DNA of 64,000 nt, from IMG/VR virus record IMGVR_UViG_3300027749_000073, positions 1 to 64,000 of that record, one strand, 5' to 3'. The notes under the pieces are model-generated. The model did not search any database. It saw only the letters and a program-made list of their open reading frames with translations, and was not told the DNA's origin. Every line of letters starts with the position of its first letter. Positions within the stretch are counted from its first letter, which is position 1. Below are positions 1 to 64,000 of the stretch, in pieces. A program made the position numbers and the translations under genes. Source of the DNA: a virus.

Positions 1-2338
1 GATCGATTACTTCGCCTAATGTAAATTCAGAAATTAATTTATTAAACGGATTACTTTGAAGATTAACTGGAATTTCATAATACCCATTTGCGTTAATTGA
101 TTGCGAAGAAAATGTCCTTATTGATAAGACATCAGCCGGTGTTAAATCATTTGCTAATATAATTGTTTTTTTAATTGGAATGTTGTTAGTAGTTACGTCA
201 GTAGCAATTGACCATCGTAATTGATCAAGTCGAATTCCGTTAACATAAACACGGACTACTAAGTCATCGAGAGTTTCAATATCATCATATAAATCAATTT
301 TAAAATTATTTAAATTTGTCGAATTTTTATATACACGCACTGCTGCTTGTGTATTAGGCGATGTACAAATTTGCCATCCGTTAACATACGAAAATGAATT
401 ATTGTAATTTGTTTTAACTAGAAATCCAACATTTGTTGATTTAGTTGTAATTTTTGAGTTTTCTTCGTACTGAAAACTGTCAGTCATTAACGAAAAATTA
501 AAAACAATATCACCGATATTATTAATATTTTTATATGATAACGCAAAACCTAAATTTTTATCAACCTTGCCGCTACCAATTTTATACGAAAACAGATGTG
601 TTCCTAAAAATGTAGATCCCGAATATTTGCTTGTATCACTAAAACTAATACCAGTATCATCAACTATATCAAACAACGGTTGTTGATTTAATTTTGTTTT
701 CTGTTGTCCTAATTTCCAGTCTGTACCGTTAAACCAGTACATTTTTCCTTGATTTTTTGCACCAAAATGAATCAAGGCAGAGTGATATTTTTCAATAGTG
801 TCGTCTAAAACAAGATGAATTTGGCTGCTAGTCGGAACACCATTAGCGTCAGTTTTATTTGTATAAAGATTAACAATTTCAACACGATATATATTATTTC
901 TAACAAAATTATCAGTATCGGCAGTAAACAATATCCGATGGCCGTTAGCGAGATTAACACCGTCAACATTATATCCAGCCGATCCTTCAATAATTGAAAA
1001 TGCATCAGTTGTAAAGTCGTCAATTAAATCAATATCGGTAACTGCATGTGTTCCAAAGTTAAATAGTTTAAGATTATTATCAAATTCAATAATTGGTCGA
1101 ACTGCCCTAGCCGACTGATCAATAGTCGGCGTTATTCCATTTATAGTTGCGCTAATTTCAATAACATCTGTATGAAACCATCGATTATACCTCGACCATG
1201 CATTTCTATCTTTAGATGCACGATCAATCACAACATAATCAGGCGTGCTTGCATAAGAGATTGCATCACTGAATGGTTTCGAATCAAATGGGTTTGAATC
1301 GAATAAAATAGTTTCAGGAAGTGTATAATCAGTTAGAATTTCTAAATCTGATTCGCTAACTAATGTAATTGCAGTACCGACACCTTCGACATAATATTTG
1401 CCTGTTGCATATTTTGCAGGCGACACATTCCCAACAAACGCAATTTTCATGCCATTGCTTAACGGTGTCCCATCTTTTAATATATAAGTTTTTTTACCTA
1501 AAAATTCTGTATCGATATCTAACGACGAGTTTTCATTTAAGTCTAAAATTTGTACAACACCGCCGAGTATTATGTCAGTTTCACTGACATAATATAAAAC
1601 ATCTGGGCAGGTATTAGGAACAGTAAATGTAATAGATCCCACTTCCACAGCTGAATCTAAACCGGCAGTACGATACCGATCAGTAAACCCAGTAGATCGC
1701 TTAGTTTTAAAACTAAACGGGTTTCCTGGGCTTGTAATATTAAAGTTGTAAGTCTGACCGCGATACAATGTTAATGTTGGATTCCTTGACAGGCCGTTTG
1801 GTGTAAATAAATATTCGTTGTTATCGCCTTCGTTTTCAACAACAACCGTGTAAGTACTTTCAACTTTTTGGATATTTCCGTGTACATTAACTGTATTAGG
1901 ACCATTAGGTAACCAATAATAATTTTGAAAATTAACAAATTTATCCCAATTAATATGGGGATCCCAGCTGTAAAATTCTTGCTTATTTAATCGAGCATGG
2001 TTATTAACGTTTCCGCCAAACACGCTAATTTGATTAATATAATCTTGATAATCTTTAAAAAATGTTGTATTATTAAGCGGATCTTTAACAACAAATCCCG
2101 GTTCTAATTGATATTGCTGTCTGGCAGAATTTGCTGCGTCAACAAAAACATCATCGTGTGTTGTAGCTTTAGAATTTTGACGACCAACATATCCGCTAAC
2201 TTTTTGTACAGACCCGGGCTGGACTAATTGATTAACTGTAGCTTGTAAAAACTTTTTATTTGCATCTGTTCTATAAAATCTTGGTAGAAATGTTGCAGAA
2301 AGGTTGTCACTTGCGATTGGATTTGTGCTGTCAGCCAT
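1..2338 (-). CDS. Very large virion/baseplate wedge protein, 3'-truncated by the window edge (missing from the ORF track)
   Basis: ATG at 2338 overlaps the gp6 stop (TAATG). Translation begins MADSTNPIASDNLSATFLPRFYRTDANKKFLQATVNQLVQPG...FYSWDPHINWDKFVNFQNYYWLPNGP. The frame was read for the first ~150 codons and is presumed open to the edge. Position after gp6 matches a gp7-like wedge gene. Confidence 0.75.
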   Translation of the reverse strand, partial: MADSTNPIASDNLSATFLPRFYRTDANKKFLQATVNQLVQPGSVQKVSGYVGRQNSKATTHDDVFVDAANSARQQYQLEPGFVVKDPLNNTTFFKDYQDYINQISVFGGNVNNHARLNKQEFYSWDPHINWDKFVNFQNYYWLPNGPNTVNVHGNIQKVESTYTVVVENEGDNNEYLFTPNGLSRNPTLTLYRGQTYNFNITSPGNPFSFKTKRSTGFTDRYRTAGLDSAVEVGSITFTVPNTCPDVLYYVSETDIILGGVVQILDLNENSSLDIDTEFLGKKTYILKDGTPLSNGMKIAFVGNVSPAKYATGKYYVEGVGTAITLVSESDLEILTDYTLPETILFDSNPFDSKPFSDAISYASTPDYVVIDRASKDRNAWSRYNRWFHTDVIEISATINGITPTIDQSARAVRPIIEFDNNLKLFNFGTHAVTDIDLIDDFTTDAFSIIEGSAGYNVDGVNLANGHRILFTADTDNFVRNNIYRVEIVNLYTNKTDANGVPTSSQIHLVLDDTIEKYHSALIHFGAKNQGKMYWFNGTDWKLGQQKTKLNQQPLFDIVDDTGISFSDTSKYSGSTFLGTHLFSYKIGSGKVDKNLGFALSYKNINNIGDIVFNFSLMTDSFQYEENSKITTKSTNVGFLVKTNYNNSFSYVNGWQICTSPNTQAAVRVYKNSTNLNNFKIDLYDDIETLDDLVVRVYVNGIRLDQLRWSIATDVTTNNIPIKKTIILANDLTPADVLSIRTFSSQSINANGYYEIPVNLQSNPFNKLISEFTLGEVID

Positions 2339-5300
2339 TAGATACTCCCGTATGATGAACTAGTAATAAGTTGTTGATCTGCTGAATTTTCAGCAGTAAT
2401 AATATTTGCCGATTTAATTTGGTTTGCAGTAATTCCAGAAATAATTTCAATATCAGTTACTGTTGCTCCATTAATAAAAATTTGGTTGCTAGTTGATTTA
2501 ATTTCAAATAAACTACCAAACGATAGATTAGGTTGGCGAGGTACAATCAAAAAATTTGAAATGTTAGGTGATGTTTTATTCATAACATACGTTGCTAGTT
2601 CTGAAAAATAAAAAGTATCACCAAAATCCCAATTTTCTAAAGCAAAAAATTCGTTAATTGCAGTTATCACTTGAGATTTAATATCGTTATCTGAAATGAC
2701 CTGACCCGAAGTTTTTGTAATTTTAAACACTGCCTGCAATTCTAATGGCGCAGTTGGGCCAAACAAAACTTTATATTGTATAGGATGATATACAACTTCG
2801 TCGGACACTGCTTTAATTAAATTTAAAGACGGTGCCAAGGTGTTGTATAATTCATCAGTACCTGGGGCAAGCGGTTTGTCAATTGCTGCACCAGCAAGCC
2901 ACTGTCTAAATGCAGTATCATAATTCTTTGTAAGAACAAATACATCAATAATGTTACTTGTTCCTGGATCAATTCGAGACTCATAATCTGCACTATGAAT
3001 ATATTGAAATTTAAGATTATCTCGGCCTTGATATACTTTATACATAAGAGAAGGCACTAATTTTCTTGCAGTAGTCAATTGCTTTACTACTGCAGTATCT
3101 GCAAAATAAAAATACTGGCCAATTGTAAAATCTAACAATGTAGCTAATTCGGATTCGGAATTATATATTTTAACAATCTCATTAACGTTATTGATATATC
3201 TAAAATCGTCTTGCCCTAACGAAATTGAGTATTTTTCTTCAACAATATATCGATTTTTAAGAACAATCGTTGAGTTAGTCGGATCAACAATAGTTAAAAA
3301 TAATTCAGGATTATCAACAATACCGTCGTCGTCACTATCTGCAAACGACACTACAATTTTTTTATTATCTACATAACCGTCCAACCCGATATACTCAGAA
3401 TGGATTTCCCATTTATAGTCAACTAAGAATGGCAAAGCACTACCTGCAACTGTATTGATATTTAAAATTTTAATAGAGTCTTTAATTAACGAGTTTGATC
3501 GAGTATCGTATATTTTTTTACTGCTGTCAAAATAAAATCTAAGTTGTTTATCACTTTCAAAAATAAAACGTGTTTCGCGACTAGTTATTTTATAAGATTC
3601 ATTGTCGGTCGTAAACAATAACACCCAACTTGAATCTTGTTGTGTATTTGAAATATCGCCTTGTTTTCCTAAATTAAACGCGCCTTTGCTGTTTAAATTC
3701 ACTTCAAAAATAATTTGCCATTCCTGAACAACTGCACTGTATCGCAGTCCGAAAGGTTTATTTGAAAATATCAAATCAATCATTGTCGAAATAACTGATT
3801 GAGAAAGCGAAGTCGAAAACTTTGGAATAATTTGGCTTACTATTGAAGTAGTCGGAATTGGTGTACTTAGCGTAATAGCACCCATGCCAGATGGTAGCAT
3901 TCCTGTACCCGATGCCGTTCCGTCAGATGCAACTGTTACAACTTCTGCCCATAGATAGGTAACGTACCCAGGTTCTGTCCCAGTTCCTATTACTAATGCA
4001 TTTTTGTTATTAGTATTAAAATACTTACCTTCAGGTGCAACGAATCTAACTAATGCGCCCGGTGAAAAATATTTAAGATCAGTAGCGGTAAATGAACTAA
4101 CTTTGTTAATTTGAAGATCGGACTGGTTACTAATAAATCCAGATGATGACGACGAATCAGTCGAAACAGTAGTCCAAAACACATCTAAACTCAAAGTTAT
4201 TAAATTAATAAATTTTGAATAATAAAAATTTCTCAATTCTATTTTTTTCAAAATATCAATTACTGTATTATAAATCACGGCTTCGATATCAGTCTTGTTA
4301 GCAAACGAAAACTTAACAAATGACTGGTAACTTTCAGTATACAGTACACCATCATCTGCAAATAAATTTGTAGAGCTATATTTTCCGGTAGGGTCAACGA
4401 GGTCAAAATATCGACTAATACCACTTGACGATCTGTTAACTGCTTTTACTTTTAATATTTGTTGATTAACACCCAATGGACTAATGTTATAATCTTCACC
4501 GGTAATCATTCTATTTTGTGTGTAGTACGTTGCAGGAGCATTTGCTTTAATGCTATCATTAGACTCAGTAGTATCTGCATTGCTAACTGAAGTTGCCAAC
4601 GCTAGAGTAACTGTTAATGTTTCGAGCTGGTTAGTTGCCGACATGTATGGAATAGAAATTGAAACATTGCGAATATCTTGCGGTGTAATTTTATAGTTTA
4701 ATCCGTTACTAATTCTATAATACACCCTAAAAGTGCCCAACGGTAAATTACCAAATGTGCCATCGCTAAATGTTAAACTAACTGCGTCACCTGCGCGAGT
4801 AGTAACGCCATATATATTTCTAATGTTTTTGTTTAAACTATTATAGATAATGTTGTTTCCTTCAAAATTAGGAACTTTAGTCCATAATTCACTTTCTGCA
4901 GAATTTTTGTCTAATCGATATAACCATACATCATTGTTGTTAATACCCTGCGATTGTATGTCAACTAATTCACTTGTGCTAGGTTGAGAAATTGTAAACG
5001 ATCCAGTGCTAAGGTTTCCTTGAGTAAAGTTTAAAAAGAAACCAGTAGCCGCGCTACTGTAGCCGCGGCCGTCGTTTTTAAAAATGCAAGCAAGTTTATT
5101 TCCTGCTTTAGGTGGTTCTTCGTAAATATAGTTCTGCCCATTAAACGACGTACTTGTTATTTCAAATGTCGTGTTTCTTCCTGATATTGTTTTTGAAAAC
5201 GCATAAACAGGAACTCCGGAATTTGCGCTTTCAAATCTGTATTGTTCAGAAGGGATGCCATATACAGTCGCTTTATCTACAGGACTACCAAATTGTTGAG

Positions 5301-5799
5301 ATGTATTTAACGCAGCATTAATAACTTTAATAAACTGATCGTACCAATTCGAATTTGAAGCATCGTTCCATGTAATAACCTGACCGGCTAAATTTCGACC
5401 AGTGCTATCAATAACACTTTGACTAGTCTGCACAGTTGAAAATTTTAATAATCCTTGAGCAGCAACATTTCGTTTTGCATTATAACTAATAAGACGTGCT
5501 AATCTTAACACACTATCTCGACGTTCTGCTAGCTCTAAAAAGTTTTCGCGGGCGTTTAAATCAACACGGAACGCAACACTTTGTCCTAAAAATGCAATTA
5601 GATCGATAAGTGCCAAATACTCCGAGCTTTCAATATAATCGTTAAAATCTTCCGGGTAGTTTTGACGAATATAGTCAATCATTGTTCTACGAAGATTCTC
5701 AAAATCATAACTTTGAAAGTCTGCGTTTCTAAAAGATTGATAAATTTTCTTCCAATCTTCTGCTACTAATAATCTATTTTGTCTATCTATTGCACTCAT
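2338..5799 (-). CDS. Baseplate wedge subunit (T4 gp6-like)
   Basis: 1153 aa. N-terminal DFQSYDFENLR..DYIRQNYPEDFNDYIESSE..LIDLIAF..DLNARENFLELAERRDS and QNRMITGEDY motifs of gp6/baseplate J family. Adjacent to gp25. Confidence 0.9.
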   Translation of the reverse strand: MSAIDRQNRLLVAEDWKKIYQSFRNADFQSYDFENLRRTMIDYIRQNYPEDFNDYIESSEYLALIDLIAFLGQSVAFRVDLNARENFLELAERRDSVLRLARLISYNAKRNVAAQGLLKFSTVQTSQSVIDSTGRNLAGQVITWNDASNSNWYDQFIKVINAALNTSQQFGSPVDKATVYGIPSEQYRFESANSGVPVYAFSKTISGRNTTFEITSTSFNGQNYIYEEPPKAGNKLACIFKNDGRGYSSAATGFFLNFTQGNLSTGSFTISQPSTSELVDIQSQGINNNDVWLYRLDKNSAESELWTKVPNFEGNNIIYNSLNKNIRNIYGVTTRAGDAVSLTFSDGTFGNLPLGTFRVYYRISNGLNYKITPQDIRNVSISIPYMSATNQLETLTVTLALATSVSNADTTESNDSIKANAPATYYTQNRMITGEDYNISPLGVNQQILKVKAVNRSSSGISRYFDLVDPTGKYSSTNLFADDGVLYTESYQSFVKFSFANKTDIEAVIYNTVIDILKKIELRNFYYSKFINLITLSLDVFWTTVSTDSSSSSGFISNQSDLQINKVSSFTATDLKYFSPGALVRFVAPEGKYFNTNNKNALVIGTGTEPGYVTYLWAEVVTVASDGTASGTGMLPSGMGAITLSTPIPTTSIVSQIIPKFSTSLSQSVISTMIDLIFSNKPFGLRYSAVVQEWQIIFEVNLNSKGAFNLGKQGDISNTQQDSSWVLLFTTDNESYKITSRETRFIFESDKQLRFYFDSSKKIYDTRSNSLIKDSIKILNINTVAGSALPFLVDYKWEIHSEYIGLDGYVDNKKIVVSFADSDDDGIVDNPELFLTIVDPTNSTIVLKNRYIVEEKYSISLGQDDFRYINNVNEIVKIYNSESELATLLDFTIGQYFYFADTAVVKQLTTARKLVPSLMYKVYQGRDNLKFQYIHSADYESRIDPGTSNIIDVFVLTKNYDTAFRQWLAGAAIDKPLAPGTDELYNTLAPSLNLIKAVSDEVVYHPIQYKVLFGPTAPLELQAVFKITKTSGQVISDNDIKSQVITAINEFFALENWDFGDTFYFSELATYVMNKTSPNISNFLIVPRQPNLSFGSLFEIKSTSNQIFINGATVTDIEIISGITANQIKSANIITAENSADQQLITSSSYGSI

Positions 5800-5817
5800 G
5801 GTTTGTCCTAATAAGTG

Positions 5818-5823
5818 TATTTA
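5818..5823 (-). promoter_or_regulatory. T4-type late promoter (TAAATA)
   Basis: TAAATA about 20 nt upstream of the gp6 ATG. Confidence 0.6.
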
Positions 5824-5846
5824 TTGAATAAAATTATGTGTGTACT

Positions 5847-6293
5847 TTATTGAATTAGCAAGCCACTTGTTTGATCAAACCGTAATTTCATAGATTGAGA
5901 AATATTATACGGATTAAATTGTAATGAACATTCTATTTGTATTCCAGTTTCGTACGCAGTTACTACTACCTCTGATGCATATATTCGCGGATCGTAATTT
6001 ATTATTTTATTAACATCTTGCAAAATCAATTCTTTAACCTGCTCTGTCATTGGTTCAAATAATACGTCCCAAATTATTGTTCCAAACTCCGGCTGCATTA
6101 ATCGCTCGCCTTGCCTAATATAAAAATGATTTATTAAGTCTTGTTTAACTAATTCTATGTCAAATAAACTAAAATTTTGTGTAGTTGTATTAACTGTGCT
6201 AAACCCTTTATACATCTTCGGTGTAATATCAGTTGCTTTAATTGCAACCGCCGGTAACGAAATCCTATGATAAAGATTTGATTTTACGCTCAT
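5847..6293 (-). CDS. Baseplate wedge subunit gp25-like (GPW/gp25 family)
   Basis: YKGFS..DIELVKQDLINHF..RQGER.MQPEFG..IWDVLFEP..YDPR signature. Confidence 0.9.
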   Translation of the reverse strand: MSVKSNLYHRISLPAVAIKATDITPKMYKGFSTVNTTTQNFSLFDIELVKQDLINHFYIRQGERLMQPEFGTIIWDVLFEPMTEQVKELILQDVNKIINYDPRIYASEVVVTAYETGIQIECSLQFNPYNISQSMKLRFDQTSGLLIQ

Positions 6294-7795
6294 TTTTGTT
6301 TCTCCTCGCCTTTAACTTTAGCGAAAGTATCTGTTTTTGTTGTGTATTTTTTAAAGAAATCCGGTGTTGCATTTCCTCGACTAGCAGTCGGGTCACTAGC
6401 TTTAGTTTGCTCAGGTATAACTTTAGTAGGATCTAAATTTTCATGTCCACTATAAGGCTCCTGCGTCGGAACCCTAATAGGAATATATGCTTTAGTGGCT
6501 GCAACTGCAGCAGCGCCGTTCATATCAATTTTAGTTGCAGATTCGATATGGTTAGTACTTTTTAAATTTAAATTATTTTTAACTGTTATGTTACCGCTGC
6601 CGGCATCGGCGAGTATTTCTAAATCACCAAATGTTGCAGTAATTTTAACATTTCGTCTAGCTGTAATATTAACCCATCCGTCAGTGTCTGCAGTAAATTT
6701 TCCAACAGTTTTACCCGGAGTATCTGCACCTGCATGTAAATTAATATCTCGAGCAGCACTAAAGTTAATATCTACATCAGATCTAAAACTAATGCTGTCT
6801 GATGCATATATATCGATTTTTCCGTTGCTGGTCATTTCAATCCATGCAGTTCCTCTAGAATTTGTAATGTAAATTAAATCTTCACTGTTATGCAACAGGA
6901 TTTGATGTCCAGTCCGTGTTCGGATTCTAACAAGTTCGTTATGCGGTATTGTTACATCACCCCCGGTTTCGCCTTGTTCAATTGCCATATACTCCGGACC
7001 TGCTTCGCTGGGTTTTTTCTTACGAAGAAACTTGTCATCGCCGTCGTCCATAACAAACGTACTACCGCCTAATCTACTCACAAACGCATTTGGAATTTTG
7101 TGTTCATCTTTGCCAATTGGTCCAGTCTTTGCTCCTGATCTTTTATCAAGAGGGCCAGGTGTTGAAATCCCAAACACCATACTAGGCGTTTCGCGTCTTG
7201 CACTACTAGTCGTAATTCCACGAGTGTCATCATACAACAAACCGCCGTCGTTTGCGCCAAGGTTCCCTTGATTTTCTAAAACTACTGCAAATGGATGTGC
7301 AGGTTTTTTAAATTTAGAAGGATCAGACGTTGCTGTGTTAACTTTAGAATTAAATTCGGCAACTGGTCTGCGCTGTTTGCTATCAAGCACATATTCTGTT
7401 GCAGCAAGCCCAGGAATCATAAAATTTTTATTTTCTTCAAACACGCAGCCTATCCAGTAACCGTATTTTGGATCACCGTTAATAAAAAAAACAATTACTT
7501 TTGATCCTACATCAGGTGGGACCATCCAAAAGCCATAACTTTTTTGTGTGTTGTTAAAATCGTTCGGATCTTCAGCAACAAATTCTTTACTTGTTATTCC
7601 GCCAAAGGGACTCATGTAATTAACACGGTGCAACTCTCCCTCTTTGCTCGTGCCGCCAGTGGGTCGATCAAGTTCTACTTCAAGGATGCCCATATATGTA
7701 CCATCCTGATGACTTACTACCGTTGCTAAGAACGGTCCTGGTTCTGGTTTTGATCCCGATGATGAAATGAATCCACCTTGTTTATTATCAGCCAT
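6290..7795 (-). CDS. Baseplate hub/central spike gp5-like (OB-fold plus beta-helix)
   Basis: SYGFWMVPPDVGSKVIVFFINGDP..GYWIGC OB-fold. RIRTRTGHQILL.. WIEMTSNGKIDIY VgrG/gp5-type repeats. No lysozyme domain seen. Confidence 0.8.
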   Translation of the reverse strand: MADNKQGGFISSSGSKPEPGPFLATVVSHQDGTYMGILEVELDRPTGGTSKEGELHRVNYMSPFGGITSKEFVAEDPNDFNNTQKSYGFWMVPPDVGSKVIVFFINGDPKYGYWIGCVFEENKNFMIPGLAATEYVLDSKQRRPVAEFNSKVNTATSDPSKFKKPAHPFAVVLENQGNLGANDGGLLYDDTRGITTSSARRETPSMVFGISTPGPLDKRSGAKTGPIGKDEHKIPNAFVSRLGGSTFVMDDGDDKFLRKKKPSEAGPEYMAIEQGETGGDVTIPHNELVRIRTRTGHQILLHNSEDLIYITNSRGTAWIEMTSNGKIDIYASDSISFRSDVDINFSAARDINLHAGADTPGKTVGKFTADTDGWVNITARRNVKITATFGDLEILADAGSGNITVKNNLNLKSTNHIESATKIDMNGAAAVAATKAYIPIRVPTQEPYSGHENLDPTKVIPEQTKASDPTASRGNATPDFFKKYTTKTDTFAKVKGEEKQK

Positions 7796-7803
7796 TACTT
7801 TAC

Positions 7804-10029
7804 CTATAATACCTTGCTAACTACACTAGTCACTGCGTCAGTTACTGCACCAACTGCATCACCTGCAATTTTTGCTGCAGCATCAACAACGCCTGATGCT
7901 AGATTTGCTATATTAAATGTGCCACTCGGTGCAACATTTGTACCTTCTTGCATTGGTAATCTATATGCATCGAGTTCTTGTGTAAATTGCCCGCCGTTAA
8001 ACGAACTTTTAACAGTAATAACATTATACAATCCGTTAAACTGCATCAGCGGTGCAGTCGCAGAACCAAATGAATACATTCCAGTTGTTTGATTAATGTC
8101 AATTGGAGTTCTAAAAAAAATGCTAATAACAACTTCACCGTTTTGGTAGTTTACTGATCCGTCAGATGTTAAATTACTGTACTGTGTTGAACTTGCTGTG
8201 TAATTTCCCATTCCACTTTGCACAACAAAATAGGGATCACCGACAATTTTTAATTTTATGTTATACATATCAAGCCCCGATGTAACAGAGTCCATAAAAA
8301 ATCTAGCAGCGCGGGTGCCTTTTGTTTCTGTACCACCACCGCCCATTTTGTCAGACCCGGTTAATGTTCCGATATATTTTACAATTGTCGAACCTACTCC
8401 TAACTCCTGTTCGGGCGCAAACCCTTCAGCAAGCGGCGAACCACCTTTTGGTTTAACATTCCCAATTTCAGAATCTTTAACATCACCGCCGTCTTCTAAT
8501 CCATCGGCAGCCATAATTGTTTGGAAGCCATTATTAATCTTAATATCAAAATTTAAAATATCGACATTTTTTCCAGTATAAATGTAGTTGTATTCTTTTA
8601 CTGCTTGCATTGCTAAATTATCAAACCCTGGAACCTGTGCATTAGGCGGAGCCATTTTACTAGAATGCACGTCGTATGGTACTACCCTATACACAATTAG
8701 CTTTGGGTATGATCCGGTTGATTTCATGTTGTCTGTATTAGGGATAATATAAGTTTGGACATCAATTCGCCACCATCCTATGTACCCCTCTGGACTTAGA
8801 TTATCTGGGTTAAATGCGTCAGTAACAAAATTACTTTGTAAAATGACTTGATTAATTGCATTCGGAATATCAGTGTCTTGTCTAAATCTAAAATCACTTT
8901 CTGCAGCATTGATAGTATTATTCGCACGCACATTAACTTTTAGTTTATCATCGTAAATAACATTATCTTTTCCGACAGGAGCATCGCCTTTGCGCTTTTC
9001 GTCAAAACCTAATTTTGCTTTGCCTAGATCATTACAATTTTTAGGATCTTGTTCTAATGATTGGGTGTCTTTGTTTCGAGAAACACCTATTTTATCAAAC
9101 AATGCCTGTTGTGTTGCATCAGTAGTTGCGCCATCTTTATTTTCGGTACTGCCTGAGCCTCCGCCCGATGCCTCAGACGAAGTATCAATCGGAAATAAGA
9201 TTAAAATTTCATCTGGAACTGATACAATTTTTTTATCTTGTAGTGTTTTTAATCGTTTATTAACTACAGTTTGTAAACTCTTTTCGCCTGTTTGTAATGT
9301 TTCTTGTACAGTTGTTCCTTTGATCGATACATCAGTTTTTAATGTTGCATGCTCGTCACTTAACCCTAGTTGATTATACGGCTGTGCAGTTACTGTATAT
9401 GAACTGCCGCTTGCATCAACTGACATGTTGATCTCATTAAACATAAACGGTATGCGTTTTTCTAAACCAGGAATAGGAACCATTGATCCGTTTTCTTTAT
9501 TACCTCTAAAATCAATAGTTAATAAAAACGGTGCATCACGCCACGCATTCCACCCTTGTTCTTGAGCTGCTTGCTGGATCGAAATCATAAACAGGCCCAT
9601 GCTAAACGGTTCTCTAACTTTAAAAGAGATAGATGAAACGTTTGTATTAAATCCAAACTGTAAACCTATTTGGCTATCTAATTGTAAATCTTCAACAAAG
9701 AAATCAAACTTACCATACGGTGTGTTTACGCGATTATTCGGGTCGGCATTAGCTGATTTACAAATTAGTGGAATTCGTTTCCCTGCAAGATATGTTGAAT
9801 CCGGATAGTTGCAGTCTTCTGCGGTTAACGATCCTATGCCGATCACGTAGTCATAGGTAGCATACCCGTGTAGTGCATTGGCAATTGGAAATTTTTGTGG
9901 TGCAATTTCTTTAAATGCAGAGGTAACTGCACTAATAGTGCTGTCAATTGCCGCTGCAACTCCTGTTGCTGCACCTATACCTGTTAACACAGTAGTTGCC
10001 ACCGATGATGCTGTAGTTGCTCCTGCCAT
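7804..10029 (-). CDS. Putative baseplate hub protein (gp27/late control D-like)
   Basis: 741 aa between gp53 and gp5. C-terminal LKIVGDP...GLYNVITVKSSF..GQFTQEL typical of hub/GPD-like proteins. Confidence 0.55.
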   Translation of the reverse strand: MAGATTASSVATTVLTGIGAATGVAAAIDSTISAVTSAFKEIAPQKFPIANALHGYATYDYVIGIGSLTAEDCNYPDSTYLAGKRIPLICKSANADPNNRVNTPYGKFDFFVEDLQLDSQIGLQFGFNTNVSSISFKVREPFSMGLFMISIQQAAQEQGWNAWRDAPFLLTIDFRGNKENGSMVPIPGLEKRIPFMFNEINMSVDASGSSYTVTAQPYNQLGLSDEHATLKTDVSIKGTTVQETLQTGEKSLQTVVNKRLKTLQDKKIVSVPDEILILFPIDTSSEASGGGSGSTENKDGATTDATQQALFDKIGVSRNKDTQSLEQDPKNCNDLGKAKLGFDEKRKGDAPVGKDNVIYDDKLKVNVRANNTINAAESDFRFRQDTDIPNAINQVILQSNFVTDAFNPDNLSPEGYIGWWRIDVQTYIIPNTDNMKSTGSYPKLIVYRVVPYDVHSSKMAPPNAQVPGFDNLAMQAVKEYNYIYTGKNVDILNFDIKINNGFQTIMAADGLEDGGDVKDSEIGNVKPKGGSPLAEGFAPEQELGVGSTIVKYIGTLTGSDKMGGGGTETKGTRAARFFMDSVTSGLDMYNIKLKIVGDPYFVVQSGMGNYTASSTQYSNLTSDGSVNYQNGEVVISIFFRTPIDINQTTGMYSFGSATAPLMQFNGLYNVITVKSSFNGGQFTQELDAYRLPMQEGTNVAPSGTFNIANLASGVVDAAAKIAGDAVGAVTDAVTSVVSKVL

Positions 10030-10331
10030 TATATACCTAACGCCTCTCTTAATTTTGAATTTTTCGGAACATATATTTTAGTGCCTGCAGTAAAATCAAA
10101 TATCGGATCACGAAGCACATCTAAGTTACGTTGGATAAACACCCACCACAAACTAGCGTCTCCGTACAAGTCAAACGCTAACAAATCTGGACGATAAGTA
10201 TACTGTGCCTGAATAGTATACAGAAAATCATCCACTTCTGCGCTAACAGGCCGGATAGTTAAGATGTCTAAATAATCTTGTTTTGTTTTTGTTTTATACC
10301 ACGGACTAGTATTACTGTATTTTGCTATCAT
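10029..10331 (-). CDS. Baseplate wedge gp53-like (LysM-type)
   Basis: YRPDLLAFDLYGD..LWWVF..RN..DPIFDF..G..IYVP motif. Confidence 0.85.
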   Translation of the reverse strand: MIAKYSNTSPWYKTKTKQDYLDILTIRPVSAEVDDFLYTIQAQYTYRPDLLAFDLYGDASLWWVFIQRNLDVLRDPIFDFTAGTKIYVPKNSKLREALGI

Positions 10332-10332
10332 A

Positions 10333-11256
10333 TTAAATATATCCTACGCCACTATTTAAATAACCACCAGTAACAAACATATCTAAACTAAATTTACGAA
10401 TACTATCCCTACTATAGACAGGCTGAAGAGTAATGCTAAACGAACTCTTAGTCGGAACTCGAGTTGTTCCGCCGCTAGTAGTACCGCCTAGTCCAAACGT
10501 GTTTAATGCACTTGCTGCTAGTCCTACTCCGCCTGCAAGTCCTGTAATTGCATTTGCGACACCTGCAGCTCCTGCAATTGTGCCGCCTACTGAACTAGCA
10601 AGTCCGCCTACTGATCCTGCAATGCCTGCAATTTCTCCTGCAAGGCTACCTGAAACTTTTACAGGGATATAGTCGCATTCTTCGTTCAATGTTAAATCAA
10701 ATGAAGTGATAACCACTGGTACATTTTTAAAAACATAGCCGCCGTATCCGTTTAAATATACAATCGGAGGAGGATTACCCGCTTTCGGATCATATCCCGA
10801 GAACATTTTAGTTGCTGATCTAAGATAATGAAGAACTGCTAGCCAATATGCTGCTTGTACAGGATCTTCAACATGCATTGGGGCAGTGATTGAAATTTTT
10901 CCCGGGTCACTATGTTGATAAGCTTGAAAACCATAGTTTGAATGCGTTGTCGGGACTGGTGAATATGATGCAGTTTGTTGTATTTTAATCACTGGAGTGT
11001 AAGGAAAAACTAACCCACCTGCAGCCTTAAGCGGAGCAAGCACCGAACTTGATCTAAAGCTTATCCATGTTGGTAAACTTAGTCTAACTCTCCAGTCATT
11101 TGAATTGCCATCACTGAATGCAGCAACGGCGCTTAGAATATCACCAACTGCTTCGCCTGCGCGAGGTAAATCCTTAGACCGTAGGGCACTTAAGAAGTTC
11201 CCGCCTGCGGCTAACCCCGATGCTGCTGCGCCTATTTGACTCGATATATCTGCCAT
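10333..11256 (-). CDS. Baseplate/tail-tube initiator (gp48/gp54-like)
   Basis: GLVFPYTP..., GNPPPIVYLNGYG.YVF.NVPVVITSF tube-initiator-like motif; baseplate context. Confidence 0.6.
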   Translation of the reverse strand: MADISSQIGAAASGLAAGGNFLSALRSKDLPRAGEAVGDILSAVAAFSDGNSNDWRVRLSLPTWISFRSSSVLAPLKAAGGLVFPYTPVIKIQQTASYSPVPTTHSNYGFQAYQHSDPGKISITAPMHVEDPVQAAYWLAVLHYLRSATKMFSGYDPKAGNPPPIVYLNGYGGYVFKNVPVVITSFDLTLNEECDYIPVKVSGSLAGEIAGIAGSVGGLASSVGGTIAGAAGVANAITGLAGGVGLAASALNTFGLGGTTSGGTTRVPTKSSFSITLQPVYSRDSIRKFSLDMFVTGGYLNSGVGYI

Positions 11257-11280
11257 AACTATTCTTCCTTTTTGGTATAA

Positions 11281-11286
11281 TATTTA
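11281..11286 (-). promoter_or_regulatory. Late promoter (TAAATA) for the baseplate operon
   Basis: TAAATA on the - strand 25 nt upstream of ATG 11256, followed by an AAGGA SD. Confidence 0.6.
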
Positions 11287-11287
11287 G

Positions 11288-11316
11288 TTGACTTTTTAAT
11301 GTGCGTAGTTTATAAT
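11288..11316 (+). promoter_or_regulatory. Sigma70-type early/middle promoter
   Basis: TTGACT-17 nt-TATAAT, then SD AAGGAG before ATG 11339. Confidence 0.8.
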
Positions 11317-11338
11317 ATGAATACATAAGGAGTTTTAA

Positions 11339-12169
11339 ATGCTTACACCCAAAGTAAATTACCTAAATAACAAGGATATGTTATTAGAAATACACAGATC
11401 AAAAAGTTCATACTGCGTTTTTACTGATCCATCATACCATCAATACGATCTAATACTTCCTAGTTTGGATAAAATTAATATTAGAACACTAGCACAAGCA
11501 AAACGAAATCAAGCAAAACGTATAGGCGATGCCGAATATGCCAAAAGAAAAGCACTAGGTGAAAAAGTCAAGCAAGCAGAGTGCGAACACGATTACAAAA
11601 AAGTCACAAAACTTGATATAGTCTTTAGGGTCATGTCATATGACCACATTCCAATGGCGTTCGGCCGTAAGAAGAATCCAAAAACAGAAGCAGACAAGCA
11701 TGAAAAAGTAAATTTTCCTCCATTTCAACATTGGAAATACAACGAAAACGACGAATTAGTGTGTGTAGGTAAAAGTCATTGGAAGGGTGATTTAGAAACT
11801 GGTGAATTCAATAAGCACGCAGGGAAAATTTCCGATACTCTTGCACGTATGATGTTAAAACTATGTGAAAGATATGCAACTAGAGGAAATGTACGCGGTT
11901 ATACCTATAATGACGAAATGAAAGGTCAAGCAATTCTGCAGTTAACTCAAATTGGCTTACAATTTGACGAATCAAAATCGGATAATCCATTTGCATACTT
12001 TACAGCAGCAGTAACCAATTCTTTTGTTAGAGTTATTAACATAGAAAAAAGAAATCAAAACATACGCGATGATATTCTTGAAATGAACGGATTAAATCCT
12101 TCTTATACTAGAACAAGTGCAGGTGAGTTTGAAGCAGCACAAAGACGGCATAACGAGGATACAGAATGA
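11339..12169 (+). CDS. Late-transcription sigma factor (T4 gp55-like)
   Basis: NYLNNKD..; RGYTYNDEM...QFDESKSDNPFAYFT..NSFVRVINIEKR signature; directly upstream of gp47/gp46 as in T4. Confidence 0.85.
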   Translation: MLTPKVNYLNNKDMLLEIHRSKSSYCVFTDPSYHQYDLILPSLDKINIRTLAQAKRNQAKRIGDAEYAKRKALGEKVKQAECEHDYKKVTKLDIVFRVMSYDHIPMAFGRKKNPKTEADKHEKVNFPPFQHWKYNENDELVCVGKSHWKGDLETGEFNKHAGKISDTLARMMLKLCERYATRGNVRGYTYNDEMKGQAILQLTQIGLQFDESKSDNPFAYFTAAVTNSFVRVINIEKRNQNIRDDILEMNGLNPSYTRTSAGEFEAAQRRHNEDTE

Positions 12170-12387
12170 TAGAAATTAGCTTACTAGATCCAAGAGTATC
12201 AGCAGCAGTGAGATTAATAAAAGACTCAGGGTGTAAAGAAGAAGAAATTGCAGTCGATTACTTATTCGAAAACAAGTATCATTGCAAAATAGAGTGCAAT
12301 GACCCGTGGGATATTCAAGGTAAAGTGATATTTTCTGAAGAAAAGTATGCGAACTGGTTTATATTACAGTTTGGAGTAGGTAGTTAA
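12166..12387 (+). CDS. Hypothetical protein
   Basis: 73 aa, ATGA overlap with gp55, ends in a ..WFILQF motif. Confidence 0.6.
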   Translation: MIEISLLDPRVSAAVRLIKDSGCKEEEIAVDYLFENKYHCKIECNDPWDIQGKVIFSEEKYANWFILQFGVGS

Positions 12388-12422
12388 GAGATCCGTTAGT
12401 GGATTGTAGATAAAAGGAACAA

Positions 12423-13436
12423 ATGGGGAACTTATTTAAGAAGGTAGCAGTATTTACAGATTTGCATTTAGGATTAAAGTCTAACTCGCAAACACATAAT
12501 CAAGATTGCGAAGAATTTATAGACTGGTTTATAGAAAGAGCAAAAGAACACGGATGCGAGACCGGAATGTTTTTAGGTGATTACCACCATAATAGAAATA
12601 CATTAAATGTAGTAACTATGGCTTATTCGTTAAGAATATTAGAAAAACTAGGAAAAGCATTTGATAACTTCTACTACTTCCCAGGAAACCATGATTTATA
12701 CTACAGAGATAAGCGAGATATTCATTCTGTAGAGTTTGGAAAGTATATTCCGGGCATTACAGTAATTGATCACCCTACAACTATCGGTAATGTAACACTG
12801 TGCCCATGGTTAGTAGGAGATGAATGGAAAACAATTGGTAAGAAAGGCGGCAAATATATCTTTGGACACTTTGAATTACCTAATTTCTTTATGAATGCAA
12901 TGGTACAAATGCCAGATCACGGTGAAATACAAGTAGATCACTTTAACAAGTACGAATTAGGGTTCAGCGGGCACTTTCATAAACGTCAACAACGTCAAAA
13001 CATTCATTATATCGGAAATGCGTTCCCGCATAACTATGCAGATGCATGGGATGACGATAGAGGCATGATGATCATGGAGTGGGACGGCCAGCCTGAATAC
13101 ATTGCTTGGCCAAACCAACCTACATTTAGAACATTGAAGTTAAGTAGACTAATAGACGAAGCAGATACCTTGCTAAAGCCAAAGCAGCACCTAAGAGTAG
13201 TATTAGATATTGATATTACCTACGAAGAAGCAAGTTTTATCAAAGAAAAGTTTATTGCAGACTATAATCTAAGAGAAATAACACTGATAGCCGAAAAAAG
13301 GGTAATCGAAATAAGCCAAGAGATCGATATTCAGCAATTTGAGAGTATCGATGAAATTGTGTCCAATCAGATTGTAAGTATTGACTCAGACATGTATAAT
13401 AAAAACACATTACTATCGATCTATAGCAACCTATGA
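12423..13436 (+). CDS. Recombination endonuclease subunit (gp47/Mre11/SbcD)
   Basis: Metallophosphoesterase motifs DLHLG, GDYHH, GNHD, GHFE, SGHFH. Confidence 0.93.
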   Translation: MGNLFKKVAVFTDLHLGLKSNSQTHNQDCEEFIDWFIERAKEHGCETGMFLGDYHHNRNTLNVVTMAYSLRILEKLGKAFDNFYYFPGNHDLYYRDKRDIHSVEFGKYIPGITVIDHPTTIGNVTLCPWLVGDEWKTIGKKGGKYIFGHFELPNFFMNAMVQMPDHGEIQVDHFNKYELGFSGHFHKRQQRQNIHYIGNAFPHNYADAWDDDRGMMIMEWDGQPEYIAWPNQPTFRTLKLSRLIDEADTLLKPKQHLRVVLDIDITYEEASFIKEKFIADYNLREITLIAEKRVIEISQEIDIQQFESIDEIVSNQIVSIDSDMYNKNTLLSIYSNL

Positions 13437-15208
13437 AGTTAAAAACAATAACAGCAAAAAATTTCTTATCAATCGGAAATCAAACACAGGGAATCGACCT
13501 AACTGCTAGTAATATGACACTAGTACTAGGCGAAAACCTAGACATGGGTGGAGATGATAACGGTAGCAGAAACGGTGTGGGTAAAACTGCACTGTTAAAT
13601 GCAATTAGCTATGCGTTATATGGTACTGCACTTACAAATATCAAGAAAGATAACTTGATTAATAAAATTAACAACAAAAACATGTTAGTTACGCTTTCGT
13701 TTGAAAAAGACGGTACTGAATATCGTATCGAGCGAGGACGTAAACCTACTATTTTTAAGTTTTATGTTAATGACATAGTGCAGGACTCAACAGAAGTTGA
13801 CGACGCCCAGGGCGATATGCGAGAAACACAAAAAGAATTACACGCTCTCTTAGGTATGAGTCACGACATGTTTAAACATATCGTAGCGTTGAATACCTAC
13901 ACCGAACCGTTTCTTGCGTTACGCGCTAACGATCAACGAGAAATTATCGAACAATTATTGGGTATTACGTTACTAAGTGAAAAAGCAGAGAAGCTCAAAG
14001 AGCAAATACGTCAATCTAAAGACAGTATTAGCCAAGCAACTGCAAATATTGAAGCAACTAAAAAAGCAAATGAGAAAATCCAACAAAGTATTAACACATT
14101 AACCTTGCGGCAAACTGCATGGAACTCTCAAAATGAGTTAGACGTTGAAAAAATTGCACGAGCAATCGTTGAATTAGAAAGCGTCAACATCGAACTTGAG
14201 ATTTCTAACCATTCTCAATTAAAAGAATACTTAGAACAACGTGCAAAAATAGCAAGTCTAAACAAAGAAAAAGCAACTTTAGAGTCTGCAATAGCACAGG
14301 CTCTTAAAACTCGTGACAAATATACAAAAGAAGTTGCTGCCTTAGGAAATAAAAAATGCCACGCTTGTGATCAAGAGCTGCACGACCATAAACATGAAGA
14401 ATTATTAGCACTAGCCAATCAACATTTAGCCGAATCACAGCAGTATCACGATAAAGTTGAAGTTAATTATACTAAAATCTGTGATGAACTAACTGGATTT
14501 ACTGTAATTAACGTACGTCCAGACACATATTATGACACGGTTGAACAAGCATTAACTCATCAAAACAACTTACAGACATTAGAAACACAATTATTAATCA
14601 AAGCAGCTGAGACAGATCCATATCAAGAGCAGATTGACGAGCTTAACAACACTGCTATGCAAGAAATTACATGGGACGAAATCAATAGTTTAACCACTGT
14701 TAAAGATCATCAGGAGTTTTTACTTAAACTGCTAACCAATAAAGATAGTTTCATCCGTAAAAAGATCATCGACCAAAACCTTGCATACTTAAACAACAGA
14801 CTTACGTATTATCTCGATAAGATGGGATTGCCGCACACCGTAGTGTTCCAAAATGATCTTAACGTTGAAATTACGCAGTTAGGGCAGGACTTAGACTTTG
14901 ATAACTTGTCTAGAGGCGAACGTAACAGATTAATTTTAGGTCTGTCGTGGGCGTTCCGTGATGTATGGGAAAGTTTATATCAACCAATTAATTTATTGTT
15001 TGTTGATGAATTAATCGATAACGGATTAGATGCAAGCGGAATCGAAAATGCACTAGCAGTACTTAAGAAAATGGCGCGAGAGCGTAATAAAAACATCTTT
15101 TTGATAAGTCATAAAGATGAATTAGTAGGACGAGTTTCTAACGTGTTAAAAGTAATAAAAGAAAACGGATTTACATCATTTGCAACTGATTTGGAGATCA
15201 GCGAATGA
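13433..15208 (+). CDS. Recombination ATPase subunit (gp46/Rad50/SbcC)
   Basis: Walker A NGVGKT, coiled coils, CHAC zinc hook, LSRGE signature, Walker B LLFVDE, ISH. Confidence 0.95.
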   Translation: MKLKTITAKNFLSIGNQTQGIDLTASNMTLVLGENLDMGGDDNGSRNGVGKTALLNAISYALYGTALTNIKKDNLINKINNKNMLVTLSFEKDGTEYRIERGRKPTIFKFYVNDIVQDSTEVDDAQGDMRETQKELHALLGMSHDMFKHIVALNTYTEPFLALRANDQREIIEQLLGITLLSEKAEKLKEQIRQSKDSISQATANIEATKKANEKIQQSINTLTLRQTAWNSQNELDVEKIARAIVELESVNIELEISNHSQLKEYLEQRAKIASLNKEKATLESAIAQALKTRDKYTKEVAALGNKKCHACDQELHDHKHEELLALANQHLAESQQYHDKVEVNYTKICDELTGFTVINVRPDTYYDTVEQALTHQNNLQTLETQLLIKAAETDPYQEQIDELNNTAMQEITWDEINSLTTVKDHQEFLLKLLTNKDSFIRKKIIDQNLAYLNNRLTYYLDKMGLPHTVVFQNDLNVEITQLGQDLDFDNLSRGERNRLILGLSWAFRDVWESLYQPINLLFVDELIDNGLDASGIENALAVLKKMARERNKNIFLISHKDELVGRVSNVLKVIKENGFTSFATDLEISE

Positions 15209-15486
15209 TGCCCAACGAAGAACTCCACGACGAGTTAATGTTAGCTCTTAGGGAGTACTTCAAAGCAAACCAACAGTGGGCAACATTGCGGACAAGAAGG
15301 TCCGCAATTAACTTGCGTCATTGGTTAAATGAAATTAGGAGACTGTGTCACTTGCAACGCATAGTAGTACAAGACTGGCGTTACGAAACATTTTCTCCTC
15401 TTAGGCCAAGTAAAAGAGCAAAAAACTTAATAGACAAAAAGGCAAATCAAAACGGCAGTGGCTCAGATGATAGCGATGCTAACTAA
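15205..15486 (+). CDS. Hypothetical basic protein
   Basis: 93 aa, overlaps the gp46 stop, Arg/Lys-rich. Confidence 0.65.
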   Translation: MMPNEELHDELMLALREYFKANQQWATLRTRRSAINLRHWLNEIRRLCHLQRIVVQDWRYETFSPLRPSKRAKNLIDKKANQNGSGSDDSDAN

Positions 15487-15491
15487 TATAC

Positions 15492-16013
15492 ATGAGTTCG
15501 AAAAGTAAAAACAAAGGAAAAAGTTGGGAAAATGATGTTGCAAAACATCTATCAGCTCTCTACAACGAGAGCTTTATACGTGTCCCTTTTAGCGGTGCTT
15601 ACATTGGTGGCAAGAATTCTGTTCGTAAAGATTTTTTGCACGAAGGCCAGATACGCGCAATGAAGGGTGACATTGTTCCTCCTGCAGATTGGAAACACTT
15701 TAATGTAGAGTGCAAATCATATGCAGAATTTCCATTCCATCAGTTGTTTACTGAAGGAAAAATTAATTTACTCGACTCGTGGATTTCACAAACACTTGAT
15801 GTTGCCGACCAAGGCGACTTCAATATCATTATCATGAAGTTTAACCGCAAAGGCGCTTATATAGCATTTGAATATAAACACATCAACACACTGCAAACAC
15901 ACAGGCACATCAAATATACATCAGAAAAACACGGAGACTGGGCATTTACCAGCTTTGAAGATTTTTGGCAATTAAACAAAGACGAAATTAAAAACCTTTC
16001 ACTAGGCAAATAA
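15492..16013 (+). CDS. PD-(D/E)XK nuclease, Holliday-junction-resolvase-like
   Basis: SKNKGKSWE..VA, SGA..GG, GDI, VECK motifs of Hjc-like resolvases. Confidence 0.75.
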   Translation: MSSKSKNKGKSWENDVAKHLSALYNESFIRVPFSGAYIGGKNSVRKDFLHEGQIRAMKGDIVPPADWKHFNVECKSYAEFPFHQLFTEGKINLLDSWISQTLDVADQGDFNIIIMKFNRKGAYIAFEYKHINTLQTHRHIKYTSEKHGDWAFTSFEDFWQLNKDEIKNLSLGK

Positions 16014-16390
16014 TACAGTAATGGCTTGCACCGGCTAACTTCGGGTGCCTATGAAAACAGGACTAACAGTCACTGGGACGGAAATCTCTGCTGTACAGAG
16101 TACTCAATCACTATCCTTAACAGGACGACGATCGGATATGCCTAATAAACCGGTTTGATTGTTTTAAGAAAAAAGATTTAAAAAAGGCTAAAAGAAGGGA
16201 CTGTGTTCCCTACGTTTGTAAGTATGTTAGCGTATATTTGCAAGCCGCCGTCAGATAAAGACGCAACTCGAGGTACCGGCTGACCGCCTCTGTAATGTTG
16301 TAACGCTAAGTGACAAAGGTCCACTCAGATAATGTCATCTTTGCCCTGCCTGGGCAAAGTGTGAGCGATCCATCTAGATAATATCTAAAA
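16014..16390 (+). ncRNA. Candidate large structured non-coding RNA
   Basis: No ORF of 60 aa or more. Ten or more local helices, some with G-U pairs, plus long-range complementarities (see findings). Confidence 0.55.
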
Positions 16391-16479
16391 GAACGTGCTT
16401 CGCACGCTATGCTATATTATATTAAGATAAAAGTGTTTGAGTGAAAACGAAAACACAGTTGAACGTAGTTCAACATTAA

Positions 16480-16485
16480 TAAATA
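16480..16485 (+). promoter_or_regulatory. Late promoter (TAAATA)
   Basis: TAAATA 23 nt upstream of ATG 16508. Confidence 0.6.
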
Positions 16486-16507
16486 AGCTTAATATGAGAT
16501 TATCACA

Positions 16508-17446
16508 ATGAAGATAAATGAAATAACAAAACAAAGCAATCAGTTAGATGAAGGGATATTAGCAAAGTTGTTTTCTCCTGTAGTAGGAAAGTTAGCAAAA
16601 TTTGTAAAAGGAAAACCTAAAACTGCTCAAGAAAGAAAATTTGCAAGAGATCTCGATACTGTTGCCAGTTATGCATCTAAAAAATTAAGTTCAGCTAAAA
16701 AGTTCATGACGACTATAGGTACGTGGGGTCTAAAAGGATCGATGTTGTATTCTGTATACACACCTCTAGACGACTATCTCAAAAATGTTGAGTACGGCCA
16801 ACAACAAGTTGAACAAGGTAGATGGACCGAAGAACAATTTAAACAATTTGAACAAAGCGAAATGGCTGCGTTAACTGGTAAATGGGCAGAGGCTTTTTTA
16901 GCAAATAAATTAACTAAACTTGGCTTTAAGCATGTGGTTAGACCAGTTCTTACCTTAGGCGGACAGTGGAAAGCACTCTCGGGATTAGTTGACGGCATGA
17001 GCCTTGCAGGACAAGCTGCTATGTTGCATTGGATTGCAAGTCCGGAAGGAGCAAAGCATGTTGCAAATTGGCTTGCTTATCAAATTGACATCCCAGTAAT
17101 AGGAAGTATAAGCGCAGGCGATGTAGCTGGAGCTACAGGTGAACTTGCAAAAAAAGCAATATTAGCTGCAGCAACTAATGCAGCTAAAATGATATCAGAT
17201 AAACCTGCAGACCCTACTGCTACTACAACGTCTCCAGAAAAACCTGCAACTACAGCTGATCCTAATTCAACTACTACTGCTACAGACAAACCAGTTGATC
17301 CAGCAGCAACTGCTAATACACAAACACCTGAAAAGCCAGTAGACAAAAAACCTGCAGTTGATTTTTCAAATGGAGATTGGGAATTTCATCGTCCTGGCTT
17401 TTTAAGAAATACAAAAACTGGTGAAATTAAACGTGGCGAAGCTTAG
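16508..17446 (+). CDS. Hypothetical late protein, possibly an internal head protein
   Basis: 312 aa, N-terminal MKINEI...LDEG, Pro/Thr/Ala-rich linker, late promoter. Confidence 0.7.
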   Translation: MKINEITKQSNQLDEGILAKLFSPVVGKLAKFVKGKPKTAQERKFARDLDTVASYASKKLSSAKKFMTTIGTWGLKGSMLYSVYTPLDDYLKNVEYGQQQVEQGRWTEEQFKQFEQSEMAALTGKWAEAFLANKLTKLGFKHVVRPVLTLGGQWKALSGLVDGMSLAGQAAMLHWIASPEGAKHVANWLAYQIDIPVIGSISAGDVAGATGELAKKAILAAATNAAKMISDKPADPTATTTSPEKPATTADPNSTTTATDKPVDPAATANTQTPEKPVDKKPAVDFSNGDWEFHRPGFLRNTKTGEIKRGEA

Positions 17447-17682
17447 AGTAACGGTAATCTAGTTTCTTTAGTTGCTTCTATATTGTCTTTAATCACAGAG
17501 TAAATCATTTCTCTATCCTCAAAACTATAATACATGAGGAGGTCATTCATGCTAATACCTCCTCGCATATACCAACTGATTCTAAATAATTCTAATTTAA
17601 ACTGTTTAATTTCATTATCAACCCTAATTAGATATTCTTTGATCTCGTCGTCGGATAATCTAATTAGGAGTTGACGAAAAAA
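17443..17682 (-). CDS. gp51-like baseplate/tail assembly ORF, probably reached by -1 frameshift from the gp26-like gene
   Basis: 80-codon frame FFRQLLIRLSDDEIKEYL...ISWYMRGGISMNDLL...EDREMIYSVIKDNIEATKETRLPLL*. It opens exactly at the T TTT TTC site and is absent from the ORF track. Confidence 0.75.
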   Translation of the reverse strand, partial: FFRQLLIRLSDDEIKEYLIRVDNEIKQFKLELFRISWYMRGGISMNDLLMYYSFEDREMIYSVIKDNIEATKETRLPLL

Positions 17683-18491
17683 TTAGATTGATCTAACTCA
17701 ACTGATACTTCAGTTTCAGTTCCACACTCGTCACATTTGATCGGAAATGCAGGTATCGCCCAAATTTTTCTATGCTTTTCGATCTGTGTCTTAATAGCAT
17801 CAATAACTTGCTTATCTGATTCTTCCAACCATTCTTGGATAAATCCTCGTTCAGTTACGATTGTGTCAGGCGTTTCGACACTGTCGATGCTAAGTGCAAA
17901 CGTATCTTTTTGCACCTGGGCAAGATCTTGCCATAGCTGATCGACTAAACGTTGTTGTTCTTCAGTATCTTCGATTTTTGATGCATGCGTTAATTTCTTT
18001 TGTAATTCAAAATGTTTTAAATTAAATTCTGTTGACTGTTTGTAGTTTAACGGCCGCAGTTTAATTACAAGGTTACCTAATACGATTTTATTATCATACT
18101 TTGCAGCATTAAAATGATCGATTACCTTGTTTAAATCTAACTCATAGTCATTTGTTGTCGAACATTTTTGGCAAGTGTGCGATACTCCGAGCGTGTCTCC
18201 AAATGTTGCAATTTTAATTGCAGCAAATATTAAATTTGAATCTAAAACCGATAGCTGCCATGCATCTGTTAATGCAGGAACACAACTTTCAATTACCTTA
18301 ACAATGCTTTCGCCTGTAAGTAACGCATCGGGTGTCTTAACAATAATTTCATCCATGCCAGTCATGCTGTAGACTGGCAGCGAGGTTACTTCGCCGTCGA
18401 TCGAGCCTGGCTTATTATACACACCTTTGCTAGGTAAGCTAATGTAAATCTTTGGTTGTCTAAAATATTGTTGTAATGGATTTCCTGCCAT
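17664..18491 (-). CDS. Baseplate hub assembly chaperone (T4 gp26-like)
   Basis: NPLQQYFRQPKIYISLPSKG, MTGMDEI, CQKC and CDEC Zn pairs, C-terminal NFF. Confidence 0.8.
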   Translation of the reverse strand: MAGNPLQQYFRQPKIYISLPSKGVYNKPGSIDGEVTSLPVYSMTGMDEIIVKTPDALLTGESIVKVIESCVPALTDAWQLSVLDSNLIFAAIKIATFGDTLGVSHTCQKCSTTNDYELDLNKVIDHFNAAKYDNKIVLGNLVIKLRPLNYKQSTEFNLKHFELQKKLTHASKIEDTEEQQRLVDQLWQDLAQVQKDTFALSIDSVETPDTIVTERGFIQEWLEESDKQVIDAIKTQIEKHRKIWAIPAFPIKCDECGTETEVSVELDQSNFFVNS

Positions 18492-18504
18492 GTTTATCTC
18501 CGGA

Positions 18505-18528
18505 TAAATATAATTAACGTTATTTATA
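18505..18528. promoter_or_regulatory. Pair of opposing late promoters (+ TAAATA 18505-18510; - TATAAATA 18521-18528)
   Basis: Both motifs lie in the 62-bp gap between the divergent gp26-like and tape-measure genes. Confidence 0.65.
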
Positions 18529-18553
18529 TACGCATATTTTTAGGATTTTTATT

Positions 18554-21500
18554 ATGGCAGACATTGATCTTGACAAGCTAGCAACTGTACTCGGCGAAAA
18601 AATTAGAGGTGGGAATTCAACTATGAAATCCGACTCATCTGGTTTAGATCTTTCAACATTAAAAGGCCAATTTACTGAGCTAGTCGGAACTATTGGTCCA
18701 GTTATTACAGGGTTTTCAAACGTAGGCAAAGGTGCAGACGCGTTATCATCGTCTTTACATCAAGCAGGAAATACAGTTGGCGATTCATTAGGCAAAGGAT
18801 TTAACACGTTTGTTGATACACTTGACGACGGTCGGAACAAACTTCGCAATCAATCAGAAACACTTGGTCAAGACTTTTATGGTCTTAATTCAAAAATAGC
18901 AGGTGCTGGCACTACTTTTGAAGACCATTCAAAGTTAATGCAAGAAGCTAACGGATCATTAAATGCAATGGGTCGCAACTCCGAAGCAGTTAATAATTCA
19001 TTCTTAACTCTACAAGGTAAAGTTCAAGAAAATCCTATTGCAGTAGGTCTCAAAGCAACAAACAACATGAATGAAGCACAGCTCAACAAAGCTGCTGTAA
19101 TATATGCAACTACAAATAAATTAAGTTTACGAACACAAGAAGATTATGATAAAGCTGCTGCAGCAGTTGCTGATTTTGCAAGAGAAGTTGACGAAAATGC
19201 TAAATTAACCGGAAAAAGTCGCGATCAAATCCTTGACGAAACTGCAGCACGCAATCAGTCAATCGAAAGTCAACTTTCGATGAACTTACTTTCTGAAGCC
19301 CAGCAAAAAGGATACGCTCAGACCCAAGGCGCATTAGCAGGAATGGGTAAAAGCATCAATGATGCCGCGTTAAATGTAGCATCTGGTACACGATTAAGCG
19401 AAGAATCTAGATTAACCTTGCAATCAATGGGACCTGCAGGCGCTGAATTTCAACGCGCAGTTAAAATGCAAACTAATGCAACTGACGAAGCTAGCAAAAA
19501 AGAAGCAGCAATTGCAATGGAAAAAGCAAAAGCTGATATCGCTGCTTATCAAAGCACTAAGCAATATGCACAAATGGCAATCAGCGGTAACTCTGATCTT
19601 TCTACACAAATGAAAAAAGTTGCCGGCGAAACACAAGCATTTACCAAGCATGCCGAAGGTGCAAAAGCCGATATATCTGCAGAAAAAGGCGAAAAAGTCA
19701 GTACAGCTGATGCACTTGCTATTGCTAAAAAAGAAGCGCAAGCAGCCCAAGAAGGCAAAGCTACTGACATTAAAACAGGAAAAGAAACAGAGCGTCCTGA
19801 ACTAAAAATGCTCGAAAGCTATAATACCGTTGCTGAAAAAGCTAGAATATCAGCTGCTGGTGCAACTGATGCAATTAGCAAGTACAATACAAAACTCGGC
19901 GAACAACCTGAACTTCTTAACAAAGCAACTGCTGCACTAGAAAAAGTATTTGGTACTGCTAACTCGCAAGCAGAAGCATCAAAAAACATTACCGGTGTCG
20001 TCGATAAAGGAACCGAGGCTGCAAAATCACTGTTACCAAGTAATTCTACTGTTATGCAACCGACAGGTAAACAATCGCTGCCTGGGTTAGAAGATCATGT
20101 CCCTGGTACACCGATTGGCCGCGACACTGGGTCATTAGGTAAAACCGGCAAGTTTATGGAAGACTTTGGTAGTGGCACACTTGCTATGTTACACGGCAAA
20201 GAAGGTGTTATTACCGAAGATCAGTTCAACGAACTTACAAAAGCTTTAGATCCTAAAGCAATGACCGATATTATCAAGCAGTATGCACCGGAACCTAAGC
20301 CAGCAGTCCTGCCAGAATTAAAATTACCCGAAATGCCTGGTGTAAATGCTAAAGAATCTAAGCTCGAACCAATGTTTAAGATGCCAGATATCAGCAAATC
20401 TTTTGATACAATCGCTGAAGATTTTAAATCTTCACTACCAAAAGAAATGCCAGATCTCAGCAAAACATTTGACACTGCACTTAGTGGTTTATCAGATATA
20501 TTGCCCTCGGAGTTTCCTGATCTCAGCAAAACATTTGACACTGCACTTAGCGGCTTATCAGATATCTTACCTACAGAATTTCCTGACATAGGTGATTCAT
20601 TTGATTCGGTAATAGATGATTTTTCTGATATATTACCCACGGAGTTTCCTGATCTAAATAAAACATTTGACACTGCACTCAGTGGCTTATCGGATATAAT
20701 GCCTACAGAGTTTCCTGACATAAGCGATTCATTTGATTCAGTAATGGATGGATTTTCTGATATAATACCCACAGAGTTTCCTGATCTAAATAAAACATTT
20801 AGTACAGTTTCTGACAACCTTACTTCGCTGCTGCCAACTGAATTCCCCGATCTAAATAAAACATTTGACACAACACTTAGTGGCTTATCAGATATTTTAC
20901 CGACTGAGTTTCCTGATATCGGAGGAACATTTAGCACTGCACTTAGTGGTTTGTCGGATATTTTACCAACTGAATTCCCTGATCTAAATAAAACATTTGA
21001 CACCGCACTTAGTGGCTTATCAGATATTTTACCAACTGAATTCCCTGATATAAGTGAGTCTTTTGATTCAGTAATGGATGGATTTTCAGATATTTTACCA
21101 ACTGAATTCCCCGATATAAGTGAGTCTTTTGATTCAGTAATGGATGGATTTTCTGATATAATGCCTACAGAGTTTCCTAACATAGGCGAATCATTTGATT
21201 CGGTAATGGGCGATTTTAAATCTATATTACCTGACGAAATGCCTGACATCGGAGAATCATTTGATTCGGTAATAGATAGTTTTTCTGACATAATGCCTAC
21301 AGAGTTTCCGGACTTGGGTGCAACATTTGATTCTGCAGTCAGTGGAATTTCCGACCTGTTCCCTACAGAAATGCCTGATTTAGGAGACACCTTTGATTCT
21401 GCACTACCTGACTTTGAATCTATGTTCCCTAAAGATTTTAGCATTGGCCCAACGTTTGATAATTTGACTTCGGGATTCGACAAAATGACTGCTGGTATTC

Positions 21501-21757
21501 CTAACGTTAAGGACTTAATACCGTCGTTTGAAACAACACCTCAACCTCCAGAGCCGCCTGTTAAGAAAGCAGAGCCTGCGCCTGTTACACCAGTACAACC
21601 GACTGATCAGATTACTCTAAAAGATGTCCATGCGGCATTATTAGACTTAAATAAGACTATGTCAAAGATGGTATCGCACACTGAATCTATTAGTGATTCA
21701 ACTAAAAAAGGTGCAAACTATGCCGCAAAAAGCACAGGCAATAGAGTAATGGCCTAA
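18554..21757 (+). CDS. Putative tail tape measure protein (gp29-like)
   Basis: 1067 aa, Ala/Gln-rich helical. DFGSGT.AMLHGKEGVI motif. Lies beside the gp26-like gene and before the portal. Confidence 0.65.
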   Translation: MADIDLDKLATVLGEKIRGGNSTMKSDSSGLDLSTLKGQFTELVGTIGPVITGFSNVGKGADALSSSLHQAGNTVGDSLGKGFNTFVDTLDDGRNKLRNQSETLGQDFYGLNSKIAGAGTTFEDHSKLMQEANGSLNAMGRNSEAVNNSFLTLQGKVQENPIAVGLKATNNMNEAQLNKAAVIYATTNKLSLRTQEDYDKAAAAVADFAREVDENAKLTGKSRDQILDETAARNQSIESQLSMNLLSEAQQKGYAQTQGALAGMGKSINDAALNVASGTRLSEESRLTLQSMGPAGAEFQRAVKMQTNATDEASKKEAAIAMEKAKADIAAYQSTKQYAQMAISGNSDLSTQMKKVAGETQAFTKHAEGAKADISAEKGEKVSTADALAIAKKEAQAAQEGKATDIKTGKETERPELKMLESYNTVAEKARISAAGATDAISKYNTKLGEQPELLNKATAALEKVFGTANSQAEASKNITGVVDKGTEAAKSLLPSNSTVMQPTGKQSLPGLEDHVPGTPIGRDTGSLGKTGKFMEDFGSGTLAMLHGKEGVITEDQFNELTKALDPKAMTDIIKQYAPEPKPAVLPELKLPEMPGVNAKESKLEPMFKMPDISKSFDTIAEDFKSSLPKEMPDLSKTFDTALSGLSDILPSEFPDLSKTFDTALSGLSDILPTEFPDIGDSFDSVIDDFSDILPTEFPDLNKTFDTALSGLSDIMPTEFPDISDSFDSVMDGFSDIIPTEFPDLNKTFSTVSDNLTSLLPTEFPDLNKTFDTTLSGLSDILPTEFPDIGGTFSTALSGLSDILPTEFPDLNKTFDTALSGLSDILPTEFPDISESFDSVMDGFSDILPTEFPDISESFDSVMDGFSDIMPTEFPNIGESFDSVMGDFKSILPDEMPDIGESFDSVIDSFSDIMPTEFPDLGATFDSAVSGISDLFPTEMPDLGDTFDSALPDFESMFPKDFSIGPTFDNLTSGFDKMTAGIPNVKDLIPSFETTPQPPEPPVKKAEPAPVTPVQPTDQITLKDVHAALLDLNKTMSKMVSHTESISDSTKKGANYAAKSTGNRVMA
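20380..21420 (+). repeat. Tandem ~66-bp (22-aa) repeat array, about 15 copies
   Basis: Repeating PTEFPDLNKTFDTALSGLSDIL / PTEFPDISESFDSVMDGFSDIM units. Confidence 0.9.
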
Positions 21758-21771
21758 GGAAAAAAATAAAA

Positions 21772-23493
21772 ATGTCTTGGAAAAAGCACTTTACTCCAGT
21801 TCCGACTGGATCAGATTTAAGCCCGTCGGCTAGATCAAATTCGAAAGCAGGACCTGCTCAGACTAACTATTCAAGTTACTTACCTGATGTATACACAGGT
21901 AGTCCTAACCGAGTAGAAAGGTATCAACAGTACGAAGTAATGGACAGCGATCCTGAAGTTAATGCTGCCCTTGATATCCTTGCAGAATTCTGTACAGAAA
22001 AATTAAAAGATGGCAAAAGTCCGTTTACTGTTAAATGGCGAAGCAGAGCTACTAACTCAGAAGTTAAGATTTTAGGTGAGTATTTACAGCAATGGAACAA
22101 GCTACAGCAGTTTGATACTAGAATATTTCGTATTGTTCGAAATGTTTTCAAATACGGTGATGCGTTCTTCATTCGTGACCCCGAGACACAAAAATGGAAC
22201 TGGGTCGACCCTAGCAAAATTGTAAAAATCATTGTCAACGAAAGTGATGGCAAGAAACCTGAACAGTATGTTATCAAAGATCTTGCACCAAATTTTGAAA
22301 ATTTAGTTGCAACTCAAATAACTCCTAATATCAATCCTCGCCAGTCGCAAGGTGGCATGACTTCGGGTGCAGGATACATGGGATCACCTGGCACACAGCG
22401 TGGTGCATCGGGGCCGTTCCCGTCGAGCAGTTCGGGCAGTAGATTTGGTCTTGCCGAAACAGAGCACGCAATTGACGCCGAACATGTAGTACATTTGAGT
22501 TTATCAGAAGGTTTAGACAATAACTATCCATTCGGTAATAGTTTACTTGAAAACGTGTTTAAAGTCTATAAACAAAAAGAATTATTAGAAGACGCTATCT
22601 TAATCTATCGTATCCAACGCGCACCAGAAAGACGTGTGTTTCACATCGATGTTGGTAATATGCCTAGTCATATGGCCATGGCGTTTGTAGAAAGGGTCAA
22701 AAATGAGATTCATCAACGAAGAATTCCTAGTCAAAGTGGCGGAGGACAAAACGTTATCGACAGTGCATACAATCCGTTAAGCATTAATGAAGATTACTTT
22801 TTCCCACAGACTGCAGAAGGCCGAGGCAGCAAAGTTGAAACACTACCAGGCGGTACAAATCTCGGTGAAATTGACGATTTAAAATATTTTACCAACAAAT
22901 TGTTCCGTGGTTTACGCATTCCGAGCAGCTACTTACCGACAGGTGCAGACGACAGTCAAGCAAGTTTTAATGACGGCCGGGTAGGTACTGCATACATTCA
23001 AGAACTTCGTTTTAACAAATACTGCGAACGACTACAGAACTTAATTACTGAATCATTTGACCTTGAATTTAAGCTGTTTATGTACACACGAGGCGTAAAC
23101 ATTGATTCTAACTTATTTGAAATAGAATTTAATCCCCCAATGAACTTTGCAAGTTCTAGACAAAGTGCATTAGACGGCGAACGTATTAACACATTTAATT
23201 CGATACAAGCAATTCCATTTGTCAGTAATCGTTTTGCATTAAAACGTTTCCTAGGACTCACAGACGACGAGATTGCAGAAAACGAGCGTATGTGGGGTGA
23301 AGAAAACGGAAAAGGACAACCGACATTTACTGACGCTGCCGGCGAACTACGTTCGGCTGGGTTATCAGCAGCAGGAATTGAAGGTGATTTAGGCATGGCC
23401 GGAGATTTAACTGCACCCGACGGTATGGGTATGCCAGACGCACAAGGAGCAATGCCGCCCGCAGCACCACCAGTTGCAGCACCTGCGGCATAA
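21772..23493 (+). CDS. Portal vertex protein (T4 gp20-like)
   Basis: LLEDAILIYRIQRAPERRVFHIDVGNMP, EDYFFP..EGRGSKVETLPGG.NLGEIDD..YF..KL.RGLRIP motifs. Confidence 0.95.
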   Translation: MSWKKHFTPVPTGSDLSPSARSNSKAGPAQTNYSSYLPDVYTGSPNRVERYQQYEVMDSDPEVNAALDILAEFCTEKLKDGKSPFTVKWRSRATNSEVKILGEYLQQWNKLQQFDTRIFRIVRNVFKYGDAFFIRDPETQKWNWVDPSKIVKIIVNESDGKKPEQYVIKDLAPNFENLVATQITPNINPRQSQGGMTSGAGYMGSPGTQRGASGPFPSSSSGSRFGLAETEHAIDAEHVVHLSLSEGLDNNYPFGNSLLENVFKVYKQKELLEDAILIYRIQRAPERRVFHIDVGNMPSHMAMAFVERVKNEIHQRRIPSQSGGGQNVIDSAYNPLSINEDYFFPQTAEGRGSKVETLPGGTNLGEIDDLKYFTNKLFRGLRIPSSYLPTGADDSQASFNDGRVGTAYIQELRFNKYCERLQNLITESFDLEFKLFMYTRGVNIDSNLFEIEFNPPMNFASSRQSALDGERINTFNSIQAIPFVSNRFALKRFLGLTDDEIAENERMWGEENGKGQPTFTDAAGELRSAGLSAAGIEGDLGMAGDLTAPDGMGMPDAQGAMPPAAPPVAAPAA

Positions 23494-23501
23494 ATATTAC
23501 C

Positions 23502-23741
23502 ATGATACTTAGAGAATTATTTTACATTGACCCGGACACTAGAAGAGTTGCAAACGATTTGCGCTATGATGCAGCCCGTGACGATACTACTATGCATAGA
23601 GATGATACTCGCAAAACGCGATTAACTCTAAGACAGATTAATGAGCTTAGAAAATCAAGTGAAGCGCATATTCTCGAACAAGAATCAGAACTTGAGTTTA
23701 TTCATTCTATGTATGCAGCACCACCAGCAGCACCGGCTTAA
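23502..23741 (+). CDS. Small conserved head-region protein
   Basis: 79 aa, DTRKTRLTLRQINELRK; preceded by TAAATA at 23491. Confidence 0.7.
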   Translation: MILRELFYIDPDTRRVANDLRYDAARDDTTMHRDDTRKTRLTLRQINELRKSSEAHILEQESELEFIHSMYAAPPAAPA

Positions 23742-23857
23742 TATTTTTAAATTTAATAAATAAAAAACCGGCGGTTTTATCCCATATTTGTATACTTTTA
23801 TATAAGTAGTATTAAATACAATACAGCCTTGTACAAAATAAATCACAGGAGAATTAA

Positions 23858-24688
23858 ATGACAGATCGCGCACAATTTGAAGCTATGCTAGAAGCTTTGA
23901 TCAATGAAGATCAAGAAGCAGCAAGAGATATATTTCACAACATCGTAGTAGCTAAATCTCGTGAAATTTACGAAGAATTACTATCGGAAGATTTTGGAGC
24001 AGAAGACGATGAAGAATCGGACACTGACTCTGAAGAAGACTCTGAAGAAGACGATAGTGAAGCAGACGATGACGAAGGTGAAGAAAACCCATTCGGCGAC
24101 GAAGAAGAAGGTGAAGACGACTTCGGCGGTGAAGAAGACGACATGATGGGCGGTGAAGATGATGGCGATTTAGAAGATCGCGTATTAGACCTTGAAGATG
24201 CGTTAGACGAATTAAAATCAGAATTTGAACAATTAATGGCCGGTGAAGAAGACGAACCAGAACATGACGACATGTTCGGCGGCGATGATGACATGATGGG
24301 CGGCGACGAATTTGGCGCAGACGATGCTATGAGTGCAGCAGGCGACAAAGAATTCCAAGAATTCATGGAATATGTTAACAAAGTTGCATTGCCTAAACAC
24401 GGTGACAACGGTGTTAATAACAAATCAGTTATCGATAACATGAAAAACGACATGGGCGGTACTACTGCAAACATCTTAAATAGTTTTTCAACTGATAAAG
24501 GTGGTACACAAGGTGGATTATTAGACCCATCTACAAAACCACAAACCGGAAATAACATTAACGTTCCTGGTGCAAAATCAGCTACTAATTTAAAACAAGT
24601 TCCAAAAGGCCATGGTGCTGAGAAAAAAGGTTCAGGTGACAACGGTGTAAACACTAGAGACACTTTACCTAGAAGAGGCAGTAAGTAA
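23858..24688 (+). CDS. Acidic prohead core protein (gp67/gp68-like)
   Basis: Extremely Asp/Glu-rich; SD CAGGAG; TAAATA at 23813; sits between portal and protease. Confidence 0.65.
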   Translation: MTDRAQFEAMLEALINEDQEAARDIFHNIVVAKSREIYEELLSEDFGAEDDEESDTDSEEDSEEDDSEADDDEGEENPFGDEEEGEDDFGGEEDDMMGGEDDGDLEDRVLDLEDALDELKSEFEQLMAGEEDEPEHDDMFGGDDDMMGGDEFGADDAMSAAGDKEFQEFMEYVNKVALPKHGDNGVNNKSVIDNMKNDMGGTTANILNSFSTDKGGTQGGLLDPSTKPQTGNNINVPGAKSATNLKQVPKGHGAEKKGSGDNGVNTRDTLPRRGSK

Positions 24689-24691
24689 TCT

Positions 24692-25318
24692 ATGTTACAT
24701 CTCCGAGAAAACCTCAGTTTCAACGAAGCACAAATGATCGTTGAATCTGACGATAAAGAAGGCAAAAGTTTGCACATGAGTGGTATCTGCATCCAAGGCG
24801 GTATCCGAAATGCAAACCAACGTGTCTATCCTGTGAGCGAGATTAGCAAGGCTGTTAAGACCCTTAACGATCAGATTCAAAACGGTTATTCAGTACTCGG
24901 AGAAGTTGATCATCCAGATGATCTAAAAATTAACCTTGACCGTGTATCGCATATGATAACTAATATGTGGATGGACGGTCCAAACGGTTATGGTAAACTA
25001 AAAATTTTACCAACCCCAATGGGGCAGCTAATTAAAACAATGCTTGAAAGCGGCGTTAAATTAGGAGTTAGTTCACGCGGATCCGGCAACGTCAAACCAG
25101 ATGGTTCCGGTGAAGTATCAGATTTTGAGATTATCACAGTAGATATGGTAGCTCAACCAAGCGCACCTGGTGCTTATCCTACACCAATTTATGAACACCT
25201 AATGAATTCAAAAGGTGGGCTTAATGCCTTTCGCATAGCGCAAGAGGTCAAGGGTGATCCACAGGCGCAAAAATATCTCAAAGAGAGCTTATTGAATATA
25301 ATAAGCAACCTCCAATAA
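24692..25318 (+). CDS. Prohead core protease (T4 gp21-like)
   Basis: RNANQRVYP, LGEVDHP, VSHMI, LGVSSRGSG, DMVAQPSAP catalytic motifs. Confidence 0.95.
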   Translation: MLHLRENLSFNEAQMIVESDDKEGKSLHMSGICIQGGIRNANQRVYPVSEISKAVKTLNDQIQNGYSVLGEVDHPDDLKINLDRVSHMITNMWMDGPNGYGKLKILPTPMGQLIKTMLESGVKLGVSSRGSGNVKPDGSGEVSDFEIITVDMVAQPSAPGAYPTPIYEHLMNSKGGLNAFRIAQEVKGDPQAQKYLKESLLNIISNLQ

Positions 25319-25333
25319 TAAGGAGAATCATAA

Positions 25334-26431
25334 ATGTTGGATGCTTTAAAAACATTATTAGAAAACAACGTGATTTCAACAGAGATTAAAGAGTCGATTG
25401 AACAATCATGGGCACGTAAGATTGAAGAAAACCGTGAACAAGTTGGTCAACAACTGCGTGAAGAATTCGCACAAAAATACGAACACGACAAAAACATTAT
25501 GCTTGAAGCAGTTGATCGTATGATCTCTGAACAACTTGCACAAGAAATTGTTGAATTTTCAGAAGACCGTAAAGGTCTAGCAGAAATGAAAGTTAAGCTA
25601 GCTAGAAAAATGACAGAAAGCACACAAATGTTAAACACATTTGTTACTCGTCAACTAGCATCTGAAGTTAGAGAATTGCATGAAGATCAAGTTGCAATTG
25701 CTAACAAGTTCGGCGTTTTAGAAAACTTCATCGTTGAAGCTCTAGCTCAAGAAATTACTGAATTCTATAGAGACAAACAAGACTTAGCAGAAACTAAAGT
25801 ACGTTTAGTCCGCGAAGGTCGTAAAGAAATCAAAAAGGTAAAAGAACAATTTGTTCAACGTGCTGCAACTATGGTTGAAAGTGTTGTTAGTCGATCATTA
25901 CGTGCTGAAATAACTTCATTAAAAGAAGATATCGAATCGGCTCGTCGTACAGATTTTGGACGCAAACTATTCGAAGCTTTTGCTGCTGAATACCAATCTA
26001 GTTACCTCAATGAAAAATCGGAAACTTCTAAATTACTCAAAGTCATAGACATGAAAGATTTAGCTATGCAAGAAGCAGCTGATGCTGTTATAAAAGCAGA
26101 GAAAATACTAGAAAGTAAACAAGCAGAAATCCGTGCGCTGAAAGAATCGCAAGAAAGAAAAGCAATCATGAGTGAACTACTGGCTCCGCTTAATTCGGAA
26201 CAAAGAGCAATCATGGGCGAATTGTTAGAAAGCGTAAAAACTTCTAGATTAAACGAAGGATTCGAGAAGTATCTACCAGCTGTTGTTACGGGGAAAGCTC
26301 CTCAGAAAAGACAGGCACTAGTAGAGGCTAAAGAAATAACTGGAAATAAGACAATTTCCAACACCAATCGTAGCAGCGAGTCAGATGTTAACATCATTGA
26401 TATTCGTAAGCTCGCTGGACTAAAAATTTAA
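25334..26431 (+). CDS. Prohead scaffold protein (gp22-like)
   Basis: Coiled-coil, Glu-rich; between protease and capsid. Confidence 0.8.
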   Translation: MLDALKTLLENNVISTEIKESIEQSWARKIEENREQVGQQLREEFAQKYEHDKNIMLEAVDRMISEQLAQEIVEFSEDRKGLAEMKVKLARKMTESTQMLNTFVTRQLASEVRELHEDQVAIANKFGVLENFIVEALAQEITEFYRDKQDLAETKVRLVREGRKEIKKVKEQFVQRAATMVESVVSRSLRAEITSLKEDIESARRTDFGRKLFEAFAAEYQSSYLNEKSETSKLLKVIDMKDLAMQEAADAVIKAEKILESKQAEIRALKESQERKAIMSELLAPLNSEQRAIMGELLESVKTSRLNEGFEKYLPAVVTGKAPQKRQALVEAKEITGNKTISNTNRSSESDVNIIDIRKLAGLKI

Positions 26432-26443
26432 GGAGAAATTTAA

Positions 26444-27610
26444 ATGTCAGAACTACTTAATGGCCGTTGGGCAGAAACTAAAGAAGCCCTATTAGAAGGC
26501 TTATCAGGCACAAAAAAATCAGTAATGGGAGTTACATTAGAAAATACTCGTAAGTATTTAATGGAATCACCGACTGCAGGTGCTACTTCTGCTGGAAACG
26601 TTGCAACATTAAACCGTGTAATTTTACCGGTAATCCGTCGTGTTATGCCAACTGTTATTGCTAACGAATTAGTTGGTGTACAACCTATGACTGGCCCAGT
26701 TGGTCAAATTCATACATTACGTGTACGTTATAGTGACACAAATTCAGGTGCAGGTGTTGTAGCTGGTGAAGAAGCATTAAGCCCATTCAAAATTGCAGAA
26801 GCATATTCAGGTAACTCTGCAGGTAAAGCAGCATCAACAGCAACATTAGAAGGACAAGCTGGCAACAGAATGTCGATCCAAATCTTGAAACAAACTGTTG
26901 AAGCTAAAACACGTAAATTATCAGCTCGTTGGACTTTTGAAGCTGCACAAGATGCGCAAGCACAACAAGGTATTGACGTTGAAGCAGAAATTATGGCTGC
27001 TTTAGCACAAGAAATTACTGCTGAGATCGACCAAGAAATTATTGGTTCATTGATTACTTTAGCTGGTTCAGCTACTGAAACTTATGACCAAGCAAATGTT
27101 TCTGGCACAGCAACATTCGTAGGTGACGAACACGCTGCATTAGCAATCCAAATCAACCGTGTGAGCAACTTGATTGCACAACGTACACGTCGTGGTGCTG
27201 GTAACTATGCTGTTGTATCTCCATTTGCATTAACAATTTTACAATCTGCTACTACTTCAGCATTTGCTCGTACAACAGAAGGTACATTCGAAGCTCCTAC
27301 AAATACTAAATTTGTTGGTACATTAAACAATTCATTAAAAGTTTACGTAAACAGCTACGCACAAGATACTACTTCTATCTTAGTTGGTTACAAAGGTGGT
27401 TCAGAATCAGATGCACCAGCATTCTACTGTCCATATATTCCATTAATGTCATCAGGTGTTGTTTTAGATCCATCAACATTTGAACCAGTTGTTTCTTTCA
27501 TGACACGTTATGGTTATGTTGAATTATCAAACACTGCGTCATCTTTAGGTAACGCGGCTGACTACTTAGGTTTAGTTGGTATTACTAGCGGAAACGTTAA
27601 ATTCAGCTAA
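26444..27610 (+). CDS. Major capsid protein (T4 gp23-like)
   Basis: VIRRVMP..IANELVGVQPMTGPVGQI, VEAKTRKLSARWTFEAAQD, AFYCPYIPL, FMTRYG motifs; strong codon bias. Confidence 0.95.
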   Translation: MSELLNGRWAETKEALLEGLSGTKKSVMGVTLENTRKYLMESPTAGATSAGNVATLNRVILPVIRRVMPTVIANELVGVQPMTGPVGQIHTLRVRYSDTNSGAGVVAGEEALSPFKIAEAYSGNSAGKAASTATLEGQAGNRMSIQILKQTVEAKTRKLSARWTFEAAQDAQAQQGIDVEAEIMAALAQEITAEIDQEIIGSLITLAGSATETYDQANVSGTATFVGDEHAALAIQINRVSNLIAQRTRRGAGNYAVVSPFALTILQSATTSAFARTTEGTFEAPTNTKFVGTLNNSLKVYVNSYAQDTTSILVGYKGGSESDAPAFYCPYIPLMSSGVVLDPSTFEPVVSFMTRYGYVELSNTASSLGNAADYLGLVGITSGNVKFS

Positions 27611-27636
27611 TTTATACTTAGGTATAACACACTGTG

Positions 27637-27663
27637 GAAAGGCTCTTAGGAGCCTTTCTTTTT
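27637..27663 (+). terminator. Rho-independent terminator after the capsid gene
   Basis: GAAAGGCTC-TTAG-GAGCCTTTC-TTTTT. Confidence 0.85.
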
Positions 27664-27670
27664 GAGTAGA

Positions 27671-27759
27671 TAAATACAAAGTCTAAATGAGCTTGTAAAC
27701 ACAAGACTTATGCTGTGACCCCACAGCGTAGACTTAAAACGTCATTAGGAGAAAAACAA
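27671..27759 (+). promoter_or_regulatory. Late promoter plus structured 5' leader
   Basis: TAAATA 27671-27676, two hairpins enclosed by AAGTCTA/TAGACTT, SD AGGAG 27747-27751. Confidence 0.55.
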
Positions 27760-28512
27760 ATGGGACGTCCTTTACATAAAAAATATTTTGGTAACCGTAA
27801 TATCGGTTCGACAACAACAACTGCTGATGATAAAATTGGCGGTGAAGGTGTAGCAAGCGTGGTTGTTACTGGCACATTCTCAGGTAAAACTACTGCAACA
27901 GATTATGCTATTCCAGCATCAGTTATTTCATCACCAGATTTACCAGACGGTATCAAACCGACTCTAACAATTAGATTTTCATCAGCAACTGCCGGTGCAG
28001 TTACTGTTGTAGACAAAGGTTCAGGTTATTCAGCAGCACCTACAATCTCAGGTGCAGCACTTCAAGCATTAGGTGGCGGTGCTGGTACTGTAGTACTAAC
28101 TGCAGCACTTACAGTTAGTACAGGTTTTGTAGGATCTGCAACTAATCAAGAAAATGCAATTTCAATTACTGCATGGGTTCCTGCAACAGGCGCAGCTGGA
28201 AATATTTCAGGTAACGGCACTAGTGCAGTTGTAGGCGATATTAGACGCCAAGTTGGCAGCAAAAAGTATGTAGTCGAAACTGCGCAAGGCGTTGGCCGTG
28301 TGACTTTAGTTGCAGCTACTCCTGCAACAGGACAAGCAACTATTATTGCAACTGATTCTGCTAGTAATACCTATTATGTTACTAAATTAACTGCACACAA
28401 AGCAAAATTAACAAGATTAAGTGGATCTAGTTATTTGTATGCAACAGGACAAACTGCAAACTGGTCATTTGCTACTGCAAGTGGCGCGATTGTTCAAATT
28501 GCAAACGCTTAA
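27760..28512 (+). CDS. Virion structural protein (head decoration/neck-like)
   Basis: Likely start MGRPLHKKYFG at 27760 (SD-supported) rather than 27715. Thr/Ala/Gly-rich; own promoter and terminator. Confidence 0.7.
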   Translation: MGRPLHKKYFGNRNIGSTTTTADDKIGGEGVASVVVTGTFSGKTTATDYAIPASVISSPDLPDGIKPTLTIRFSSATAGAVTVVDKGSGYSAAPTISGAALQALGGGAGTVVLTAALTVSTGFVGSATNQENAISITAWVPATGAAGNISGNGTSAVVGDIRRQVGSKKYVVETAQGVGRVTLVAATPATGQATIIATDSASNTYYVTKLTAHKAKLTRLSGSSYLYATGQTANWSFATASGAIVQIANA

Positions 28513-28521
28513 TATGCAAGC

Positions 28522-28550
28522 GGAGGGAGATATTTTCTCCCTCCTTTTTT
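28522..28550 (+). terminator. Rho-independent terminator
   Basis: GGAGGGAGA-TATTT-TCTCCCTCC-TTTTTT. Confidence 0.85.
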
Positions 28551-28561
28551 AGGATCTAATA

Positions 28562-29578
28562 ATGTCAAGAATTTTAAAAGTTAACCAAAGTGATTATCGG
28601 GTGCAAGTCCGATCTGGCGGAAATATTACTCTAGATACCGGTGTTGCAGCAGGTGAAGTGCGAGTAACCGGAAATCTAGTAGTTTCGGGAAACTATACGA
28701 CACTCAATGTTTCAGATATGCAAATTGAAGATAACATTATTATCCTTAACAAAGGCGAAACCGGATACGGAGTAACTGAAGGAACTTCAGGTATTCAAAT
28801 CTCACGTGGTGGTCATCTAGCCCAACCTGATGCGCAACTTGTGTTTGACGAAAATGTTTCATTCTACGATCCTATCACTGAATCAGAATTACCCGGAACA
28901 TGGGTATTTAAAAATACTGAAAATCAATTAATTGGTATCTCAGTTAGATCAATCACATCTGACGGAAATAATGATATTGCAATTGACATGCAAAATTCGG
29001 TTTTAACTGTATTTAAGTTAGCAAATGTTGATGCAGACGCATATTCAGATTTATTATTAGCGTTAGATCCAACTGGATATCACGACAACGATATTCCAAC
29101 TAAAAAGTACATTACGCGCTACATGCAATCTGGTGTGTTTACGCCAGGTATGGCTGATGTAGATAAAATTTACAAACGTGACGATATTACACCTTTTACA
29201 GAACGTTCTAGAGTACAAGCGTTTTCAACTAGTATTGATTTTTTAATTAATTCCGGACTAAGTGCAAGACTTGATTCTACTGGATTACAAGTTAACCACA
29301 TTAATATTTTCAACGACACTATATCGAATACCTCAGCAACTCAACTTAAATTATCATCAAGTATTAACCTAGTTGAAGTTGATGCAGTTTTATCATTAAC
29401 TAACCAGTCTACAACTATAACTGCTACTACTTTAAAAAATAAATTATATTCAAAAGCTACAGACGGCCCTGGTCGAACTGGTCTTTATTTTACAAATACA
29501 AACCAGTATAACGGTGCAAATAATAGTGACGAATTAGTAAGCAAAAACAGAGCAGTACTTTTAAGTATGCTTTTTTAA
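28562..29578 (+). CDS. Virion structural/fibre protein
   Basis: VTGNLVVSG..IEDNIIILNKGE..SGIQI.RG fibre-type motif; hydrophobic C-terminus LLSMLF. Confidence 0.7.
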   Translation: MSRILKVNQSDYRVQVRSGGNITLDTGVAAGEVRVTGNLVVSGNYTTLNVSDMQIEDNIIILNKGETGYGVTEGTSGIQISRGGHLAQPDAQLVFDENVSFYDPITESELPGTWVFKNTENQLIGISVRSITSDGNNDIAIDMQNSVLTVFKLANVDADAYSDLLLALDPTGYHDNDIPTKKYITRYMQSGVFTPGMADVDKIYKRDDITPFTERSRVQAFSTSIDFLINSGLSARLDSTGLQVNHINIFNDTISNTSATQLKLSSSINLVEVDAVLSLTNQSTTITATTLKNKLYSKATDGPGRTGLYFTNTNQYNGANNSDELVSKNRAVLLSMLF

Positions 29579-29587
29579 GGATAACAC

Positions 29588-29920
29588 ATGGCAATTTACA
29601 ATACAGCAGTAACATCTTCAAACACTACACTAAGTACCGGAGCAGGTGATCGTGCAATTACAACTCTTATTTTTTGTAACACATCGACTTATGTACCTGC
29701 AACACCTGCATTAAATCAATCATTATTGTATGTGTATGCAGTACCTTCGGGTGGGACTGCCGGAAATGGTAATATTATCGTTAACGGGTTACCGGTACCA
29801 GCAGGCGAAACAGTAAGCTTTGATCAAGAAAAAATAGTGTTAGGTACGGGTGATTTTATAGTAGCAAAAACAGATTCACTGAGCAATATTACTGCTACAG
29901 TTAGTATTTTGGCGGTATAA
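29588..29920 (+). CDS. Small beta-rich virion protein (paralog family with 38306 and 51960)
   Basis: 110 aa; ..LIFCN..VPAGET....EKIVL..GD.I pattern. Confidence 0.7.
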   Translation: MAIYNTAVTSSNTTLSTGAGDRAITTLIFCNTSTYVPATPALNQSLLYVYAVPSGGTAGNGNIIVNGLPVPAGETVSFDQEKIVLGTGDFIVAKTDSLSNITATVSILAV

Positions 29921-29921
29921 C

Positions 29922-30932
29922 ATGAGATATTTACGTAAACAAGTTTTAAATCGTAGAGCACCGTGGGATCAACGATTATATGTTAATCTTGATGATGCAG
30001 TTGTAATGACCTCAACAAACAACGTAACATTGCCATCCGGTACTACTGCGCAACGACCAGTTAGCCCAGTTAACGGTATGATAAGATACAATACTGACAT
30101 TGTTACCGGCGGTGAAATCGAAGTGTATCAAGCTAGTCAGTGGCGCAGTTTAAGATTTAAAGAACCTACATTAATTACACAGCAAAGTTTAGGTGCCGGC
30201 GATAGTAACAATATATATTTTGGTCCGCTAAATCCTGCACCGCCGACTACCGTACAAAGCAATACAACTTGGGGCGGCCAAAATCTTCTAGTTATAGTTG
30301 AAAATGTAATTCAACTTGCAAACACTAATTACGCAATTGTTCAAAATCCGACTACAATTCCAGCCGAAGTATATACCGGAACACTAAGTAAAGCAGCAAT
30401 ATTAGGTGATACTACTTTGTATTTTAACACTAGTTTAGTAGCAACAGGAGCAACAGGAGCAAGCGGAACTGTAACAATTACCTTTACTAATCGACCTGCA
30501 GCAGTATCGTTTGCAGTTGGATCAACAATTGTTGTTACTGGATTCATACCAACTTCTTATAATGGGACATTTACTGTAACTGGCTCAACGACAAGTTCTG
30601 TAAGCTATGCAAACGCAACTACTACAACTGCAACATTTGCAGGTACAGTATCAAGCAGTAATACAATCTATACTTCAGTTGATTTGACTAGCGCAGTTGC
30701 ATCTGGCCAAGCAAGCATTCCTACCGGTGACACTATTACATCTTTTGTTGCTGATGCAAACACTGATGCGCTAATTAGTATAACTTTAAGCAGTTCTGTA
30801 GGTGTAACTGCAGGTAATTCTAGTATCACTCTTACGAAAAGTAGTTATACAGGAACTGGCTACTATCTAAAATTCAGTTCGCCAGTTCCGCTAGGTAAAA
30901 TGGTAACAGTATTACACGGTTTTGACAAATAA
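29922..30932 (+). CDS. Virion fibre protein
   Basis: LPSGTTAQRP...GMIRYNT motif (Mtd-N-like), Thr-rich insert. Confidence 0.7.
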   Translation: MRYLRKQVLNRRAPWDQRLYVNLDDAVVMTSTNNVTLPSGTTAQRPVSPVNGMIRYNTDIVTGGEIEVYQASQWRSLRFKEPTLITQQSLGAGDSNNIYFGPLNPAPPTTVQSNTTWGGQNLLVIVENVIQLANTNYAIVQNPTTIPAEVYTGTLSKAAILGDTTLYFNTSLVATGATGASGTVTITFTNRPAAVSFAVGSTIVVTGFIPTSYNGTFTVTGSTTSSVSYANATTTTATFAGTVSSSNTIYTSVDLTSAVASGQASIPTGDTITSFVADANTDALISITLSSSVGVTAGNSSITLTKSSYTGTGYYLKFSSPVPLGKMVTVLHGFDK

Positions 30933-30941
30933 GGAACCACA

Positions 30942-33900
30942 ATGGGTATAGAAATGGGTAGAATTAGCGGCCAGCTATTATCAGAAAATCTGGTAAGAAA
31001 CGGCGAAAACTTAGCGTTTGATACTACGCTATTATATCTTGATGTTAATTCTGGTTTCGTTGGAATTGGTACTGATTCTCCTACCCGTTCAATTACTGTC
31101 GGTGGTACTTCAAATATTGATAACATTCTTGTTACTACGCAAGCTGATTTTACTTCGCTGACTTTTGTTTCAAATAAAATTCAAAATGTTAGTGGTAACA
31201 TTGTTATTAGTCCTAACCAATCAGTTAATCCGATTGTAACAGTTCGAGAATTACAAACTGCAAATCTAAGTTTTACTAATCAAAAAATTGAAAACTTAGT
31301 TACTAATAGTGACATTAACATTGCAGCAAACGGTACTGGACAAGTTAAATTTTATGCACCTATTGTTAATGTTAATGGAACTTTACATTCTACAGGTGAT
31401 ATTACCTGGGACGGTACTATTACCATCGGTAATGATAACACTGATAGTGTTACATTTAAAGCTGATGTTACAAGTAACATTATTTCAGATGTTAACAACA
31501 CCTACGAATTAGGTTCAGTAAGTAGATTTTGGAAAACGTTATATTCTGTAAATTTAAACTCAACAACAGTTACTACTCCACTAATCACTGCAAATAATAT
31601 TAATCTGCTGTTGACACAAGGACATACCATTTATGTTTCAGTTAATGGCAGTGACAGTAACTATGGAAATCTTTTACATTCGACATATAGAACTTTAAAA
31701 TTTGCACTAAGTGTTGCACAAACCGGTGATGAAGTTGTAATTTTTCCCGGTACTTATACCGAAGTTTTTCCGTTAACAATTCCACAAGGTGTATGTGTGC
31801 GTGGTACCAGTACCCGTTCGGTAATTATTAAACCAACAAATGATACAAATAACAAAGACGCATTTCTATTAAATGGCGATACTACAGTATCTTTCTTAAC
31901 TGTTCAAGATTATTTTTTCGATAGTGCTAACAACACAGGGTATGCATTTAGGTTTGCTAGCAATTTTAAATCATTGTCCCGCAGCCCGTATATTCAAAAT
32001 GTTACAATTTTAACCAAAGGATCAGTAACATCAAATAGTGATCCTTTAGGATTTAATCAAGGTGATGCTGGAGCAGGTATCCTTGTTGACGGTAGTGTTG
32101 CTAATTCAACAGGTACAATTGTACCGACAATGTTATTTTTTGCAATTACTTTGGTAACGCCAAATCAAAATGGTATAACAGCTAAGAATGGTGTTAGAGT
32201 TGAATGGTTAAATTCATTTACCTATTTTGCAAGCAAAGGTATTTACTTAACAAACGGTACTAGTGGATTTGCTAATCTAGGTGTAAAATTTGGCGCTGAA
32301 CTGCGAAGTATCAATAGTGCAAACATCTACGGTAACTACGGTGCAGTTGCAGACGGTGCAAGTACTATTGGTTATCTCGTTGGTCATAATTTTAGTTATA
32401 TAGGATCAGGGTTAGATTCATCAAACGATAGCTCATTAACTATTCAAGCCAATGAAATTGTTGCAACAAATAATGCACAATTATTATACGAAAGTGTTGA
32501 TCAACAAGGTGACTTTCGTATCGGTGATATTTTTTACGTTAACCAAGAAACTGGCATTGTTTCATTTAATGCACAAAGCCTAAATTTTAATGCTTCAGGC
32601 GGACTTGTTTTTGAAAGCCAATACGGTATCACTAGCATTACTCCTCGGGGAGTTCAAACCGGAAATATTCGTTTCGAAAATAACACTATTATTTCACTTC
32701 TTGGCCCTGTTAATGCATTTGCAAAATCAGGATCAACGCGATTAAACACTAATGTATTTGTAACCGGTTTAGTTAACGTTAGCAATGATGTTAATGTTAA
32801 AGGCAATTTAACATTAGGTAACGAAACAACAGACACTATTGCAGTAACTCCAAATCTTACACAGTTAATTAAACCCAACCAAAATAATACTTTTGCACTA
32901 GGACGTAAAGGTGCCGATCCTAAAGTTTGGAACACATTATTTTTAAAGTTAATTGATGTTGACAGTGTTACTCAAATAACTAACAACACTATTTCAACAT
33001 TAACAGCTAATACTGATTTACAGCTGGTTGCATCTGGAACTGGAAAAATACAAGTTTCTACAACTGATGTTCAAATTGATAACAATCTTACAGTTGCAGG
33101 AACAACTACTATCAATGGAAGTAGTTCATTAAAAAATGTAACTGCAGTTGGAACAACAACGATCACAGGTGCGATTAACCAAACAGGCAATACTGGTATT
33201 ACAGGTTTGTTTTCAAATAATAATATTATTATAACTGAGTCAACATCGTATTTTCAAGTTCCTAGTATTAAATTACAAACTAATAAAATTTCCGCAACAT
33301 TATTAAACAGTGATATTGCTTTTTCTGCTAACGGGCTAGGCGGTGTAGTACTAGACAGTAAATTAAAAATCACTGATTCTACAATTAGTAATCGATGGGC
33401 TAGTGCTACTACTGATTCTCAAAAAAGTATAATATTTTCACCTAATGGCACAGGAAATACAGTAATCAATACTACTAGATTTTTAACTATTCCATATGCA
33501 AATGATAGTAATCGAGTTCTATCAACTTACGGCGAGGTGCGACAAAACTCAACAACTACATGGTACGAAGGTTACTTGCCTTCTGGTAATGTTAGTTTTA
33601 ATAATCTTTATGATTTCGATAAAAATACATATATTACCGCAGAGCTAACTCCAGGTACCGATGATAAAATTTTAAGATTTGGAATCGACGGATCTGTGCG
33701 TGCAACTATTGATTCATCCAAATTAACAACTAGTTTGGTTAATATTGACAATGTTCAATTAACTTCAAACAATATTAGTAACACGCTAGCTTCAAACGAT
33801 TTAGAATTTTTACCTAACGGAACAGGGAACACTAGTATTAACGGTGTGTTTGTCAAAGGTTCAAAAGTTATCAATCAATTAAACACTCCTTTAATTTTTA

Positions 33901-34139
33901 CAAATACAGGCACCGGATATGTTAAATTTGACGGTACGTACGGTATAGTAATTCCTGTTGGATCTGATTTACAACGACCTGTTTCAGCTGAAACAGGCGA
34001 AATCCGTTACAGCACTACCCATAGTTATGTCGAAGTGTTTGATGGCACTTCCTGGGCAATCTCAACTGGTGTATCTGGTAATATTTCCGAAAACGATGTA
34101 ACTGAAATTATGAACTTCTGGAGCATCATCCTAGGCTAA
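30942..34139 (+). CDS. Long tail fibre/spike protein with pectin-lyase-like beta-helix
   Basis: MGRISG.LL.ENL.R.G.NLAF head; YVS.NGSD...PGTY.E.FPL.IPQG beta-helix start; NGTG repeats; C-terminal IPVG...RP...GEIRY. Confidence 0.75.
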   Translation: MGIEMGRISGQLLSENLVRNGENLAFDTTLLYLDVNSGFVGIGTDSPTRSITVGGTSNIDNILVTTQADFTSLTFVSNKIQNVSGNIVISPNQSVNPIVTVRELQTANLSFTNQKIENLVTNSDINIAANGTGQVKFYAPIVNVNGTLHSTGDITWDGTITIGNDNTDSVTFKADVTSNIISDVNNTYELGSVSRFWKTLYSVNLNSTTVTTPLITANNINLLLTQGHTIYVSVNGSDSNYGNLLHSTYRTLKFALSVAQTGDEVVIFPGTYTEVFPLTIPQGVCVRGTSTRSVIIKPTNDTNNKDAFLLNGDTTVSFLTVQDYFFDSANNTGYAFRFASNFKSLSRSPYIQNVTILTKGSVTSNSDPLGFNQGDAGAGILVDGSVANSTGTIVPTMLFFAITLVTPNQNGITAKNGVRVEWLNSFTYFASKGIYLTNGTSGFANLGVKFGAELRSINSANIYGNYGAVADGASTIGYLVGHNFSYIGSGLDSSNDSSLTIQANEIVATNNAQLLYESVDQQGDFRIGDIFYVNQETGIVSFNAQSLNFNASGGLVFESQYGITSITPRGVQTGNIRFENNTIISLLGPVNAFAKSGSTRLNTNVFVTGLVNVSNDVNVKGNLTLGNETTDTIAVTPNLTQLIKPNQNNTFALGRKGADPKVWNTLFLKLIDVDSVTQITNNTISTLTANTDLQLVASGTGKIQVSTTDVQIDNNLTVAGTTTINGSSSLKNVTAVGTTTITGAINQTGNTGITGLFSNNNIIITESTSYFQVPSIKLQTNKISATLLNSDIAFSANGLGGVVLDSKLKITDSTISNRWASATTDSQKSIIFSPNGTGNTVINTTRFLTIPYANDSNRVLSTYGEVRQNSTTTWYEGYLPSGNVSFNNLYDFDKNTYITAELTPGTDDKILRFGIDGSVRATIDSSKLTTSLVNIDNVQLTSNNISNTLASNDLEFLPNGTGNTSINGVFVKGSKVINQLNTPLIFTNTGTGYVKFDGTYGIVIPVGSDLQRPVSAETGEIRYSTTHSYVEVFDGTSWAISTGVSGNISENDVTEIMNFWSIILG

Positions 34140-34153
34140 TCTGCTAATTGCGA

Positions 34154-34261
34154 TAAATACTTTTACTGCTGGGATTAGACCAAAGATCCTACGAGACGAA
34201 ACTGTGGTAAACCCGCAATGTAAGGTGGTTAGCCGTGAAACGCGGTGGTTAAGGAGAGTAT
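34154..34261 (+). promoter_or_regulatory. Late promoter plus GC-rich structured leader
   Basis: TAAATA 34154-34159, about 100 nt leader with several helices, SD AAGGAG 34251-34256. Confidence 0.55.
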
Positions 34262-37200
34262 ATGGCTGTTGGTCGAATTTCTGGTCCGCTCTTAAAAGCA
34301 AACCTTCTTCGCGACGGTGTGAATTTAGCTTTTGAGACCGACTTATTATTTTTAGATGTAGTAAACGGGCGGATAGGCATTAAGACAGCATCGCCACAAT
34401 ACACACTTGACGTTAATGGTACAACTCGTACTACAAATCTTCAAACAACAACTCAAGCAAATATTGCTTCGTTTACATTTAGTACAAATACTATTGCAAG
34501 CACTAACAGCATTATTAGTTTAGAGCCATCTGGCTCAAACTCTGTTGTTTATCAAAGTAAAGTTTTAGTTAATAATAATCTTCAACTTTATACAAACAGT
34601 ATTCAAACAACTACTACTAATTCTGATTTAGAAATTAGAACCAATGGTACTGGCCAAGTTAATATTAATTCAAACGTCTATGTCACAGGTAATGTGCATG
34701 CAACCGGCAATATTACTGCTGATGGAAATATTACTATTGGTGATGCAAATACTGATGGTGTTACTTTTAACGCAGATATTACAAGTAATATTATTCCGGA
34801 TGTTACCAATTTTTATGACCTAGGAAGTGATCCTACAGCTAGCGGAAAAGCATGGAAAACATCATACATTACAGATGTTAAAACTACAAATATTACCACT
34901 GCTGGCATTACTGCTAATGGCGTTAACCTAGTTTTACCTCAAGGTAATATCCGATATGTTGCAACTACCGGTAGCGATTCGAACGCAGGCGTCCATGAAC
35001 ACAATCCGTATTTAACGTTAAAATATGCACTAAGCCAAGCACAAAGCGGTGATACTATTGTCATATATCCAGGAACATACTCTGAAATATTTCCTTTAAC
35101 GATTCCGCAAGGAGTAACGGTTAAAGGAACAGGAGTTCGTGCGGTTAATATTACGCCTACTGTTGGCACAATTGACAAAGATGCGTTTTTATTAAACGGC
35201 GAAGTTACTATCGAAGATTTAACTATTAGTGGGTTTAGATTTAATTCAACTAATAATACCGGGTATGGTTTTAGATTTGCTAGCAATTTCTTAGTCACTA
35301 CTCGCAGTCCATATATTAGAAATGTAACAGTAATTACAAAAGGATCAACTACATCTACTGCTGATCCATATGGGTTTGACAGCAATGATGCAGGTAAAGG
35401 TGCATTATTAGACGGTAGTGTTGCAAATGTAAACAGTAAAGAAGCTACTGGTTTATTCCATTCTGTAACTTTTATTACACCTAACCAAGAAACATTGATT
35501 GCAACTAATGGTGTCAGGATTGAATGGTTAAATTCATTCACTTACTTCGCAGATATTGGCATATACGCATACAGCGGGACTACAGGTTTTGCAGGTGCAG
35601 GTCAAACACGTCTTAGAATCGATACACGCACCGGAACATGGGCAACTGGTAACACAGTAACATACTATGATACTAATGGAACTACTGTTTTAGGAACAGG
35701 TACAATTGCAAGTATTACTGGAAACTATGTTAACTTAACTGGAAAATGTATTGGTTTTCAAACAATTTCTAATAGAACAAGTAAGTTAATTTATCCAAGT
35801 GGTAATGCATCTTTATCGACTGCTCAAAAGAAATTTGGTACAGCAAGTCTTGCATTGGACGGCACTGGCGATTTTATCACAGTTGCATCGCAGCCTGATT
35901 TTGAATTTGGCACAGGTGATTTCTGCGTTGAAATGTGGATCTATAGAACCGGAAGTCCTGGTGTTAATCAAATCTTAGCCGATTTTCGTTCATCGACACC
36001 GCAGATTGTTCCGACATTTTATTTAAGTACAACATATTACCCTTCGTTAGTTGTTAACGGTGCAACTGTTATTACTGGCACTACCGCTGCTGCATTAAAT
36101 ACATGGACACACGTTGCACTATCTAAAAGTGGAACTAGTACTAAGATTTTTATTAACGGTACTCAAACCGGATCTACATACACCGATACTAATACCTATG
36201 TTCAAGGACCTGTTACTATTGGTGCGCGTTTTGATAATACTACTGCATTCTTTGGCTACATCGACGATGTGAGAATCAGTAAAGGTGTTCCGAGATACAC
36301 CAGTACATTTACAGTACCGGCTGCTGCATTAAGTGGCGATTTAAGCACTGTTCTTTTGCTACATTTTAATGGCACAAATGGTTCAACAACTATTTTAGAT
36401 GACGGTGTTACACTTCAAGATTTAAGAACAAGCGCAGGCGGCACTGCTACTATAATCAATCACGCAGATTATTCTGATTTTGCTGCTGAAATTCGAGCAA
36501 TCGGCAGTGCAAATATTTACGGTAACTATGGCATCAAAGGTGACGGCGATGGTGTTGTTATATACTTAATCTCACATAATTTATCGTATGTTGGCTCAGG
36601 AAAATCTAGTATTAATAACCCTAGCGAACGCATTGATGCCAATGAAATTACAAAATTAAATCGTGCTAAAATCTATTTTTCCTATGTTGACAATGACGGT
36701 AACTTTAACGTAGGCGACAAGTTTTCTGTTAATCAAAAAACAGGAGATGTAACATTTAACGGCCAGACAGTTAACGTTACATCGTTGACCGGTGTAACTT
36801 TTACCGATGGCACACATACTACATCAGTAACTGCTCAAGAAATTGATACTGGCAATCTTAGAATTAGCGGTAACACTATCGAAAGTATTACAGGTGATGT
36901 AAACGTTACTGCAGCAAGTGGTGCAATTAATCTACAAAATAATACCTACGTTTCTGGTAATTTAGATGTTACAGGAAATGTAACTATTGGCGGAAATATC
37001 ACTATCGGTGATCAAACTACAGACACGGTTAGTTTTATTGCAGGTATTAACAGTGATTTAATTCCATCAACTACTGCTACATATAACCTAGGAACAACAA
37101 GTTTACGTTGGAATAATGCGTATCTAAGTAGAGTTGAAATTGACAATTTAGTCATTGACAGCAACACGATTAGCACTACAAATGCTAATGATGATCTTCA

Positions 37201-38302
37201 ACTTATTGCAAACGGCACCGGAAGAATTTACATTCCTAGTAGCAGTGTTCAAATTGATCAGAATTTAACAGTTACTAATAACCTAACAGTAACAACCGGA
37301 ACTACCTATTTAAAAAGCGCAGGAGTTACTGGTACAATTACACAAACTGGTGACATTAACCAAACTGGCAATTTTACAACTAGCGGCAATACAAGTGTTA
37401 CTGGGAATATTACTGGTACTGGTTACCTGCAATTACCGCAAATTACAATTTCAGGTAACACTGTCCAAACTACAGTTACAGACACTGATTTGGAATTACA
37501 AGCAAATGGTACAGGGAATGTTATTATTGAAGGAATCAAAGTTCAAGATAACATCATCCAAAGTATTGTTGCTAACTCTAATATTACACTTACGCCTCAA
37601 GGCACAGGCGGCGTAATAATTAACAGTACTCAAAGCTTACAAATACCAGTAGGTACAACTGCCCAACGTCCTGGAACTCCTACTAATGGCATGGTGCGGT
37701 ATAATACTTCTTTGTTGAGATACGAAGGATACAACAATGGTTATTGGTTACAACTTAGTGGTGTTATCGATAACAGCGGCAACACTAGGATTTTAGCAGA
37801 AGCAACTCCCGGTGCAAATGATAATATTTTATATTTTTATGCTAACAATAATTTAACTGCTACAATTGACAGTACAAAATTATTCACGCAACGATTACAA
37901 ACTAGCAACTTAGATATTAATAATAACACTATTAGTTCAATAACTACAAACAGTGATATTAATTTAACTGCAACCGGGACTGGTCGTATTAGGTTTGGAA
38001 ATCTAGCAGTAAGCAGCAACACAATTGCTAATATTGTTACTGATGCAATTACAGATTTCTCACAGGCAGGGACAGGTTACGTTAAATTTAGTGGCACCTA
38101 TGGTGTCGTAATTCCTAGTGGTAATACTGCAACCGATCGCCCACCTGTAACTGAAACCGGTATGATACGATTTAATACAGTCGACAAAGGTGTCGAAGTC
38201 TTTAACGGTATTTCATGGGGTAGTGTTGCAGGTAGTGCTAACGGAGTGTCAGCATCAACTGCAAATGATATTGGGTTAGCATCTGCATTAATTTTTGGAT
38301 AA
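34262..38302 (+). CDS. Long fibre/spike protein (paralog of 30942) with added LamG/concanavalin-like lectin domain
   Basis: Same architecture as 30942 plus KFGTASL..DG..DF..EFGTGDFCVEMW...WTHVAL...GYIDDVRISKG LamG domain. Confidence 0.8.
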   Translation: MAVGRISGPLLKANLLRDGVNLAFETDLLFLDVVNGRIGIKTASPQYTLDVNGTTRTTNLQTTTQANIASFTFSTNTIASTNSIISLEPSGSNSVVYQSKVLVNNNLQLYTNSIQTTTTNSDLEIRTNGTGQVNINSNVYVTGNVHATGNITADGNITIGDANTDGVTFNADITSNIIPDVTNFYDLGSDPTASGKAWKTSYITDVKTTNITTAGITANGVNLVLPQGNIRYVATTGSDSNAGVHEHNPYLTLKYALSQAQSGDTIVIYPGTYSEIFPLTIPQGVTVKGTGVRAVNITPTVGTIDKDAFLLNGEVTIEDLTISGFRFNSTNNTGYGFRFASNFLVTTRSPYIRNVTVITKGSTTSTADPYGFDSNDAGKGALLDGSVANVNSKEATGLFHSVTFITPNQETLIATNGVRIEWLNSFTYFADIGIYAYSGTTGFAGAGQTRLRIDTRTGTWATGNTVTYYDTNGTTVLGTGTIASITGNYVNLTGKCIGFQTISNRTSKLIYPSGNASLSTAQKKFGTASLALDGTGDFITVASQPDFEFGTGDFCVEMWIYRTGSPGVNQILADFRSSTPQIVPTFYLSTTYYPSLVVNGATVITGTTAAALNTWTHVALSKSGTSTKIFINGTQTGSTYTDTNTYVQGPVTIGARFDNTTAFFGYIDDVRISKGVPRYTSTFTVPAAALSGDLSTVLLLHFNGTNGSTTILDDGVTLQDLRTSAGGTATIINHADYSDFAAEIRAIGSANIYGNYGIKGDGDGVVIYLISHNLSYVGSGKSSINNPSERIDANEITKLNRAKIYFSYVDNDGNFNVGDKFSVNQKTGDVTFNGQTVNVTSLTGVTFTDGTHTTSVTAQEIDTGNLRISGNTIESITGDVNVTAASGAINLQNNTYVSGNLDVTGNVTIGGNITIGDQTTDTVSFIAGINSDLIPSTTATYNLGTTSLRWNNAYLSRVEIDNLVIDSNTISTTNANDDLQLIANGTGRIYIPSSSVQIDQNLTVTNNLTVTTGTTYLKSAGVTGTITQTGDINQTGNFTTSGNTSVTGNITGTGYLQLPQITISGNTVQTTVTDTDLELQANGTGNVIIEGIKVQDNIIQSIVANSNITLTPQGTGGVIINSTQSLQIPVGTTAQRPGTPTNGMVRYNTSLLRYEGYNNGYWLQLSGVIDNSGNTRILAEATPGANDNILYFYANNNLTATIDSTKLFTQRLQTSNLDINNNTISSITTNSDINLTATGTGRIRFGNLAVSSNTIANIVTDAITDFSQAGTGYVKFSGTYGVVIPSGNTATDRPPVTETGMIRFNTVDKGVEVFNGISWGSVAGSANGVSASTANDIGLASALIFG

Positions 38303-38305
38303 ACA

Positions 38306-38635
38306 ATGGCTACATTTTTAAGAACAACAGTAAAGAAAAATATCGGAACTACTCCGATCACTGTATTAACAGCAGGTGCAACTAGTAGTTTTACGATTAT
38401 CGGGTGTAATTTATCAAATACAACAGACTACGATGTTATTGTTAACATAACAATTACTGATGCTACTAGTGTAACCGGTAGCTATGTATCTGCACTAACA
38501 ATACGACCGTACAATAGCGCAAAGATAATCACTAACGGTGAAAAATTAATATTAGCAAGTACTTGCACGATGACAATAACTAGTGATACAGATAACAGTA
38601 TCGATGCAATAATAAGTTATGCTGAAGTAATATAA
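38306..38635 (+). CDS. Small beta-rich virion protein
   Basis: 109 aa; IIGCNLSN..I.PYNS....GEKLIL; paralog of 29588 and 51960. Confidence 0.7.
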   Translation: MATFLRTTVKKNIGTTPITVLTAGATSSFTIIGCNLSNTTDYDVIVNITITDATSVTGSYVSALTIRPYNSAKIITNGEKLILASTCTMTITSDTDNSIDAIISYAEVI

Positions 38636-38644
38636 GGAATTACA

Positions 38645-39001
38645 ATGAGTAATTATTTTTTAGGTAATGAAAAATCTGATATCATAGGTGATAGTGCAAC
38701 ATATTTGTACGGATTACGCAGAACAGATGATGGTGAATTATATTTTGCAAGAGTAAATCAACTAAGCAGAAGCGATTCAATACAAATTAACAAAGAGGGC
38801 GATCCTTCTGAAAATTATCCTGATTTTGAAATGGATGTTGATTTTTTTGAAGGTAGAGATGTGTATCATAATTTAACTTACAAAAACTTAAATTATGAAC
38901 AATATCGGTGGGAAGACAGAAACATATATTACTATATTGATAGTTCAGGCAATTTAGTAATGCGGACTGACACTAAATATCAGTATCCAACTGGAATATA
39001 A
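38645..39001 (+). CDS. Hypothetical virion protein
   Basis: 118 aa, SD AAGGA, YGLRRTDDGELY..YEQYRW..YYYID. Confidence 0.7.
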   Translation: MSNYFLGNEKSDIIGDSATYLYGLRRTDDGELYFARVNQLSRSDSIQINKEGDPSENYPDFEMDVDFFEGRDVYHNLTYKNLNYEQYRWEDRNIYYYIDSSGNLVMRTDTKYQYPTGI

Positions 39002-39012
39002 CGAGGTAAGAA

Positions 39013-42000
39013 ATGGCTGAATTTAAATTAGATAAAATTAGATTTACCTGGAAAGGTGATTGGACTACTAGTATTTTTTATACTAAAGACGACATTGTTC
39101 GTTATGGCGGAAAGTCGTATGTATGTCTAGTAGGACACACTGCAAGTTCCAATTTCTATACAGACTTAAACTATATTAATACTGCAACTGAACCTGATAT
39201 TGCTGCTCCAAAATGGACACTATGGTTTGATGGTTATGCATGGAAAAGTAGTTGGAATTATTCAACATTTTATAATCAAGGCGATGTTGTTAGATTTAAC
39301 GGATATTTATATCTTTGTATTACCTCTCACACCTCTACTGCAAATATTAACAGCATGTCAGGGTTAACTACTGATTCATCAAACTGGTCAGTCTATCTTA
39401 AAACTGATTATTGGACAGGTGAATGGATAGTTACTACTGCATACCAAAAAGGCGATATTGCAAGATATGGCGGCACTATTTATAGATGTATAATTACACA
39501 TCAGTCAGATCCACTAATTGGTTTTCCAAGTTGGGGATGGGAAATTGTTACACAAGGTATTGATTATAAATCATCGTGGGCAAGCTCAACTGTGTACAAA
39601 GCATACGACCTTGTAAAATATGGAGCAAATATTTGGAAATGTACTACTGATCATACTTCCGCAAGTACGTTTACACCAGCTAATTGGACAATTTACGTAC
39701 CTGGTGTAACATTTAGAAACAATTGGAATAATGCTACTAGCTATATTCCAGGTGATATTGTAGGATATGGCGGTTACAATTACACAAGTAATACTCACAA
39801 TACAAATTCAGTGCCATCGACTCATCTAGTTGATTGGACATTAGTAACTAAAGGTTTTAGAATACAAGGTGACTGGTCATCTGCTACGCAATATTATGTC
39901 GGTGACGTTGTTAGAAGAAATGGCTATGTGTATGTTAGTATCGCAGATAATTTAAATTTAGAGCCAGCATCAAACGTAAGTTATTGGACTACCTTAATCA
40001 CTGGTACGCAGTGGAATAATCGCTGGGTAGTCGGTACTTCATATTTATTAGGCGATATTGTAATTTACAAATCAATTGCATATCTATGTATTTTAGCCCA
40101 TACTGCGTCATCAGGTAACAATCCAATTTCTGGTATCGGTGTACAATGGAATACATTAATTTCAGGTGATGCAAATGAACCTATGACAACTATAGGTGAT
40201 ACTCTAACCTATAACATAGTTAATACTGCATTGCCGATCGGAACATCCGGCAATGTTCTTAAATCATCAGGAACGATGCCGTACTGGGGAGACTTTGGCG
40301 GTATTACAGTTGTGTATTACGTTGCTCCAAACGGTACAGATACGGTTACTTCTGGTACTACGTTAGCAAACCCGTTTTTAACTATAAAATATGCATGTGA
40401 TTTTATTAGAGGATTAGCAGTACCTAGTGCTACATTGTTTATTAAAACAGGTATTTACACAGAAACATTGCCTATCATTGTTGCTGCTGGATTAGAATTA
40501 GTAGGTGACGAAATTAGAAGCACTGTTGTTCAACCTGCATCTGGATATACAACGTCAAATATGTTCTATGTACGAAATGGTTCTGGTATTAGAAACATGA
40601 CATTAACAGGGCTATCTGGTTCATTAGGCACAGCAAATATTTATGGAACTAGTCGCCCAACAGCAGGAGCGTATGTTAGTTTAGACCCGGGTTCAGGCAC
40701 TAATGATTCTTCGGTTTGGATTACGACAAAATCACCATATGTACAAAATGTATCTACATTTGGAACTGGTTGCACTGGCTTAAAAATTGATGGAACATTA
40801 CATAACGGCGGCAACAAATCAGTTGTTGCTAACGATTTTACTCAGATCTTAAGTGATGGTATTGGCGTTTGGTGTACTGGCTCAAGTGCATTAGTTGAAT
40901 TAGTATCTGTGTTTTCATATTATGGCCACATTGGATACTTAGCAGAAAATGGTGGCAAAATTCGTGCTACAAATGGTAACAGTTCATATGGTACATACGG
41001 TACAGTATCAGAAGGATACGATTCAACCGAAACTCCATTAGCTGGAACTGTTAATAACAGAAATCAATCTGCACAAGTTGCATCTGTTTTTGCAGGTCAA
41101 GCACAAAATAAAATTTTAGCAGTTGAATACTCAAATGCAGGTCAAAATTACTCATTAATCTCTCCACCTACTTTTACATTTGGAGGTGCAGGAACTAACG
41201 TAAGCACATTAGTAGACGAATATAGAGACGGTGCAGTTTTTGAAGCAATGATAACTGGTACAGACGCAAATGCAGGTGGTTTTGGCTATTTAACTGCAGG
41301 AAACCAAGCACAAGGTGGTACTTCGACTACTATTGTTATTGCATCAAATGATACTAACTTAGCTGCAAATTATATAGGAATGCGAGTTATTATTAACAGC
41401 GGAACAGGTGTTGGACAATACGGTTATGTTCAAGCATACAACAGTCTTTCAAAAACAATTTCAGTTTATAAAGAAAGCACGGGTACTGCAGGGTGGGATC
41501 ATGTTGTTCCAGGTACTACTATTGCAACAACTTTAGATTCAACTACGGTTTACAGTATTGAACCTTGTGTTACATTTACTACACCGACGTTTGCATTAGG
41601 AAGTACCGGTACTCCGACTAACGCAAACAGTATTACTTATGGTAATGGAAAGTTTGTAGTTGTAGGTGGATCAGGTACTGGGGTTATGCAATATTCATCT
41701 AATGGAACATCGTGGACTACCGGTACCGGTTCTGTTGCATTTAATAATCCATCAGTTGCATTTGCTGCAGCATCTAATACATTTGTTGGTATTAATGCTA
41801 GCGGAAGTACTTATGGATATTCGGCTAACGGTACATTGTGGACTGCTGGTACATTACCAACATCTGCAACAAATTCCTCTATCATTTCTGCAAGCACTAA
41901 TGTAGCGTATATAAGTTACAGCGGAAGTACTAGAACTAACCTGTTAACTTATAGTGAGAATTTTAGTACCTGGAATACCAGCCTACCAGGAATTTCTAGT

Positions 42001-44613
42001 AATGCAACTACTGCACCTGACGGAACAACTACCGGAACGTTATTTACTTCATCTATTACATCACAATCAGTTTGGTGGAATTATACTATAAACACTAATG
42101 ATACTACTATTAGAACATTTTCAGTATTTCTTAAACCAGGAACTGTAGTATCTACTGGTATTGTTATGGTATATACCGGTTCTGCTAGTTCATACATTCA
42201 ATGCCAGATAACATGGAGTACATTATCTGTTACTTCACAGAATACTGCAGGTAACGTATCAGTCTCAACTCCAGTTGCAGTCGGTAATGGATGGTATAGA
42301 TTGTCAGTAACTGGTAGTAATTTAGTAGCAGCTAATACGTTCATACAACTCCAAATTCAACCAGCTTACACAGGTACTGGAACATGTTACGTATGGGGCG
42401 CACAACTTGAAACAGGAACCAGAGCATCAGGATATATTCAATCAGTTGCTACTCAAGGTACTGCAACCACTGAATTATTAACTTCTTCAGACGGTACGAC
42501 ATGGAATGCACTAGGCTGCCCTGCAGGAAATTTTAAATATCTTGCATATGGCACCGGAGTTTATATAGCTTCTACAGGTACAAATACAAACACAATTGGA
42601 TATAGTTATAACGGTATAACTTGGACTAATATAACATTACCAGAAACTAACTATTGGTCAGCTATCGCATACGGTAATGGCCGATTTGTAATAACTAACA
42701 CTAATGGATACTCGAGTTCATTTTATTCATTGGACGGAATTACTTGGACACGCGCAGATTTACCTACTAGCGGATATTGGAGTATTACTTACGGTCAAGG
42801 TATGTTTATAGCAGTGTCTGGTACTAATGGAGGTTGTAGAAGCACAGACGGAATTAACTGGACGTCATTTACTCCTGGTGCATTTTATAACTATATTGCA
42901 ATCGGTAACCCATCTAATACACCGAGATTTGTAGCAGTTAGCTCAACCGGAAGTCTAACAGGCACGGTTGGAACACCTGCATTAGGTAGAGTTACTGTCG
43001 GATCTGGTAAAATTGGTTCAATTAAATTGTGGAATCCAGGAAGTGGATATCCTGCAACTCCTACTACTGCGCAATTTGTTGCTAGTGTAAATGGAACAAT
43101 ATTATCGTTAACCTTATTAAATTTAGGTTCTATAGTTAACGGTATGGTATTATATGGCGGACGTGGTAATGTTGCAGCTAACACTGTAATTACTGGACAA
43201 AATAACGTAACATTTGTTGGTTTTATTAATGGAACAATATTAACAGTAACATCAGTTAGTGTTGGTTCAATGGCAGTAGGATTAGTTCTTACTAATAGTG
43301 GCGTAGTTACTGGTACTACTGTAATAAGTTCAGATACAGCTGTGTTTAATGGTACTATTGCCGGTTCTACCTTAACAGTAACGACTATGGGATCAGGTAT
43401 TATATATCCGGGTATGGTTTTAACTGGTGGTGCATTACCTGCAGGATTGTATATTGTTTCTAATATTAGTGGAGCAGGTACTAATAGTACATGGCAAGTA
43501 AGTCAATCAGGTTCATATATTGTTTCTAATATTAATGGTATTAGATATCAAGTTGATACTTCTCAAACGATTGCAGTTGGATCTACATTTGGTGGTACTA
43601 GTTACAATATTAGTATTAGCCAAACATTAGCAACTGCTAACTTTTATGCATCACTTGAACCAGGTGCAATCGCTACTATAACTGACCCAAATGCATCGTC
43701 AACTGTGGTTATAAACTGTCGTGTAGGAAATGGAGTTTTAGGTAATCCATCATTTATCAATCGTGGAAATAACTATCAAACATCAACTACTACTTGTACA
43801 ATTACAGGCGGTGCAGGGTATGCTGATATCTACCCAGTTTCAAAGTACTTAACAGTTAGCAATTTATCATATTCTCCAAGTTTAGGTGCAAGTTTAACAA
43901 TTGGAGCAAATCAGACTCAATATAAGATTGTTAATGTTACGAATCTAACCGGCGGAACATATTACTTACAAATTAGTCCAAGTATTTCAAGATCAATTAC
44001 GCCGGCACACGGCACTGCAATTGCAATTAGACAGAAATATAGTCAAGTACGACTAACAGGACATGATTATTTGTTAATTGGTACAGGTAATAAAACTACA
44101 TCAAATTATCCAAATACTGATATAACTACTGCAAAATCATATAATCAAGTAATGGAAAATAATTTAGGTCGTGTATTTGTAACTGCAACTGATCAAGATG
44201 GTAATTTTAAAGTTGGTAATTTATTTGGTGTACAGCAAGCAACAGGAACTGTTACTATATCTGCAGATTTATTTAATTTATCAGGACTTAATCAAATTAC
44301 ATTAGGCGGTGTACAAGTTGGGCAAAACACCGTTACTATTACACAGTTTTCAACTGATCCGTATTTTGTTGCAAACAGTGATAATATTGTTCCAACGCAG
44401 AAAGCAATTAAATCGTACATTGCAAATCAAATTAGTAACGGCGGTGCAAACGCGCAGACATCTATTATTACTGCAGGCACTGTTGGTGTTGGGCCATTCA
44501 GCATATTTTCATCAGCAGGTACGTCGATTAAAATTAACAATAAAATGAATATGACCAAAGGGGTCGACGGTGTAATGTTAGCGTTAGCATACTTTAAATC
44601 AAGTAGAAGATAA
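39013..44613 (+). CDS. Giant fibre/spike protein: CBM5/12-like repeats, beta-helix, beta-propeller
   Basis: W...T.Y..GD.V.YGG..Y.C...HT repeats; KSPYVQNV..FG beta-helix; YGNG.FV..S.DG.TW blades; inserted TNLL.YSE...WGAQLE domain. Confidence 0.8.
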   Translation: MAEFKLDKIRFTWKGDWTTSIFYTKDDIVRYGGKSYVCLVGHTASSNFYTDLNYINTATEPDIAAPKWTLWFDGYAWKSSWNYSTFYNQGDVVRFNGYLYLCITSHTSTANINSMSGLTTDSSNWSVYLKTDYWTGEWIVTTAYQKGDIARYGGTIYRCIITHQSDPLIGFPSWGWEIVTQGIDYKSSWASSTVYKAYDLVKYGANIWKCTTDHTSASTFTPANWTIYVPGVTFRNNWNNATSYIPGDIVGYGGYNYTSNTHNTNSVPSTHLVDWTLVTKGFRIQGDWSSATQYYVGDVVRRNGYVYVSIADNLNLEPASNVSYWTTLITGTQWNNRWVVGTSYLLGDIVIYKSIAYLCILAHTASSGNNPISGIGVQWNTLISGDANEPMTTIGDTLTYNIVNTALPIGTSGNVLKSSGTMPYWGDFGGITVVYYVAPNGTDTVTSGTTLANPFLTIKYACDFIRGLAVPSATLFIKTGIYTETLPIIVAAGLELVGDEIRSTVVQPASGYTTSNMFYVRNGSGIRNMTLTGLSGSLGTANIYGTSRPTAGAYVSLDPGSGTNDSSVWITTKSPYVQNVSTFGTGCTGLKIDGTLHNGGNKSVVANDFTQILSDGIGVWCTGSSALVELVSVFSYYGHIGYLAENGGKIRATNGNSSYGTYGTVSEGYDSTETPLAGTVNNRNQSAQVASVFAGQAQNKILAVEYSNAGQNYSLISPPTFTFGGAGTNVSTLVDEYRDGAVFEAMITGTDANAGGFGYLTAGNQAQGGTSTTIVIASNDTNLAANYIGMRVIINSGTGVGQYGYVQAYNSLSKTISVYKESTGTAGWDHVVPGTTIATTLDSTTVYSIEPCVTFTTPTFALGSTGTPTNANSITYGNGKFVVVGGSGTGVMQYSSNGTSWTTGTGSVAFNNPSVAFAAASNTFVGINASGSTYGYSANGTLWTAGTLPTSATNSSIISASTNVAYISYSGSTRTNLLTYSENFSTWNTSLPGISSNATTAPDGTTTGTLFTSSITSQSVWWNYTINTNDTTIRTFSVFLKPGTVVSTGIVMVYTGSASSYIQCQITWSTLSVTSQNTAGNVSVSTPVAVGNGWYRLSVTGSNLVAANTFIQLQIQPAYTGTGTCYVWGAQLETGTRASGYIQSVATQGTATTELLTSSDGTTWNALGCPAGNFKYLAYGTGVYIASTGTNTNTIGYSYNGITWTNITLPETNYWSAIAYGNGRFVITNTNGYSSSFYSLDGITWTRADLPTSGYWSITYGQGMFIAVSGTNGGCRSTDGINWTSFTPGAFYNYIAIGNPSNTPRFVAVSSTGSLTGTVGTPALGRVTVGSGKIGSIKLWNPGSGYPATPTTAQFVASVNGTILSLTLLNLGSIVNGMVLYGGRGNVAANTVITGQNNVTFVGFINGTILTVTSVSVGSMAVGLVLTNSGVVTGTTVISSDTAVFNGTIAGSTLTVTTMGSGIIYPGMVLTGGALPAGLYIVSNISGAGTNSTWQVSQSGSYIVSNINGIRYQVDTSQTIAVGSTFGGTSYNISISQTLATANFYASLEPGAIATITDPNASSTVVINCRVGNGVLGNPSFINRGNNYQTSTTTCTITGGAGYADIYPVSKYLTVSNLSYSPSLGASLTIGANQTQYKIVNVTNLTGGTYYLQISPSISRSITPAHGTAIAIRQKYSQVRLTGHDYLLIGTGNKTTSNYPNTDITTAKSYNQVMENNLGRVFVTATDQDGNFKVGNLFGVQQATGTVTISADLFNLSGLNQITLGGVQVGQNTVTITQFSTDPYFVANSDNIVPTQKAIKSYIANQISNGGANAQTSIITAGTVGVGPFSIFSSAGTSIKINNKMNMTKGVDGVMLALAYFKSSRR

Positions 44614-44632
44614 TGCATTGCAATTAAACACA

Positions 44633-44638
44633 TAAATA
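44633..44638 (+). promoter_or_regulatory. Late promoter (TAAATA)
   Basis: 27 nt upstream of ATG 44665, GGAG SD. Confidence 0.6.
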
Positions 44639-44664
44639 TATACATATAGATCTTGGAGCATTAA

Positions 44665-47600
44665 ATGGCTGAATTTAAATTAGGTAGAATACGGTTTATC
44701 TGGAAAGGTGCATGGGCATCTTCTACAACGTATTTAAAAGATGATATCATACGAAATGGCGGAAAAACGTATGTGTGCGTAGTTGGGCATACAAGTTCTG
44801 CAGATTTCACAACAGATCTTAGTAATGTACCAACAAGGTGGAATCAAGTTTCTGATGGCACTGCATGGATGTCAGATTGGACTGTTAATACATACTATAG
44901 ATTAAATGATGTAGTAAAATACGGTGGTAAGCTGTATATCTGTACAGCAACACATACATCTGCTGCAACTATTACTTTAGGATTAGAAGCAAACATTGCA
45001 AGCTGGGATGTGTATGCAAATGGATTTAAATGGCAGACTACTTGGGCAACTTCTACAAAATACAGAATTAATGAAGTAGTAAAATACGGTGGTATTGTAT
45101 ATGTCTGTAACACCGGACACACATCTGCTGCAACTGCAACTCTTGGTCTTGAAAACGATCAATCAAAATGGGATATTTTTCATAAAGGTCTTGATTATTT
45201 AGGACAATGGAGCGGAAGTTCTGTACGATATAAAGTTAACGATCTTGTTAACTATGGTGCAGATGTTTGGATTTGTACGACTTACCACACATCGGCTGCA
45301 TCGTTTGTTGAGGCAAACTGGGCACGATTTGTAGAAGCATTAACATTTGAAAATACATGGTCAAGTGCTACTATTTACCAACCAGGTGATATCGTCGGAT
45401 ACGGTGGTTACTCATATATCAGTAAAACAATAAACAGCAACGCTACTCCGTCTACAAGCACTGCAAACTGGGGATTATTTACCACTGGGTTTACATTAAT
45501 TGGTGATTGGGCAACTTCTACATCTTACTTAGTTGGAAATATAGTTCGGTTAGGCGGTTATACCTATGTTGCAATCTTAGATCATACATCGAGTGGTTCA
45601 AGTACACCTCCAAATCTAACATATTGGTCAAGATTAAATTATGGTATCAGATGGAATAATACTGCTAAATCATATACCGGGTTAGCTGGTACAAATATCA
45701 CCGGTACAGGAACAACTGCTACATTTAACGTGGCAACTGTCGGTACTGCGTATACTGTTACTGTAAATGCAGTAGGTACAGGATATGCGGCTACTAATAC
45801 AATTAAAATTTTAGGCACTGCAGTTGGCGGGTTAACTCCGTTTAATGATATTATAATTACAGTTGCTACTATTTCAGGTAGTGCAATTGCTACAATTACT
45901 TATACAGGTATTGCATCAACTTGGGCAACTGCTACTGGATATGTTGCAGGTGATACTGTTAGTTTTGGACCAAACAGTTATATTTGTATCCTTGCTCACA
46001 CTAGTGCTGCAGGTAACAGACCTGATGCAGACACAGTAGCAACATACTGGAACATGGTTGCAGCAGGTGCATCTACAAGTGTTTTAACAACAACTGGTGA
46101 TATTCCGTACATGGGAGCAAGTGGTTCTACTAGATTAGGTATAGGTTCTGCAGGACAAGTATTGAAAGTCTCTTCGAGTTTAGTGCCATTTTGGACATAT
46201 TTTGGTATTATTGATCAGGTTTACTATGTTGCACCGACCGGAACAAACACTCCTGCACCTGACTATGGTGTTACTTTAGATCGTCCGTGGCTAACTGTTC
46301 GGTATGCAGCTGAACAAGTTGACGCAGGCCCATTAAATCCAAATGGCTCATATTTGCTTTCAAGAAATAGAAGTTATATCCAAAGTGAGATAATTGCATG
46401 GATTAACTATCAAGTTACAAATAATATTGCGCCATTTGTAGGTTTTACGTATGTGCAAGCAACATGTCAACGTGACGTTGGGTATGTTATCGACGCGTTA
46501 GTATACGATTTATCACATGGCGGTAATGCACGTTCGGTAGCAGTTGCACAAGCATATGTGGGCGGTACATATACTCAATTAGCTAATCAAAAAACACAAG
46601 ATGTTGCAGGTTATAATCAAATGGTGTCTGTTATTAACTCAGTTATTGCAAACTCTGCACCAGGTACAACATATCAAGCAACTGTTACACGGATTAGTGA
46701 TTCTACAAAAACATTAGAAACTGGTGTTACTACATTAGTTACTAACCTAGTTAAAGTAATCACTGATGCAATCACCGCAGGTGTTTCTACAAATATTCCA
46801 GCAGTAGTTAATACTAACTATACAATTTTTGTCAAAACTGGTATTTACTATGAAACATTACCTATTATTGTTCCTGCAAATACTGCAATTGTTGGTGACG
46901 AATTACGTTCATCTAATATTAGACCAAAGAGTACATCAATTGCAACTACTGATACAACTTATAGTATAGCAACGGTAACTAGATTACAAAGTATTATATC
47001 AAACTTAGTACAAAATTTAACAGTTACTCCTACCACAGGCAATCCATTAACTCCAGTTACTACACGTCCTGCAAGTAATTCAACAGTAGGTACGGCGGCG
47101 GCGGCATTATTAACAAATTATATTGCTTATATCAACTGGTATATTAACAGTAGTGGTTCTGCTCCTGCATTAGTTGGCACAAATACACCAACTGCTACAC
47201 AAGCATATTATGATGCAGTAGAAGTGTTAGAAGCAAATAAAGAATTTTTAGCTCAAGAAGCAGTTGCGTATACCAATTATACATACAGTACAACTGTATC
47301 AGCTACTGCTACAAATGGTAATATCACAGTTGCAAACTCTACTAACTTTGCAGTCGGTATGCCTGTAGTGTTTAGTGGTACTGTTGGTTCTTCTGGCATT
47401 GTAGTTGGAACTGTTTATTATGTTAAAACTTCAGCTGCTAACGTGTTAACTGTTGCTGCAACATCGGGCGGTACTGCACTAACATGGACAGCAACATCTG
47501 GCATGTCATTTACCGTTACACTATCATATGTTTCTGCAACGTGTGCGCGTGATGTTAGAGTGTTAGTAAACGCAATAAAATATGACTTAGTTTATACTGG

Positions 47601-50600
47601 CAATTATAAAACATTATTAGCTGCTCGTTATTACAGACGGTGTGTACAAACTTCAATAACTGAAGATATGTTCTATGTTCGTAATGCAACTGGGTTACGT
47701 AACATGACAGTACAAGGGTTAACTGGTACGTTAGGCACTGCAAATACTTATGGAACAAAACGTCCAAGTGCTGGTGCATATGTTAGTTTAGATCCAGGTT
47801 GGGGTGCAGCAGACAATCGCACTTGGATTACATCACGTTCACCGTATATACAAAACGTAACAACTTTCGGAACTGGTTGTACTGGTTTAAAAATTGACGG
47901 AACACTGCATAATGGCGGTAACCGATCAGTTGTAGCAAATGATTTTACTCAGATATTAAGTGATGGTATTGGTGTTTGGTGTACTGGTACTAGTTCATTA
48001 ACTGAATTAGTATCTGTGTTTTCATACTATGGCCACATTGGATACTTAGCAGAAAATGGTGGCAAAATTCGTGCTACAAATGGTAACAGTTCATACGGAA
48101 CATACGGAACCGTTGCAGAAGGAGTTGATTCATCTGAAACTGCATTAACTGCAACCGTTAACAACCGTGCTAATCAAGCATTAATTACTAATGTTGTTAC
48201 TGATTTAGTTAATAAAATTTATCGTGTAGAATATTCAAATGCTGGTACAGGTTATAATACTGCAACTTATGCATTTAGCGGGTCAGGTTATGGTGTTGTT
48301 TCTACAGGAAACGAATTTAGAGATAACGCAGTATTTGAAACAAGACTATTAACTAATGGTGCAAACTATGTAACTTCAACAAATACAGCACAAAATGGTA
48401 ACACTGTTCAAATTACAATTGCTGCGGTTGATAGCGCAATTAGTAGTGCTTATGCAGGTATGAGAATCCAGTTATTAAGTGGCACAGGTGTAGGACAAAG
48501 TGGTTATATTGTTAACTACAACTCAGGTACTAAACTTGCGCTAGTTGCAAAGGAAAGTTTCCCAAGTATGACTGCAACTGCAACAACCGCAAGTTCTGAT
48601 TTAATTACTGTTGCAAGCACAAGTACATTAACCGCAAATATGCCAGTTTATTTTAGTGCTGCTCTTGCTAATATTTCAGCAAATACGTTGTACTATGTTA
48701 AAACTATTTCAAGTACTACACAATTTAGTATTAGTACGATTGCTGCTGGTACTGTATTTGATATTACAAGTGATACATCGGCGCAAACTGTAGCAGTTCA
48801 TGCTGCAGGGTGGGATCATGCAATTAGTGGTACTCCGGCTGTTGCAGCATTAGACGTTACAACTAGTTACATTATTGAACCAAGAATTGTTTTTGCTTCG
48901 CCAACATACAGTACTAATACTAATACAATTGCATCAAATTCATGGGTTGACATAGCATATGGTGATATCTATGCTACTTATACAACTGTTGCAACGGTTG
49001 GCGGTTCTGGTTCTGGTGCAACAATTACTGTAACTAGAACGGGCAACACATATTCTGCTGCGCTTGGTTCAGGTGGAACCAATTATAAAATTGGGGATGT
49101 TGTTACAGTTCTTGGAACAAACTTAGGTGGAGTTGGTCATACCACTGCATTCTCTGCATCTTTTGGTTTACCAAGTTCTGCTAACTGGATATCAGTAACT
49201 TACGGAAATGGTAAATTTGTTGCAGTGGCAAATGGTTCAACTGCAACAGCATATTCAACAGATGGTATTACATGGCTTACTCCTGGCATTGGGCTACCAA
49301 GTTCTACTACTTGGGAATCTGTTACTTACGGAAATGGCAAATTTGTTGCTATTGTAAACGCTTCAACTGCAGCAGCATATTCAACAGATGGTATTACATG
49401 GAATGCAGCTAATGCTTTACCAAGTGCTGCTAGCTGGCAATCAGTTACCTATGGAAATGGTAAATTTGTTGCGGTAGCGTATGGTGCAACTGTAGCAGCA
49501 TATTCAACAGATGGTATTACATGGTTTGCATCTAATGCGTTACCAAGTGCTGCTAGCTGGGGATCTGTTACTTACGGAAACGGTAAATTTGTTGCAGTGG
49601 CAAATAGTTCAACTGCAGCAGCATATTCAACAGATGGTATTACATGGATTGCAGCTAATGCGTTACCGAGTGCTACTAACTGGCAATCAGTTACCTATGG
49701 AAATGGTAAATTTGTTGCAGTGGCAAATGGTTCATCAACTGCAGCAGCATATTCAACAGATGGTATTACATGGTTTGCAGCTAATGCGTTACCAAGTGCT
49801 GCTAACTGGCAATCAGTTACTTACGGAAACGGTAAATTTGTTGCGGTAGCATATAGTTCAACTGCAGCAGCATATTCAACAGATGGCATTACTTGGGTTT
49901 CTGCTACGTCGCCAAGTGCTGCTAACTGGCAATCAGTTACCTATGGAAATGGTAAATTTGTTGCTGTGTCTTATGGTGCAACATCTGCTTCATACTTACC
50001 AGACCTTAGTAACAACTTATACGTTACTGTAACTAACGTAGCAAGTGGTGTAATTAACAACTTTACATATGCAGGACAAGGGGCAGGTGGTAACTTTGTT
50101 GCAGTTCAAGCAAGTACAGGAACATATATAAGTACAACTGGTGCATCATGGTCAGCAGGCGGAGCATTGCCAACAGGATCGTGGACTTCTGTTGCGTACG
50201 GTGTAGTTAGTAGTGTTAGTACATGGGTAGTTGTACAAAATGGATCTAATAATACTGCATACTCAACTAACGGTGGAACAACTTGGACTACTGGGGGTAC
50301 ATTATCTGTATCAGGAACCTGGTCAAGTATTGCATTTGGTAATGGGAAATTTATAACATTACTAGGTAGTGCATCGTCAACCACCGCTAATATTTCATCT
50401 AATGGTGGAACCTCATGGACCGCAACTGGTACATTACCATCTGCTACATGGATTGCCGTAGCATACGGTGCCGGAACATGGGTTGCAATTGGAACAAGCG
50501 GAACTGTTGCTGCATATTCAACTAATGACGGAACATCATGGACTTCGTCAACATTACCTACTAATGCAGGATGGACAAGTGTTACATACGGTAATGGAAG

Positions 50601-51942
50601 ATTTGTTGCAGTAGCAAACGGTACGGCAGCAGCATATTCATTAGACGGTATTACATGGTATAGTGTAACTTTACCCGTAAGTTCAAACTGGTCAAAAGTT
50701 AGATATGGACAAGGTGTATTTGTTACTATACCTAGTTCTACACCAGCTAGCGCATTGTCATCGGAAGATGGGTTATTTTGGATATCTAGATCACTTCCAG
50801 TAAATGCTCTAATGTTTGCAATTGCATTTGGAAATCCTAATAATATTCCAACGTGGCCAATTTTGCCACAAGGAAATACATCAGGTATATACTTAACATT
50901 AGGTGCAACTGCTAAAGGTCGTGTAAAAGTATCAACTGGTTCTATCGGTGAATTTAGAATCGTTGAACCAGGCAGCAGTTATTCATCAGCACCGACATTA
51001 ACTATTACTGATTCAAATGCTACAAGTGCATTTACTTATACAGTTAGAACAGGTGTAGGTGCGCTAGCTAATCCAACTTTTACGAACAGAGGAACGCAAT
51101 TTGCAACTGCAAGTGCAACTGTATCAGGTAATGGTTATGCAGATATGTATCAAACTGGTAATTATATTAACGTATCTGGGTTAACTAGTCAACCAACTGC
51201 TGGATCAAATATAGTATTTACAGGTAACTCAACAGTGTACAAACTAGTAGCAGTTACTAACTATCTAAGTTCAGGCGGTGGCATTGCACCATACAATGCA
51301 ACATTCCAAGTTAGTCCAAGCATGACAATTACACTTGCACCTGCGCATATAACAGATACAACATTGCGTATTAAGTACAGTCAAGTACGATTAACTGGAC
51401 ATGACTTTTTAAATATTGGTACTGGCAACATAACAAATACTAATTACCCAGGTACACCTAGTTTAGCTGTTGATAGTACAAAACAAACTGTTCAATATGG
51501 TGGTGGGCGTGTATTCTTTACTAGTACTGACCAAGACGGTAACTTTAACGTTGGTAACTTGTTCTCAGTACAACAATCAACTGGTGTTGCAACATTAAAT
51601 GCAGACTCGTTTAACATTGCAGGATTAAATCAGTTGACACTAGGTGCAGTAACATTAGGCGGAACAAGTGCTACTATTACTTCGTTCTCAACTGATCCGT
51701 ACTTTACCTTAAACAGCGACAATGTTGTTCCGACACAAAAAGCTATTAAAGCATATATTTCAAGTCAAATAGGTGGCGGTGGTAGCTCTTTGAATGTAAA
51801 TACATTAACTGCAGGTGTTCTTTACCTTTCAGGTAATACAATTTCAACTACAACAGGTGTTCAAATTAACGTAACAACTAAACTTTATTTTATTGGCGGC
51901 GTTGATGGCTCACCAATGGCATTAACATACTTTTTAACATAA
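44665..51942 (+). CDS. Giant fibre/spike protein, paralog of 39013
   Basis: 2425 aa, same N-terminus (MAEFKL..IRF.WKG.W), same beta-helix and C-terminal YSQVRLTGHD...TDQDGNF.VG.LF.VQQ.TG. Confidence 0.8.
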   Translation: MAEFKLGRIRFIWKGAWASSTTYLKDDIIRNGGKTYVCVVGHTSSADFTTDLSNVPTRWNQVSDGTAWMSDWTVNTYYRLNDVVKYGGKLYICTATHTSAATITLGLEANIASWDVYANGFKWQTTWATSTKYRINEVVKYGGIVYVCNTGHTSAATATLGLENDQSKWDIFHKGLDYLGQWSGSSVRYKVNDLVNYGADVWICTTYHTSAASFVEANWARFVEALTFENTWSSATIYQPGDIVGYGGYSYISKTINSNATPSTSTANWGLFTTGFTLIGDWATSTSYLVGNIVRLGGYTYVAILDHTSSGSSTPPNLTYWSRLNYGIRWNNTAKSYTGLAGTNITGTGTTATFNVATVGTAYTVTVNAVGTGYAATNTIKILGTAVGGLTPFNDIIITVATISGSAIATITYTGIASTWATATGYVAGDTVSFGPNSYICILAHTSAAGNRPDADTVATYWNMVAAGASTSVLTTTGDIPYMGASGSTRLGIGSAGQVLKVSSSLVPFWTYFGIIDQVYYVAPTGTNTPAPDYGVTLDRPWLTVRYAAEQVDAGPLNPNGSYLLSRNRSYIQSEIIAWINYQVTNNIAPFVGFTYVQATCQRDVGYVIDALVYDLSHGGNARSVAVAQAYVGGTYTQLANQKTQDVAGYNQMVSVINSVIANSAPGTTYQATVTRISDSTKTLETGVTTLVTNLVKVITDAITAGVSTNIPAVVNTNYTIFVKTGIYYETLPIIVPANTAIVGDELRSSNIRPKSTSIATTDTTYSIATVTRLQSIISNLVQNLTVTPTTGNPLTPVTTRPASNSTVGTAAAALLTNYIAYINWYINSSGSAPALVGTNTPTATQAYYDAVEVLEANKEFLAQEAVAYTNYTYSTTVSATATNGNITVANSTNFAVGMPVVFSGTVGSSGIVVGTVYYVKTSAANVLTVAATSGGTALTWTATSGMSFTVTLSYVSATCARDVRVLVNAIKYDLVYTGNYKTLLAARYYRRCVQTSITEDMFYVRNATGLRNMTVQGLTGTLGTANTYGTKRPSAGAYVSLDPGWGAADNRTWITSRSPYIQNVTTFGTGCTGLKIDGTLHNGGNRSVVANDFTQILSDGIGVWCTGTSSLTELVSVFSYYGHIGYLAENGGKIRATNGNSSYGTYGTVAEGVDSSETALTATVNNRANQALITNVVTDLVNKIYRVEYSNAGTGYNTATYAFSGSGYGVVSTGNEFRDNAVFETRLLTNGANYVTSTNTAQNGNTVQITIAAVDSAISSAYAGMRIQLLSGTGVGQSGYIVNYNSGTKLALVAKESFPSMTATATTASSDLITVASTSTLTANMPVYFSAALANISANTLYYVKTISSTTQFSISTIAAGTVFDITSDTSAQTVAVHAAGWDHAISGTPAVAALDVTTSYIIEPRIVFASPTYSTNTNTIASNSWVDIAYGDIYATYTTVATVGGSGSGATITVTRTGNTYSAALGSGGTNYKIGDVVTVLGTNLGGVGHTTAFSASFGLPSSANWISVTYGNGKFVAVANGSTATAYSTDGITWLTPGIGLPSSTTWESVTYGNGKFVAIVNASTAAAYSTDGITWNAANALPSAASWQSVTYGNGKFVAVAYGATVAAYSTDGITWFASNALPSAASWGSVTYGNGKFVAVANSSTAAAYSTDGITWIAANALPSATNWQSVTYGNGKFVAVANGSSTAAAYSTDGITWFAANALPSAANWQSVTYGNGKFVAVAYSSTAAAYSTDGITWVSATSPSAANWQSVTYGNGKFVAVSYGATSASYLPDLSNNLYVTVTNVASGVINNFTYAGQGAGGNFVAVQASTGTYISTTGASWSAGGALPTGSWTSVAYGVVSSVSTWVVVQNGSNNTAYSTNGGTTWTTGGTLSVSGTWSSIAFGNGKFITLLGSASSTTANISSNGGTSWTATGTLPSATWIAVAYGAGTWVAIGTSGTVAAYSTNDGTSWTSSTLPTNAGWTSVTYGNGRFVAVANGTAAAYSLDGITWYSVTLPVSSNWSKVRYGQGVFVTIPSSTPASALSSEDGLFWISRSLPVNALMFAIAFGNPNNIPTWPILPQGNTSGIYLTLGATAKGRVKVSTGSIGEFRIVEPGSSYSSAPTLTITDSNATSAFTYTVRTGVGALANPTFTNRGTQFATASATVSGNGYADMYQTGNYINVSGLTSQPTAGSNIVFTGNSTVYKLVAVTNYLSSGGGIAPYNATFQVSPSMTITLAPAHITDTTLRIKYSQVRLTGHDFLNIGTGNITNTNYPGTPSLAVDSTKQTVQYGGGRVFFTSTDQDGNFNVGNLFSVQQSTGVATLNADSFNIAGLNQLTLGAVTLGGTSATITSFSTDPYFTLNSDNVVPTQKAIKAYISSQIGGGGSSLNVNTLTAGVLYLSGNTISTTTGVQINVTTKLYFIGGVDGSPMALTYFLT
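49168..49990 (+). repeat. Seven near-identical ~123-bp repeats (beta-propeller blades)
   Basis: LPSAANWQSVTYGNGKFVAVA..STAAAYSTDGITW seven times (the last is partial). Confidence 0.9.
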
Positions 51943-51959
51943 TTGGAGAATAAATAAAC

Positions 51960-52298
51960 ATGGCATCAGGAAGATTAGGCGTAGCAGACTTAGCGGCAAC
52001 TACATACACAAACGTGTATACTTGCCCTGCTACAACATTTACAGTTGCATCACTTACGATCTGTAACAGAAACGCAACATCAGTTCAAGTTCGTGTAGCA
52101 TTAACAACAACATCAGCAGCAGGTAATACTGCTCCAGTAGATAACGCATTTCTTGAATATGGTGTTACTATTCCTGCTAACTCGGTGTTAGAACGTACTG
52201 GTTTAGTGTTGGATGCAACAAACAAATACTTAGTAGTATATTCAAGTACTACTGGTGTCAATGCTGTAGTGTACGGTATTGAAACAAGCACAGTTTAA
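51960..52298 (+). CDS. Small beta-rich virion protein
   Basis: 112 aa; LTICNRN..IPANSVLERTGLVL; paralog of 29588 and 38306. Confidence 0.7.
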   Translation: MASGRLGVADLAATTYTNVYTCPATTFTVASLTICNRNATSVQVRVALTTTSAAGNTAPVDNAFLEYGVTIPANSVLERTGLVLDATNKYLVVYSSTTGVNAVVYGIETSTV

Positions 52299-52310
52299 TG
52301 GGAGAATAAT

Positions 52311-53924
52311 ATGGGAAGATTTGTCCCAATAACCGTAACAACAGTTATCGCAGAAAAGGCTGTTCCTGTAGTAACAGCTGCAAAGGCTTATTACGATGGT
52401 AAGCAATGTTGGCAATATAAAGTAGTGTATGATCGCCCTGGTAGTTATACCTGGACTGCACCAACTAATGCAGTTTGTGTCAGGACCGTATTAGTCGGGG
52501 GCGGCGGTAAGCCTAAGTGTAGCGGTACTAGCTTTGGCGGCGGAACCTGCTGCTCTTCTGCAGGCTCAGGTGGCGCATACAGTGAAAAATGTCACGGAGT
52601 AACTGCAGGCACAACTACATTTAACCTAGTAGTAGGTAGACAAGAGCAAGATACTACACTAGCGTGTAATTCAGTTGCTGTCCACACCGCCGGCGGCGCA
52701 GCTGGATGTGTTCAAGGAGTAGCTACAGGCGGTGATTGGAACAGCACTGGAGGATTAGGTGGCTGGGGATGTACCTACTGCGGCGGCAGTTATAGTCATG
52801 GTACTCAATGTTTCTATACTTGTTTTGCTAACTGTTGTGGTTATTGCATAGCGTATGTGTGCAACCCTACCGGAACTTGCGGTGATTGCGCAGCGTCATT
52901 TGCAGGCGGCGGATCAGCAGGCTCGCCTCGAGCACTCACTGGAGGATGTGCAAGTTGTATCTGTCAATACGTATCCAGCAGTGTTGCCGGCGGTGGCGCT
53001 GGTATAGGTGACGTATGTTGCAATATTCCAGTTTGGCATTACCCTTGTTGCAATTGTATATGCACTGTCTGGTTTTGTTGCGAAGCCACAAAACCGTGTT
53101 ACAATTACCCTACTAGTAATCAAGGCGGTGGTGGTTCGGAAGCCCGTTGTAATTTTTCATGCCGCAGCACAACGCAAACTTGTACATGGGGTTACTGGAA
53201 ATCAGGTGACGGCGGACCAGGAGGCCTTACTGATGAGAGTAGCACATACGGATGGGAATTTGAATGGGGATATCAGGGAAACTGTGTATATCCATTTGGT
53301 ATCCGCTGTATGGGACAAATTTCTCAACCGAGATGTGCATCTTCTGCACCGCAGAATGTGTGTGTTTTAAATCAACAGCAATGGGATATACAAAATATAT
53401 CAGGATCAGGATCACCCGGAACTGGCTTGTTATATTGCTCATCATGCTACCCTTATGACTCTAACTCGACACCTCGCCCGCGAAATGCAGGCGAAGGCGC
53501 AGGAACAGGTGGTTTTTCATTATACAAGTGTGATGCTGAAAGCATGGATGATTTAGGCATAGGATACATGAGCAGCTCTGGTTATAACATGTTAAATTGG
53601 TTAAAGATTTGCCAATTAGGTATGTGCGGACAATGCGACCAAGCATGGCTTATGCAAGATGGGTTATTTCCATTCTTTATTACGTGTGCAGGTACACTAG
53701 GTGGCAGTGGAGGAGTAGGTATATGCGGTTATACTAGCAAAGCCGGAAAAGGTGGCGGCGGCGGCCAATCTAAAAATCAAATTTTATGTATATGTTACGG
53801 CGGTGCATTTAATTGTTGTAACCAGGTTGCAAGTACACCGTTAGCATTCCCGCCATGTTTACTAGACCAAATGGTAAGCAACGCAGGAACCGGCATGGCA
53901 ATTATATATTACAGGGAATCATAA
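52311..53924 (+). CDS. Cys/Gly-rich adhesin-like protein
   Basis: PGSYTWTAP...LVGGGG glycine-rich-domain start, C-terminal G.GMAIIYY; about 50 Cys by manual count. Confidence 0.75.
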   Translation: MGRFVPITVTTVIAEKAVPVVTAAKAYYDGKQCWQYKVVYDRPGSYTWTAPTNAVCVRTVLVGGGGKPKCSGTSFGGGTCCSSAGSGGAYSEKCHGVTAGTTTFNLVVGRQEQDTTLACNSVAVHTAGGAAGCVQGVATGGDWNSTGGLGGWGCTYCGGSYSHGTQCFYTCFANCCGYCIAYVCNPTGTCGDCAASFAGGGSAGSPRALTGGCASCICQYVSSSVAGGGAGIGDVCCNIPVWHYPCCNCICTVWFCCEATKPCYNYPTSNQGGGGSEARCNFSCRSTTQTCTWGYWKSGDGGPGGLTDESSTYGWEFEWGYQGNCVYPFGIRCMGQISQPRCASSAPQNVCVLNQQQWDIQNISGSGSPGTGLLYCSSCYPYDSNSTPRPRNAGEGAGTGGFSLYKCDAESMDDLGIGYMSSSGYNMLNWLKICQLGMCGQCDQAWLMQDGLFPFFITCAGTLGGSGGVGICGYTSKAGKGGGGGQSKNQILCICYGGAFNCCNQVASTPLAFPPCLLDQMVSNAGTGMAIIYYRES

Positions 53925-53925
53925 T

Positions 53926-55542
53926 ATGGGAAGATATATTAGTACAGGGTCAGCACAATCAAACACGTGTAGTACTATTGTAAATACAACTTGTTATCAA
54001 GTTTCTGGACAAAAGTACTCACAGGATAATAACAGTTGCTGGCAAAATAGAATAATTGTTGATACACCGGGAAGTTATACATTTACAGTTCCGGCTGGTA
54101 TAACGTGTTTACGTGCAATTGCAGTTGGCGGAGGAGGGAAAGCTTCTTACGCAGCTTCTGCTACTTACAACTTTGGAGGAGCCGGCGGAGGCTATGTAGA
54201 GCGGACTGACACAGTGGCATCAGGATGCACTGTAACAATCGTAGTAGGTCGTCAGTCTCAAGATACAACCATTGCATATACAAATAGTAGTGCAACTGCT
54301 AGAACTCTAACAGGCGGCGGCGCTGTATGTAATAACCCAGGTGCTGCTACAGGCGGAGATTGGAATAGCAATGGAGGGGCACCAGGTTGTGGATATGCTA
54401 GCGGTACGTATTGCGGAGTTGGCAACTGTTTTAATATAACTACGTGTTGTGGTTATTGTGTAGTTTTCGGTGGTTACGGTATAACATATCAACCTGATAA
54501 TAGTGCAGTATGTTGCACCGGCCACGCGCCCGGAGGCGGATCGGCAGGATCCTGGATTTGGGCATGCGGCGGGAGTGGCGGTACCGCATACTACGAAGAC
54601 CAGATTGTAGGCGGCGGATATGGTCCAGTTGCAGGCGGAGGCGGTGGAATTGGATATATTTGTAAAAAAGGCGTAATGCAGTCAGTGTGTAATTGCATTT
54701 GCACAAACGAACGTTGTAATCAAGGTTATCCAGGCGGACGAAAATTTTATTTTATGGGGACAGCAGACGGTGGTGGCGGTACTAAACTTCAAATGTGCGA
54801 CACATGTTATGCTAGAAATGTAGGGTTTAGGGGAATGTGTGTCGCCGGCCAATATTTTAATGGCAGCGGCGGTTGGGGCGGTTACGATAATGACGAAGGA
54901 CGCGGTTCACGATTTATGTGGTACCACACTGGCTGCTTTGGCGCGGTAAATTATTATCAAGAGCATGGTCCACAGCCAAAGTGTTATACATGGCATGACA
55001 TTCATGCCATGTGCGGCAGCGGTAGCAGCGGTGTGAGCTTTATGGACGGTGCTTGCTATCGTTCATGTAATAACTGGAATCATGGTCCGAGAATTGCAGG
55101 AAACGCATGGCATGACGCAGGCGAAGGTGCAGGTACTGGCGGTATTGCTTATTACTGTTGCGAAGTGACATCAATGAACATACCAAACCAAATGGCTGGA
55201 GCAGCGTGTGCGTCATCTGTAAATTGGAATTTATTGTGTTGTTTAGGGTTATCTGGAAAAATATGTTGTGCAGACAAGATGCAAGATCAATTGTTTCCCT
55301 ACATTACACACTGTGCAGGCACACTTGGTGGCGCCGGCGGAGTTGACATAGGCTGGATGTCAAGTAAAGCTGGAAAAGGCGGAGGAGCCGGCATGGTAAG
55401 ATGTTACTTGCTATGTGTATGTTGGGGCGGATCTTATAACCTGTGTAATGGTACAGGTCCTGCACTTGCATTCCCGCCATGTGATTTAGACTGGCGTGTT
55501 AATACTGCTGGTACAGGTATGGCAATTTTATATTGGAAATGA
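53926..55542 (+). CDS. Cys/Gly-rich adhesin-like protein, paralog of 52311
   Basis: PGSYTFTVPAG...AVGGGG; shared GGDWNS, AGEGAGTGG, CAGTLGG, LAFPPC, AGTGMAI motifs; about 41 Cys. Confidence 0.75.
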   Translation: MGRYISTGSAQSNTCSTIVNTTCYQVSGQKYSQDNNSCWQNRIIVDTPGSYTFTVPAGITCLRAIAVGGGGKASYAASATYNFGGAGGGYVERTDTVASGCTVTIVVGRQSQDTTIAYTNSSATARTLTGGGAVCNNPGAATGGDWNSNGGAPGCGYASGTYCGVGNCFNITTCCGYCVVFGGYGITYQPDNSAVCCTGHAPGGGSAGSWIWACGGSGGTAYYEDQIVGGGYGPVAGGGGGIGYICKKGVMQSVCNCICTNERCNQGYPGGRKFYFMGTADGGGGTKLQMCDTCYARNVGFRGMCVAGQYFNGSGGWGGYDNDEGRGSRFMWYHTGCFGAVNYYQEHGPQPKCYTWHDIHAMCGSGSSGVSFMDGACYRSCNNWNHGPRIAGNAWHDAGEGAGTGGIAYYCCEVTSMNIPNQMAGAACASSVNWNLLCCLGLSGKICCADKMQDQLFPYITHCAGTLGGAGGVDIGWMSSKAGKGGGAGMVRCYLLCVCWGGSYNLCNGTGPALAFPPCDLDWRVNTAGTGMAILYWK

Positions 55543-55570
55543 CATATAATTTAATAATTAGGAGATTTAA

Positions 55571-56326
55571 ATGATTTGGGCAAAAATAGTAAACAAAGAA
55601 ATTATGCAAACGCACGATGAGGATCCGGCAGGGTTGTGGCATCCGGATGCAATTGCAAAAAATGATATTTTAGGATATTGGGAAGAAGTTCCGGAGTACG
55701 TTAACGTGGGCTGGAAATTTAAAAATGATGAGTGGATTTCGGGCGGACAGTGGCTAGAAGAGCAGGTGGCAGAAACTCCTATACTGCCACCTGGACCATC
55801 ATCGTGTCGTATAGATGCTTCAATTAGCAATGACCCAATGCTCGATACCTGCGAAGTGTTGTTTGATTCAAATGTTGCAGGAATATATGATTCATGGAGT
55901 ATTACTATTGACGGTGTTAATTATTCTACTAAAGTAACGTCTACTAATAGTGACACTAATGAATTAACTTGTACAACAACGGTGTGGTTATCAGTTGGTG
56001 ACCTAGTAACGTTTATGAATCCAGTATTTGGTGGTGTTGATAAACATACATCGTATGTTGTGCATTCTGTAGTTAGTCCAACGAAATTTAGAATAACTAA
56101 CCTACAAACGCCAATAGAAGAATTCCAGTTAACTACTGGTACCGGTAATATGATGATGTCTAAAGGTCCAAATTTTAAACATACGTTTCAAAAAACCGAT
56201 TCTCCGCAGCATATTGCAGTAGAAATTACAGCAACAAATTCAGACAACAGTGCTACATATTCTATGGAAAATGATTGTGCATTAATTATACCTGAAAAAT
56301 GGGTTCCTTTATTTGCTAGACCATAA
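55571..56326 (+). CDS. Putative tail-fibre assembly/accessory protein
   Basis: MIWAKI..N-terminus with V.VGW motif typical of fibre-associated chaperones; last gene before a terminator. Confidence 0.55.
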   Translation: MIWAKIVNKEIMQTHDEDPAGLWHPDAIAKNDILGYWEEVPEYVNVGWKFKNDEWISGGQWLEEQVAETPILPPGPSSCRIDASISNDPMLDTCEVLFDSNVAGIYDSWSITIDGVNYSTKVTSTNSDTNELTCTTTVWLSVGDLVTFMNPVFGGVDKHTSYVVHSVVSPTKFRITNLQTPIEEFQLTTGTGNMMMSKGPNFKHTFQKTDSPQHIAVEITATNSDNSATYSMENDCALIIPEKWVPLFARP

Positions 56327-56341
56327 AAAGTAAATTATTCT

Positions 56342-56370
56342 ATAAAAAGGCGAACAATCGCCTTTTTATT
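56342..56370 (+). terminator. Rho-independent (potentially bidirectional) terminator ending the fibre operon
   Basis: ATAAAAAGGCGA-ACAA-TCGCCTTTTTAT. Confidence 0.85.
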
Positions 56371-56401
56371 TGAGTTGATAAAGTTTATAGTTAAATACAA
56401 T

Positions 56402-57187
56402 ATGACACAACTTTTTAATTTACCAATTCCAATATTATTTGTACAATACCCGGTCGGTGCAGGCGGTTGGTTTTTAACATCATTACTTTATACAGCATTT
56501 AATCCGACTGAGTCTATTAAACAGAATGCGAGAGGGTCAGGGCATGCTAATACTAAAATTACATCGTTAAACAACTTTTGTACAATTTCATTAGACGACA
56601 CGTATCAATCTATTTTATATCAGACTGAATCAACTATGTCTCAGTCTGATAAAATAGAATACCTTAGAAATACATTAATTAGCAATCCTTACAAAGAAGA
56701 AAAAATAATCCATACTATATCTATTCATTGCCAAGATATTAACATATTTTTAGAAGCATTTCCTAATAGTAAAGTAATACAGATTGAAATTAAAGATGAA
56801 CACATTCCGTTATGCACATTTAATTTTATTCATAAAGTATTAAAAGGAAATTTAATATATTTTGAAAAAATATGTAATGATTACTGCAAAAATTTTGATA
56901 TTGAACAGACTTATTTAGAAAATATTGATCTAACGGCACTTACTAATTTAAAATGGATATCTAGTCTAATAGAACTTTCAAACATAAAAAGTGCAATATT
57001 AGAAAAGTTTGCAAGTCGAGTGCTAACTATAGAATATGATCAATATATAAAATATGCTAATGCTAACCACTTAATTGATGTTATTGAAAATTTTTTACAA
57101 GCAGAATGGACTATGCAGATAAAACAACAACTAGTAAATGAATTAGAATTATATCGAATAATTCAACCAACTATGCCAGAAACATAA
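56402..57187 (+). CDS. Hypothetical protein, possibly sulfotransferase-like P-loop fold
   Basis: ATG 56402 just after TAAATA 56392 preferred over TTG 56375; FVQYPVGAGGWFL loop, FPNSKVIQI. Confidence 0.55.
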   Translation: MTQLFNLPIPILFVQYPVGAGGWFLTSLLYTAFNPTESIKQNARGSGHANTKITSLNNFCTISLDDTYQSILYQTESTMSQSDKIEYLRNTLISNPYKEEKIIHTISIHCQDINIFLEAFPNSKVIQIEIKDEHIPLCTFNFIHKVLKGNLIYFEKICNDYCKNFDIEQTYLENIDLTALTNLKWISSLIELSNIKSAILEKFASRVLTIEYDQYIKYANANHLIDVIENFLQAEWTMQIKQQLVNELELYRIIQPTMPET

Positions 57188-57188
57188 C

Positions 57189-58298
57189 ATGAATATTATA
57201 ATATTAACACCCGACAGAGTAGGATCAAGTTTACTGCAAAAGTATATTACAGTGACTATGCAACAATATGACTATCAACACCCAGTTATTAATTTACACG
57301 AACTCACTAACGGAATTGAATCATATCATTCAACAAAATATAACCAACAAGTATTAGGAAAACCTGAAAAATCTAATTGGGGATACCATCAAACACTTGA
57401 AGAAATAACACAATTATTAAGTAGTGTAGACCATTACAAAGTATCAAGATTAGCACAATATCATATTTTAAATAGACAAGATTTATTAAAAGATCAACTA
57501 AGTTTTTATCAATATATTAATGACAATTTTTTTATAATTAGTGCCCGTAGACAAAATTTGTTCGAACATGCTTTAAGTTGGTGTATAGCTGCGTTTTCAA
57601 AACACTTAAACGTGTATGACCATCAAGAAAAAATTAGTGTATTTAAGGATTTATACCAACGGAAAATTACTATAGATCAAGAAGTATTTAAAAATTATCT
57701 AGACAAATATGTAAATTATCTAAAATGGACTGATAATCACTTTGCAATAAATTCAATATTTAATTATGAAAAAGATGTAATAGATCTTGAGTCTTACGTA
57801 GACAATCTTGACATATTTCCAATCAACCATCACCGCGTAAGTTGGGCAGATCATTATGGCATTTCTTGGAAAGATTGGAACGCATGCCATTATCTTATCA
57901 GTGATATGAGCGGTTTTTCTACAGAGGTTCCATCCACTCTTCTTTTAGAAAATTCAAATACTATTCACCGGCCATTATTATCGATGAATATGAATCAACT
58001 AATGACACGACCTGGACTAAGTGTAGCTCATCAAGAGTTCTTAACTACAAATTCAACAAATTATTTAAATACCTATAAAACAATATATAATTTAGTAGAC
58101 GACAGAACTTTAATTGCAGGGATGCCTATTAAGTTACAAACGCTAGCAGAAAAATCACTATTAGTAAAGAATTTTAAAGAATGTTTGAATACGTATAATG
58201 ATTGGAGCAATAAATCTTCGATAGGAAAGTTTTTATCCTTAGAAAAGTTAGGTAACACTGCATTAACTGAATTAGAAACTTGGTATAATCATAAATGA
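57189..58298 (+). CDS. Sulfotransferase-like protein
   Basis: IILTPDRVGSSLL resembles the PAPS-binding loop; RRQNLFEHALSW and YE motifs of Stf0-like enzymes. Confidence 0.55.
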   Translation: MNIIILTPDRVGSSLLQKYITVTMQQYDYQHPVINLHELTNGIESYHSTKYNQQVLGKPEKSNWGYHQTLEEITQLLSSVDHYKVSRLAQYHILNRQDLLKDQLSFYQYINDNFFIISARRQNLFEHALSWCIAAFSKHLNVYDHQEKISVFKDLYQRKITIDQEVFKNYLDKYVNYLKWTDNHFAINSIFNYEKDVIDLESYVDNLDIFPINHHRVSWADHYGISWKDWNACHYLISDMSGFSTEVPSTLLLENSNTIHRPLLSMNMNQLMTRPGLSVAHQEFLTTNSTNYLNTYKTIYNLVDDRTLIAGMPIKLQTLAEKSLLVKNFKECLNTYNDWSNKSSIGKFLSLEKLGNTALTELETWYNHK

Positions 58299-59050
58299 AT
58301 GTATTTAACGAATTTATATTAACTACTACTGCAAACGAGTTTGACGCAACCTGCGGTATTGACAGTTTAGAGCATTGTAGAGACGTTATACATTATAAAA
58401 TGTATGAAAAAAGTATTCTGTATGTGTATAATAGTTTTGGTTATCGAGATGAAGAATGGCCTTTGGATTTAACTGATGTTATTTGGTGTGTAGGTGACAG
58501 TTTTACAGTAGGACTTGGCCAACCGTACAACGAAACTTGGGTCAATCTTGTAGGAGAACAAACAGGAAAAAGAACAGTAAACGTTAGTATGAATGGAGCT
58601 AGTAATGATTGGATTGCGAGACGTGTACACGCTATTATTAATAATTTTAGTCCAAAAATTATTTTAATACAATGGAGTTATTGTCATCGAAGAGAAAGCA
58701 CAGATACCTCGTTGATCGACGAGGATCGAAAAATTCATTTTATTAAGCCTGAAGGCGGTCGAGAACAGTTTGCAGATATGCAGGAATTAGATAAACAAAA
58801 TTGTATAAACAACATACTTAATATCGATAATCATCCGTTTACTCAAATAGTACATTCATTTATTCCTAAATTTGCAAGAACTGATGATGCAGAATTTATA
58901 TACAATAAACTAACAACACACGATATTACCTTTTTTCCCGAACAGCCGCAGATTGATTTTGCAAGAGATCACCACCATTATGATATACAAACTGCTACTA
59001 ATTATGCAAACTTGTATCTAAGTAAATTAGAGATGCAGAATATTACTTAA
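58295..59050 (+). CDS. SGNH/GDSL-hydrolase-like protein
   Basis: CVGDSFTVG, NVSMNGASND, RDHHHY. Confidence 0.6.
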   Translation: MNVFNEFILTTTANEFDATCGIDSLEHCRDVIHYKMYEKSILYVYNSFGYRDEEWPLDLTDVIWCVGDSFTVGLGQPYNETWVNLVGEQTGKRTVNVSMNGASNDWIARRVHAIINNFSPKIILIQWSYCHRRESTDTSLIDEDRKIHFIKPEGGREQFADMQELDKQNCINNILNIDNHPFTQIVHSFIPKFARTDDAEFIYNKLTTHDITFFPEQPQIDFARDHHHYDIQTATNYANLYLSKLEMQNIT

Positions 59051-59561
59051 AGTTAGGACCATACACCCACCCAAAGATAGCATACCTTGAACCTTCTTCA
59101 ACAATTGATACTTTGTGCGGTAAAAAAGAAGGAAAAATTAACAATTTTCCAGACTGGCAGGTTACAGTTGACTCAGTTAGTGTTATAAATTCTCCTCCTT
59201 GAAAGTTATCGTTTAATAACAATGAAAACGATAATTTACGTTGAACATCTCCGGATATACAATCCATGTGCATACTGTTGTAGTGCATACCTGTATCATA
59301 CCTACCAAAAAAACAATCGATATAGTTAAAATCTAAATCAAATTTAAAATGATTGCTGTTAATAAACTTAAGACTATCTATTAAAAACGGAATATCTGTA
59401 ATATCAATGTTTGCAATCCGAACGTTTCTATGTGTCTGTTGTACTACATTTTCTAATTGTATAGTATCATGTTTATCAATTAGTTGATTACATTGTGCAT
59501 TATCTAGTAATGTTTTACTAATTACTACAATTTGTTCATAACTTTGGTTTTGCATTTGCAT
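59043..59561 (-). CDS. 2OG-Fe(II) oxygenase (PKHD/P4H-like)
   Basis: HMD..RKLSFSLLLND.FQGGEF..IFPSFLPHKV..V.EG.RY. Confidence 0.85.
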   Translation of the reverse strand: MQMQNQSYEQIVVISKTLLDNAQCNQLIDKHDTIQLENVVQQTHRNVRIANIDITDIPFLIDSLKFINSNHFKFDLDFNYIDCFFGRYDTGMHYNSMHMDCISGDVQRKLSFSLLLNDNFQGGEFITLTESTVTCQSGKLLIFPSFLPHKVSIVEEGSRYAIFGWVYGPNFK

Positions 59562-60129
59562 ATATTTTTTCTTCTGTAAAGTAGTTATTTATGCTGGGTT
59601 CAATGCACATTTCCATGTTGATAGCAATTCTATAATTGAAACTACTATGAAATAACGGCTCGTGTACTGTGTGATTTGGCATAATTAATAAATCACCTTC
59701 GTCAGGTTGAAATTGGATAACTTCTGAGTTAGTAGTGTACAAATTCAAACCCCCTTCGGTACTATTAATATCTTTTGGCATTGTTAAATAGTATATTGCG
59801 TTAATAGAACTAGTTTTAATATGATTATGTGCATTAGTTCTAAAAGTTTCTGTATTGTAGACATTAGCCCAACACCATGTTTTATGTATTGGAGATAATT
59901 TTACATTCCCAAATAAAGTTGTAACAGTATCAAAAAAGAAATTATAGAGTATCTTAAAATCACCAAAATTATCCTGTATATGAAAAGTATATCCGCCATG
60001 GTAATTTGCTGTATCTTTTTGCGATATCACTGTATCAATCATACGTGCTTTTACATCTAAATCTAACAACAATTGTGTTTCTAGCACTTGTGGGAAAATT
60101 GGATTAAAAAAAATATTAGTCACTGGCAT
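59536..60129 (-). CDS. Putative 2OG-Fe(II) oxygenase (TIGR02466-like)
   Basis: WAN...HNH....AIYYL...P.EGDLLIMP...HEP....RI.I. Confidence 0.75.
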   Translation of the reverse strand: MPVTNIFFNPIFPQVLETQLLLDLDVKARMIDTVISQKDTANYHGGYTFHIQDNFGDFKILYNFFFDTVTTLFGNVKLSPIHKTWCWANVYNTETFRTNAHNHIKTSSINAIYYLTMPKDINSTEGGLNLYTTNSEVIQFQPDEGDLLIMPNHTVHEPLFHSSFNYRIAINMEMCIEPSINNYFTEEKIYANAKPKL

Positions 60130-60737
60130 AAAATATTAAAACTAATAATAACTCTATCTTCCAACGATAAATTAGGGTTAGTTTCGTGTTTTAAGTATCC
60201 GGGAAAAATTACTAATTTGCCAGGAACTACACTAATAGGAAATGTCATATTTCCTCGCCACTTAGTAAACGATGGTTCGTTACTTAACGCATATTCTTTA
60301 GGATCTAACAGGATTAAATCACCGCAATTTTCAGCAGCATTTACATAATAACTACCGCTCCAATGTGCAGTACCGTGATTGTGATGAGGGACAAATGAAC
60401 CATGCGGATAAACATTGGCCCATGCATTTGTAAAATTCCAAGTTTGATTAAAGTCTAATTGATTAAAAAAATCTGTAATTATTGGAGAAATTGCGGTAAA
60501 AAAATCATTAAAATTTTCATTGTCAATAAGATTTCCGTGATTGAATGAACTATAGCCAACATCTGCTGCAATATCTGTTAAAATATTACTATGCCAATAG
60601 TGACTAAGTAATCGTTTATCATCAATTGTATCAAACAATGTTTGTATTTTAAGATGTAATGATTTATTTAAAGTGCTAGCGTCAGGTATAATTGCTTCTA
60701 ACACAGGCACGGCAAACGCATTTATAATTTTTTTCAT
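60120..60737 (-). CDS. Putative 2OG-Fe(II) oxygenase (TIGR02466-like)
   Basis: WAN..PH....HNH....SGSYYV...GKLVIFPGYLKHET.PN....RVIISFN. Confidence 0.85.
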   Translation of the reverse strand: MKKIINAFAVPVLEAIIPDASTLNKSLHLKIQTLFDTIDDKRLLSHYWHSNILTDIAADVGYSSFNHGNLIDNENFNDFFTAISPIITDFFNQLDFNQTWNFTNAWANVYPHGSFVPHHNHGTAHWSGSYYVNAAENCGDLILLDPKEYALSNEPSFTKWRGNMTFPISVVPGKLVIFPGYLKHETNPNLSLEDRVIISFNILCQ

Positions 60738-60816
60738 ATTTCCCTCACAAAAATCTAGTAATACAGTATATAGCTATTATTACTGATAAGGAACAATTAA
60801 AATGAAAATTTACTGA

Positions 60817-60865
60817 TTGACACGCAGTCAATAGTACTGTATAATAAGATATGAGATTATAAATA
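60817..60865 (+). promoter_or_regulatory. Tandem sigma70 promoter and late promoter
   Basis: TTGACA-17-TATAAT (60817-60845) followed by TATAAATA (60858-60865). Confidence 0.75.
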
Positions 60866-60894
60866 AAATTAACTAAGCATATTAAAAGGATAAC

Positions 60895-61824
60895 ATGAAG
60901 AAAATATTTTTTATTAACGGCGGTGCCGGACGCGTACTTGCTAGCATTCCTGCATTAGAAGAAAGCCACCGTCGTAGTGAGTTAGGCGGCATTATATGCG
61001 AAGGCGGTATGGAATTTTATATGGGCCATCCAATACTGCAACATGTTGCATGGGATGTTAATCACAAAGGACTTTTTGAAAATCTAATTAAGGATAACCA
61101 ATGTGTTAGCCCTGAACCATATCGCGACTACGAATACTATAATCAGAGATCTAGTCTTCAACAAAGTTTTTGGTGGGAAATTATTGGTGAAAGAATTAAC
61201 AAAAATGTTCAACCTACACTAATCTTAAATAAATCAGAAGAAATGATGGCATTAGAGATCATTGGTCAGGTGGTTCAACAGCACAAAAAAGAAAAAACTA
61301 TTGTAATACAGCCATTTGGAAGATCAAGTAGTTTAAGTAACAGCAGTATTGTTTATGATCAAAGTTCTCGTAGTTTAGAACAATCGACATTTATGGAATT
61401 AGTTGCAGAATTATCAAAAGATTATAACATTATGTATATGGGTGAACATAAGTTAAATGTAGTTAATCTTCCAATATTTCAACCTGACCAACAAATGTCA
61501 TTGCGTATTTGGGCAGCAATTATTGAAGCAACTGATTATTTTATTGGCTGTGATAGTGTTGGACAACATATTGCATATTCATTTAATAAACCGGGTACAA
61601 TTGTATGTGGAAGTACGTTCCCTATTAATATTACCTATCCGGAACATTTTAATATTATTGAGAAAAAAGATGCAGTTCGCCAATATAGTCCAATTAGGAT
61701 TGCGGGATTTGCTTCAGAAGAAGCTGATAGAATGAATGATACAATTATGGATTTTAGCAAAGAAGAGCTTAAATCTGTAATTGAAAATATCAAAGCACAT
61801 ATTAAGAAAACAACAAAAGGATAA
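60895..61824 (+). CDS. Glycosyltransferase-like protein (GT9/heptosyltransferase-like)
   Basis: FFINGGAG N-terminal loop; IVIQPFG; FIGCDSVGQHIA..FNKP..VCG C-terminal GT-B motif. Confidence 0.6.
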   Translation: MKKIFFINGGAGRVLASIPALEESHRRSELGGIICEGGMEFYMGHPILQHVAWDVNHKGLFENLIKDNQCVSPEPYRDYEYYNQRSSLQQSFWWEIIGERINKNVQPTLILNKSEEMMALEIIGQVVQQHKKEKTIVIQPFGRSSSLSNSSIVYDQSSRSLEQSTFMELVAELSKDYNIMYMGEHKLNVVNLPIFQPDQQMSLRIWAAIIEATDYFIGCDSVGQHIAYSFNKPGTIVCGSTFPINITYPEHFNIIEKKDAVRQYSPIRIAGFASEEADRMNDTIMDFSKEELKSVIENIKAHIKKTTKG

Positions 61825-61827
61825 TAC

Positions 61828-63525
61828 ATGTGGTTATTAGGAATTAATGTTGGCCATAATGGGTCAGCAGCATTATATAAAGATAGTAAATTAATCTTTT
61901 ATATTGAAGAAGATCGATTAAGTCGGTTAAAATACGACGGTAATCCGTTTTTAGGTATTGAAAAAGCATTTGAATATACTGATCATATTGATTTCGTTAT
62001 ATTATGCGGCACTAGCAATGCATTTGGGAAAGTACCGTGGACTGCTGAAGATGCATATACGTGTTTAGTTAGAAAAAAACAACCTGGAATTCCTGTAGAA
62101 ACTATCAAATTAGGTGATGATCATCATATGACTCATGCAGTAACTGCGTTTTATAATTCAGGGTTTGATGATGCTGCTGCAATAGTGATTGATGGAGCCG
62201 GTAGCGGAATTAATATTCCAGATTTTGAACAAATACAACATGATACATGGGAAGTAGAATCAATTTGGTCATTGTCGTATCCTGCAGGCATCAAGAAGCA
62301 TTTAGTAAACTATGGCACTAATCTTGTAGATAGTCTGTCGTTACAAGACGACGACTGTGAAATAGAAATTTCAGACGGACACGGCATTACAAAAACATAC
62401 GAAGCAGTTACACAATACTTAGGATTTCATGCTATTGAAGCTGGGAAAACTATGGGTATTGCACCATATGGCAAGCCAAATGACTCTATTAAAATACACG
62501 AAGGCAGATTTAGTAATAGAAACTTAATTAAACCTAAATTTCCTGCAGGTAACGTTATTAGATGTGATTTAAATCCAGAGTTAAAAGAACATGAAGGTGA
62601 CACATCGTGGCATACTGATCCAAATTTAATTGATGATTTTAGAAAAGACTTGGCGTATGCAGTGCAAAAATCAGCCGAAGAACGAGTTAGCAATCTTATT
62701 AGAAAAACGATTGAGATCACTGGTAAAAAACAAATTGTAATGGCAGGTGGTTTTGTATTAAATTGTGTTGCAAACTATGAATTCTTAAAAGAGTTTCCAG
62801 ATGTTGAATTTTATCATGAGCCTGTAAGTCACGACGGCGGTAATGTAATGGGTGCATGCCAGCATGTATACAGAACAATGACACAGGACAGCGTTAAAGC
62901 ACCGTTAACTAGTTTATACATTGGACCTGATAATTCTGCAAATTATACAGACATTGATTTTACTGACTTTGATGTAACTGACACAACTGCAGCAGATATT
63001 GCAAAATTGATTGCAGATGAACATATTGTATGTTTATATCAAGGTAGATCAGAAGCTGGTCCTCGCGCACTAGGTAACAGAAGTATTTTGTTTGATCCAT
63101 CAGTTGTTAATGGTAAAGATATAGTAAATGAAGTTAAACATAGAGAATGGTTTAGACCATTTGCAGGAACAGTATTAGCTGAAAAAGCAAATGATTGGTT
63201 TGATTTTAGATCAAGAACTGATAGCCCATTTATGATGTATGCTGTAAATGTATTAGAAGATAAACAAAGTCTTATTCCTGCAATTACACATGTTGACGGG
63301 ACTTGCAGAATTCAAACTGTAACATCTAAACAAAATAAACATTATTACGAATTAATTAGTGAGTTTGATAAAATTAAAGATATTCCAATCTTGTTTAATA
63401 CTAGCTTTAATCTAGCAGGTGATCCACTAGTCGAAACAGTTAAAGAAGCATTAGACACTTTAAGAAAATCAGATTTAAAATACTTATGGTTACCTGAAAT
63501 TGGAAAATTATTATCTAAACAATAA
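61828..63525 (+). CDS. Carbamoyltransferase (NodU/CmcH/TobZ family)
   Basis: HNGSA, EEDRLSR.K, HH.THA, IDG.G, GKTMG.APYG, GG..LNCVAN, E.GPRALGNRS, K.RE.FRPFA, HVDGT.R.QT, NTSFN..G.P.VE. Confidence 0.93.
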   Translation: MWLLGINVGHNGSAALYKDSKLIFYIEEDRLSRLKYDGNPFLGIEKAFEYTDHIDFVILCGTSNAFGKVPWTAEDAYTCLVRKKQPGIPVETIKLGDDHHMTHAVTAFYNSGFDDAAAIVIDGAGSGINIPDFEQIQHDTWEVESIWSLSYPAGIKKHLVNYGTNLVDSLSLQDDDCEIEISDGHGITKTYEAVTQYLGFHAIEAGKTMGIAPYGKPNDSIKIHEGRFSNRNLIKPKFPAGNVIRCDLNPELKEHEGDTSWHTDPNLIDDFRKDLAYAVQKSAEERVSNLIRKTIEITGKKQIVMAGGFVLNCVANYEFLKEFPDVEFYHEPVSHDGGNVMGACQHVYRTMTQDSVKAPLTSLYIGPDNSANYTDIDFTDFDVTDTTAADIAKLIADEHIVCLYQGRSEAGPRALGNRSILFDPSVVNGKDIVNEVKHREWFRPFAGTVLAEKANDWFDFRSRTDSPFMMYAVNVLEDKQSLIPAITHVDGTCRIQTVTSKQNKHYYELISEFDKIKDIPILFNTSFNLAGDPLVETVKEALDTLRKSDLKYLWLPEIGKLLSKQ

Positions 63526-64000
63526 ACGCATATTTTTTACAGGTGTGCCGGGTAGTAGATGGAGTGGTATAGCACGTACTATTGAAGATAGTATTACTAG
63601 CTTTAACACATCGGATAGATCTGTAGATAAACAATATACGCATCATGCATTTAGTGGTCACGTTGGTGCGTATTTTGGAAAAGAAATGGAATATGATTCA
63701 TGTTTAGATGATCCTAATTATTTAGATTCCGCTTGGTTAACTCCGGGCGGAACTAGACTTATTAAAAGTCATGATTGGGCGTATAAATTAGATAGTATTA
63801 AAGAAGTGTATCCTAATGATTGGATTATGTTAGTATATCGACCCGATGCAAGTAGTTATGCATGGTGGTTTGAAGCAGGGGGATTTCAAATTAGTTATCC
63901 TAATTATAGTTGGTATAAAAATCACGCTAAAATGCTAGCAGAGATTACTATACAAAATAATAATATCTTAGAATTTGGATATAAGCATAATGTAACATGG
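63500..64000 (+). CDS. Hypothetical (sulfotransferase-like) protein, 3'-truncated; start uncertain
   Basis: Open frame NKRIFFTGVPGSRWSGIA...LIKSHDW...WIMLVYRP..WWFEAGGF to the window end; possible TTG start at 63500; not in the ORF track. Confidence 0.65.
   Translation, partial: MENYYLNNKRIFFTGVPGSRWSGIARTIEDSITSFNTSDRSVDKQYTHHAFSGHVGAYFGKEMEYDSCLDDPNYLDSAWLTPGGTRLIKSHDWAYKLDSIKEVYPNDWIMLVYRPDASSYAWWFEAGGFQISYPNYSWYKNHAKMLAEITIQNNNILEFGYKHNVTW

What the first reader, a model, noticed from the sequence alone, without database searches (positions are those of the whole stretch)
16014..16390. About 380-nt highly structured non-coding element with pseudoknot-like long-range pairings: candidate new large phage ncRNA
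Seen in sequence: this is the only long ORF-free stretch in a gene-dense window, and it is GC-richer than its flanks. Local helices include GCACC/GGTGC (16028/16044), CTCTG/CAGAG (16086/16096) and AGGGA/TCCCT. A multibranch arm CAATCA/TGATTG encloses TCCT-TAAC-AGGA and GATCGG/CCGGTT. An 11-bp stem TTGTAAGTATG/TATATTTGCAA (16216-16243) needs three G-U pairs, which favours + strand RNA. Further helices are GAGG..CGG-CTGA-CCG-CCTC (16270-16290) and CTTTGCCC/GGGCAAAG (16339-16359). Long-range matches: loop TTAGCG(T) 16227 with ACGCTAA 16303, GTCACT 16069 with AGTGAC 16309, GACGG 16077 with CCGTC 16248. I cannot match it to tRNA, tmRNA, RNase P or group I/II intron cores. Inference: a ribozyme-sized folded RNA cotranscribed behind the gp47/gp46/resolvase genes. 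It could be a nuclease-associated RNA, an R-loop replication primer or a stand-alone ornate RNA like GOLLD/ROOL.
Basis: partly seen in the sequence, partly recalled or inferred. Interest (0 to 1): 0.75.

Follow-up and report, generated by a model that had tools for sequence, protein, structure and literature searches.

The report
Full-length Polynucleobacter-1 twin-box phage RNA
The gene-free stretch behind a small nuclease gene of this uncultured freshwater giant phage encodes a real, multiply knotted non-coding RNA of about 460 bases whose first third is an orphan motif catalogued in 2010, and whose uncatalogued rest shows one short word twice for a reader that is still unknown.

Summary
Window 16014-16390 is a conserved, plus-strand structured RNA, and it runs on to about 16475.

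Its first 141 nt (16023-16164) are a full-length match to Rfam RF01718, the Polynucleobacter-1 motif of unknown function (114.9 bits, cut-off 37). So it is not wholly new. The remaining ~310 nt match no Rfam family.

On 107 distinct relatives, 91.5% of cells in 75 pairs form standard pairs (36-44% in slid controls) and 45 pairs change on both sides. His other two long-range pairings are not.

The 3' module carries one 7-letter word twice (AGATAAT at 16327 and 16376, behind CTC and TCT). The two copies are identical in 105 of 107 relatives although the word changes about 31 times on the tree. I found no complement.

In phages the RNA follows a domain-minimal GIY-YIG or PD-(D/E)XK nuclease gene. 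In freshwater bacteria the same plan lies between a DUF6641 gene and a catalytic-domain-only tyrosine recombinase gene.

Function is unknown. My best guess is an RNA partner or regulator of that enzyme.

This scan has reported the family on other DNA many times. I reuse its name "twin box".

The parts
15492..16013 (+). Small nuclease gene (173 aa) made of the nuclease domain only; its stop codon lies 10 nt before the RNA match
   Evidence: Pfam PF24608 PDDEXK_15, residues 4-167 of 173, E 2.5e-29. PHROG 244 'RusA-like Holliday junction resolvase'.
16023..16164 (+). 5' domain, equal to Rfam RF01718 Polynucleobacter-1. Helices: P1 16028-32/16044-48; pseudoknot PK1 16024-26/16033-35; P2a 16049-50/16080-81; P2 16058-63/16069-75; P3 16084-89/16097-101; P4 16105-10/16156-61; P4a 16114-17/16122-25; P4b 16130-35/16150-55
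   Evidence: 114.9 bits against a gathering score of 37, model positions 1-141 of 141. Pairs are kept with two-sided changes. PK1 pair GC:86 / AU:16.
16165..16195 (+). A-rich single-stranded linker
   Evidence: Alignments A1 and A2; no supported pairs.
16196..16211 (+). P5 hairpin (AGGGA / TCCCT)
   Evidence: All 107 of 107 relatives fold a hairpin of 3 bp or more here, from unrelated stem sequences.
16218..16241 (+). P6 hairpin; its 8-nt loop holds the 5' strand of pseudoknot PK2 (16227-16233)
   Evidence: 6 of 8 pairs change on both sides. The loop is invariant in this clade.
16250..16300 (+). Knotted core: PK3 16250-53/16281-84, P8 16264-67/16297-300, P9 16270-74/16286-90
   Evidence: PK3 pairs UA:55/CG:51 and GC:62/AU:39. 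P8 shows up to 5 pair types.
16303..16309 (+). 3' strand of pseudoknot PK2 (pairs with 16227-16233)
   Evidence: Invariant here. In more distant subfamilies both strands are replaced by other complementary 8-11-mers.
16324..16333 (+). Twin box 1: prefix CTC followed by the word AGATAAT (16327-16333)
16339..16366 (+). P10 hairpin 16339-46/16352-59, then the conserved GUGUGA(C/G) stretch
   Evidence: helix 16; alignment A2.
16373..16382 (+). Twin box 2: prefix TCT followed by the word AGATAAT (16376-16382)
   Evidence: Identical to box 1 in 105 of 107 relatives. Independent pairs go the same way in 11/11, 6/6 and 8/8.
16394..16406 (+). Small hairpin CGUGC-UUC-GCACG directly after box 2
   Evidence: A hairpin recurs at this place in relatives. 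It reads as terminator-like on the minus strand.
16433..16474 (+). Tail: stem 16433-38/16451-56 around GAGUG..ACGA, then hairpin 16458-64/16468-74 with a GUA loop
   Evidence: The motif occurs in 67 of 100 distinct tails, with 31 distinct stem pairs. An adjacent 6-8-bp hairpin follows in 65 of 67, and a 5-bp one in 1 more. The same motif occurs in bacterial copies.
16508..17446 (+). Downstream gene (312 aa, no family). It is not conserved next to the RNA, so it is not a regulated partner
   Evidence: No Pfam or PHROG hit. tblastn finds it in 1 of 133 related loci.

Best explanation
**Shown.** Window ~16015-16475 (+) is the gene for a full-length member of a widespread family of ~370-470-nt RNAs with three pseudoknots.
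- Its 5' third is the Rfam motif Polynucleobacter-1.
- Its 3' module holds two single-stranded copies of one variable 7-8-nt word. One follows A-CUC and the other A-UCU, around a hairpin.
- A conserved two-hairpin tail ends it.

**Inferred.**
- In this phage it is transcribed as the 3' end of the gp47-gp46-orf93-nuclease message and persists as a folded RNA.
- It works together with the small DNA enzyme encoded on the same transcript, as that enzyme's RNA subunit or its regulator.
- The two boxes are read by base pairing with one nucleic acid sequence, which is why they must stay identical.

My odds: real RNA of this family 0.95; functional coupling to the neighbouring enzyme about 0.4.
For: **Family membership**
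- RF01718 full-length hit, 114.9 bits.
- The 5' and 3' parts are joined. 114 of 133 loci with an nhmmer hit are full length, and 12 of the other 19 are visibly cut by a contig end.
- Of 113 new loci found with the 5' pattern, 101 have room downstream. 94 of these are full length, 6 reach column 347, and 1 has the 5' part only.

**Structure**
- 75 pairs, 91.5% paired against 36-44% in slid controls. 45 pairs change on both sides. 0 of 500 shuffles reach the observed values.
- G.U pairs fixed on the + strand: 105, 106 and 97 of 106.
- PK2 covaries.

**Twin boxes**
- Identical in 105 of 107. Shuffled partners give a mean of 26 and a maximum of 38.
- Lockstep changes in 11/11, 6/6 and 8/8 independent pairs.
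- Other word sets occur in other subfamilies and in bacteria, with the same ACUC/AUCU frame.

**Enzyme link**
- The upstream same-strand ORF is GIY-YIG-only in 94 and PD-(D/E)XK in 14 of 113 loci.
- In the 5'-pattern set the counts are 76, 14 and 13 none, of 103.
- In bacteria DUF6641 lies upstream in 27 of 36 loci. A 192-aa catalytic-domain-only recombinase lies downstream in 9 of 36.
- The downstream gene varies in identity and strand.

**Close strains**
Three substitutions inside helices all keep the pair.
Against: - No RNA data: no RNA run was listed, so ends, stability and even transcription are inferred.
- All the phage loci share one gene order. The phage-side link to the nuclease may therefore be inherited synteny, not independent evidence.
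- The PD-(D/E)XK gene also occurs without the RF01718 domain. Only 7 of 27 loci have it at the gathering score. Seven carry another 5' domain and eleven another RNA after an RNase H gene.
- No complement of the word was found in 600 nt upstream, the RNA body, the tail or downstream.
- None was found in the homologue, in the one related genome that has it (5 searched), of the window gene holding the only candidate.
- The word is neither enriched nor avoided in the window: 21 copies against 15.4 expected.
- GIY-YIG, PD-(D/E)XK and tyrosine-recombinase enzymes are not known to need RNA (general knowledge).
Confidence: 0.4

Rival explanations
1. Landmark reading. The RNA has some other, unknown trans function. 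Selfish DNA enzymes simply settle next to it because it is highly conserved. Homing-type nucleases would do this in phages, and island integrases in bacteria, as they do at tRNA and tmRNA genes.
For: - Two unrelated nuclease families occupy exactly the same slot.
- The GIY-YIG protein matches the SegE homing-endonuclease domain.
- In bacteria the recombinase gene follows the RNA's 3' end.
- 13 of 103 phage loci show neither nuclease within 200 nt.
Against: - The nucleases are nearly fixed, not patchy: 90 of 103 loci have one.
- They lack the DNA-binding domains that Seg-type enzymes carry: 141 aa, with the domain covering residues 2-128.
- No further copy of the word, as an att-core repeat would give, lies in any of the 5 bacterial loci (about 4-8 kb each) whose word is AUCGAAAG, the one word searched.
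Confidence: 0.2
2. Purely cis-acting transcript element. It would be a long structured 3' end that stops transcription and exonucleases between the replication-gene block and the oppositely oriented structural genes. It could also be a leader for the next gene, as the 2010 catalogue entry hinted.
For: - It lies at the module boundary, with the baseplate hub gene on the minus strand downstream in 91 loci.
- Tail hairpins score as terminator-like on the minus strand.
- The table in Weinberg 2010 marks the motif as possibly cis-regulatory (passage seen).
Against: - About 460 nt with three covarying pseudoknots and co-changing twin words is far more than a terminator needs.
- The downstream gene differs in identity and strand.
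- The same plan exists in bacteria in another setting.
Confidence: 0.12
3. DNA-level signal, such as a replication origin, recombination hot spot or packaging site. The twin words would be protein-binding direct repeats about five helical turns apart, and the hairpins would be extruded in single-stranded DNA.
For: - It lies next to the recombination genes gp46/gp47 and a resolvase-like nuclease.
- The direct repeats are spaced 49-71 bp.
- Triloop hairpins occur in the tail.
Against: - Pairs that are G.U on the + strand would be C-A mismatches on the other strand, and they are fixed in 97-106 of 106 sequences.
- Compensatory changes maintain nested helices and pseudoknots.
- The RF01718 covariance model scores 78-120 bits in 15 of 15 loci.
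- DNA contigs show no joint between the boxes.
Confidence: 0.05
4. Decoy or take-over RNA. A stable structured RNA would bind and sequester a host factor such as a defence nuclease or an RNA-binding protein. The boxes would mimic that factor's natural substrate.
For: - The RNA is widespread and conserved in lytic T4-like phages.
- The words evolve fast, as expected in an arms race.
Against: - Freshwater bacteria themselves carry the same RNA, in 36 genome or MAG contigs including isolate genomes.
- No evidence points to any host partner.
Confidence: 0.08

Closest known systems
Polynucleobacter-1 RNA motif (Rfam RF01718; Weinberg et al. 2010, Genome Biol 11:R31, PMC2864571; I saw the search listing and one table passage)
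   Same: Window 16023-16164 matches the whole 141-position model at 114.9 bits. The habitat is the same: the paper's table lists Burkholderiales and fresh water or estuary, and the DNA holders here are freshwater and lake metagenomes.
   Different: - The catalogued motif ends at P4. Here, and in 94 of 101 phage loci with room, it is only the first third of a longer RNA.
- That longer RNA has two more pseudoknots, twin boxes and a tail.
- The catalogue entry gives no function and hints at cis-regulation, which the variable downstream genes do not fit.
cow-rumen-2 RNA motif (Rfam RF02947)
   Same: There is a sub-threshold likeness of 16214-16312 to the whole model. Shared features are a hairpin with a UUAGC loop, GCCGCC, and an ACNGGNUGACC hairpin.
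   Different: The score is 19.9 bits against a cut-off of 66, E 0.56. No hit at E of 1 or below appeared in 15 relatives. Homology is unproven.
Large ornate bacterial and phage RNAs: GOLLD, ROOL, OLE (Rfam families; Nature 2025, PMC12286853, search listing and abstract only)
   Same: They are large, intricately folded, of unknown function, and often phage- or lake-derived.
   Different: No Rfam hit to any of them. This RNA is smaller. The twin co-changing words and the fixed enzyme neighbour are not features I know from those classes (recalled).
Guide or bridge RNAs of mobile-element enzymes: TnpB/IscB omega RNAs and IS110 bridge RNA (recalled from general knowledge; PMC10690162 and PMC13565253 seen as listings only)
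   Same: A structured RNA is encoded next to a small DNA enzyme and carries short variable words.
   Different: - The enzyme families here (GIY-YIG, PD-(D/E)XK, tyrosine recombinase) are not known to be RNA-guided.
- The words are only 7-8 nt and are identical to each other.
- No target was found.

Membership tests
Rfam RF01718 Polynucleobacter-1 | Covariance-model score at or above the curated gathering score (37 bits) | tested here: met
   114.9 bits, E 3.3e-24. The own-genome search finds the same single copy.
Rfam RF01718 Polynucleobacter-1 | Full model covered, with its four hairpins and the closing helix | tested here: met
   Model positions 1-141 of 141, not truncated. The helices are kept with two-sided changes in 107 relatives.
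Rfam RF01718 Polynucleobacter-1 | Freshwater or Burkholderiales setting, as listed in the 2010 table | tested here: met
   DNA holders are freshwater, lake and sediment metagenomes. Bacterial copies lie in Polynucleobacter, Limnohabitans and Comamonadaceae contigs.
Full-length twin-box RNA (this scan's working family; not in print as far as searches show) | The 5' RF01718 domain is joined to a core with PK2 and PK3 | tested here: met
   All PK2, PK3, P8 and P9 pairs are standard in the window and covary in relatives.
Full-length twin-box RNA (this scan's working family; not in print as far as searches show) | Two identical words behind CUC and UCU, flanking a hairpin and GUGUGA | tested here: met
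   AGATAAT at 16327-16333 and 16376-16382.
Full-length twin-box RNA (this scan's working family; not in print as far as searches show) | Tail: a stem around GAGYR..RCGAA, followed by a hairpin with a GNA or GNNA loop | tested here: met
   Window 16433-16474.
Rfam RF02947 cow-rumen-2 | Score at or above the gathering score (66 bits) | tested here: not met
   19.9 bits, E 0.56. No hit at E of 1 or below in 15 relatives.
tRNA, tmRNA, RNase P, group I/II introns, GOLLD, ROOL, HEARO | Any Rfam or ARAGORN match | tested here: not met
   No gathering-score match in the window other than RF01718. Nothing at E of 10 or below in 15800-16700. ARAGORN finds 0 genes.
RNA-guided DNA enzymes (omega or bridge RNA systems) | The guide word is complementary to a DNA target | tested here: inconclusive
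   No complement was enriched near the RNA. One window candidate failed in a relative. No extra copies lie in bacterial loci. Whole genomes of relatives were not scanned.
RNA-guided DNA enzymes (omega or bridge RNA systems) | The enzyme binds and needs the RNA | not testable with these tools
   This needs biochemistry.

The most novel reading that the evidence does not exclude
The RNA is the missing recognition module of three unrelated, domain-minimal DNA enzymes:
- GIY-YIG-only nucleases;
- PD-(D/E)XK-only nucleases;
- catalytic-domain-only tyrosine recombinases.

On this reading the twin 7-8-nt words pair with DNA. They must be identical because the two DNA sites that are cut or exchanged must share one core sequence. 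This would be a new class of RNA-directed DNA cutting or joining, shared by freshwater phages and bacterial islands.
Probability: 0.06. Interest if true: 0.95.

Novelty: new variant of a known kind. Interest (0 to 1): 0.6.

Why it matters
- An orphan RNA motif catalogued in 2010 turns out to be the first third of a much larger knotted RNA.
- That RNA is a fixed gene of hundreds of uncultured freshwater T4-like giant phages, and it also occurs in freshwater Burkholderiales.
- Its pair of always-identical but fast-changing words is a rare kind of constraint. It gives a direct experimental handle: change one box, then both.
- If the steady pairing with domain-minimal DNA enzymes reflects a true partnership, it would open a new RNA-protein system.
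- If not, the RNA is still one of the larger unexplained phage RNAs.

Tried and rejected
**Ideas tested and rejected**
1. *Stop-codon or translational-bypass reading of the box.* All eight words of this clade contain UAA or UGA. Rejected because other subfamilies and bacteria use words such as GGUCAAG, AGUCAAG and AGCGAAAG.
2. *A complement of the word near the RNA.* In the main clade (105 sequences) the own reverse complement was present as follows:
   - 600 nt upstream: 1, against 3.4 expected;
   - RNA body: 0, against 0;
   - tail: 3, against 2.3;
   - downstream: 10, against 4.6, which is weak.

   In the CAAG clade (21 loci) there was no enrichment.
3. *A trans target in the window.* Gene 57189-58298 holds two reverse-complement copies 21 nt apart. 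Only 1 of 5 related genomes had the gene. Its homologous site lacks the complement of that phage's word. Rejected as a codon coincidence.
4. *The word as an att-core repeat of bacterial islands.* I searched one word, AUCGAAAG. Only the two box copies occur in the 5 loci that use it.
5. *Closest-pair natural experiment.* The closest relatives that differ in the word are at most 86% identical, which is too far apart.
6. *cow-rumen-2 homology.* Not significant.
7. *A late promoter in front of the RNA.* The window has none. Its 4 TATAAATA copies all lie elsewhere.
8. *Expression.* No RNA holder was listed. The one read-laying run had DNA contigs only. It showed no joint between the boxes, and only joints from other relatives.
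9. *Literature.* Searches for 'Polynucleobacter-1', 'RF01718', structured phage RNAs, and GIY-YIG plus noncoding RNA found only Weinberg 2010 naming the motif. PMC10690425 has no mention of GIY-YIG, T4-like or Polynucleobacter in its main text. Its supplementary tables, which list thousands of candidates, are closed and may hold this RNA.
10. *The ORF after the RNA in L166.* By eye it looks GIY-YIG-like, but Pfam gave nothing, and part of it is masked.

**Rows dropped**
- Loci cut by contig ends and exact duplicates were left out of the 107-sequence set.
- The strict tail regex misses variants (67 of 100).
- My twin-word filter missed L166, which I saw by eye.
Full report
**What the window is.**
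- The window is part of an 89.5-kb fragment of an uncultured virus (IMG/VR record, about 25% complete by CheckV).
- The genes around the finding form a T4-type block on the + strand:
  - late sigma factor gp55 (11339-12169);
  - gp47/SbcD (12423-13436);
  - gp46/SbcC (13433-15208);
  - a 93-aa ORF with no family;
  - a 173-aa PD-(D/E)XK nuclease (15492-16013; Pfam PDDEXK_15 over residues 4-167).
- Downstream lie a 312-aa ORF with no family, a baseplate hub gene on the minus strand, a tape-measure-like gene and the portal gene.
- The best gp46 matches among deposited phages are only 48% identical, to Pseudomonas jumbo phage PA5oct and its kin.
- Public runs that hold this DNA are freshwater, lake and sediment metagenomes. 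None is on record as RNA.

**Check of the observation.**
- Between 16014 and 16507 there is no ORF above 48 aa.
- GC rises to 0.41-0.46, against 0.30-0.39 beside it.
- Folding of 16015-16475 alone is only modestly better than shuffles. The z-score is -2.66 on the + strand and -2.12 on the minus strand. The single sequence therefore proves little.
- The decisive first result is Rfam. Window 16023-16164 (+) matches the entire 141-position model of RF01718, Polynucleobacter-1, at 114.9 bits against a gathering score of 37.
- Nothing else in the window reaches a gathering score. ARAGORN finds no tRNA or tmRNA.
- The rest of the interval gives only a sub-threshold likeness to cow-rumen-2 (19.9 bits, cut-off 66). 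This did not recur at E of 1 or below in 15 relatives.

**Relatives.**
- 27 IMG/VR loci encode relatives of the nuclease. Seven of them carry RF01718 right behind it.
- In three of these the whole 375-nt interval aligns to the window at 68-73% identity.
- A profile of the whole interval matched end to end in 114 of the 133 loci with any hit. Of the other 19, 12 were visibly cut by a contig end and 7 were the divergent class described below.
- In the converse test, a pattern from the 5' domain also hit at least 119 contigs. Of 113 new loci, 101 had enough downstream sequence. 94 of these were full length, 6 reached column 347 and 1 had the 5' part only.
- RF01718 scored 78-120 bits in 15 of 15 loci sampled.
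- So in phages the catalogued motif is the first third of a longer RNA.

**Structure.**
I derived helices from pair statistics on 107 distinct full-length sequences. I then counted them with the pair-counting tool on an independent MAFFT alignment (A2).
- Over 75 pairs in 16 helices, 91.5% of cells form standard pairs, against 36-44% when the partners are slid.
- 45 pairs change on both sides.
- The covariation score is 0.326, against 0.05-0.075 in slid controls. None of 500 shuffles reaches any measure.
- Besides the Rfam helices, these are supported:
  - a 3-bp pseudoknot between the 5' tail and the first loop (PK1; GC:86, AU:16);
  - hairpins P5 and P6;
  - pseudoknot PK3, where the loop of P9 pairs with 16250-53 (UA:55/CG:51 and GC:62/AU:39);
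  - P8, the best-covarying helix;
  - P9 and P10.
It is invariant in this clade. In more distant subfamilies from the 5'-pattern scan, both strands are replaced together by other complementary 8-11-mers.
- G.U pairs fixed on the + strand (105, 106 and 97 of 106 sequences) would be mismatches on the other strand. The + strand RNA is therefore the folded molecule.
- In near-identical strains from other lakes, three substitutions inside helices (16050 T>C, 16219 T>C, 16234 A>G) all keep the pair.

**The 3' end.**
- Conservation does not stop at 16390.
- After the second box comes a small hairpin (16394-16406), then an AT-rich spacer.
- Next is a stem enclosing GAGYR..RCGAA (16433-16456) and an adjacent hairpin with a GNA or GNNA loop (16458-16474).
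- The strict motif is present in 67 of 100 distinct tails, with 31 different complementary stem pairs. The adjacent hairpin has a 6-8-bp stem in 65 of those 67 and a 5-bp stem in 1 more.
- A separate first-stage note on 16390-16478 describes this same tail.
- The element is therefore about 460 nt long.

**The twin boxes.**
- The strongest non-pairing signal in the alignment is identity between two columns sets about 50 nt apart.
- The window reads CTC-AGATAAT at 16324-16333 and TCT-AGATAAT at 16373-16382. These flank hairpin P10 and a conserved GUGUGA stretch.
- The two 7-mers are identical in 105 of 107 sequences. Shuffled partners give a mean of 26 and a maximum of 38.
- Eight words occur.
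- On a tree built without these columns, the word changes 31-32 times. Phylogenetically independent pairs go the same way in 11 of 11, 6 of 6 and 8 of 8 cases for the three variable positions tested. Block exchange by recombination could inflate this count.
- Other subfamilies keep the same layout with other words: GGUCAAG, UGUCAAG, AGUCAAG and AGACAAG.
- I reached this result before I read the earlier notes of this scan. Those notes describe the same feature on other DNA. I reuse their name for it.

**Bacterial copies.**
- The 5' pattern also hit 36 genome or MAG contigs. Most are freshwater Burkholderiales (Polynucleobacter, Limnohabitans, Comamonadaceae), including isolate genomes.
- The phage profile recognises only the 5' domain there.
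- Read directly, the Polynucleobacter rarus copy shows the whole plan: ACUC-word and AUCU-word around a hairpin, and the same tail motif.
- Of 29 loci with 500 nt or more of room, 17 have such twins with five or more different words, and 17 have the tail motif.
- A DUF6641 gene lies divergently upstream in 27 of 36 loci.
- A 192-aa tyrosine recombinase that consists of the catalytic domain alone lies downstream on the same strand in 9 of 36 loci.

**Gene neighbours in phages.**
- The ORF directly upstream, on the same strand and usually 0-20 nt away, falls in two main groups:
  - a 141-151-aa protein that is only a SegE-type GIY-YIG domain, in 94 of 113 loci;
  - the PD-(D/E)XK protein, in 14 of 113 loci.
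- In the 5'-pattern set the counts are 76, 14 and 13 none found, of 103 loci with room.
- All these loci share the order gp55-gp47-gp46-orf93-nuclease-RNA. The hub gene lies downstream on the minus strand in 91 loci.
- The gene directly after the RNA varies in identity and strand. This argues against a leader function.
- The shared gene order also means that the phage-side link to the nuclease may be inherited synteny.

**Modularity.**
Behind the same PD-(D/E)XK gene, three other arrangements occur:
- Seven loci carry a different 5' domain, with no RF01718 at E of 10 or below. They keep P9, the twin boxes, P10 and the tail.
- Two loci (L024, L026) carry yet another RNA-like stretch, with its own twin words: GGCAATGT twice and GGCAAAT twice, 54 and 50 nt apart.
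- Eleven loci have an RNase H gene inserted, then a late-promoter-like box, another GC-richer stretch and the same tail.
  - I examined three of these eleven (L003, L004, L008). All three have ATACATAG twice, 55 nt apart. An 8-mer pair of that kind is near chance expectation by itself.

**What reads the boxes.**
- I found no complement of the word in 600 nt upstream, the RNA body, the tail or downstream.
- The word is neither enriched nor avoided in the window: 21 copies against 15.4 expected.
- One candidate twin complement inside gene 57189-58298 failed in the single relative that could be tested.
- The bacterial loci whose word I searched hold no further copies of it.
- The stop-codon idea fell.
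- DNA contigs show no form that lacks the segment between the boxes.

**Interpretation.**
- *Shown:* a real, + strand, triply knotted RNA of about 460 nt. It is a member of RF01718 by every test for its 5' third, and it has an uncatalogued remainder.
- *Inferred:* it is made as the 3' end of the nuclease operon, since the 10 nt between the stop codon and the RNA leave no room for a promoter and there is no late-promoter box.
- In two unrelated genomic settings the RNA shares a strand, and probably a transcript, with a DNA enzyme reduced to its catalytic domain. I therefore rate functional coupling to that enzyme, as RNA subunit or regulator, as the most likely reading at about 0.4.
- In that reading the boxes are read by base pairing.
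- The landmark reading, a purely cis element, a DNA-level signal and a decoy are the rivals.
- The boldest reading, RNA-directed target choice for these enzymes, is not excluded. It has no positive evidence beyond architecture, and I give it 0.06.

**Novelty and literature.**
- Only Weinberg et al. 2010 names the motif in the searchable library.
- General searches found nothing on the full-length RNA.
- Supplementary tables of large candidate lists could not be seen.
- This scan has reported the same family on other genomes many times. My tests agree with those notes.

Noticed in passing
window 16390-16478: A separate first-stage note reads these hairpins as a DNA-level origin signal. They are the conserved tail of the same RNA element, found in relatives and in bacterial copies.
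   Followed up: yes
window 57694-57724 (+ strand gene 57189-58298): There are two copies of the exact reverse complement of the box word, with flanks, 21 nt apart. They encode a repeated Asn-Tyr-Leu. The homologous site in a relative with another word lacks the matching complement, so this is probably chance.
   Followed up: yes
window 23494-23857: This is the second-longest ORF-free gap of the window (364 nt), between the portal gene and the next gene. It has no Rfam hit at gathering score. I did not examine it further.
   Followed up: no
L002-L012 (e.g. L003:3636-4728): In the phages whose PD-(D/E)XK protein is closest to the window's (67-70% identity), an RNase H gene sits between the nuclease and the non-coding region. 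That region starts with a T4-late-promoter-like box, has no RF01718 match and keeps only the tail motif.
   Followed up: partly
L018, L020-L023, L025, L027 (e.g. L020:3513-3940); L024, L026: A second class of RNA has a different 5' domain but the same P9, twin boxes, P10 and tail. A third class (L024, L026) has its own twin words. This suggests a modular superfamily.
   Followed up: partly
L166:1950-3080 (Polynucleobacter rarus contig, minus strand): A TATAAATA box lies 117 nt before the motif. The ORF that follows the RNA looks GIY-YIG-like by eye but has no Pfam hit, and it runs into a masked stretch of N.
   Followed up: partly
window 16260-16307: In two lake metagenomes the summed contig depth rises from about 3-17 to about 200-240 on this core. 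Many co-occurring phage genomes therefore share these ~50 nt almost letter for letter, and assemblies break here.
   Followed up: no
window 15205-15486: A 93-aa ORF lies between gp46 and the nuclease. It is conserved in 37 related loci but matches no Pfam or PHROG family.
   Followed up: no
window 39013-51942: Two very large ORFs (1866 and 2425 aa) lie in the structural region. I did not examine them.
   Followed up: no
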